Notes: generated from the sequence alone by a model not told the origin. Positions 1 through 33,742 are shown, counted from the first letter of the stretch. The stretch is 33,742 nucleotides of DNA from Candidatus Undinarchaeales archaeon (GCA_030753015.1 JASMDC010000039.1:1-33742), one strand, 5' to 3'. Program-made: numbers and translations.

Positions 1-220
1 CACGGCTCACCATCTTGCAGGAGCTCGCACTCGGCGATATCCTCGATGATGTCGACACATTCGCCCTGGGCACAGGCACCAGCGCCGTCGTTGCACGGCT
101 CACCATCTTGCAGGAGCTCGCACTCGGCGATATCCTCGATGATGTCGACACATTCGCCCTGGGCACAGGCGCCAGCGCCGTTGTTGCACATTTCACCATC
201 TACGAGGAGCTCGCACTCGC
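1..220 (-). repeat. 93-bp (31-aa) coding tandem repeat, unit CELLQDGEPCNDGAGACAQGECVDIIEDIAE, continuing past the window edge
   Basis: Units start at 1, 94 and 187. The first two are nearly identical and the third is partial and diverged. Confidence 0.95.
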
Positions 221-3200
221 CGAGGGACGGCTCCGTCGTGGGTTCGGGCGTAGGTTCTAGCTCCTTGTATACGCAATAGCTGGCCTCGCAGTACTCGTCG
301 GTGCTGCAGTCCTCATCGAGCTCGCACTCGGCGGTGTAACCATATTCAGAAAGGTCCTCCTCGCCGATGCTATCGTCAGTCAGAGGGATACAGAACTCCT
401 CTTCGCAGTAGAAGCCCTCTCCACAGTCGTCGTCTGCCTGGCACTCAGCTTCGTACCCCTCGTCGATGTATTCATCACCGAGGTCATCGCCACCTACGTA
501 CTCGCAGATGCCGTCAAAGCACAGTTCGCCCTCGAGACAGTCCTCATCTACAACACATCCCAGCTCGCCGAACTCGTCGAAGACCTCACCGGACTCGTCG
601 AAGTAGTCCCCGGCCTCATCCAGAAGATCTTCGGCCTCATCAGCGAACTCCTGCTCGAGCTCCTCGTCGATTAGCTCCTCGGCATCGTCGAATAGGTACT
701 CGACATCGTCGTCGAGCTCGATGAAGTCGATGTCGTCGCCCTTGCACGAAGAGATGCAGATGTACTGCTCCTCAGGATCGTCGATGTCCCCACAGAGGGC
801 GTCGCACTCTTCCTCGGGGATGAACTCTTCCTCAGGGAAGTCCTCGTCACCATAGCCGCTGCACACGCACTCGCCATCAAAGCACATGGGTGTGTCCATA
901 CCGATGGCCATGGGGCACTCGAGACCTCCGCAATCGTCATCCGCCTGGCACTTATCGAGCTCGGGCTCGGTAGGCCCGATGGGTCCGGTGGGCTTGTTGT
1001 TCTTCATCCACGCATCACGCTTGTGCTCAACGCACTTCCGGATGCAGATGTTCATCTTGGCAGCGCCTCCGCGCATCTCGCCAGCCATCTGGACGGCGGC
1101 CTTGGCGAGGTCCATGCCCTGCCGGAACTCCCTTGCACCCTCGCGAGCAGCGCCCGATGCTCCGAAGAGCGCAGGTCGGGGCTCGTCCCCGGGACCACCC
1201 TGGCCGGGGCGGTTGGCGAGAGCCCTCTCTCTAAGATCCCTGCACTTCGGCGTGCGGAACGCAGGCCTTGCAGGATTCAGGCATTCAGGAGGTATCTTCG
1301 GAGCAATACCTTCACGGGGCTGCTCCCTTGGCGGTTGCTCCTTGGGAGGCTGCTCCTTGGGAGGCCGCTCCTTGGGAGGTTGCTCCCCACCGTACTTACC
1401 GGCCTGGCCAGTGAACTTCCTGGCAGCGGTGTTAATGTCGATGTTGAGCTTGTTAGCACAGTCCATGGCACACTCGGCCCTGGCCAGCTGCATGTCGAAC
1501 CGGTTACCAGGGCGCTCAAGGCGCTTGGCGATACCGGGAGGCGCGATGCACTTGGTCATGCACTTGGCCTTGTTCTTCTCGCCCTTGCACTTATCCTGGC
1601 ACTTCTTCATGTGCTTGGGCGGGACCACGTGCTTGGCCACGGTCTTGATGCGACACTTCTCCATGCACTGCATGTGCTTGAAGGGACTGCGCTTGTACTC
1701 AGCGCACTCCTCTTGGCACCCGCCGAAGTTAAACTTGATCTTCGGGCGCTTTGCAGCGCACTTGTAGGTGTAGGCCATGGCCGCCTTCTTGCACCCTTCC
1801 TCGCACCTGGCGAAGCAGAGCTCAGGCTTGCACTCCTCGACCTTCTTACACTCGCGGGTGATCTCATCACCCTCGCGCGTCACCTTGCAGCGCTCGCGAG
1901 TGATGCACACGTCCTTGGTGTTTGCGCACTTGCGCTCACAGCCGTCGAAGCACTTGTTTGCGACCTTGAAGGCCTCGCCCTCACACTTGCGCTTGTTCTC
2001 GTGCTGCTGACCCTCCTCGAGGGACTCATCCTCGCACTTGTCGAGGCAGCCCTTCTTGTCGCGGGCGAACTTGCACTTTGCAGCACAGATGTTGTCGGTC
2101 AGACCGGGACGGAAGAACCGCTTGCCCAGGCACTTGGGGACGCACTGTTCCACACCCGTTTGACACTTTTCCTCGCTGGACTGCTGACAGAAGTTGTTGC
2201 AGTCATCGATCTTGGCCTCGCACTTATCGAGGAACTTCTCGGCCTCGGCCTCGCAGTTCTCGATGGATGCCTCGGCCTCCTCCTGGATGGCACCGCACTC
2301 GTCGAGGCATAGGCCATACTCGGCCTCGGAGGCCTCGGCGTCCTCGGTATCCTCAAGGATGAAATCACAGCTAGAGAGACACTCGTCGACGACAGCGCTC
2401 AGGTCCTGGTCTCCGACCTCGGCACAGCGGGCAAGGATGTCCGCGGCACCGTCCTCGCACTCAGCAGCATCCGCGGAGCACCGCTCCTCGCACCCGCCGA
2501 TGAAGTCCAGGCACCGGTCGAACTCCTCGTCGCATCGGTCCTCGCACATCCCCATCCGGTCCTCGAAGCCCTCTGCGAGATTCTTGGCCTCAAAGGCTGC
2601 GGCAAAGAGCTTGCCCTTGGCAGCGTCCTTCTTAGCGTTCACGCGAGTGGCGGTCATGCACTTCGAAAGCTTATGCTTCGTCTTGGAAGCGATGATGCGG
2701 GCGCGGCGGTAGTCGACACCGTCAAACTCGCTTAGCACGTCGTCGGCCATGCCCTCGGCATCGGCGATGAGCGCTGCGCACTCGTCCGCGATGAAGCCGG
2801 CGGACTGCGCTTCCTCCATGAAGCCCTTGAAGTGTTCGAACTCCTTCATGATGCCGTTTGCGAACCGGTCCATGCCGGCCCGCTCCTCGTCCAGGAGCTC
2901 GTCGATCTTTTGCCGGGCAAGATCCTTGTCACCGGCGTAGAACTTCTTGATAGCGCCCCAGCGCGCGTTCTTGGCATCGTTATGGGCCTTGCGCAGTGTC
3001 TTGAGCGCGAGGTCGAGCTTGCCTGCGGCCTGGGCCTCATTGGCCTTGGCGATGATGGCCTCGGCGGCCTCGTACCTCTTGAGCGCATCCTCGATAGCTG
3101 CAATCTCCTCCTCGGTCTCGGCCGTGGCCTCAAGCTCTTCGAGCTGGGCTCCCAGGTCCATGAGGAAGGCTTCAGCCTCCTCGAGGGCCTCTGCGAGCCT

Positions 3201-4295
3201 GGCATCGAGCTTGTCCTTGTTCTTGGCAAGGCGCTCTGCGGCCTTCTCCTTGAACTTTTCGCGCTTCTCGGCCCACTCATTCTTCATGGCCTTAGCGCTC
3301 TCAACGAGCTTGCGGCCAATGTCCTTGGCGGACATGGCGTCCACCCGAATGCCCTCGGTGAGGAGGAGCTGGGCGGCGATCTTGCTCACCATCTCGGGCT
3401 TGCCGACCACCTTGACCTCCTTTATGCCCTTCTCGATGATGAAGGCAACGAGGTCCGGGATCTGGCTCTCGTCCTTGATGATCTTGGCCGCAGCCTTCTC
3501 AGGCATGGCCGGTAGCGCGATGACGTTCTTGAAGTCGACACCGGGAGCGAGCACGAGGAGGCGGGTGACACCCTCTTTGATGAGCTCGTCAACGACCTTC
3601 TCTTCGACTTTCTTGGTTACTTCCTCGGTGTCCTCGCCCGAGATGAGCTCAACCTCTATATTAAGGGCCTTGAGCTCCTCGGTGACATTGGCATCGAACG
3701 CTTTACCGATGAGGTAGACCTTGGCCACACCCAGATCGGTGAGGGCCGATGCAACCTCGGCGGCGAGCACATCGTTGCCCGTGAGCAGAACAGGAAGATA
3801 GTCCTTGGCTGCCAGTGACTTGGCCACTGCCAGGAGCTCGACCTCGTTCCCCTCGTTGTTACCTAGAACGTCGCTGACCACAACGGCCTCATCGACGCCC
3901 TCGCTGAAGAAGTATTTAGCGATCTCGGCGGACGTACCGTACCGGGTTGCACCCCACAGGCGGGTAACTTCGAATCCGTCTGTCACAAGTTCTTCCTCGA
4001 TGGCTGCCGAGATTACGGCCTCACCACCAATGAGGATGATCTCGTCAGGCTTCTCTTCGTCAAGGAAGGCCTTGATATCATCAGAAAGGGCTTCCTTTTC
4101 CGTGAGGAGTATGCTCAAACCCATATACTCTGCTGCTGCACCCGATACGATCGCATCGGGATAGTTCGCGTCCGTCGCAATGATGACGCCCGGAAGCGCC
4201 CCATCGGCTGATTCTCCACCCAGGTCCTCTGCAAGTCCTACAGACAGCAGCAGTACCAAAGATAACAATAGTGCCTTCGCCTTCACCTTCAACAT
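1..4295 (-). CDS. Giant secreted cell-surface protein (>1431 aa, 3'-partial): signal peptide, CWB2 (cell wall binding repeat 2)-like repeats, coiled coil, CX3C-rich region, acidic Cys-rich repeats
   Basis: Translated by hand from the ATG at 4295: MLKVKAKALLLSLVLLLSVGLAE (signal peptide), then ...IATDANYPDAIVSGAAAEYMGLSILLTE...IILIGGEAVIS...VTRLWGATRYGTSAEIAKYF (PF04122-like). No in-frame stop was seen to the window edge. The track has no minus-strand ORF in this frame, and its + ORFs 15..260, 1023..2312 and 2832..3515 are in-register antisense shadows. Confidence 0.93.
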   Translation of the reverse strand, partial: MLKVKAKALLLSLVLLLSVGLAEDLGGESADGALPGVIIATDANYPDAIVSGAAAEYMGLSILLTEKEALSDDIKAFLDEEKPDEIILIGGEAVISAAIEEELVTDGFEVTRLWGATRYGTSAEIAKYFFSEGVDEAVVVSDVLGNNEGNEVELLAVAKSLAAKDYLPVLLTGNDVLAAEVASALTDLGVAKVYLIGKAFDANVTEELKALNIEVELISGEDTEEVTKKVEEKVVDELIKEGVTRLLVLAPGVDFKNVIALPAMPEKAAAKIIKDESQIPDLVAFIIEKGIKEVKVVGKPEMVSKIAAQLLLTEGIRVDAMSAKDIGRKLVESAKAMKNEWAEKREKFKEKAAERLAKNKDKLDARLAEALEEAEAFLMDLGAQLEELEATAETEEEIAAIEDALKRYEAAEAIIAKANEAQAAGKLDLALKTLRKAHNDAKNARWGAIKKFYAGDKDLARQKIDELLDEERAGMDRFANGIMKEFEHFKGFMEEAQSAGFIADECAALIADAEGMADDVLSEFDGVDYRRARIIASKTKHKLSKCMTATRVNAKKDAAKGKLFAAAFEAKNLAEGFEDRMGMCEDRCDEEFDRCLDFIGGCEERCSADAAECEDGAADILARCAEVGDQDLSAVVDECLSSCDFILEDTEDAEASEAEYGLCLDECGAIQEEAEASIENCEAEAEKFLDKCEAKIDDCNNFCQQSSEEKCQTGVEQCVPKCLGKRFFRPGLTDNICAAKCKFARDKKGCLDKCEDESLEEGQQHENKRKCEGEAFKVANKCFDGCERKCANTKDVCITRERCKVTREGDEITRECKKVEECKPELCFARCEEGCKKAAMAYTYKCAAKRPKIKFNFGGCQEECAEYKRSPFKHMQCMEKCRIKTVAKHVVPPKHMKKCQDKCKGEKNKAKCMTKCIAPPGIAKRLERPGNRFDMQLARAECAMDCANKLNIDINTAARKFTGQAGKYGGEQPPKERPPKEQPPKEQPPREQPREGIAPKIPPECLNPARPAFRTPKCRDLRERALANRPGQGGPGDEPRPALFGASGAAREGAREFRQGMDLAKAAVQMAGEMRGGAAKMNICIRKCVEHKRDAWMKNNKPTGPIGPTEPELDKCQADDDCGGLECPMAIGMDTPMCFDGECVCSGYGDEDFPEEEFIPEEECDALCGDIDDPEEQYICISSCKGDDIDFIELDDDVEYLFDDAEELIDEELEQEFADEAEDLLDEAGDYFDESGEVFDEFGELGCVVDEDCLEGELCFDGICEYVGGDDLGDEYIDEGYEAECQADDDCGEGFYCEEEFCIPLTDDSIGEEDLSEYGYTAECELDEDCSTDEYCEASYCVYKELEPTPEPTTEPSLGECELLVDGEMCNNGAGACAQGECVDIIEDIAECELLQDGEPCNDGAGACAQGECVDIIEDIAECELLQDGEP
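1318..1386 (-). repeat. 15-bp coding repeat (EQPPK / ERPPK / EQPPR, about 4.5 copies)
   Basis: tgctccttgggagg-like units encode GEQPPKERPPKEQPPKEQPPREQPRE. Confidence 0.85.
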
Positions 4296-4323
4296 AGTAT
4301 CACAGTCCGTCTTCCAGATAAGG

Positions 4324-4370
4324 TGTGAACGATTTAAAACGTTTTCTGTGAACGATTGAAACGATCGTTG
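4324..4370 (-). promoter_or_regulatory. Promoter of the giant surface-protein gene: TATA box (TTTTAAA, 4333-4339) flanked by TGTGAACGATT direct repeats
   Basis: TGTGAACGATT occurs at 4324-4334 and 4347-4357, with AACG at 4328, 4338, 4351 and 4360. The region is AT-rich and the TATA box lies about 40 bp upstream of the ATG. Confidence 0.6.
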
Positions 4371-4654
4371 ATGCGATTATCGTAGGCATTATAATTACGA
4401 GCTATATCGTTAAAGAACGTTTCCCTATGTTTTTTAGGCGTTATACCATAATAATTGCAGGTTCTAGTGGAATTCCGCCATGTGTTGCGCCCTATAGAAG
4501 CTAAGTGCGCTTTAATTAATGCATATACCATTATTGTGTGAGATTCTTCCAGTATACGGTCATTCTCGTTATGAGATACATTCTTTGTCGTGCGTCATCG
4601 TCGAAAAAAGAGTCTTCGAGTCTTCCTTACCTCGAAAATGGACCGCTCGCACAC

Positions 4655-5644
4655 CTACTGTGTGAGCTTGATCCTGTTCACGCGACCCATCCCTTCTTTT
4701 ACCAGGATGCCCCGTGCCTCCATGTGGTTCAGGAGCTTGCTCAGCTTCGCCTTGGAGAATGACACCTCAAGGACCAGTATGTTCTGGTTGAGTTCCCCAT
4801 CAGCCCCTAGCAACGCGTCGACGACCTCACGCTCGTCCCACTTCAGCTCGGCCTTGGGGTACGTCGTCACGCCGCTCCCCTCGGAAGTCGCTAAAGGATA
4901 CAACCCCCGTCCGACAACAGCGACGAGGATACCTAGGACCGAACCGATCGCGAGGAACATCGCCCCTTGCCCCATGCTCAGGGAAGGTACTTCACGCTCG
5001 ACTACCATGACTGTGGGCACCGGCCTCTCAATGATGGTCTCGATGCGCTGTGGTGCTTGGAACTTCACGAAGATATCAAAGCTCCGCTCAATGAGGTTGC
5101 TCCTCGACCACTCGAGGATGAGACGTCGACCGTCAGTTGATACGAGGGCCTGAGGGACCATGACTGGCTCCGACTCGTCGAGCTCGTCTGTCTGCACCAT
5201 GAGGAAGTGACCCTCAGGTAAGTGGAGTCGGACATTGAGCTCATCAAGTTCTCTAGGAAGGGAGAGGCGACCGGAGAAAAGTGACGAGGTGTTGTAGCGC
5301 TCGATGAGGCCCTTGACCCTGAAGGACGCTGAAAATGACAGGGTTACGTTCGGTGCAAGGGCCGGACTGAATGACACCACCAACACCTTGTCCGAGGTCC
5401 TGTTCATGGTGAGCGTGACACTACCATCACCCTCCACTGAAACGTCGAAAGCTTTTGCCGGGATGCGTGTAAAGACGTCCAGTAACGGCTCCTCACCGAC
5501 GTTCGTGAGCGTGTAGGTGAGAATCTCGGCCGCGACACCATCATCTGAAAGATCATAATCAACGGAAAGGCTCTGCACGGAGACGTCGGCGGATCCCACG
5601 AGCAATAGGAGCGTGAGCAGGAGCGCGGCCTTCCGCAATCGCAT
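4655..5644 (-). CDS. Membrane-anchored winged-HTH transcriptional regulator (COG2512-like)
   Basis: Signal peptide, beta-rich extracellular domain, one TM helix (AMFLAIGSVLGILVAVVG) and a C-terminal wHTH (DEREVVDALLGADGELNQNILVLEVSFSKAKLSKLLNHMEARGILVKEGMGRVNRIKL). Confidence 0.85.
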   Translation of the reverse strand: MRLRKAALLLTLLLLVGSADVSVQSLSVDYDLSDDGVAAEILTYTLTNVGEEPLLDVFTRIPAKAFDVSVEGDGSVTLTMNRTSDKVLVVSFSPALAPNVTLSFSASFRVKGLIERYNTSSLFSGRLSLPRELDELNVRLHLPEGHFLMVQTDELDESEPVMVPQALVSTDGRRLILEWSRSNLIERSFDIFVKFQAPQRIETIIERPVPTVMVVEREVPSLSMGQGAMFLAIGSVLGILVAVVGRGLYPLATSEGSGVTTYPKAELKWDEREVVDALLGADGELNQNILVLEVSFSKAKLSKLLNHMEARGILVKEGMGRVNRIKLTQ

Positions 5645-5663
5645 TGAACCGGTCTTGTGAGGA

Positions 5664-5683
5664 ACGATACATAAATGTATCGT
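5664..5683. promoter_or_regulatory. Perfect 9-bp inverted repeat ACGATACAT-AA-ATGTATCGT over the probable TATA box of the wHTH gene
   Basis: Read directly from the sequence, 20-40 bp upstream of the ATG at 5644. Confidence 0.55.
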
Positions 5684-5785
5684 CGGTCCGAGTGAGGGAG
5701 AAGAACACCGTGCGCACCTCGGACGATTTAAATAACTGACACGAGGGATTGAACTGTCCGACCCAGAGCCTGACGAGTGGATACA

Positions 5786-7750
5786 ATGACATCCTTCGAC
5801 CTGACCGCCTCCTTCTCACCGGCTGGCGACCAACCCAGGGCGATCGACAAGCTGGTCGAAGGTTTCTCTCACCACAAGCACCAGACGCTTCTCGGTGTGA
5901 CCGGTTCGGGAAAGACCTTCACCATGGCCAATGTCATCAAGCGCTTGAACGTACCGACATTGGTCGTCTCTCACAACAAGACGCTCGCAGCCCAGCTCTA
6001 TGGCGAGTTCCGCACGTTCTTCCCTCATGACCGAGTCGGCTATTTCGTCTCGTACTACGATTACTATCGACCAGAGAGCTATCTTCCCAAGACTGATACC
6101 TACATCGAAAAGGAGTCTGACGTGAATCCGCAGATCGAGCGGCTGCGGCTCCAGGCCGCCACCCACCTGATGTCCGGTTCCAACGTGGTCATCGTGGCGA
6201 CGGTCTCGTGCATCTTCGGGTTCGGCTCGCCGGCCGAGTTTCGTAAGCAAAGCGTTGTCGTTCGGCAGAGCGGTCAGTTCCCACGTCGCGAGCTCTTGGG
6301 CTCTCTCGTCCACGTTCAGTACGAGCGCAACGATATGGACCTCGGACCTGGGACCTTTCGCGCTCGGGGCGATGTCATCGATGTGTTCCCACCCTACGCC
6401 GATGAGGTGATCCGTATTGAGCTCTTCGGCGACGATGTGGAACGCATCGGTCGGTTGCACCCCGTGACCGGCACCCGGCTCGGCGATCTCGATGTCGTCA
6501 CAATCTTCCCAGCTAAGCCCTTCGCTATTGACGATAGTTCGCTCACCCGTGCCATCGGGAGCATCCGCACGGAGCTAGATGCTCATCTCCCGGAGCTCGG
6601 GCCATTGGAGACGCATCGCCTTAGAACAAGGACGAAGTACGACCTTGAGATGCTCGAAGAGATGGGGTATTGTACTGGTATCGAGAACTACTCGCGACAT
6701 TTCGATGGACGGGCATCGGGTGAACCGCCCTACACCATGGTCGACTACTTCCCCGACGGATTCCTTACCATCGTGGACGAGTCGCATGTGACCCTGCCCC
6801 AGTTGCGGGGGATGGTAAAGGGCGACCGTTCGCGCAAGAAGAACCTGATCGACCATGGTTTCCGCCTACTGTCGGCCTACGACAACCGACCGCTCACCTT
6901 CGAGGAGTTCATGGAGAGGACGAGCAAGGTGCTCTTCGTATCAGCTACTCCTGCGTCCTTCGAGCTGCAAGGCTGCGGACAGGTCGTTGAACAGATCATC
7001 CGGCCCACAGGGCTTGTGGACCCTGATGTCGTCGTCCGTCCGATCGAGGGCCAGGTGGACGACCTCATGGAAGAGATCAGACGCACGACCGCTGCGGATC
7101 ACCGCACGTTGGTCACCACGCTCACCAAGCGCATGGCCGAGGATCTCACGTCGTTCCTTTCCGATGCTGGCCACCGCGTTCGATACATCCACGCCGAAGT
7201 GGACACCCTTGAGCGCACCGAAATCATCCGCGACCTCAGGCTCGGCACGTTCGACGTCCTTGTGGGTATCAACCTCCTGCGCGAGGGGCTGGACCTGCCC
7301 GAGGTCGGGCTCGTGGCCATCCTCGACGCTGACAAGGCGGGCTACCTGCGTACGGATACGGCGCTCATCCAGACCATCGGTCGCGCTTCCCGCAATGCTG
7401 AGAGCAGGGTCATCATGTACGCGGACAAGGTCACAGAAGCTATGGACAGGGCCATCAGCGAGACCGAGCGTCGTCGCGACCTCCAGACCGAGTTCAACCG
7501 GGAGCACGGCATCACCCCCACAACAGTGGTCAAGGCCGTAGCTGAGGGGCTCGGGGAGGGTGACAAGCGACGTAAGCGCCGGCGCCACGCCCGATCGTCC
7601 GAGCTTGGTAGAGCTGATCACGAGCTCGAGGCGGAGCTGGAGGCCAAAATGCGCAAGGCCGCTGAAGAGCTCGACTTCGAACGTGCCATCGAGTTGCGGG
7701 ACCGTCTCAGGGAAGTGCGCGGTGAAGTGCCCATGAGGCCACGTACCTGA
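5786..7750 (+). CDS. uvrB: Excinuclease ABC subunit B
   Basis: Motifs PAGDQP, GVTGSGKT, HNKTLAAQLY, YFVSYYDYY, DESH, INLLREGLDLPEV and a C-terminal UVR domain. The ATG at 5786 is preferred over the GTG at 5777. Confidence 0.98.
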   Translation: MTSFDLTASFSPAGDQPRAIDKLVEGFSHHKHQTLLGVTGSGKTFTMANVIKRLNVPTLVVSHNKTLAAQLYGEFRTFFPHDRVGYFVSYYDYYRPESYLPKTDTYIEKESDVNPQIERLRLQAATHLMSGSNVVIVATVSCIFGFGSPAEFRKQSVVVRQSGQFPRRELLGSLVHVQYERNDMDLGPGTFRARGDVIDVFPPYADEVIRIELFGDDVERIGRLHPVTGTRLGDLDVVTIFPAKPFAIDDSSLTRAIGSIRTELDAHLPELGPLETHRLRTRTKYDLEMLEEMGYCTGIENYSRHFDGRASGEPPYTMVDYFPDGFLTIVDESHVTLPQLRGMVKGDRSRKKNLIDHGFRLLSAYDNRPLTFEEFMERTSKVLFVSATPASFELQGCGQVVEQIIRPTGLVDPDVVVRPIEGQVDDLMEEIRRTTAADHRTLVTTLTKRMAEDLTSFLSDAGHRVRYIHAEVDTLERTEIIRDLRLGTFDVLVGINLLREGLDLPEVGLVAILDADKAGYLRTDTALIQTIGRASRNAESRVIMYADKVTEAMDRAISETERRRDLQTEFNREHGITPTTVVKAVAEGLGEGDKRRKRRRHARSSELGRADHELEAELEAKMRKAAEELDFERAIELRDRLREVRGEVPMRPRT

Positions 7751-7754
7751 TCTG

Positions 7755-9818
7755 CTACACCCTCGGCTTGTTGCAGTGAGGGCATACTGCCAGGCTCGCA
7801 TGTATCTGTTGTCCACAGTGCGGGCAGGGGACGGTCGCAGCCACTACATCGGTAGGTGCGGGGCCGGACGGGATGAAATCCTGTGCGGTCCTGCGTGTGT
7901 AGCCGAACTGCTGCTGGCGATAGTACTGTCCCGACTGCCCCCACCCCGGTGCCTGAGCCCATTGCTGTTGTTGTTGGGGGTACTGGTATGCGTGAGGTGC
8001 CTGTGCTGCAGGAGCTTGCGCAGGTGGGGCGGGTACCTGAACGGGTTCTGGCGCTGTTCCGGGAGGCGCGACCGGAGGTTGTGCTGGAGCCTGCGCGGGA
8101 GCGGGCGCCTGATAGGAGGGTGCCCCGGGCTGCTGATAGGGTGAGGCCGCTGCGGGAGGAGTCATGGCACCACCCGAGGGCACTGCGAAAATCTGGTCAT
8201 CTGTGCGGCTCTTGGAGGCATCCACGGCGCTCTGGAGGTCCTTGGGGGACGGTTTCGCCGCGAGCTGGGGAGGCGTGATGGCGATAGGCGGTGCCTCGAC
8301 TCGGAATTCATTTCTCGTGTCGGCGAACGCCTCTTCCGGGAAGAACGTGTCCTCGGGCGGTGGCCCACCACGCCGCATGAAGATGACGAGTATACCCACG
8401 AGCAGGATGAGCCCTGCAGCTCCAGCGAGTATCATCGTGTCATCGACGGGGATGCCAAGGCCCGGGATCACGAATCCCGTCGGGGTAGGTTCGGGCGTCG
8501 GCTCCGGTGTCGCCTCGGGCGTCGGTTCCGACGTTGGTTCGGGTGTCGCCTCGGGAGTGGGCTCCGGCGTCGGCGCCAGTTCGGCGTCGGTCTTCCACGC
8601 ACCATTAACACATGCACCCCCTGTCGCGTTCCAACTGTCCGCGCCCTCGGTCCAGCAGCATCGGTCGTCATGCCAGCTCCCCTTCAGGCACTCGCATGCT
8701 TCCTGGGTAGCATTGGCCTTCGTGCAGCCGCTACAGTCGAACGTACACGTCCCACCACTGCAGGCCTGGCACTCGCCGCAGGCGTCCTCGGTCCATGAGC
8801 CGCCCTCGCACCGGCCAGCTGTCCCGCACCAGCCATCGTCCGGACCGCAGCATCGCTCCTCGGTCCACGCGCCGCCCTGGCAGGTAGTACAGAGGTGCTC
8901 GTCCGCTTGGGAGGTCCATGTCCCATCTGAGCAGTAACCCGTGGTCCCGCACCACGCCTCGTCGGGATCGTCACCACAGCACTGGCCCCCCTCCCACTTG
9001 AGGTCCTGGCAAGTGCAGCTCGTCTCATCGGTGTCAGGATCCGTGGCGACATCGTAGCAGGCGCCGTCGATGCAGCAGCCGGTCCGACACTGGTCGTTGG
9101 ATGTGCATGGCCCGCAGTCACTACCGGCCTGGACAGGCTCCCAAGTCGAACAGGTCCACCCTGCGCACGCGTCGTACCCGCTCTTCCCGGGGAAGTCCTG
9201 GGATGTGCAGTTCCAGATCTCGCACAGGCCGTCGCCCCAGGTCGCGCACTCCCAGGTCGCGCAGCTCTCGTAACTGGTGAGGACGGTCACGCACTCCCAG
9301 TCCGTGCACACGCCCTTGGCCGATGCACGGCAAACGAACGACTTGCACCCCTCTCGCCCGCTCACTAGCGGAGGGATGGCGTTCTCTGTGCAGTCCCACA
9401 AACCGCACACGTCCTTTGTTGTGTCCGTGCACGCGTACCGTGTGCAGCTCTCCCGGTCGTTACCGGCAGGAATATCGATCGAGCTGCAGTCCCAAGAGAT
9501 GCACAGTCCACGGTCCCATGCGGTGCATATGTTCTCGTCACAGCTCTGGTCGCTGATCACGGGATCTGTGGCGTTGCAGCTCCAACTCGAACACTGGCCG
9601 CCCTTGAAGTCGTTACAATTCCATACATCGCATGTCTCCTTCCCGCTACCTAATGGAGGGAGCATGATGTCGGAGCAGTCCCAATGAGCGCAGGTCTCCG
9701 ACGAGCACGGGAGCACGCCAGAGAGAGGGCCGACGGGCAGGTCGTTGTCACCGAACTTTGCCAATCCGAACACGAGGACGACGATGCCCAGGACGGCCAA
9801 GAATCGTGCTCCTCTCAC
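7755..9818 (-). CDS. Membrane protein with extracellular Cys/Trp-rich repeats, a PTPE stalk, a TM helix, a Pro/Gln-rich tail and a C-terminal double zinc ribbon
   Basis: N-terminal signal or anchor, repeats such as ESCATWECATWGDGLCEIWNC, a PTPEPTPE linker, TM ILAGAAGLILLVGILVIF followed by MRR, and C-terminal CPHCG...CPHC. Confidence 0.88.
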   Translation of the reverse strand: MRGARFLAVLGIVVLVFGLAKFGDNDLPVGPLSGVLPCSSETCAHWDCSDIMLPPLGSGKETCDVWNCNDFKGGQCSSWSCNATDPVISDQSCDENICTAWDRGLCISWDCSSIDIPAGNDRESCTRYACTDTTKDVCGLWDCTENAIPPLVSGREGCKSFVCRASAKGVCTDWECVTVLTSYESCATWECATWGDGLCEIWNCTSQDFPGKSGYDACAGWTCSTWEPVQAGSDCGPCTSNDQCRTGCCIDGACYDVATDPDTDETSCTCQDLKWEGGQCCGDDPDEAWCGTTGYCSDGTWTSQADEHLCTTCQGGAWTEERCCGPDDGWCGTAGRCEGGSWTEDACGECQACSGGTCTFDCSGCTKANATQEACECLKGSWHDDRCCWTEGADSWNATGGACVNGAWKTDAELAPTPEPTPEATPEPTSEPTPEATPEPTPEPTPTGFVIPGLGIPVDDTMILAGAAGLILLVGILVIFMRRGGPPPEDTFFPEEAFADTRNEFRVEAPPIAITPPQLAAKPSPKDLQSAVDASKSRTDDQIFAVPSGGAMTPPAAASPYQQPGAPSYQAPAPAQAPAQPPVAPPGTAPEPVQVPAPPAQAPAAQAPHAYQYPQQQQQWAQAPGWGQSGQYYRQQQFGYTRRTAQDFIPSGPAPTDVVAATVPCPHCGQQIHASLAVCPHCNKPRV
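8480..8575 (-). repeat. 12-bp coding repeat (PTPE/ATPE stalk)
   Basis: Encodes APTPEPTPEATPEPTSEPTPEATPEPTPEPTPT. Confidence 0.85.
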
Positions 9819-9891
9819 AAGTGATTGTTAGACGCAGATCGTTTATATAGGTACGGCCGGCCCGGCTGGTTAGCAAATTTAAAGATTCACG

Positions 9892-10692
9892 ATGCCATAT
9901 CAGTCGATGGAGGAAGAGCGATCCTGGACCTGGCGCGATCTCGAAGCGTTGATACTCGTCCTGGTGTTCACCGTACTGGTCTACCTCCTTTCCATGCATG
10001 TGCACACGGCGCTGGCCCTCTCAGCCATTTCCCATCTTTACATAATCACCGCAGCCATGCTCTACTTCTTCGCTCATCGGAACCCTTCAGTTGGCGAGAC
10101 CTACGAGTCGTTCTTCCTCCTCTTCATCATAGAGGGACTGACGGGTGTCGCCCTGGTCGCTCTCGTGCTGTCCGGGCTCTACGGCGCGAGGTACGTGGTG
10201 ATCTACGCCGTCCAGCTCGGCCTAATCCTTGCAGCATGCAGAGCATGGGACGACTTGGGCTCGCTGCGGCTCAGGTGGCCGCGGACGCTATCCTCGCTTG
10301 TCCTTGCGGTGGTCGGAGGTCTCCTGTTCGGTTCATTCATGGTAAGTGCTGGTGAGGGTATCATGGAGGACCACCTGAGCGCCCCCCTCTGGGGCCTGCT
10401 CCAGGCCATCGTGCTCGCACCGCTAACGGAGGAGCTCCTCTTCCGTGGCCTGATGTACACCAAGGTGCGACGTGAGTTCCCTATCATTGCGGCCTACGCG
10501 GTCTCGGGCGTCTTTGCGATCGTCCATCTCAAGCGTCGGCTCTCCGTCCCTGCCCTCTTTGGTATCTTCGCCTACGGTCTCGTGGCTACCATGGCCATGG
10601 ACGACGCCGACTCCATCCTCCCGCCTGTCATCATGCATGCAACGGCCAATGCGGTCATCTATTCAGGGCTCATCGGTCTCGCGCTCGCCTGA
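9892..10692 (+). CDS. CPBP-family (CAAX/Abi) intramembrane glutamic endopeptidase
   Basis: Multi-TM protein with the motifs EELLFRG, FAIVH and HATAN. Confidence 0.92.
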
Positions 10693-10757
10693 GCCCAAGG
10701 ATACCGGCCCGCCGCCCCCCCACAAGCTTTTTGAACCTGACCCTCCGAGCGTGGTCT

Positions 10758-13574
10758 GTGGAGGAACAGATTGTCATCCGAGGTGCTCGGGAGCACAACC
10801 TCGGGAACATCGATGTCACCTTACCACGCAACAAGCTCATCGTAGTCACGGGCCTCTCTGGCTCGGGCAAATCGACCCTGGCCTTCGACACCCTCTACGC
10901 TGAGGGTCAGCGACGGTACGTTGAGTCGCTCTCGGCATACGCCCGTCAGTTCCTCGGGTTGATGAGCAAACCGGACGTGGACTCGATCGACGGCCTCTCC
11001 CCCGCCATCTCCATCGAGCAGAAGACGGTCTCCCGCAACCCGCGAAGTACCGTGGGCACCATCACCGAGATCTACGACCACCTGCGTCTGCTGTTCGCCC
11101 GCATCGGTATCCCCCACTGCCCATCCTGCGGTGAGCCGATCCACCCGCAGACGCCCGAGATGATCGTCGACAGGCTTCTGCAGCACCCCGGTAAGGTGCT
11201 GGTCATGGCACCGGTCGTTCGTGGACGCAAGGGTACTTATGAACAGCTGTTCGAGGACCTGCGGCAGCGAGGGTTCGTTCGAGTCAAAGTGGACGGCGAG
11301 ACGTACCCCCTCGACGACGTGCCCGCCCTGGAGCGCTATGTCATCCACCACATCGCTGTGATCGTGGACAGGCTGACGGTACCGAAGAAGAAGGCCGAGC
11401 AGGATGCGATGCGTGCACGGCTCCAGGAAGCGGTGGAAACGGCGCTCTCCCTCGTGAAGGACGCCGTCATTGTCGAGTTCGACGGAGAAGAGCACATCCT
11501 CTCGATCCGAATGGCGTGCCCCAAGTGTGACGTGAGCATCGGGGAGCTCCAGCCGCGGATGTTCAGTTTCAACAATCCTTACGGTGCCTGCCCTGAGTGT
11601 CACGGTCTCGGAATCCGCACGGAGTTAGATCCCGAACTCGTCGTGCCCGACCCCACCCTCACCCTGGAAGAGGGGGCGATCAAGCCCTGGACGACACAGT
11701 ACTGGCGGATACAGTACCTCCGCGGTGTTGCCCGCCACTTCGACATCCCGATGGACACCCCATTCAATGAGCTTTCCGAGGAACATCGACACATCATCCT
11801 CCATGGGTCCCACGAGCGGATCCGGTTCGAGATGACCAGCAGGCGCGGGGACTCAGAGTACAAATTCGCTGGCAAGTATACAGGGATCGTTCCCGACCTC
11901 ATCCGCCTCCACAGGGAGACGAAGTCCGAGCGACGGCGACGTGACATCGAGCGTTTCATGACCCAGCTCCCTTGCCAGAACTGCAAGGGCAAGCGTCTGC
12001 GCCCAGAGGTCATCGCCGTCACCGTCGGTGATCTCAACATCGACGAGGTGACCTCGCTCTCCATCGCACGATGTCAGCAGTTCTTCAAGGAGCTGAAGCT
12101 CAATAAGACCCACCGGCTCATCGCAAAGCAAGTGCTCAAAGAGATCGACAAACGCCTCGATTTCCTCATGAACGTCGGCCTCGAGTACCTTAGCCTCTCG
12201 CGATCGGCGGCCACACTCTCGGCGGGTGAGACTCAGCGCATCAGGTTGGCCACCCAGATAGGTGCGAACCTGGTCGGAGTTATGTACATCCTCGACGAGC
12301 CGAGCATCGGGCTCCACCAGCGCGACAACCGACGGCTCATCGATACGCTGCTCAAGCTGCGGGATCTGGGGAACACCCTCATCGTCGTGGAACATGACGA
12401 GGAGACCATCAGGACAGCTGACCACATCGTGGACATCGGCCCAGGTGCCGGCATCCACGGAGGGCACATCGTCGCCCAGGGCACCGTCACGGACATCAAG
12501 GGATGCGAGGATTCGATCACCGGGAAGTACCTTTCCGGCAAGAAGACCATCCCGATACCAGAGCAGCGTCGCGAGCCGTCAGGCGGGCTCACCGTGGTCG
12601 GAGCACGGGAGAACAACCTCAAGCACATCGACGTGCGCATCCCTCTGGGGGTGCTATGCCTTGTAACGGGCGTGTCGGGCTCGGGGAAGTCCACTCTCGT
12701 CAACCTCACGCTCAAGCGGGCGCTCAAGCAGCGCTTCTACCGCTCATCCGATAGGGCAGGAGCCCACGACCGCATTGATGGGATCGACCAGCTCGACAAG
12801 GTCATCGCCATCGACCAGAGCCCCATCGGCCGCACCCCGCGATCCAATCCCGCTACATACACTGGGCTGTTCACCCCCATCCGCGAACTCTTCGCCACCA
12901 CTTCAGAGGCAAAGGTGCGCGGGTACAAGCCGGGGCGGTTCTCCTTCAACGTCAAGGCCGGCCAGTGTCATGCCTGTGTGGGTGCGGGGCTCATCTGCAT
13001 CGAGATGAACTTTCTGCCGGACATCTACATCCCTTGCGAAGAGTGCAAGGGAACGCGTTACAACCGCGAGACGCTGCAGGTCACCTACAAGGAGAAGAGC
13101 ATCGCTGATGTGTTGGACATGACCGTTGAGGAGGCATTGCGTTTCTTCGAGAACATCCCTAAGATCCGACGCAGGCTCCAGACCATCATGGACGTGGGCC
13201 TGGGCTATATCAAGCTCGGACAGTCAGCGACGACGCTCTCGGGCGGTGAGGCGCAGCGCGTGAAGCTCTCCTCCGAGCTGTCAAAGCGCGGAACTGGTCG
13301 TACGCTTTACATCCTCGACGAGCCCACAACAGGCCTCCACTTCGACGATGTGAAGAAGCTCCTGAAGGTGCTCGACCGCCTCGTTGAGAAGGGGAACTCG
13401 ATTGTTGTCATCGAGCATAACCTGGACGTCATCAAGTGCGCGGACCGCATTATCGACCTGGGGCCCGAGGGCGGTGAGGCTGGCGGGACCGTTATAGCTG
13501 AGGGTACACCCGAACAGGTGGCCCGCAGCAGGAAGAGCTACACCGGCAAGTTCCTGCGAGGGATGCTCGGGTGA
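10758..13574 (+). CDS. uvrA: Excinuclease ABC subunit A
   Basis: [30 protein letters not shown], zinc fingers, and a second ABC domain with GVSGSGKS and LSGGEAQR. The start is placed at the GTG at 10758. Confidence 0.98.
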
Positions 13575-15334
13575 GGCCACCGGCGGTCGACGACCTTCCT
13601 CACCGACCAGGCGTGTACCTCTTCAAGAACGCCTCGGGCGACGTCATATACATCGGAAAGGCAAAGGATCTGCGCAAACGTGTGAGCTCATACTTCCAAA
13701 AGACCACGCTCCCCGAGCGGACACGGCAGCTCGTGGCCGAGGTCCGTGACGTGGAGGTTACTATCACAACATCTGAACTTGAGGCGCTGGTGCTGGAGGC
13801 TGAGCTCGTCCGCAAGCGCCGACCGAGGTATAATGCCGACCTGGCCATGGCGCAGCGCTACGCGTACATCCGCATCACGCGGGAGGAGTGGCCACGTGTA
13901 GTGAGGGCGTGGAAGGTGGAGAAGGGGGCTGGCGAGCACTACGGCCCCTACCCATCCGGCGCTAGCCGCAACCAGGTCCTGCGTATGTCCCGCAGGCTGT
14001 TCGGGCTGCGTTCCTGTAAGCGAATGCCGAACAAAGCCTGCCTGTACCTCCGCCTCGGTATGTGCTGTGCACCCTGCGAGGAACACGTTACCCGCCGTGA
14101 CTACCTCCATCGTGTGAGCAAGGCCCGTCGACTCCTGAAGGGTGATGTCGATGGTCTCGCCCGCCAGTTGGAGCGGGAGATGAAGACATGTGTCAAGGAA
14201 ATGCAGTACGAGCGGGCCGCCGAGTGCCGGGACAGGCTGCAAGCGCTGGAGCACATGGCACAATATCGGAAGGTCGCGGCCAGGACGGCCCAGGACGTGG
14301 ACATCGTCGCGTTCGAGGTCTCCAAGGGTGTCTGTCGCGTGCTGATCATCGAACTGCGTCGGGGATTGGTGATGGACCGCCACAGGTTGGAGACGGAAGG
14401 TCTCGATACGGAGGGGCTCGTCTCACTCCTATGCCAACATTACACCCGCACCCCCGTACCCGACAAAGTCGTACTTTCCAGAACCCTCCCGAATCCCGGT
14501 CTTCTCCAGGACTACCTCGATAGGAAGCGTCCAGGGGCAGAGGTCGTGACGTCCGCCGAGGAGGATCAAGAGCTCACCGAACTTGCCCGCATGGCAGTGC
14601 GCAGCCTGACCGTCCGTGGTGCAGAGGCCGAGGAGACCGCCGTCATGAAGGACGTGAAGAGCGTACTGGGCCTCAGACGGCTTCCGCGTACCGCGGCGTG
14701 CGTCGATATATCCACGCACCACGGAACTGCCCCAGTGGGTTCGTGGGTGGTGTTCCGCGAGGGACGCCCCGCGAAGGACCTCTACCGGCGGTTCGCTATC
14801 CGAAAGGCCAGCGGCACGGATGATCCCGCCATGGTGGCCGAGGTCGTGCAGCGTCGGTTCACTGGATCGCTCGCTAGCGAAGAGCCGCCCGACCTCCTGC
14901 TCATCGATGGGGGTTCCACCCAGCTGGGCGCGGCCCGGCGTGTCCTAGATCGGCTTGGTCTCTCTCGGACGATCGACCTCGCCTCTCTGGCCAAGGAGGA
15001 GGAGCGCGTCCACCGTCCGCGGCGGGATCCGATGATCCTTGACCCCGGGACACCGGCGTTCAGGTTCTGCACATCGTTACGGGACGAGGCCCATCGGTTC
15101 GCCGTGGACTATCACCGGAATAAACGGTCGAAGAGCCTCGCCAGCAGTGTGCTTGACAGGATCAACGGTATCGGCAAGAAGCGAAAACAAGCGCTGTTGC
15201 AGGCGTTCGGCTCCCCAGCAGGTGTACTGGCCGCTGACGAGGCGGAGGTCGCCAGTGTTGTGGGGAAGGGCATGTCGCGTCGGGTCAGGCAGTACCTTCT
15301 GGACCGGGAGGACGATCGGGCGAGCCGGGAGTGA
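13571..15334 (+). CDS. uvrC: Excinuclease ABC subunit C
   Basis: GIY-YIG domain (PGVYLF...[13 protein letters not shown]), Cys cluster, UVR domain, RNase H-like [15 protein letters not shown] and HhH. It overlaps uvrA by GTGA. Confidence 0.97.
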
Positions 15335-15348
15335 TCCCGCCTGCATGG

Positions 15349-15939
15349 TCAGTACGAACCGCTGAAGTAGAGCGCAATGGCCACTGATGCTACGATGGCC
15401 AAGACAACGCTGGTCATCACCCACCACCGGACCCAGCGGTCCATTTCGAATCCGATCTCCACTCCACGCTCCCGGAGAAGGTCCTCGATCCGCCTGAGGT
15501 CCGTTGCCAATCCACCGATGCGATGCGTTCGGCCGTAGGTGTCCTTGAGCTCGAGCGCCAGATAGGCACGGTCTCGTTGCCCGCGTTTAGAAGCGAGCGT
15601 GAAATTCGCTTGATCGATCTCACGCACGTCCAGGTTGAGAGGTAGGTCCTCGTCGAACACGACACCCGGGACGACGAGCGAGTTACCATGGAATCTTATC
15701 GGTTCCGGTTCGGGATGCTCGATCCGTGCGAAGTACAACCGGGCAGCCACCCAGGAAAAGAGCGCGAACGCGACCAGCCAGCCTTCGCCAATCCAAGTAT
15801 CATGGAAACTGTACTGCAGGAGCGCGAAAGGGACGACCGTCGACAACGAGAGCATACGTGATCGTGCTGATAGACGGAGCCCGGGTGTGAAGAGAGGCAC
15901 CAGGGCAAGTTCGCCTTTAGTTCCGCCTTCACCCTCCAT
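15349..15939 (-). CDS. Hypothetical membrane protein (two N-terminal TMs, soluble beta domain, C-terminal TM)
   Basis: Hydrophobic segments, and it fills the gap directly downstream of the malic enzyme gene. The start could be 15939 (ATG) or 15945 (GTG). Confidence 0.7.
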   Translation of the reverse strand: MEGEGGTKGELALVPLFTPGLRLSARSRMLSLSTVVPFALLQYSFHDTWIGEGWLVAFALFSWVAARLYFARIEHPEPEPIRFHGNSLVVPGVVFDEDLPLNLDVREIDQANFTLASKRGQRDRAYLALELKDTYGRTHRIGGLATDLRRIEDLLRERGVEIGFEMDRWVRWWVMTSVVLAIVASVAIALYFSGSY

Positions 15940-15954
15940 GAGCACACCAGGACA

Positions 15955-17319
15955 CTACTCGTCCGGCGGTGGGGGCGGGATGAATCCCTCCTTCATAAGG
16001 AGAGCCGTTTGTTCCCGTGCCCGGCGGATGATGGACTCGGCATGCTCGTACAGTTCCTGGCGGGACACCTTATTTCGGGCGATCCCCTGCTCCATGGCCT
16101 TCATACCGACAGCGAGCGCCTCCCGAGGGAAGACCTCCCAGTCGGTCATATCGGGCACGATATGGTCATTGCTCAGGCCCCGGTCCTCGGCCGTCTTGGC
16201 GATTTCCAGAGCGGCAGCGATGCACATCTCGTCGGTGATGGTCGTCGCCCGCACATCCAGGGTACCACGGAATATGCCAGGGAAGCCCAGAGAGTTGTTG
16301 GCCTGGTTGGGGAAATCCGAGCGTCCGGTAGCGACGATGACCGCTCCTGCCTCCTTGGCCTCCCAAGGCCAGATCTCCGGGATCGGATTGGCGCACGTGA
16401 ATACCACAGCATCCTCGTTCATGGCCGCGATCATCTCCTTCTTGATGATGCCGGGACCGGGCCGCGAGCTGGCGACCAGTACGTCGGTGTCGCGGATGCA
16501 CTCGGCCATGTCACCTGTACGCCCTCCGCTGTTTGAGTTAAGGCACATGTCCCACTTGCCCTCGTACTCGGTGCCCTCGAACTCCGTCCGTCCGGGGTGT
16601 AGGACGCCCTTTGAGTCGCACATTATGATGTTCCGCTTGGTGATACCGGCTGCCACCAGCATCCGTGAGATGGCGATATTGGCCGCGCCCGCACCCACCA
16701 TAGAGACTACAGTGTCCTCCATCTTTCTGCCCGTTAGCTTGAGTGCATTGATGACACCGGCGACGACGATGGTGGCCGTACCCTGCTGGTCGTCGTGCCA
16801 GATGGGGATCTCGGCCTCCTCCCGCAAGCGGTCGAGGATGTAGAAGCACTTGGGATTGGCGATGTCCTCCAGGTTGATCCCGCCGAACGATGGCTGAATG
16901 AGCTTGACCGTCTCGATGATCGCATCGGGATCCTTGGTGTCCAGGCAGATGGGTACCGCATCCACCCCTCCGAGGTATTTGAAGATGAGCGCCTTCCCCT
17001 CCATGACGGGCATGGCCGCCTCCGGTCCGATGTCGCCGAGACCGAGCACTCTAGTGCCGTCGGAGACAATAGCTATGGTGTTCCAGCGGTTGGTAAGCTC
17101 GTAGGAGAGGAGCGGATCCTCCTTGATCTGGAGGCAAGGTTCCGCGACACCCGGCGTGTACCAGATCCCGAAGTCGTTCAGGTCGCGGATGACGCACTTG
17201 GGCGTCATCTCAATCTTGCCTCGGTAGAACGGATGGTAGCGCTTGGCGTCCTGTGCCGGTTTGTAGGCCTTGGCCAGAAGCTCTTCCTTGGTCACCTTCT
17301 TCGTCCCGTCGCCTGCCAT
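15955..17319 (-). CDS. mae: NAD(P)-dependent malic enzyme (archaeal single-domain type)
   Basis: YTPGVA, SDGTRVLGLGDIG, MEGKA, INLEDI, HDDQQGTA, GAGAA, ANPIPEI and NNSLGFPGIFRG. Confidence 0.95.
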   Translation of the reverse strand: MAGDGTKKVTKEELLAKAYKPAQDAKRYHPFYRGKIEMTPKCVIRDLNDFGIWYTPGVAEPCLQIKEDPLLSYELTNRWNTIAIVSDGTRVLGLGDIGPEAAMPVMEGKALIFKYLGGVDAVPICLDTKDPDAIIETVKLIQPSFGGINLEDIANPKCFYILDRLREEAEIPIWHDDQQGTATIVVAGVINALKLTGRKMEDTVVSMVGAGAANIAISRMLVAAGITKRNIIMCDSKGVLHPGRTEFEGTEYEGKWDMCLNSNSGGRTGDMAECIRDTDVLVASSRPGPGIIKKEMIAAMNEDAVVFTCANPIPEIWPWEAKEAGAVIVATGRSDFPNQANNSLGFPGIFRGTLDVRATTITDEMCIAAALEIAKTAEDRGLSNDHIVPDMTDWEVFPREALAVGMKAMEQGIARNKVSRQELYEHAESIIRRAREQTALLMKEGFIPPPPPDE

Positions 17320-17431
17320 GATGCTCCCCTCAGATTACATTCCGCACCCTTAAATGTCTGCCCTAGGGGTGCGTCGCCCCCGGGCCAATCTTTTTAAGTA
17401 TCCTCGGACCGTGCTCGAAAGGGACAGTACG

Positions 17432-18631
17432 ATGTCAATCCAGATCTCATCCCGGACAAAGGCTATGCAGCCCTCAGCCACCCTGGCCTTCAACGACCGC
17501 ATGATGGCCATGAGAAAGAAGGACCCTTCCACCATCAGTTTCGGCGTCGGTGAGCCCGACCTCCCTACGCCCGAGCATATCAAACAAGCAGCACGTAAAG
17601 CGATGGTGGAGAACAGGACCCGTTACACTTCGGCCGGCGGTATGGCCGAGCTGAAAGACGCGGTAAGCATGAAGTACAAGCGTGACAATGGTCTCGACTA
17701 CGGTCCAGACCAGGTCATGGTGGCACCCGGTGCGAAACAGGTGATCGGTATGGCGCTGCTGTCCTTGTGCGATCCCGGGGACGAGGTGCTCGTCCCCTGC
17801 CCCTACTGGATATCCTTCATCGATCAGATACGGTTCGCGAGTGGTGAGCCGATCCCCGTCCCCACCCGCCAGGACGAGGGTTTTGTGCCTCATGCGGATG
17901 TCATCGCCGATCATGTCACTGAACGCACACGAGCGATCATCCTCAATACCCCCAACAATCCGACAGGTGCCGTGTACCCGCGGGCGGAACTCGAGCGGAT
18001 CGCTGACGTGTGCGTAGAGAACGATATCGTCGTCATCGCCGACTCCCTCTACGAATCGCTGGTTTTCGGCGGTGCCGAGCACGTACCCATCGCATCACTG
18101 GGAGAGGAGATAAACGATCTGACGCTCACGGTCGCGGGTGTCTCGAAGTCATACTGCATGACGGGATGGCGTGTGGGATTCGGCGGCGGACCCGTCGATC
18201 TCATCAAGGCCCTCACCAAGATCAATGGACAACTGTCCACATGCGCAAACTCCATCGCACAGTGGGCAGCGCTGGAGGCACTCACCGGACCCCAGGAGCC
18301 GTTAAAGGTCATCGCAGATGAGTTCGCCGCCCGTCGTGACCTTGCGATCAAGCTCCTTGGAGAGGTCGATGGTATCTCCTTCGCCCCCCCCATGGGAGCG
18401 TTCTATATCTACATCAACTGCTCTGAGCTGTTCGGTCGGACCGCCGGCAACACGACCCTTAACAACGCCACGGACGTGTCCAACTACTTCATCGACGAGG
18501 CGCGGATTGGGCTCATCCCCTCCACGGTCTTTGGTGACACAGGCCACTTGCGCCTTGCCTACACGACGTCACAGGAGGATCTGGCAGAGGGCGTACAGCG
18601 TATGGACTCCGCAATCGCAAAGCTGAAATAG
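17432..18631 (+). CDS. PLP-dependent aminotransferase class I/II (aspartate aminotransferase-like)
   Basis: GEPD, GAKQ, NTPNNPTG and SKSYCMTGWRVG. A TATA-like TTTTTAAG at about 17391 supports the ATG at 17432. Divergent from the malic enzyme gene. Confidence 0.93.
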   Translation: MSIQISSRTKAMQPSATLAFNDRMMAMRKKDPSTISFGVGEPDLPTPEHIKQAARKAMVENRTRYTSAGGMAELKDAVSMKYKRDNGLDYGPDQVMVAPGAKQVIGMALLSLCDPGDEVLVPCPYWISFIDQIRFASGEPIPVPTRQDEGFVPHADVIADHVTERTRAIILNTPNNPTGAVYPRAELERIADVCVENDIVVIADSLYESLVFGGAEHVPIASLGEEINDLTLTVAGVSKSYCMTGWRVGFGGGPVDLIKALTKINGQLSTCANSIAQWAALEALTGPQEPLKVIADEFAARRDLAIKLLGEVDGISFAPPMGAFYIYINCSELFGRTAGNTTLNNATDVSNYFIDEARIGLIPSTVFGDTGHLRLAYTTSQEDLAEGVQRMDSAIAKLK

Positions 18632-18657
18632 ACCGTCGGTAGAAGGGAAAAAGACGC

Positions 18658-19833
18658 ATGGACCCGATCGCCATCCTCACGGGAATCCTCATCGCCTCGT
18701 GGGACGTGTGCGTGGAGGCAAGCGTGTTCCTCCTATTCGGATTCCTTGCTGCAGGCATCATCTACGTGCTCATACCCCGCGACAAGGTCCTGCTCCACCT
18801 GGGCGAGTCGAGCCTGACATCGGTGTTGAAGGCGTCCCTGTTCGGCGTGCCGCTCCCCCTGTGCTCGTGCGGTGTCATCCCGGCCGTCGCCGAGCTGCGT
18901 AACAAGGGAGCGTCGAAGAGCGCGTCCCTGGCCTTCCTTATCTCGGTCCCTGAAACGGGCGTGGACTCCATCGCCCTATCCTGGACCCTCCTTGACCCCG
19001 TGCTGACGATCGCACGCCCGGTGGTCGCATTCGTCACGGCGACCATCACGGGGCTGGTCTCGAACGCGGTCGATCCAGAGGAGGTGCATGAGGTGAGCAC
19101 GGACGAGACCTGCATCCACTGCGGCGATTGCCTTCTATGCAATCCTCACGACCATACGATTACTGAGAAGGTGCGCTCGGCCTTCGAGTACGGATTCGGA
19201 GAGCTCCTTGGCGACCTGGCGCCCTCCCTGGCAGTGGGCATCATCCTCGCCGGTGTCATCGCCTACCTCGTACCGGAAGACGTTCTGGGCGCCTATGTGG
19301 GAGGTGGATTCCACTCACTCGTCATCATGCTCCTTGTGGGCATACCGCTCTACATCTGTGCCACATCGTCCACCCCTGTCGTGGCCAGCCTCATCGCCAA
19401 GGGGATGAGCCCCGGAGCGGGCCTTGTGTTCCTCCTCGCTGGTCCGACAACGAACATGGCCACTCTCGCTGTAGTACGTTCGCGGTTCGGAACTCGCTCG
19501 GCGGTCATCTATCTGACGTCGATCGCCATTTGTTCGCTAGGAGCAGGAATGCTTGTTGACGGCTACTACACATCGGCAGGGCTCGATCCCCGGACCACGA
19601 TCGGTAACGCGGGGGAGCTGTTCCCTCACAACGTGGAGGTGGGCGCAGCGATCGTGCTGATCATCCTCCTAGCACGGGGAGTGTACCTGCAATACACGAA
19701 GGGCCCCCCATGTGATGATGTGTGCTGTTCGACCGATGTCAAGCCCAATTGCACTCATGACACGGATGACGCAAACGAGCACCACCACGAGAAGGGCTCA
19801 TGTGAACACGATCATGAGGAGAACGAGCACTGA
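18658..19833 (+). CDS. DUF318/ArsP-family permease (SO_0444-like metal efflux)
   Basis: PLPLCSCGVIP, PETGVDS, PLYICAT and LAGPTTN, with a Cys/His-rich central loop and a His-rich tail. Confidence 0.9.
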   Translation: MDPIAILTGILIASWDVCVEASVFLLFGFLAAGIIYVLIPRDKVLLHLGESSLTSVLKASLFGVPLPLCSCGVIPAVAELRNKGASKSASLAFLISVPETGVDSIALSWTLLDPVLTIARPVVAFVTATITGLVSNAVDPEEVHEVSTDETCIHCGDCLLCNPHDHTITEKVRSAFEYGFGELLGDLAPSLAVGIILAGVIAYLVPEDVLGAYVGGGFHSLVIMLLVGIPLYICATSSTPVVASLIAKGMSPGAGLVFLLAGPTTNMATLAVVRSRFGTRSAVIYLTSIAICSLGAGMLVDGYYTSAGLDPRTTIGNAGELFPHNVEVGAAIVLIILLARGVYLQYTKGPPCDDVCCSTDVKPNCTHDTDDANEHHHEKGSCEHDHEENEH

Positions 19834-19867
19834 AGCTCACGCCACTCAGTTCTAGTGTGGACGTATA

Positions 19868-20794
19868 TTACTTTAGGACGTCATCGCACCACGCGATAAG
19901 TTCTCGCGCCAGTTCCTGGAACATCGGGTGCTCATAGGTCATGAAGTCGTTGTGCTTCCCATCGATTGTATGGAAGTGCTTTGCTACGGTGGCCATTTGG
20001 TAGAGTCTCTCTGACTGCTCGATAGGATGGAGCCGATTATCCTTCCCGTGTGCTACGAATAGCGGGCAATCGAGCCGGTCCACTCGCTCCAGAGCGTTGA
20101 ACCTCATGATGGAACCTGCGATCTCGAAGGACACAGTTATCTCGTAGTTCTTTACCGGTCGCAACCGGTCGTCCACCACGTTCGCCGTGTCTGGATCGAG
20201 CGGGTAGCTCTCGAAGGGATTAGTGAAGGTCAGCTTACCGGTGAGTACGCGGTGGGCCCGCTCCTTCTCTATGCGCCGTTCCAGCTCGGCGAAAGCGTTA
20301 CCAGGGAACGCGTACTTGTAGAACGCCTTCCCATCGAAGAATCCGTTGAGCACTGCTACGGCCTTCACGTCAGTTTCCTTGGACGCGACGTCCACGACGA
20401 GCCCGCCAGCCATCCCCCATCCGAGGATGCCGATGCGGTCAGGATCGATCGTTCCCTGCTCTCTGAGGAAAGCGAGCGCATGCTGGATGTCGTGAACCTG
20501 CTCCTCGAGGATGAGCCGTCCGCGTATGCCCTCGCTCTCACCGCAACCCCGGAAGTCGAAACCGAGAACGGCGTAGCCAGCCTGAGTGAGCGCCTGGGCG
20601 AAGAGCCTCGGGTAGATCGCGTTGAGACCCGTGTATCCCGAGTTCACGATGATGGCGGGAAGTCGTTCCGAACCGTTATGATCACTCGGCAAGTAAATGA
20701 TCCCATTGAGCTTGACACCATCGCTGTAGAACGACACATCGATCTCGTTCATTGCTAGTGGCGTTCCTGGCGCCAGCAGGATCCCTTCGCCCAT
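19868..20794 (-). CDS. Alpha/beta-hydrolase-fold protein (COG1073-like) with a non-canonical active site
   Basis: GYAVLGFDFRGCGESEG, IDPDRIGILGWGMAGG, HGKDNRLHP and GKHND. Alternative start at 20752. Confidence 0.88.
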   Translation of the reverse strand: MGEGILLAPGTPLAMNEIDVSFYSDGVKLNGIIYLPSDHNGSERLPAIIVNSGYTGLNAIYPRLFAQALTQAGYAVLGFDFRGCGESEGIRGRLILEEQVHDIQHALAFLREQGTIDPDRIGILGWGMAGGLVVDVASKETDVKAVAVLNGFFDGKAFYKYAFPGNAFAELERRIEKERAHRVLTGKLTFTNPFESYPLDPDTANVVDDRLRPVKNYEITVSFEIAGSIMRFNALERVDRLDCPLFVAHGKDNRLHPIEQSERLYQMATVAKHFHTIDGKHNDFMTYEHPMFQELARELIAWCDDVLK

Positions 20795-20875
20795 CGTCGA
20801 TCACGCGGTACTGCTAGCAGTCCACTTTTTAAGCGTCTGCTTTGGGTAGGATGCCTGCGGGGTGTCGCCTCACGG

Positions 20876-21985
20876 CTACTTATCGAGCACGTCGTCCATG
20901 ACCCCGAGGAGCTCCCCGATATCATCTGGCATGAGCGCGCCCATGTGACCGATGCGGAACGATTTATTCCTGAGGTCCCCATACCCATTGACAATGCGGT
21001 ATCCACGGTCGATCATCTGTTTGACGAAGTCCAGGGTCACCATACCCTCGGGACGCCTGATCGCAGATACTGTCGGCGATTCATAACCAGGATCTGGAAC
21101 CATCTCATACCCGCGACCGTTCGCCCAGCCCTTGACCATGTTCGCCATCCTGCGGTGCCGTGCGAAGCAGTTTTCCAGCCCCTCTACGTCAAGGATGTGG
21201 TTGAGCGAAATGTCCAACGCTCTCAGCGTGTGGATCGGCCCCGTCGTCGGTGTCTGATGCTTTGCCAGCATCTTCTTCCGCAGTTCGACCATGTCGAAGT
21301 AGTATCCACGGTTCTTCGTTCGCTCGGCCTTCTCGAACGCCTCGTCCGAGACCGCGGCAATAGCAAGGCCTGCCGGTAGAGCCAGCGCTTTCTGCGTTGA
21401 ACCGAGACATACGTCGATCTTGAGCTTATCGACCTCTACCTTCAGCCCACCCAGTGCCGAGACCGCGTCCACGCACAACAGTGCACCTGTATCCTTGACA
21501 ACTGGTGCGATCTCTTCCATCTTGTTCATTACACCGGCCGAAGTCTCGTTGGCTTCGATACAGACGATCCGATAGTCCTTCTTGTCGAGCCACTCCTTGA
21601 CCTTATCAGCTCTGAATGCCGTACCATCAGGTATCTTGTACTTATCGACGTTCTTGCCAAGACCCTGACCTATCTGATGCCACCGGTTCCCGAAAGCACC
21701 ACACGAGAGGACCAGTCCAGGCTCGTCCCCATCGAGGAGGTTCGACATACACGCTTCCATAGCGCCGGTCCCACTTGAGATGAAGGTGAGCACGTCGTTC
21801 TTAGTGTACATCAACCTCTTTGCCTGTTCCTCTACTGACTCCTGTAGCTCGGAGTACCACGCGTTCCTGTGTGTATCGTTTGGAAGCGCCAGCTCCTTGA
21901 GTAGGTAGTCCGGTACTATGACCGGTCCCGGTGTGAAGAGCTTGAGATTGCACGGTTCATGTCTTTCGTACTGCTTGAGCGCCAT
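20876..21985 (-). CDS. Class V PLP aminotransferase (alanine-glyoxylate/serine-pyruvate family)
   Basis: LFTPGP, SSGTGAMEA, ETSAGV, VDAVS, STQKAL and FRIGHMG. The start is placed at the ATG at 21985. Confidence 0.93.
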   Translation of the reverse strand: MALKQYERHEPCNLKLFTPGPVIVPDYLLKELALPNDTHRNAWYSELQESVEEQAKRLMYTKNDVLTFISSGTGAMEACMSNLLDGDEPGLVLSCGAFGNRWHQIGQGLGKNVDKYKIPDGTAFRADKVKEWLDKKDYRIVCIEANETSAGVMNKMEEIAPVVKDTGALLCVDAVSALGGLKVEVDKLKIDVCLGSTQKALALPAGLAIAAVSDEAFEKAERTKNRGYYFDMVELRKKMLAKHQTPTTGPIHTLRALDISLNHILDVEGLENCFARHRRMANMVKGWANGRGYEMVPDPGYESPTVSAIRRPEGMVTLDFVKQMIDRGYRIVNGYGDLRNKSFRIGHMGALMPDDIGELLGVMDDVLDK

Positions 21986-22123
21986 GTCGACTCGCCTCGT
22001 CCGCGCGGATGCAATCGCCACCTGTTTAAAAGGGTGTCGGTGAAAACGTGCCAGGGAGATACAGAGATATTTACTACTCTAAAATAGTAACATATTTAAG
22101 TGTGCGAAACTATAACATAGTCG

Positions 22124-23050
22124 ATGCCCGGGGACGGTCTTGACGCCTACATGGACCGCGATCACTGCGCAGTCTATAATATGCTCGAGACCGACCGGGA
22201 GCTCGTTCACGATATCATCGAATACAGCCACGTCTACGATAGGGCCATCAAGGAGCACGAGCACATCGACCGTACCGACCTCACCCGGCGCATCAGGGAC
22301 GAGTACGGTTGGGACCAGACCAAGGCCGAGTCCACACTGCATGACGTCCTCGACCTGGGTGCGCTTGACATGCTCGGACGACTCGATGGGGAGTCAGTGG
22401 TCGAACGGGCACGCTACACACAGTCCCTCCGCCCTCAGCTCGAGGATGCGTACAAGGACGCCGTGGCTTACCACGCGTCCAAGGGGCGACAGATACCCCA
22501 GGACATCACTGTGGGCATCCATATCGGCAATCCACGGGAGATGATCAACTTCGACGTGATGGCCTCTTACGATCCAGTGGACAACCGGGTGCGTATCAAG
22601 GAGAAGGATGCTCCGTTCAAGGGCGTGGAACCAAACCAGGACGCGCTCTTCAACTGGGACCGCTTCTCCAGGGATACGCTCTACCGGGCCTGCCTTGTAC
22701 ACGAGTTCGCCCACGTCAACAACGACCGTACCTACGATGTCAACGGCGAAAAGAACGACGTGCTCGACGAGGGGCTGGCGGTGTACACCACCCTCGAGTA
22801 CTGCGCAGACATGGTCAAGGAGGGCCAAGAGGAGTTCGGCCTTTTCGCCAAGAACTATGTCACACGTTCGCTGGAACTCACCAAGAAGTACGCCCTCGGC
22901 ACCCGCGTCGTGGCAGGGATCCTGGCCAGCGAGGGTAAGGAGGGTCTCGAGAAGGCATTCAAAGGTGACAGGAACCTCGAGGAGCTCGCGAAGGAGTACA
23001 GGCTCCTCGGTGAAAAAGTGCTCGCAGATCAACTTGCGAATATCGTCTAG
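22124..23050 (+). CDS. Putative zinc metallopeptidase (gluzincin-like), no signal peptide
   Basis: LVHEFAH followed by LDEGLAVY and a later KYALG. A TATA box TATTTAAG at 22093 fits a near-leaderless start. Confidence 0.8.
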   Translation: MPGDGLDAYMDRDHCAVYNMLETDRELVHDIIEYSHVYDRAIKEHEHIDRTDLTRRIRDEYGWDQTKAESTLHDVLDLGALDMLGRLDGESVVERARYTQSLRPQLEDAYKDAVAYHASKGRQIPQDITVGIHIGNPREMINFDVMASYDPVDNRVRIKEKDAPFKGVEPNQDALFNWDRFSRDTLYRACLVHEFAHVNNDRTYDVNGEKNDVLDEGLAVYTTLEYCADMVKEGQEEFGLFAKNYVTRSLELTKKYALGTRVVAGILASEGKEGLEKAFKGDRNLEELAKEYRLLGEKVLADQLANIV

Positions 23051-23137
23051 AGCGAGGAGTCCCCATAACCGTGCTATGTTGACACAAACCTATGTTTTCC
23101 AGCCGACAAATGATTATAAACAATGGGGGATTACGAA

Positions 23138-23340
23138 TTGGAGTTGAGCGCGTACATCCAGTGGTTGTACGCCCGCAAGCAAGAGCCACACTCCAAGGGA
23201 CGCGGTCGGAGTCACGAGCCTAGAACGCTCACCCCCCCTAAAAAATGAGTAGGCCTGCCCTCGGGCGTACGAAACAAGGCTAAGGACAATCGGTGCGGTC
23301 ACACCCCCAGGACAAGAAGGTCCATCTCCTCATACACACC
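23138..23340 (+). ncRNA. Candidate structured non-coding RNA (unassigned)
   Basis: TATA TTATAAA at 23114-23120, several complementary segments, and a T-tract at 23341. No known RNA family was recognised. Confidence 0.25.
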
Positions 23341-23363
23341 TTTTTATTATTGGGTCACCCCCC

Positions 23364-23948
23364 GTGGATGTGGAAGAACGCTCCCGGGCCATTCGCTTCG
23401 CTATCGGGAAGACCCGTAACGATCTTAAGAAAGTAGTGGCCGAGCGCGGTCGGCTCGTGCTACATCCCGGGGACATGGAGCGGTCTGCAGCCTGCGTCCA
23501 GTGCGGTCTGTGCGTTGGGTCGTGCCCCTCCGGACGGTGGACGGCACTGAACATCCGTCGCATCATCCGCGCTATTCAGCTCGGCGTGGGCGATCCCACT
23601 CATGATCCCGCGCTGTGGGAATGCACGACCTGCTACGCCTGCCAGGAGCGATGTCCTCGTGAGGTCCCCACCTGCGAGCTCGTTCGGGCACTGCGCAACC
23701 ATGCGTTCGCCAGGGGGCTCGTCGACGATGAGCACGTCGCGGTAGCCCGCACTGTGGTGCGCACAGGTCACACCATCGAACTTGGGGATGAGGGCCGAGA
23801 GAAGCGCGTGTCGCTCGGTCTGCCCGAGGTGCCCCCCACCGTCCTCGCCGACCCCGCTGCCCTCGAAGAGGTACGAATGCTCCTGAGCCGCGTTGGATTC
23901 TCACAGCTTATACATGATGCGTTCGAGACGAAGGAGGGCGATAGTTGA
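23364..23948 (+). CDS. hdrC: Heterodisulfide reductase subunit C
   Basis: Two [4Fe-4S] motifs, CVQCGLCVGSCP and LWECTTCYACQERCPR, and a C-terminal LGLPEVPPT. Confidence 0.93.
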   Translation: MDVEERSRAIRFAIGKTRNDLKKVVAERGRLVLHPGDMERSAACVQCGLCVGSCPSGRWTALNIRRIIRAIQLGVGDPTHDPALWECTTCYACQERCPREVPTCELVRALRNHAFARGLVDDEHVAVARTVVRTGHTIELGDEGREKRVSLGLPEVPPTVLADPAALEEVRMLLSRVGFSQLIHDAFETKEGDS

Positions 23949-24817
23949 AACCTCTGGCCCTCTTCCTCGGCTGCATCGCACCCATTCGCATGCCGGGCAT
24001 CGTATCGTCCACACGACTCGTGCTCGACCACTTCGATGTGCCATGGACGGAGATGAAGGGGGCCTCATGCTGCCCCGCCCCGGGAGTGGTCGGCTCGTTC
24101 GACCTCACCACATGGCTCACGTTAGCTGCCCGGAACATCACCCTGGCCGAGGAACTGAAGGCCGACATCACCACGGTGTGCAACGGATGTTACGGCACGC
24201 TGCAGGAGTCCTCCGCCATCCTCGCCGACGAGAATGTGCGGTACGAGGTCAACGAGCGGCTCGAAGAGATAGGGAGGGAGGTCCGCGGAACAGCGCGCGT
24301 GTACCATCTGGTGGAAACATTGCATGATGCAGTGGGCCCGGAGCGCATCACGAAGGCGTCCTCTGGCCTCGAGGGGCTCAAGGTTGCTGTCCATCACGGA
24401 TGTCACTTCCTAAGACCGCGACGGACCAGGGACCATGGGTCAAGCGAGCGACCGAACATACTAACCGACATCGTCAGCGCCTGTGGCGCCCAGCCCGTGG
24501 CATGGTCCGAGGCCCATACGTGTTGCGGTGCGGGCGGCGGTGTACGCGCGGGGCGGCCGAGTACGGCGCTGCGCATCACCGCGACCAAGCTGCGTTCCGC
24601 CCATGAGGCCGGTGCCGACGTCATCGTCAATCCCTGTTCGTTCTGCCACCTCCAGCTCGTTCGGGGACAGGAGGAGCTGCAGGAGTCGCATGGCCTCGAC
24701 ATCTCCGTCCCGGTGCTCCACGTGGCCCAGCTCGTCGGCCTCGCCATCGGGCTCGACCGCAGCCGCCTTGGGATTGAGGGGCCACCGCTCCCCAAGGGGG
24801 TGCCGAAGCGTGAGTGA
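23945..24817 (+). CDS. hdrB: Heterodisulfide reductase subunit B
   Basis: FLGC, ASCCPAPG, CNGC, HHGCH, CCGAGGGVR and CSFCHLQ (two CCG domains). The TTG start overlaps the hdrC stop. Confidence 0.95.
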   Translation: MKPLALFLGCIAPIRMPGIVSSTRLVLDHFDVPWTEMKGASCCPAPGVVGSFDLTTWLTLAARNITLAEELKADITTVCNGCYGTLQESSAILADENVRYEVNERLEEIGREVRGTARVYHLVETLHDAVGPERITKASSGLEGLKVAVHHGCHFLRPRRTRDHGSSERPNILTDIVSACGAQPVAWSEAHTCCGAGGGVRAGRPSTALRITATKLRSAHEAGADVIVNPCSFCHLQLVRGQEELQESHGLDISVPVLHVAQLVGLAIGLDRSRLGIEGPPLPKGVPKRE

Positions 24818-27194
24818 TGGACCACCTAAGCGAATTGGCGTGTGGACATGCCGTTGCGGCGGGAACATCGGCGATGTCGTGGACGCGGTCGGTGTAGCGA
24901 AGGAGGCCGCGGGATGGTCGGACGTCGCTAGTGGGCTGTGCAAGGAATACCTGTGCTCGCCCGATGCCCAGGACGAGATCGCACGGGCCATCGAGGAGGG
25001 CGAGGTGGACAGGGTGGTCCTGGCCTGTTGCTCACCACGTCTCCATGGTGCGACCTTCCGGCGTCGGTTCGGTGAAGCAGGGCTCGATCCGTCTCACGTG
25101 GCCATCGCCAACATTCGCGAACAGGGCTCTTGGGCTCATAAGGAGGATCCTGAGGGGGCCACAGCGGCCGCCCGCGACACTATCCATGCTGCCGTCGAAG
25201 GCGTCCGAGAAGCGACGCTACGCGCACGCACGCCCATCACGGTAACTCAGGAGGTGCTTGTCGTGGGTGGTGGTGTGGCAGGCATCACGGCAGCCCTCAG
25301 GTTGGCACGAGCAGGGACTCGTGTTGTACTCGTTGAACGCGAGCCCTCATTGGGCGGCCACCTCTCCCGCTACCCGAAGGTATTCCCCACCCTCGACTGC
25401 TCACAGTGCATCCTCACCCCCCTCATGGCAGAGGTACGTGACGAGGAGAACGTCCGAGTGCTCGCCCCTGCTGAAGTGATAGGTGTGGAAGGGGGTCCGG
25501 GTTCCTACAACATTCGTATCCGGGAACGGTCCCGGTTCGTTGATCCCGAGCGCTGCGTTCGCTGCGGCCGCTGTGCAGATGTATGCCCAGTAGAGGTGCC
25601 AGACCCACGCCAGGAAGGGCTCGGATCACGTAAAGCAGCCTACCTCCCTTTCCTCCAGGCGGTTCCCACGACCTACCTCATCGACGGCGAGGCGTGCACG
25701 AAGTGCGGCGCGTGTGTCGAGGCATGCCCCGGCGGTGCCGTCGACCTCACCCTCGGCGACAGTGTACATGAGCTCGAGATCGGTGCGGTCGTCCTCGCCA
25801 GCGGTTACGACCTGTACGATCTCAACGACTATGGTGAATGGCTCGTGGGCGACCACCCGAACGTCGTGGGGCCTATCGCCGTGGAGCGCATGTTGGACAT
25901 CGAGGGCCCAACAGCGGGCCGTCTCGTCCGCCCCTCCGATCGAGGGGCAATCAAGCGAGTTGTCTACGTGCTCTGCGCCGGCTCCCGTGACACGAACAAG
26001 GGTAAACCATACTGTTCGGGAGTATGTTGCATGTACGCCATAAAGGAGGCACGGGTCATCCGCTCGGCCTTCCCCGGGACCGAGGTGTGGGTGTTGTACA
26101 CCGATGTGCGAGCTCCCGGGAAACGGTACGAGGAGTTCTACCGCACCGCCCAGGAAGAGGGCGTGATCTTCGTACGGGGGAAACCCGGTCAGGTCATCGA
26201 TATCGGCGACCGTCTGATGGTGCGTGTGGAGGACACCAGCGAGGCCCTGCCCATGGAAGTGGAAGCGGACCTGGTGGTCCTATGCCCGCCTTTGGTACCC
26301 CATCCCTCGGCCGCTCCTGTCGCGGCCTCCCTTGGTGTCCCGCTCGATGAACACGGCTTCGTGCTCGAGCGTCATCCCAAGCTAGATCCAGTGCGCACGG
26401 GGCGCGAGGGTGTCATGGCATGCGGAGCTGCTATCGGACCCATGGACGTCCAGAGCTCAGTTGCGACCGCCGAGGCCGCTGCTGCCAGGGCGCGGGCGTT
26501 CCTGGACGGTGAGGCCGAACCCATCGCAGGGACCGCTTTCCTATCCCGTCCCGAAGCGTGTGACGGATGCGGTGCGTGCGTCGAGGTATGCTCGTGGCGC
26601 GCCCTCGCTCTGACGGACGGAAGAGTGGTTGTGGAGGAGCCCATGTGCACCGCATGTGGCGCCTGCGTACCTGCGTGCCCGACACTGGCCCTCGACCTCG
26701 CCGGACTGGACGAAGAGGTCCTCCTGGCCCGCATCCGTGGTATGCTGACCATCCCGGTCGACGGTCCGCGTCTGTTGGTGTTTGTCGAATCGAGCGCTGC
26801 TGCGGTAGCCCTCGATAATATTGGCGCCAGCAGAATGGACTACCCCGCGGGCATACGCGTCATCGAGGTCGCCAGCACCGCCCGCATCGGGCTGCATCAT
26901 GTGATGTCCGCGTTCGCTGCAGGTGCAGACGGAGTCGCTCTCATCGAGGGGCCGCCCGAGGGGCCGTTGGGAGCGGTCCATGAGATAGCTGAGTCACGGG
27001 CACACGAGATGGAGCCCAAACTGGAAGAGTCCGGCCTCGATCCGCATCTTCGTTTCTCTTTCCGAACAGTGTACGTGCCCGAACGTCGGAAACTCGCAAG
27101 GTTGCTTTCGACTCTCTACGGCTTGGTTGAGGACGCCGGTCCGCTGGACGGACCGGCCCGCGAACGAGTCGCCAGAGCAGCGAGTACGCTCTAG
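24810..27194 (+). CDS. hdrA: Heterodisulfide reductase subunit A with a fused degenerate MvhD-like domain
   Basis: RIGVWTCRCGGNI, CSPRLH, GGGVAG, FPTLDCSQC, four ferredoxin motifs and CAGSRD..YCSGVCCMYAIK. The likely start is the GTG at 24810; the track's 24483 start lies inside hdrB. Confidence 0.95.
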   Translation: MSDGPPKRIGVWTCRCGGNIGDVVDAVGVAKEAAGWSDVASGLCKEYLCSPDAQDEIARAIEEGEVDRVVLACCSPRLHGATFRRRFGEAGLDPSHVAIANIREQGSWAHKEDPEGATAAARDTIHAAVEGVREATLRARTPITVTQEVLVVGGGVAGITAALRLARAGTRVVLVEREPSLGGHLSRYPKVFPTLDCSQCILTPLMAEVRDEENVRVLAPAEVIGVEGGPGSYNIRIRERSRFVDPERCVRCGRCADVCPVEVPDPRQEGLGSRKAAYLPFLQAVPTTYLIDGEACTKCGACVEACPGGAVDLTLGDSVHELEIGAVVLASGYDLYDLNDYGEWLVGDHPNVVGPIAVERMLDIEGPTAGRLVRPSDRGAIKRVVYVLCAGSRDTNKGKPYCSGVCCMYAIKEARVIRSAFPGTEVWVLYTDVRAPGKRYEEFYRTAQEEGVIFVRGKPGQVIDIGDRLMVRVEDTSEALPMEVEADLVVLCPPLVPHPSAAPVAASLGVPLDEHGFVLERHPKLDPVRTGREGVMACGAAIGPMDVQSSVATAEAAAARARAFLDGEAEPIAGTAFLSRPEACDGCGACVEVCSWRALALTDGRVVVEEPMCTACGACVPACPTLALDLAGLDEEVLLARIRGMLTIPVDGPRLLVFVESSAAAVALDNIGASRMDYPAGIRVIEVASTARIGLHHVMSAFAAGADGVALIEGPPEGPLGAVHEIAESRAHEMEPKLEESGLDPHLRFSFRTVYVPERRKLARLLSTLYGLVEDAGPLDGPARERVARAASTL

Positions 27195-27196
27195 AA

Positions 27197-28555
27197 CTAT
27201 AGCCCCAGATGTAATGGGTACTTGTTATTGAGCTCGAAGTCCTTGATGGCAGCGCGTAGGCGCGCCATCCCCTCGTCGATCTCCTCTGAGGATATGTTCA
27301 GTGGAGGTCTGAACCGGATCGAACGCTCCCCCGCAGGGAGCACCATGACCCGTTTATTGTAGGTCTCCTTGAGGAGCGAGTTGCGGACATTCGTCGTGCG
27401 CAGGTCGAAAGCGCACATGAGGCCTCGCCCGCGAACGTTGGTGATACCCCCGGGATGCTCAGCGGCGAGCTCCGTGATGGCCGCGATCAGGCGCTCACCC
27501 TGGCGGGCGGCGTTCTCAACTAGCTTCTCCTCCTCGATCACCTCAAGGTACCGCTGGGAACGAACCATGTCCACGATGTTGCCGCCCCAGGTGGAGTTGA
27601 TGCGCGAGGACACCTTGAACACGTTGTCCTCGACCTCGTCCACCCGCTTCCCCACCATGCAGCCACACACCTGGGTCTTCTTCCCGAATGCGATAGCATC
27701 AGGTTCGAAATCATAGTGCTGGTGGGCCCACATCTTACCCGTGAGCCCCAGCCCGGACTGGACCTCGTCCAAGATGAAGAAGATGTCCTCGTCGGTGCAG
27801 ATACGGCGCAGCTCCTGGTGGAACTCAGGACGGAAGTGGTTGTCCCCACCTTCACCCTGGATGGGCTCGATGATGAGTGAACTGATATCGTCAGGGTTCT
27901 CCTTGATGGCCTTCTTGATCTGTGTGTAGGCCAGGTGCTCCAGCTCCTCGACCCGCTCGAGGTTCTTGCCCTCTAGCGGAAACGTGATCTTGGGATTGAC
28001 GATGCGAGGCCAATCGAACTTCGTGAAGAACTTCGTCTTGTTCGGGTCTGCTGTGTTCGTAAGTGAGAGCGTGTAGCCGGTGCGACCATGGAAGGCCTGA
28101 GCGAAGTGCATGACCTTGCGGCCCACGTTCTCCTTATGACCCCTGCTCCAGTTCGTGCGCACCTTCCAGTCCATGGCGACCTTCAAAGCGTTCTCTACAC
28201 CCACCGATCCCCCGGACACATAGAATACGTACTTCATGTACTTGGGCATGGCGACGCGCGTGAAAGTATCGACGAACTCCGCCATCTCCGTCGTATAGAG
28301 GTCCGAGTTGGTTACCTTGTTCACGGCGACCTCCCCGATCTTGCGGATGAACTCATCGTTGGCCAGCCGTGGATGATTACAACCGATAGGTGCTGATGCG
28401 AAGAATGAGAAGAAGTCAAGGAAGTCCTCCCCGCTCTTCGAATCGTGAATCCAGCTGCCATGGCTCTTACGAATATCGAGCACCATGTTGAAACCGTCGA
28501 CAAGCATGTGCTTGCCTAATACCTTATGGACGTTCTTGGGGGTGATGGCTGTCAT
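27197..28555 (-). CDS. lat: L-lysine 6-transaminase (class III PLP)
   Basis: KHMLVDG, AFHGRTGYTLSLTNT, EPIQGEGGDNHF, DEVQ, FGKKTQVCG and SRINSTWGG. GGAGG precedes the ATG at 28555. Confidence 0.93.
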   Translation of the reverse strand: MTAITPKNVHKVLGKHMLVDGFNMVLDIRKSHGSWIHDSKSGEDFLDFFSFFASAPIGCNHPRLANDEFIRKIGEVAVNKVTNSDLYTTEMAEFVDTFTRVAMPKYMKYVFYVSGGSVGVENALKVAMDWKVRTNWSRGHKENVGRKVMHFAQAFHGRTGYTLSLTNTADPNKTKFFTKFDWPRIVNPKITFPLEGKNLERVEELEHLAYTQIKKAIKENPDDISSLIIEPIQGEGGDNHFRPEFHQELRRICTDEDIFFILDEVQSGLGLTGKMWAHQHYDFEPDAIAFGKKTQVCGCMVGKRVDEVEDNVFKVSSRINSTWGGNIVDMVRSQRYLEVIEEEKLVENAARQGERLIAAITELAAEHPGGITNVRGRGLMCAFDLRTTNVRNSLLKETYNKRVMVLPAGERSIRFRPPLNISSEEIDEGMARLRAAIKDFELNNKYPLHLGL

Positions 28556-28783
28556 CGGAAAGCGCCTCCGTATGATGTTGGCCGAAAGGGCCATAATCCT
28601 TTATATTATTATTTATTCGTAAATTAATTGTTGGTTTTCGTAATATATCCTGAATTAAATACGTCTTTCGGCCTTCTTCCCGCCAATAATCCCCGTTACC
28701 ACAGATTCGCTACAAATCGCGCATAATTAATGCAATGATAGGAGCCGATGCTCACGAGTTGTCCTCTCCGCCGGCTGAAGGAT

Positions 28784-29326
28784 CTACCGGTCGAAGAAGG
28801 GGCTCTTTCCCGTGGCGGTCAGAGGGATCCCGCAGCACACGTTTGTCTTCGTCAGCCCTACAGAGCGCGCAGCAACGCCGATTCGTATCATGAGGCGATT
28901 GTCGACGTTGTGCATGCTCGCCGTCTTGGCAGCGCTGCCCAGGGCGATACCGAGGTCAAGGAGACGGAGCATGCAGTTCGGTCCCTTGAAGTCCGCAGAT
29001 GTGGACGCCTCGTTGAAAGCGGCGCATGAATCGAAACCGCACGCCGCGCAGTTGAGTCCCACACCCGAGTGGGGCTTCACGCCGATAAGCAGCACGGCAG
29101 GGGAGGCTTCGATAGCCTGTGAGTCCCGCTCATAGTTATGTCGCCCCTCGCGGTCGAGACGGCGCATCTCGGCAGCCAGCTTGTCCTTGCACTTTCCCTT
29201 GATGATCTTGATCTCGAGGATGTCCGTCCCCATGGTCTTGGGCGCTGTGCGGGCAGATACAGCCATGAGCTCGGCAACGATGCGAACGGCATCATCGAGG
29301 CACACCTCGTCGTCAGGCGCGGTCAT
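28784..29326 (-). CDS. DUF2148 ferredoxin-domain-containing protein
   Basis: SARTAPK, NCAACGFDSC, DLGIALGSA, VDNRLM and GKSPFFDR. Confidence 0.9.
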   Translation of the reverse strand: MTAPDDEVCLDDAVRIVAELMAVSARTAPKTMGTDILEIKIIKGKCKDKLAAEMRRLDREGRHNYERDSQAIEASPAVLLIGVKPHSGVGLNCAACGFDSCAAFNEASTSADFKGPNCMLRLLDLGIALGSAAKTASMHNVDNRLMIRIGVAARSVGLTKTNVCCGIPLTATGKSPFFDR

Positions 29327-29462
29327 GGCGGCAGGGGACGTGTGAACCTTTAAGAATCCTCTTGGAAGGCCCGATCCAAATCAAGTCACGGTCGGAGGAC
29401 GACAGGATTATAATAAGGCTTATTAAGGTCGAGAACCACTTAACATCTCACAGGGATAGGGT

Positions 29463-29567
29463 ATGGACACAATTCTTACTGTGATAACGATAGGCCTCAT
29501 GCCGGTTCTCACATGCTCTGTTGGGTATGGCGCCTTCTACTTGAGCGAACTCGGTCTGTACGAATAG
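29463..29567 (+). CDS. Putative 34-aa single-TM small protein MDTILTVITIGLMPVLTCSVGYGAFYLSELGLYE
   Basis: Hand translation. It has an upstream TATA-like TTATTAAG, purine-rich GGGATAGGG before the ATG, and a downstream hairpin plus T-tract. Confidence 0.45.
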   Translation: MDTILTVITIGLMPVLTCSVGYGAFYLSELGLYE

Positions 29568-29698
29568 AAGCAAAAAGCCCACTGGAAACAAGTAAGTCGT
29601 CGTGGACTCCGGGGTCCTTCTTTCGAGCAAAAGATAGTATATTTAAAGGATAGTCCCCGTCGCAAGGGCACATCCCTTTACAACTGGGTGGTGACGAT

Positions 29699-30538
29699 AT
29701 GGTCATTGATGATGATGTGCTTGAGGAAATGCGAGACAAGTTCGGGCTGAACCTGTACGAAGCCAGGGTGTGGGCAGCCCTCCTTTCGAGGGGAATCTGC
29801 ACGGCCGGAGAGATCTCAGAGCTCGGTGGTGTGCCGCGATCACGTGCATACGACGTCCTCGAGACATTAGAGAAAAAGGGTTTCGTCGTCATGAAGCTCG
29901 GAAAACCTATCAAGTACCTCGCTATCGATCCTTCCGAGATCGTTGAGCGCCTTCGCAAGCGTGTCAACAAGGATTATGAGGAGCGTCATGTCTCCCTCGA
30001 GAAGCTCGATGGATCGGATCTCATGGGCAAGCTCGACACCCTCTACAATGAGGGCATCCGGATGCTCGATCCCACTGAGATGTCGTCGTCGCTCAAGGGA
30101 CGGTACAACATCCACGACCACCTTGAGCTGATGATGAACGACGCGATCAAATCCATCGATATCGTCACGACCGAGGAGGGTCTCAACCGTCTCGCCGAGT
30201 ATCATCTCCCCGTCATCAAGGGTGCCTCCGAGCGTGGCGTTAAGGTCAAGATCGCCGCTCCCATATCGCGATCCGGGCTTGCAGCTGCCAAGTACCTGCT
30301 CGAGTTCTCCGGGGTGCGACATATGGACCATATCAAGGCGAGGTTCAACATCATCGACCACGAAGAGGTGATGTTCATGATCATGCCGGACATTTCCATC
30401 CATCCCACCTACGACACCGGCATCTGGATCCACTCACCCTTCTTCGCCAAGGCTCTTGCCGACCTGTTCGAGCACACCTGGGAGCACCTGGAGCACGCCG
30501 AAAAGGTCATCAAGAAGATCGAGGCCGAAGAAGTATAA
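29699..30538 (+). CDS. TrmB-family transcriptional regulator
   Basis: FGLNLYEARVWAALL...VPRSRAYDVLETLEKKGFV...KPIKY plus a C-terminal effector-type domain. TATA TATTTAAA at about 29640 and RBS GGTGGTGA. Confidence 0.93.
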   Translation: MVIDDDVLEEMRDKFGLNLYEARVWAALLSRGICTAGEISELGGVPRSRAYDVLETLEKKGFVVMKLGKPIKYLAIDPSEIVERLRKRVNKDYEERHVSLEKLDGSDLMGKLDTLYNEGIRMLDPTEMSSSLKGRYNIHDHLELMMNDAIKSIDIVTTEEGLNRLAEYHLPVIKGASERGVKVKIAAPISRSGLAAAKYLLEFSGVRHMDHIKARFNIIDHEEVMFMIMPDISIHPTYDTGIWIHSPFFAKALADLFEHTWEHLEHAEKVIKKIEAEEV

Positions 30539-30587
30539 ACTTCCCGTCATTATCGGGCGTTCTGTTCAAAGTGATTAGCTATAGCGC

Positions 30588-31022
30588 TTAAGCGACACCG
30601 TTCGCGAACTGGCCCGGCCGGAAACGATCGCCGTTCAGAACGGTCCGGTAGGCCCGTATCACCTTCCCTCCACGTCGCATGAGTTCCTCCTCTCTCATGA
30701 AGGCTTCGTGAAGCTCTTCCATCTCATTGTAGGGCTCGGGTGCGTCCTCAACGTCCTCCTCGCCCAGGTAACTACGCGTGCGCAGGTAGAATCCCTCGCT
30801 CCCATCATCCTCGGGATCGAATGTAGCGTGCTTTCTCAGGTAGTTACGTGCGGCCAGAGCCTCCTTGAACAGCTCCTCATGCTCACGGCTGCCTTGATGG
30901 TGGTCGGGGTGGTGGTCCTTGGCCATGCTACGGAACACGCTCGTCACCTCGTACCGAGTTGCGCCCTCCTCCAGCCCCAGGATGCTGTACGCTGCGCCCA
31001 CGTCGGTAATACCGTAGACCAT
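30588..31022 (-). CDS. Small J-domain (DnaJ class C) protein
   Basis: AYSILGLEEGATRYEVTSVFRSMAKDHHPD...FKEALAA with an intact HPD motif and an acidic tail. Confidence 0.85.
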   Translation of the reverse strand: MVYGITDVGAAYSILGLEEGATRYEVTSVFRSMAKDHHPDHHQGSREHEELFKEALAARNYLRKHATFDPEDDGSEGFYLRTRSYLGEEDVEDAPEPYNEMEELHEAFMREEELMRRGGKVIRAYRTVLNGDRFRPGQFANGVA

Positions 31023-31138
31023 GGTCGTGTCCGATGGTCCATGCGGGGCCCGGCGCTTTATAGACTTTCCCCCGGGGTCACGGCGGCCCCGCCCAAGAAG
31101 ATATAAGCCTTCCTCCGCTCTCTACGGAGGGATTGACC

Positions 31139-32623
31139 ATGACGTCCGACCATCTCTTCGCCCGTGCCCGATTCCTCCTCCCCATGGCCGGAAAGGACGG
31201 GACCGCAACGCGTATCGCCGACGGTTACGTTCTCACGGCCGGCGGGACCGTAAAAGAGATGGGCACCTACTCCTTCGAGATTGGTGAGCGCATCCTGAGG
31301 GACGTGGGCCACTCGCTCAAGGTGCTTGGCGGGAAGAGCTCCGAGGACGGTCCGCTCGCCACCGAAGACCTTGTCCAGCTCAACGGCGTCATCCTACCCG
31401 GGTTCATCAAAGCTCACGGTCACGACCACGAATCACCCCTTATCGGTATCGCAAAGGATGTACCGTTAACGACCTGGCTTGATGAAGCAGTGAACCTATT
31501 CACAGGCTTCCTCAACGAGCGTGCGGACGACCTTTCCAAACGCTTCGGCCGCTCACCGCACCTTGTGACCTACCTCAAGGCCCGTGTCGACGACATCAGC
31601 TATGGCATCACTTCGTGTATGGTCCATCATTGCAATTTCAACAAGTACCATGTTGCCGAGATCGTCGAGGCAAACCGGTCGGCAGGCACGCGCATGATCA
31701 TCGCCGTCGGGAGCCAGGACCGACACTACGACGAGCGTATACTGGACACGCCCGAGGAGGCCGTGGAGCGCCTGGACTCGGCACTCAAGCTCGTCAAGTA
31801 CACCTCGCGCACGACGATCGTTCCCGGACCCGACCAGTTCTTCTCGAACGGGCCCGAGCTCCTCAAGGCACTCAAGGACTGGGCCCGACGCAACAAGACA
31901 TTCCTGCACATCCATTCCTCCGAAGAGCCCGGTACCACTAAGTGGTTCAGGGACACGTACGGGATGACTCCTGTCGAGTACGCTGACTCCATCGGTGTGC
32001 TCGACGCTGAGACCATCCTCGCCCACCAGGTGAACTGCACCGACAACGACCTCAAGCTTCTCAAGGAGCGAGGCACCAAGGTCGTGCACAATCCACTGGC
32101 CAACACAATCCTTGGCTCGGGGATGCCGCCTTTGGTCCGGATGCTGGACATGGGCATCCCCGTGGCCGTTTCCACCGATGGATCGGGTTCGGCTGACAAC
32201 CAGAACATCATCATCGCCGCCAAGCTCGCCAGCCAGTTCCAGAAGGCCTTCAACAAGGACGCGTCCATCCTACCTGCCCAACAGTGCCTGGAGCTCATTA
32301 CAATCGAGCCGGCCAAGGTCCTGGGACTGAACGCTGGCTGCTTGGAGCCCGGACGCGATGCTGACCTGATCGTCCTCTCACTGGAGCGTCCGAACCTTGT
32401 ACCAACCCGCCGTGACAACGTGATGGAAAACATCATCTGGGCCGCTGACGGCTCGGAGGCGCAGCACGTGGTCGCCGGGGGTCAGATCCTCCTGGAAGAT
32501 GGCCGGTTCACAACACTGGATGCCGGGCGTATCCTACGTGACGTGCAGGTGCTCTCGGAACTGTTCAGGGACTGGGTGGAGCGGGAACGCCCTAAGATCA
32601 AGGGCACGGGCGTCCACACCTGA
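31139..32623 (+). CDS. Amidohydrolase-family metal-dependent deaminase (MtaD/SsnA-like)
   Basis: PGFIKAHGH, HIHSSEE, AHQV, HNPLAN, STDG and GRDADL. GGAGG precedes the ATG at 31139. Confidence 0.9.
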   Translation: MTSDHLFARARFLLPMAGKDGTATRIADGYVLTAGGTVKEMGTYSFEIGERILRDVGHSLKVLGGKSSEDGPLATEDLVQLNGVILPGFIKAHGHDHESPLIGIAKDVPLTTWLDEAVNLFTGFLNERADDLSKRFGRSPHLVTYLKARVDDISYGITSCMVHHCNFNKYHVAEIVEANRSAGTRMIIAVGSQDRHYDERILDTPEEAVERLDSALKLVKYTSRTTIVPGPDQFFSNGPELLKALKDWARRNKTFLHIHSSEEPGTTKWFRDTYGMTPVEYADSIGVLDAETILAHQVNCTDNDLKLLKERGTKVVHNPLANTILGSGMPPLVRMLDMGIPVAVSTDGSGSADNQNIIIAAKLASQFQKAFNKDASILPAQQCLELITIEPAKVLGLNAGCLEPGRDADLIVLSLERPNLVPTRRDNVMENIIWAADGSEAQHVVAGGQILLEDGRFTTLDAGRILRDVQVLSELFRDWVERERPKIKGTGVHT

Positions 32624-32626
32624 CCA

Positions 32627-33136
32627 CTAGAACCTTATGCGGTGCTGCTTCCCCCACCGTTGTGTGTGGCGCGTACGAACTTCCTCGAGGGCGTCAAGCC
32701 CGTCCCTAAGTCGCTGGATGAGGACCGGTTCGAGCACAGGGTATGAATCGTCCCATTGGACAAAAACGCGATCGCTCGCGAAGTCGCCCAAAGAGGCATG
32801 CGTGTTGTCCGATTTGAAAGTGGTGACCACCTCGTCCCGGAAAGCCTCCTCCTCGAAAGGGAGCCGTCGAGGGGACTGTACCCGAGCATGGGGCACGCGA
32901 TAGGTGGCCGAGTTCATCCCACCTTCATCGATATCGAGGATGAAGGCCGCTTCGAAACGGAACCCGGCATGACTGCCCGTCAATGTTCCACGTGCTTCGT
33001 TCGGACCGCTCTTTTCCAGTGAGACATCAATACCAGCGATGACGGTCCCAACTATTTGGGAGAAAAGTCGTAGGGCCCGTTCTAGCTTCGATCCTTCGTT
33101 CTTCTTTCTCGGCCCGAGAGGGGCCTTCCCGGGCAC
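32627..33136 (-). CDS. Hypothetical protein
   Basis: A 169-aa ORF with GGGAGG before the GTG start, lying between convergent and co-oriented neighbours without overlap. Confidence 0.65.
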   Translation of the reverse strand: MPGKAPLGPRKKNEGSKLERALRLFSQIVGTVIAGIDVSLEKSGPNEARGTLTGSHAGFRFEAAFILDIDEGGMNSATYRVPHARVQSPRRLPFEEEAFRDEVVTTFKSDNTHASLGDFASDRVFVQWDDSYPVLEPVLIQRLRDGLDALEEVRTRHTQRWGKQHRIRF

Positions 33137-33154
33137 GCCACAGGCCTCCCGTCA

Positions 33155-33742
33155 CTAGGTGAGGCGTTCCATGCGCTCTAGGATATCGAGGATCTCCCTG
33201 ACCTCTTTCTGGAGGTGGCCGAGCTCTTCGTTGAGCGACCGTTTGGACTCCTCGCCTGCGGGCGACGGGGGCGACTCTACAGCGCCCTCTCCCTTCGGAG
33301 CGTACACCGGAATCTCCGCTTCTTCCACAGGTTTCGGCGGAGCTGCACCCGGCATTGTAACTCCTCCAGGGATTGTGGGCTTCGGCGCCTCGTCGGCCTT
33401 AGGTTCGGGCGGGGAGGCCGGAGGTATCGGCTTGGGTGGGCTAGGTGCCCGCGGCGGCACAGTCTCCTCCTTCGGAGGCTCAGGTGACTTTGGTGTCTCT
33501 GGTGGCTTGGGTAAGGCCACGGGCTTCGGTGGTTTGGGCACAGCCACTGGTTTGGGAGAGCTCGGTGGTGTGGGTACACCAAGAGGTGTCGGCGGCTTGG
33601 GTACTACCACTGGTTTGGGAGGGGCAGGCGGTTTGGGTGCACCAAGAGGCGTCGGCGGCTTGGGTACAGCCACTGGTTTGGGAGAGCTCGGTGGTGTGGG
33701 TACACCAAGAGGTGTCGGCGGCTTGGGTACTACCACTGGTTT
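33155..33742 (-). CDS. Pro/Lys-rich repeat protein, 5'-partial, with a short C-terminal coiled coil
   Basis: The frame is open to the right edge. It contains PKPP repeats and ends SLNEELGHLQKEVREILDILERMERLT. Confidence 0.8.
   Translation of the reverse strand, partial: KPVVVPKPPTPLGVPTPPSSPKPVAVPKPPTPLGAPKPPAPPKPVVVPKPPTPLGVPTPPSSPKPVAVPKPPKPVALPKPPETPKSPEPPKEETVPPRAPSPPKPIPPASPPEPKADEAPKPTIPGGVTMPGAAPPKPVEEAEIPVYAPKGEGAVESPPSPAGEESKRSLNEELGHLQKEVREILDILERMERLT
33540..33742 (-). repeat. 63-bp coding tandem repeat with 126-bp higher-order (A-B-A) structure
   Basis: cactggttt recurs at 33545, 33608, 33671 and 33734. Units alternate VPTPPSSP and APKPPAPP. Confidence 0.92.

Follow-up and report, generated by a model that had tools for sequence, protein, structure and literature searches.

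Organization of the locus and completeness of the giant gene

The analysed window, a 33,742-nt stretch of the genome (G000) of a Candidatus Undinarchaeales archaeon (GCA_030753015.1, JASMDC010000039.1:1-33742), opens with a giant gene read on the minus strand and preceded by a membrane protein gene. The features of the region, together with a second piece of the gene from another contig (C81) of the same genome, were as follows.

3..4295, minus strand: giant gene, first 1431 codons (ORF call and translation)
C81:1-498, plus strand: giant gene, last 165 aa (matched to a public 1589-aa protein)
4230..4295, minus strand: predicted Sec-type signal peptide, residues 1-22 (read from the translation)
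3306..4214, minus strand: triple CWB2 trefoil, residues 28-330 (repeats 1 and 2 by Pfam, repeat 3 by fold only)
2616..3305, minus strand: Ala/Glu/Lys-rich helical stalk, residues 331-560 (long helices in the model)
1446..2615, minus strand: CX3C helical region, residues 561-950, 44 Cys (acidic half net -34, basic half net +20)
966..1445, minus strand: basic Pro-rich hinge, residues 951-1110, including the EQPPK array
1318-1386, minus strand: EQPPK Pro-rich array (period 15, 4.6 copies)
261..965, minus strand: acidic Cys modules, residues 1111-1345 (translation and paralogue comparison)
3..260, minus strand: PTPEPT linker and start of the variable tip (repeats run off the contig)
1-223, minus strand: array of 93-nt (31-aa) repeats, ECxLxxDGExC...GECVD (period 93, 2.4 copies, 93% matches)
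4296..4654, minus strand: A+T-richer spacer of 359 bp (G+C 0.505 in the interval 4001-5000)
4655..5644, minus strand: 329-aa membrane protein, upstream neighbour (DUF7343, PF24034, 44.1 bits)

The frame at 3..4295 starts with ATG and its translation is free of stops, the left end of the contig being the sole cut; at about 60% G+C, the chance of 1431 codons without a stop was roughly estimated at about 1e-20. The C81 piece joins the window piece via a 23-nt overlap within the 93-nt repeat. The public 1589-aa protein P0012 begins with exactly the sequence of the window piece and ends with exactly that of the C81 piece. The frame is not a product of misassembly: independent public assemblies contain full-length proteins of 1527, 1558, 1588 and 1589 aa. 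Downstream of the giant gene, synteny was observed with L006, the equivalent region in the sister species.

The first-pass annotation had proposed an uninterrupted minus-strand frame of at least 1431 codons, encoding in turn a signal peptide, CWB2-like repeats, a helical part, a CX3C region, a Pro-rich spacer, acidic Cys modules, PTPEPT and 31-aa repeats. This description held in all its segments and their placement: neither an in-frame stop nor a misassembly splitting the frame was found, and the leftward extension that it had asked for was provided by C81. The remark that the gene had been missed by the ORF track does not apply to public records, as both pieces are listed in NCBI nr, the 1431-aa one as the partial protein P0001 and the 165-aa tail as P0014.

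The full protein has 1589 residues, with a computed mass of 171.5 kDa and pI of 4.3 for the mature form. P0012 possesses 102 Cys (an even number), and His is scarce (8 in 1589 residues). The export signal (MLKVKAK, hydrophobic core, GLA/ED) is kept in the orthologues and lacks Cys, hence no lipobox is present. Inspection by eye of the C-termini of P0012 and four complete paralogues revealed no hydrophobic tail in any of the five that could act as a second anchor.

The CWB2 module, a probable anchor

The CWB2 module is described in PMC5842191 as a trefoil built from three tandem repeats, each repeat of ~100 aa forming one lobe of alpha/beta (toprim-like) fold. The model of the giant protein's module (pLDDT 85.1, pTM 0.84) likewise consisted of three tandem alpha/beta units packed as in C. 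difficile CWB2. The CWB2-like repeats annotated at about 4190-3340 were recovered by Pfam as PF04122 (E 7.8e-16, 58.8 bits versus the cut-off of 24.9, two stretches passing), and the trefoil spans 3306-4214; five relatives also scored above the gathering score. The per-segment modelling and Foldseek search suggested in the first-pass annotation pointed for this segment to the trefoil of Cwp6, Cwp8 and SlpA, the best 10 hits being C. difficile CWB2 chains (Cwp6, Cwp8, SlpA HMW). In the VIA comparison, Cwp6 gave Z 25.0 (rmsd 3.0, 277/318 residues), Cwp8 23.8 and SlpA HMW 22.4-23.7; eight such entries covered the range 25.0-22.4 and the next entry reached 10.6. An SlpA equivalog was rejected, as the NCBIfam model NF033435 scored 21.8 bits against the cut-off of 650, over 43 residues only.

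The motifs NYPDA, (S/P)[IV]LLT, IGG..VIS and R..G.TRYGT were kept across 18 aligned archaeal and bacterial modules. The P[ILV][ILV][LV] site, which according to PMC4973711 occurs in each of the three C. difficile repeats with a dispensable Pro, reads SILL in repeat 1 (PVLL in the paralogues), PVLL in repeat 2 and KIIK in repeat 3. The giant protein resembles the C. difficile CWPs, above all CwpV and Cwp66, in which a variable display region accompanies an N-terminal triple CWB2, and SlpA HMW, in having a signal peptide followed by three CWB2 repeats in one trefoil (Z 22-25), and in belonging to a paralogue family with a common anchor. It differs from them in that the archaeal module is acidic with a degenerate repeat 3, the display part is a 1250-residue helical Cys-rich arm without a C. 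difficile counterpart, and no Mur ligase, LCP or TagF could be detected in the archaeal host (profile searches of the 98.9%-complete genome with Mur_ligase_M, LytR_cpsA_psr and Glyphos_transf gave no match each).

The CWB2 module of C. difficile binds the anionic wall polymer PSII non-covalently. Since the archaeal trefoil is strongly acidic (net -28, pI 4.3), as are all 18 aligned modules, a PSII-like anionic wall polymer as such is an unlikely partner, and an anionic ligand fits the trefoil poorly unless cations bridge the two. The fold and the archaeal host support the idea of CWB2-mediated surface docking put forward in the first-pass annotation. The acidic module and the lack of matches to wall-polymer genes, which leaves no evident wall to bind, speak against a simple transfer of the C. 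difficile mechanism. The trefoil may bind a surface glycan.

The helical stalk and the CX3C region

The first ~150 residues of the stalk accompany the CWB2 module in all paralogues, with matches reaching residue 458-600 or beyond; residues 365-459 resemble three-helix bundles (Z 9.5), a generic likeness only. The following region is characterized by its Cys spacing. Residues 561-950 contain 17 CX3C motifs versus 4.76 +/- 1.95 expected (maximum of 13 in 2000 shuffles), whereas CX1C and CX2C are absent from it (0 each versus about 4.6-4.7 expected from the shuffles); the whole P0012 has 21 CX3C. Cys columns were invariant in 26 out of 46 cases compared with 71 out of 590 other columns (six sequences, including two paralogues at 30-34% identity). 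Modelling of residues 325-960 gave a rod of 20 helices at modest confidence (pLDDT 67.6, pTM 0.33), and in this modest-confidence model helix breaks fell midway between neighbouring CX3C in only 8 of 14 pairs versus ~4.4 expected by rough estimate.

In twin CX3C / CX9C helix-loop-helix proteins, two disulfides connect Cys pairs with i, i+4 spacing on a pair of antiparallel helices (PMC11452306). The small Tims and CHCH proteins of the mitochondrial intermembrane space share this spacing, repeated here 17 times in 390 helical residues. They are intracellular single hairpins of less than 20 kDa, whereas here a tandem array with predicted disulfides would be part of a secreted archaeal protein, and they bear no sequence relation to the CX3C region: none of their Pfam families matched residues 561-960 at E up to 10, and Pfam as a whole gave only a single chance row at 0.28 there. 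Multihaem cytochrome c was rejected because CXXCH is completely absent from P0012 and from the three orthologues; among the distant relatives, P0006 carries 2 such motifs and P0007 carries 3.

The Cys residues may form disulfides, for which the even Cys number, the conservation of the Cys columns and the exported DsbA-like CPFC proteins encoded in the genome speak indirectly; VKOR and DsbB were not found in the genome. The presence of Hdr/Mvh genes suggests an anaerobe, so oxidation of extracellular Cys is not assured.

The hinge, the acidic tail and the variable tip

Of the protein upstream of the variable tip, the hinge is conserved least (33-74% identity). Beyond the hinge, the acidic Cys modules comprise a 6-Cys knot, a further twin CX3C, an acidic stretch of 56 aa free of Cys, and three CxxDxDC modules with 4 Cys each; the knot is shared with the paralogue on contig C21 (66.7% identity over 30 aa). 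The tail's CxxDxDC...C...C modules correspond to DUF7107 (PF23416), with the C81 tail above the gathering score (32.5 bits versus 24.6, three stretches) and the orthologue P0005 at 48.7 bits; the whole P0002 scored 16.9 bits, and the modules inside the window alone stayed below the threshold (7.6 bits). We know of no function assigned to this family.

The two ends of the protein differed in conservation. Among three orthologues, residues 28-950 are 79-94% identical, the trefoil being the most conserved part (89-93%), whereas residues 1346-1589 are only 25-44% identical, with 42-134 residues facing gaps. The 31-aa repeat occurs in 2 or 3 copies among near-identical public proteins. The tip is exchanged as a cassette or differs in repeat number between close relatives, as would be expected for a contact, adhesion or decoy surface.

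The polarity of conservation bears on the question of which end does the work. If the trefoil were the working head of a protein that is released or held otherwise, CWB2 could grip a polymer of another organism (a bacterial wall or a partner archaeon). The absence of the searched wall-polymer genes from the archaeon's own genome would suit such an arrangement, as would the occurrence of CWB2 relatives in archaea with small genomes (labelled Altiarchaeota and Woesearchaeota) and in a 0.9-Mb genome from the archaeon's own class, lineages described as living attached to hosts; the closest non-archaeal modules belong to Actinomycetes and Desulfosporosinus. We consider this arrangement improbable, since the trefoil adjoins the signal peptide and is the best conserved part while the opposite end varies, no second anchor was found at the C-termini, and the 3.85-Mb, metabolically equipped genome gives no hint of an obligate symbiont. 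C. difficile CwpV likewise combines a conserved anchor with a repeat-bearing display end that varies among strains (PMC5842191).

The composition of the protein raised another possibility, namely that the Cys remain in the reduced form and serve to bind metal ions or mineral surfaces while the acidic tail binds Ca or Mg, forming a cation- or metal-scavenging matrix or a nucleation matrix. The 102 Cys, the tail with its 168 Asp + Glu and net charge of -158, the anaerobe-type gene content and the failure to find VKOR and DsbB would all agree with it. Against it speak the lack of CXXC and CXXCH, the scarcity of His, the exported DsbA-like CPFC proteins and the i, i+4 spacing on predicted helices, which corresponds to the structural twin CX3C (PMC11452306) and not to known metal sites. 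Altogether, such a matrix seems very improbable.

Paralogues, neighbouring genes and RNA coverage

The host is a marine archaeon, in line with the archaeal origin claimed in the first-pass annotation, with a genome of 3.85 Mb. At least seven frames of giant CWB2 paralogues were detected in G000, and seven matches in the sister species. The paralogue at C21:~53.3-58.9 kb has as its counterpart in the sister genome G006 (3.6 Mb) a 1954-aa frame, which is only 28-29% identical with the giant protein over anchor and stalk; the G000 copy has 32 Cys with 2 CX3C versus 102 Cys with 21 CX3C in the giant protein. The search in related genomes that the annotation had proposed gave full-length forms from independent public assemblies and three orthologues. 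The overall architecture was not recognised in the first-pass annotation, and the search revealed no characterised relative matching it over the full length.

A TTTAAAT box ~40 nt before the ATG represents a candidate archaeal promoter. The 329-aa upstream neighbour, a candidate dedicated regulator, begins with a signal-like N-terminus; an outer domain and a single TM helix come next, and a DUF7343 winged-helix domain forms the C-terminal part. This protein has an 82% identical counterpart at the equivalent site in L006, and on C51 a paralogue of it immediately precedes a further CWB2 gene. Just downstream of the giant gene, both species encode a conserved secreted 703-aa helical-repeat protein, basic (pI 9.6) and Cys-free. 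Metatranscriptome contigs from three runs of two studies, picked for holding the giant gene and informative about neither strand nor level, cover 33-3787 at 99%+ identity; the RNA runs gave no contigs on 4006-6942, a segment that the DNA run does cover.

Some of these observations would also fit a structural envelope component, in which the CWB2 family builds an S-layer or canopy like C. difficile SlpA and the acidic-basic-acidic blocks hold adjacent molecules together as a sheet. The S-layer protein of C. difficile likewise has a CWB2 trefoil as its base, 7-8 paralogues with a common anchor and stalk are encoded in the genome, the charge blocks alternate strongly, the basic secreted protein adjoins downstream in both species, and RNA-library contigs cover the giant gene but not its neighbours, although contigs cannot give the expression level. 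We regard a lattice as unlikely: the SlpA model stayed far below its cut-off (21.8 versus 650 bits), no lattice-forming domain was recognised by Pfam, and a lattice protein would not be expected to swap its entire distal quarter between close species.

Proposed organization of a putative surface fibril

On balance, we favour, if only somewhat above even chances, a Sec-exported, CWB2-docked fibrillar surface protein with a variable tip; we know of no published description of such a fibril. The N-terminal trefoil would attach the protein, without a covalent bond, to some constituent of the envelope of the cell itself, and this constituent would be neither murein, pseudomurein nor an LCP-attached polymer. 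The helical stalk would emerge from the trefoil and pass into a ~390-residue chain of helix-turn-helix hairpins, in which Cys spaced i, i+4 along the same face of a helix may staple the helices to each other by disulfides in the twin-CX3C manner, giving a stiff rod. The basic Pro-rich hinge would then bear a very acidic string of small disulfide knots (DUF7107-type and 31-aa modules) as the exposed, exchangeable working end. Such a tip may serve in contact with other cells or surfaces, and the arm may be an adhesin, as the first-pass annotation had supposed.

Giant archaeal surface proteins on long helical stalks have a precedent in tetrabrachion of Staphylothermus marinus. The latter is held by a membrane segment at its C-terminus and builds a coiled coil of four strands, and it is not known to contain CWB2 or a CX3C array.

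A wider proposal, which we advance tentatively and would not yet back against its alternatives, is that at least eight CWB2 proteins (seven of them giant) constitute a CWP-like display system docked on an undiscovered surface polymer, with tandem twin-CX3C, disulfide-stapled rods and exchangeable knot cassettes. If so, the cell, although devoid of murein and pseudomurein, would possess a counterpart of secondary cell-wall polymers, and the tandem twin-CX3C helical hairpins would represent a novel type of extracellular building block. Relatives of the rod were rare, with only four retrieved among 1.84 billion representative proteins.

The Giant Gene and the Assembly Junction

The contig under study (C50) belongs to an assembly of 3.85 Mb in 117 contigs, rated at 98.9% completeness and 5.0% contamination. 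The ORF listing gives at 3..4295 (-) an ORF of 1431 aa with an ATG start that is open at the first base of the contig; its translation (P0001) contains no stop, in line with the uninterrupted minus-strand frame of at least 1431 codons claimed in the first-pass annotation. The frame runs off the contig within a tandem array of 93-nt units (window 1-223; 2.4 copies, 93% matches), which explains the assembly break. Contig C81 of the same genome begins with the same repeat, and its bases 1-23 are the reverse complement of window bases 1-23. Extension past the left end of the contig, as had been advised, added 165 residues followed by a stop (C81:1-498) and agrees with a public protein of 1589 aa (P0012), found on seven contigs, of which P0001 is the exact prefix and the C81 piece (P0014) the exact suffix, with an overlap of 7 residues. 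The C50/C81 join also agrees with synteny, because the flanking genes match those of the sister-species locus L006. The gene order there is UvrB, DUF7343 protein, giant gene, and 699-aa protein; the DUF7343 neighbours are 82% identical, and a 703-aa ORF of C81 is 73% identical to the 699-aa protein. The shared 23-nt overlap, the prefix/suffix match, and the synteny argue at the sequence level for a gene complete at 1589 aa and divided only by the assembly. The ORF track had been said to miss this gene; public annotation did not overlook it, as both pieces are present in NCBI nr as partial proteins.

The protein is built of the following segments (residues of P0012):
1-22, Sec-type signal peptide, no Cys, read by eye from the translation
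28-330, triple CWB2, net charge -28, pI 4.3, no Cys
331-560, helical stalk, net charge -8
561-700, acidic CX3C block, net charge -34, 14 Cys
701-950, basic CX3C block, net charge +20, 30 Cys
951-1110, basic Pro-rich hinge, with EQPPK x4.6 at window 1318-1386
1111-1589, acidic tail, net charge -158, 52 Cys; in order, a 6-Cys knot, a further twin CX3C, an acidic stretch of 56 aa that lacks Cys, three CxxDxDC modules with 4 Cys each, a PTPEPT linker, the 31-aa repeat in three copies, three modules of DUF7107 type, and a final Cys-rich piece that terminates in CVLTF
C81 121-341 (nucleotides), the DUF7107-type modules with APDPTLDPSE linkers, period 93, 97% matches

The mature protein has a computed mass of 171.5 kDa, a pI of 4.27, and 102 Cys. 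On inspection by eye, a hydrophobic C-terminal tail was absent in all five proteins considered (P0012 and four complete paralogues). Depletion of sequons was rejected, one being observed vs. 2.08 expected, and a sequence comparison of residues 1101-1431 with the PDB returned only a chance row (E 0.41).

The simplest account of this protein, to which we give somewhat better than even chances, is that of an exported, CWB2-held surface protein with a stiff helical rod and a changing string of acidic knots. After export, it would be retained at the cell surface through CWB2, the sole anchor-like part; the rod would extend it outwards, and the knots would be displayed at the far end, evolving by cassette swap and repeat change.

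The CWB2 Anchor and Its Possible Ligand

The presence of CWB2-like repeats, proposed at first pass, was upheld by Pfam, in which PF04122 scored 58.8 bits (cut-off 24.9) over two stretches. The AlphaFold2 model of residues 28-345 was built from alignment A2 of 18 CWB2 modules (12 archaeal and 6 bacterial; row L010, with a stop codon, was left out) and formed a trefoil of three alpha/beta units (pLDDT 85.1, pTM 0.84). The ten best Foldseek matches in the PDB were all C. difficile CWB2 chains, of Cwp6, Cwp8, and SlpA HMW (E 6e-11 to 7e-7, TMq 0.59-0.66). VIA-align placed Cwp6 first (Z 25.0, rmsd 3.0 over 277 residues) and seven more C. difficile CWB2 entries at Z 22.4-23.8, with the next entry at 10.6 and the remainder at no more than 7.6. 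Columns invariant across the 18 modules included N-Y-P-D of NYPDA, T of LLT, GG of IGG, and the R and T of the R..G.TR.GT stretch. For the P[ILV][ILV][LV] motif, repeat 1 has SILL, repeat 2 has PVLL, and repeat 3 has a degenerate form, KIIK; PMC4973711 describes the motif as needed for CWB2 anchoring in C. difficile, and PMC5842191 subsequently assigns it to trefoil packing. By sequence and predicted fold, the anchor module is a true CWB2 member.

Searches of the archaeon's own genome for Mur_ligase_M, LytR_cpsA_psr, and Glyphos_transf gave no match to any of the three, with matches to each in control genomes. The CWB2 family is the archaeon's own and not a contaminant's, since contig C35 holds both two of the paralogues and Ribosomal_L21e, an archaeal/eukaryotic protein. 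All modules of A2 are acidic, the 12 archaeal ones with a net charge of -11 to -34 and the 6 bacterial ones of -3 to -11. Because the wall-polymer searches were empty and the module is acidic, a wall-hung PSII-like anionic polymer as such is an unlikely ligand. Instead, the ligand may be a glycan linked to lipid or protein, a polymer bridged by cations, or another protein of the envelope. That an archaeon with none of the wall-polymer genes searched for has an expanded and well-folded CWB2 family implies either a new class of envelope ligand or a different use of the module, and a small soluble CWB2 module could serve as bait for the ligand.

CWB2 anchoring is known and tested in Firmicutes only, according to PMC4973711. 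The trefoil might also grip another organism rather than the archaeon's own envelope, which we regard as improbable. A role of the giant protein as a component of an envelope lattice or canopy has a better chance than that, perhaps one in several, and ranks behind the surface rod held by CWB2.

The CX3C Rod

The Cys spacing of residues 560-960 departs strongly from chance. CX3C occurs 17 times vs. 4.76 +/- 1.95 in 2000 shuffles (maximum 13); at 500 shuffles per spacing, CX1C and CX2C are both absent vs. about 4.6 and 4.7 expected, respectively, and CX6C occurs six times vs. about 4.6. In six-row alignment A3, two rows of which are paralogues at 30-34% identity, 26 of the 46 Cys columns are invariant in all rows vs. 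71 of the 590 others (12%); over the columns before residue 803, at which the shorter of the paralogue pieces stops, the proportion is 26/30. Neither CXXC nor CXXCH occurs in the giant protein and its three orthologues, and His is scarce (8 in the giant protein). The cytochrome reading was ruled out by the lack of CXXCH. That the protein is a thiol or carboxylate metal-binding matrix, an alternative also concerned with its many Cys and acidic residues, seems to us very improbable.

Cys residues i and i+4 share one helix face. The model of residues 325-960, built from A3, was all-helical, with 20 helices (pLDDT 67.6, pTM 0.33). The helix breaks midway between neighbouring CX3C motifs in 8 of 14 pairs, which favours the hairpin reading weakly, because the rough expectation is already 4.4. 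Small Tim proteins have such a twin-CX3C design, a helix hairpin closed by two disulfides, as described in PMC11452306. Palindromic CX3C spacing was discarded as evidence, being a tautology (any CX3C pair is symmetric). Disulfide stapling of the modelled rod is plausible and, if true, a rod of tandem twin-CX3C units would represent a novel construction of a stiff extracellular fibre.

VKOR and DsbB were not found in the archaeon's own genome, in which four frames for exported proteins with DsbA-like PF13462 domains are located (C63:4187-7669, C82, C92, and C59); this may represent an unusual oxidative-folding set. Several of these frames carry two PF13462 domains within 650-770 aa. CPFC sites were read in those of C63 and C82; one of these two frames has an N-terminal membrane helix and two domains, and the other a lipobox-like start. 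The gene after that on C82 encodes a multi-pass membrane protein of 229 aa in which a CAAC motif occurs.

Foldseek of the rod model against the PDB gave no match at E <= 0.001. The VIA wide search reached Z 10.0 at best, every row being a generic helical hairpin or bundle; helical models need a Z of roughly 13 in VIA, so neither a named nor a new fold is claimed. The ESM Atlas held no usable match and no stored model for residues 560-960. A complex prediction with two copies of stalk residues 325-564, run without controls, gave a score of 0.00 and a mark of 0.42, which speaks neither for nor against self-association of the stalk.

The Variable Tip

Identity of P0012 to three orthologues falls from 79-94% over residues 28-950 to 33-74% in the hinge (951-1110) and 25-44% over residues 1346-1589, where 42-134 residues face gaps. 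The tip of orthologues P0003 and P0004 is a different repeat, Cys-free and D/G/Y-rich; in P0005, the tip consists of DUF7107 modules in a longer series (48.7 bits). Members of the 90% cluster are 1527, 1558, 1588, and 1589 aa long, the differences corresponding to complete 31-aa units in one or other of the arrays; part of this variation may be assembly collapse. Sequence for tip exchange exists in the genome, as the 31-aa unit recurs on C25 (73% DNA identity) in the following frame:
G000:C25:45769-54318 (+), 2850-codon secreted frame with 205 Cys, partly within locus L003

This frame holds many copies of a 31-aa ECxxxxDGxxCxxGxGxCxxGxC module and has no PF04122 match. The conserved base and the swapped tip point to continuing cell-surface selection in an abundant, near-clonal marine archaeon.

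Relatives and the Paralogue Family

With residues 330-960 as the query, phmmer retrieved four proteins at E <= 0.001 from among 1.84 billion protein representatives:
P0005, of the orthologue cluster
P0031, 1728 aa, 33% identity
P0033, 1527 aa, 25% identity
P0032, 795 aa, 29% identity, apparently truncated since it begins inside CWB2 repeat 3

In 4/4, CWB2 (or its remnant) is followed by the stalk and CX3C region and then by unrelated Cys-rich ends. The word-seeded search with the whole protein gave ten matches, namely four orthologue clusters (72-99% identity), the distant giants P0006 and P0007, and four bacterial CWB2 proteins. P0006 and P0007 are 43% identical to the giant protein across anchor and stalk and have a long N-terminal extension, of 500-770 aa, ahead of the trefoil; unlike in the giant gene's subfamily, their Cys-rich ends contain CXXC and 2-3 CXXCH.

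Within the own genome, PF04122 matched seven giant frames of 1225-1865 aa (two each on C21 and C35, one each on C64, C102, and C50) with 32 to 155 Cys, and an eighth, small gene on C51. The paralogues at C21:83.3-88.7 kb and on C64 align through the CX3C region (37.6% identity across 947 aligned columns for the former, 37.5% across 774 for the latter) and terminate in Dictyostelium-type Cys repeats (PF00526). Of the 17 genomes of the GTDB phylum, 3 have CWB2 matches: the present one (8), the sister species (7), and a 0.9-Mb genome (1, interrupted by TAG). Two species representatives with the label Altiarchaeota and one with the label Woesearchaeota have CWB2 modules of 32-34% identity.

The display logic resembles that of the C. 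difficile proteins CwpV and Cwp66, with which the giant protein has, by family, just its anchor in common. No archaeal CWB2 protein was found among the papers listed on CWB2 and archaea, as judged by title and abstract opening, or in the literature on PF04122, which is bacterial throughout by title; an entry in a supplementary table is possible. Passages of 10.1101/2024.05.28.596244 and 10.1101/2025.04.02.646754 yielded no such protein either. The CX3C rod, the size of the CWB2 family, the absence of wall genes, and the exchanged tip appear to be new.

Expression and Habitat

At least half of the words sampled from the gene were present in 17 of the 24 runs listed, eight of which are possibly the source of this DNA; six other DNA runs, from five studies, are labelled marine, seawater, or plain metagenome. 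Many seawater metagenomes contain the host. In three metatranscriptome libraries, which come from two studies, contigs align to 33-3787, nearly all at 99% or more, and the aligned pieces fall on the giant gene in 6/7 (X15), 8/8 (X16), and 7/8 (X17) cases. None of the three libraries has contigs on 4006-6942 (the candidate regulator and most of uvrB); DNA run X9 covers 29/30 bins. This cover fits transcription in situ, because stray DNA should span the gene and its neighbours equally, with the qualification that the runs were chosen for holding the gene and the contigs lack strand and level.

Neighbouring Genes and the Host Genome

The neighbours of the giant gene and related loci are:
4655-5644 (-), DUF7343 protein, 329 aa, with a signal-like start, outer domain, one membrane helix, and C-terminal winged-helix
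G000:C51:117214-118703 (-), second pair of a DUF7343 paralogue and CWB2, with CWB2 as a 457-aa frame and the gene order of the window
C81 (L034) 790-2538 (+), 582-aa ORF between the giant gene and the 703-aa neighbour, no Pfam family
C81 (L034) 2922-5033 (+), 703-aa downstream neighbour, signal-like start, no Cys, pI 9.6

The DUF7343 gene lies upstream of the giant gene on the same strand, a position kept in the sister species. Its paralogue (28% identity) sits immediately upstream of C51's small CWB2 gene, so that 2/8 CWB2 loci have a neighbour of this kind. The DUF7343 gene may encode a dedicated regulator bound to the membrane. The 703-aa protein is conceivably a basic partner of the acidic tail. 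It has about ten repeats of ~19 aa of the LTRDDVRELI..YK type (repeat region pI 10.25) and is conserved at the same place in the sister species. The 582-aa ORF was considered as an insertion sequence, which is unsupported: it has no Pfam family, and the genome has just two distant copies (23-24% identity), not the many expected of a multi-copy element. The corresponding interval in L006 is only 444 bp.

The genome (3.85 Mb, about 60% G+C) and that of the sister species (3.6 Mb) stand apart from the remaining 15 species of the GTDB phylum, all of the same class, at 0.6-1.2 Mb. The sister record is labelled Candidatus Undinarchaeota, for which PMC7414124 gives a mean genome of 0.66 Mbp. The host may be a metabolically equipped relative, with a large genome, of a DPANN lineage, or its placement may be wrong; contamination is rated 5%.

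Other features of the window are:
7755-9818 (-), 22124-23050 (+), 15349-15945 (-), and 32627-33736 (-), Pfam-less ORFs (E <= 1e-5) of 687, 308, 198, 169, and 193 aa, candidate genes
23364-27194 (+), Hdr-like set of a 4Fe-4S dicluster protein, a CCG-domain protein, and a 903-aa frame

The 903-aa frame fuses 4Fe-4S sites with two domains, one FAD/NAD-binding and the other MvhD (FlpD). The Hdr-like set points to anaerobic energy metabolism.
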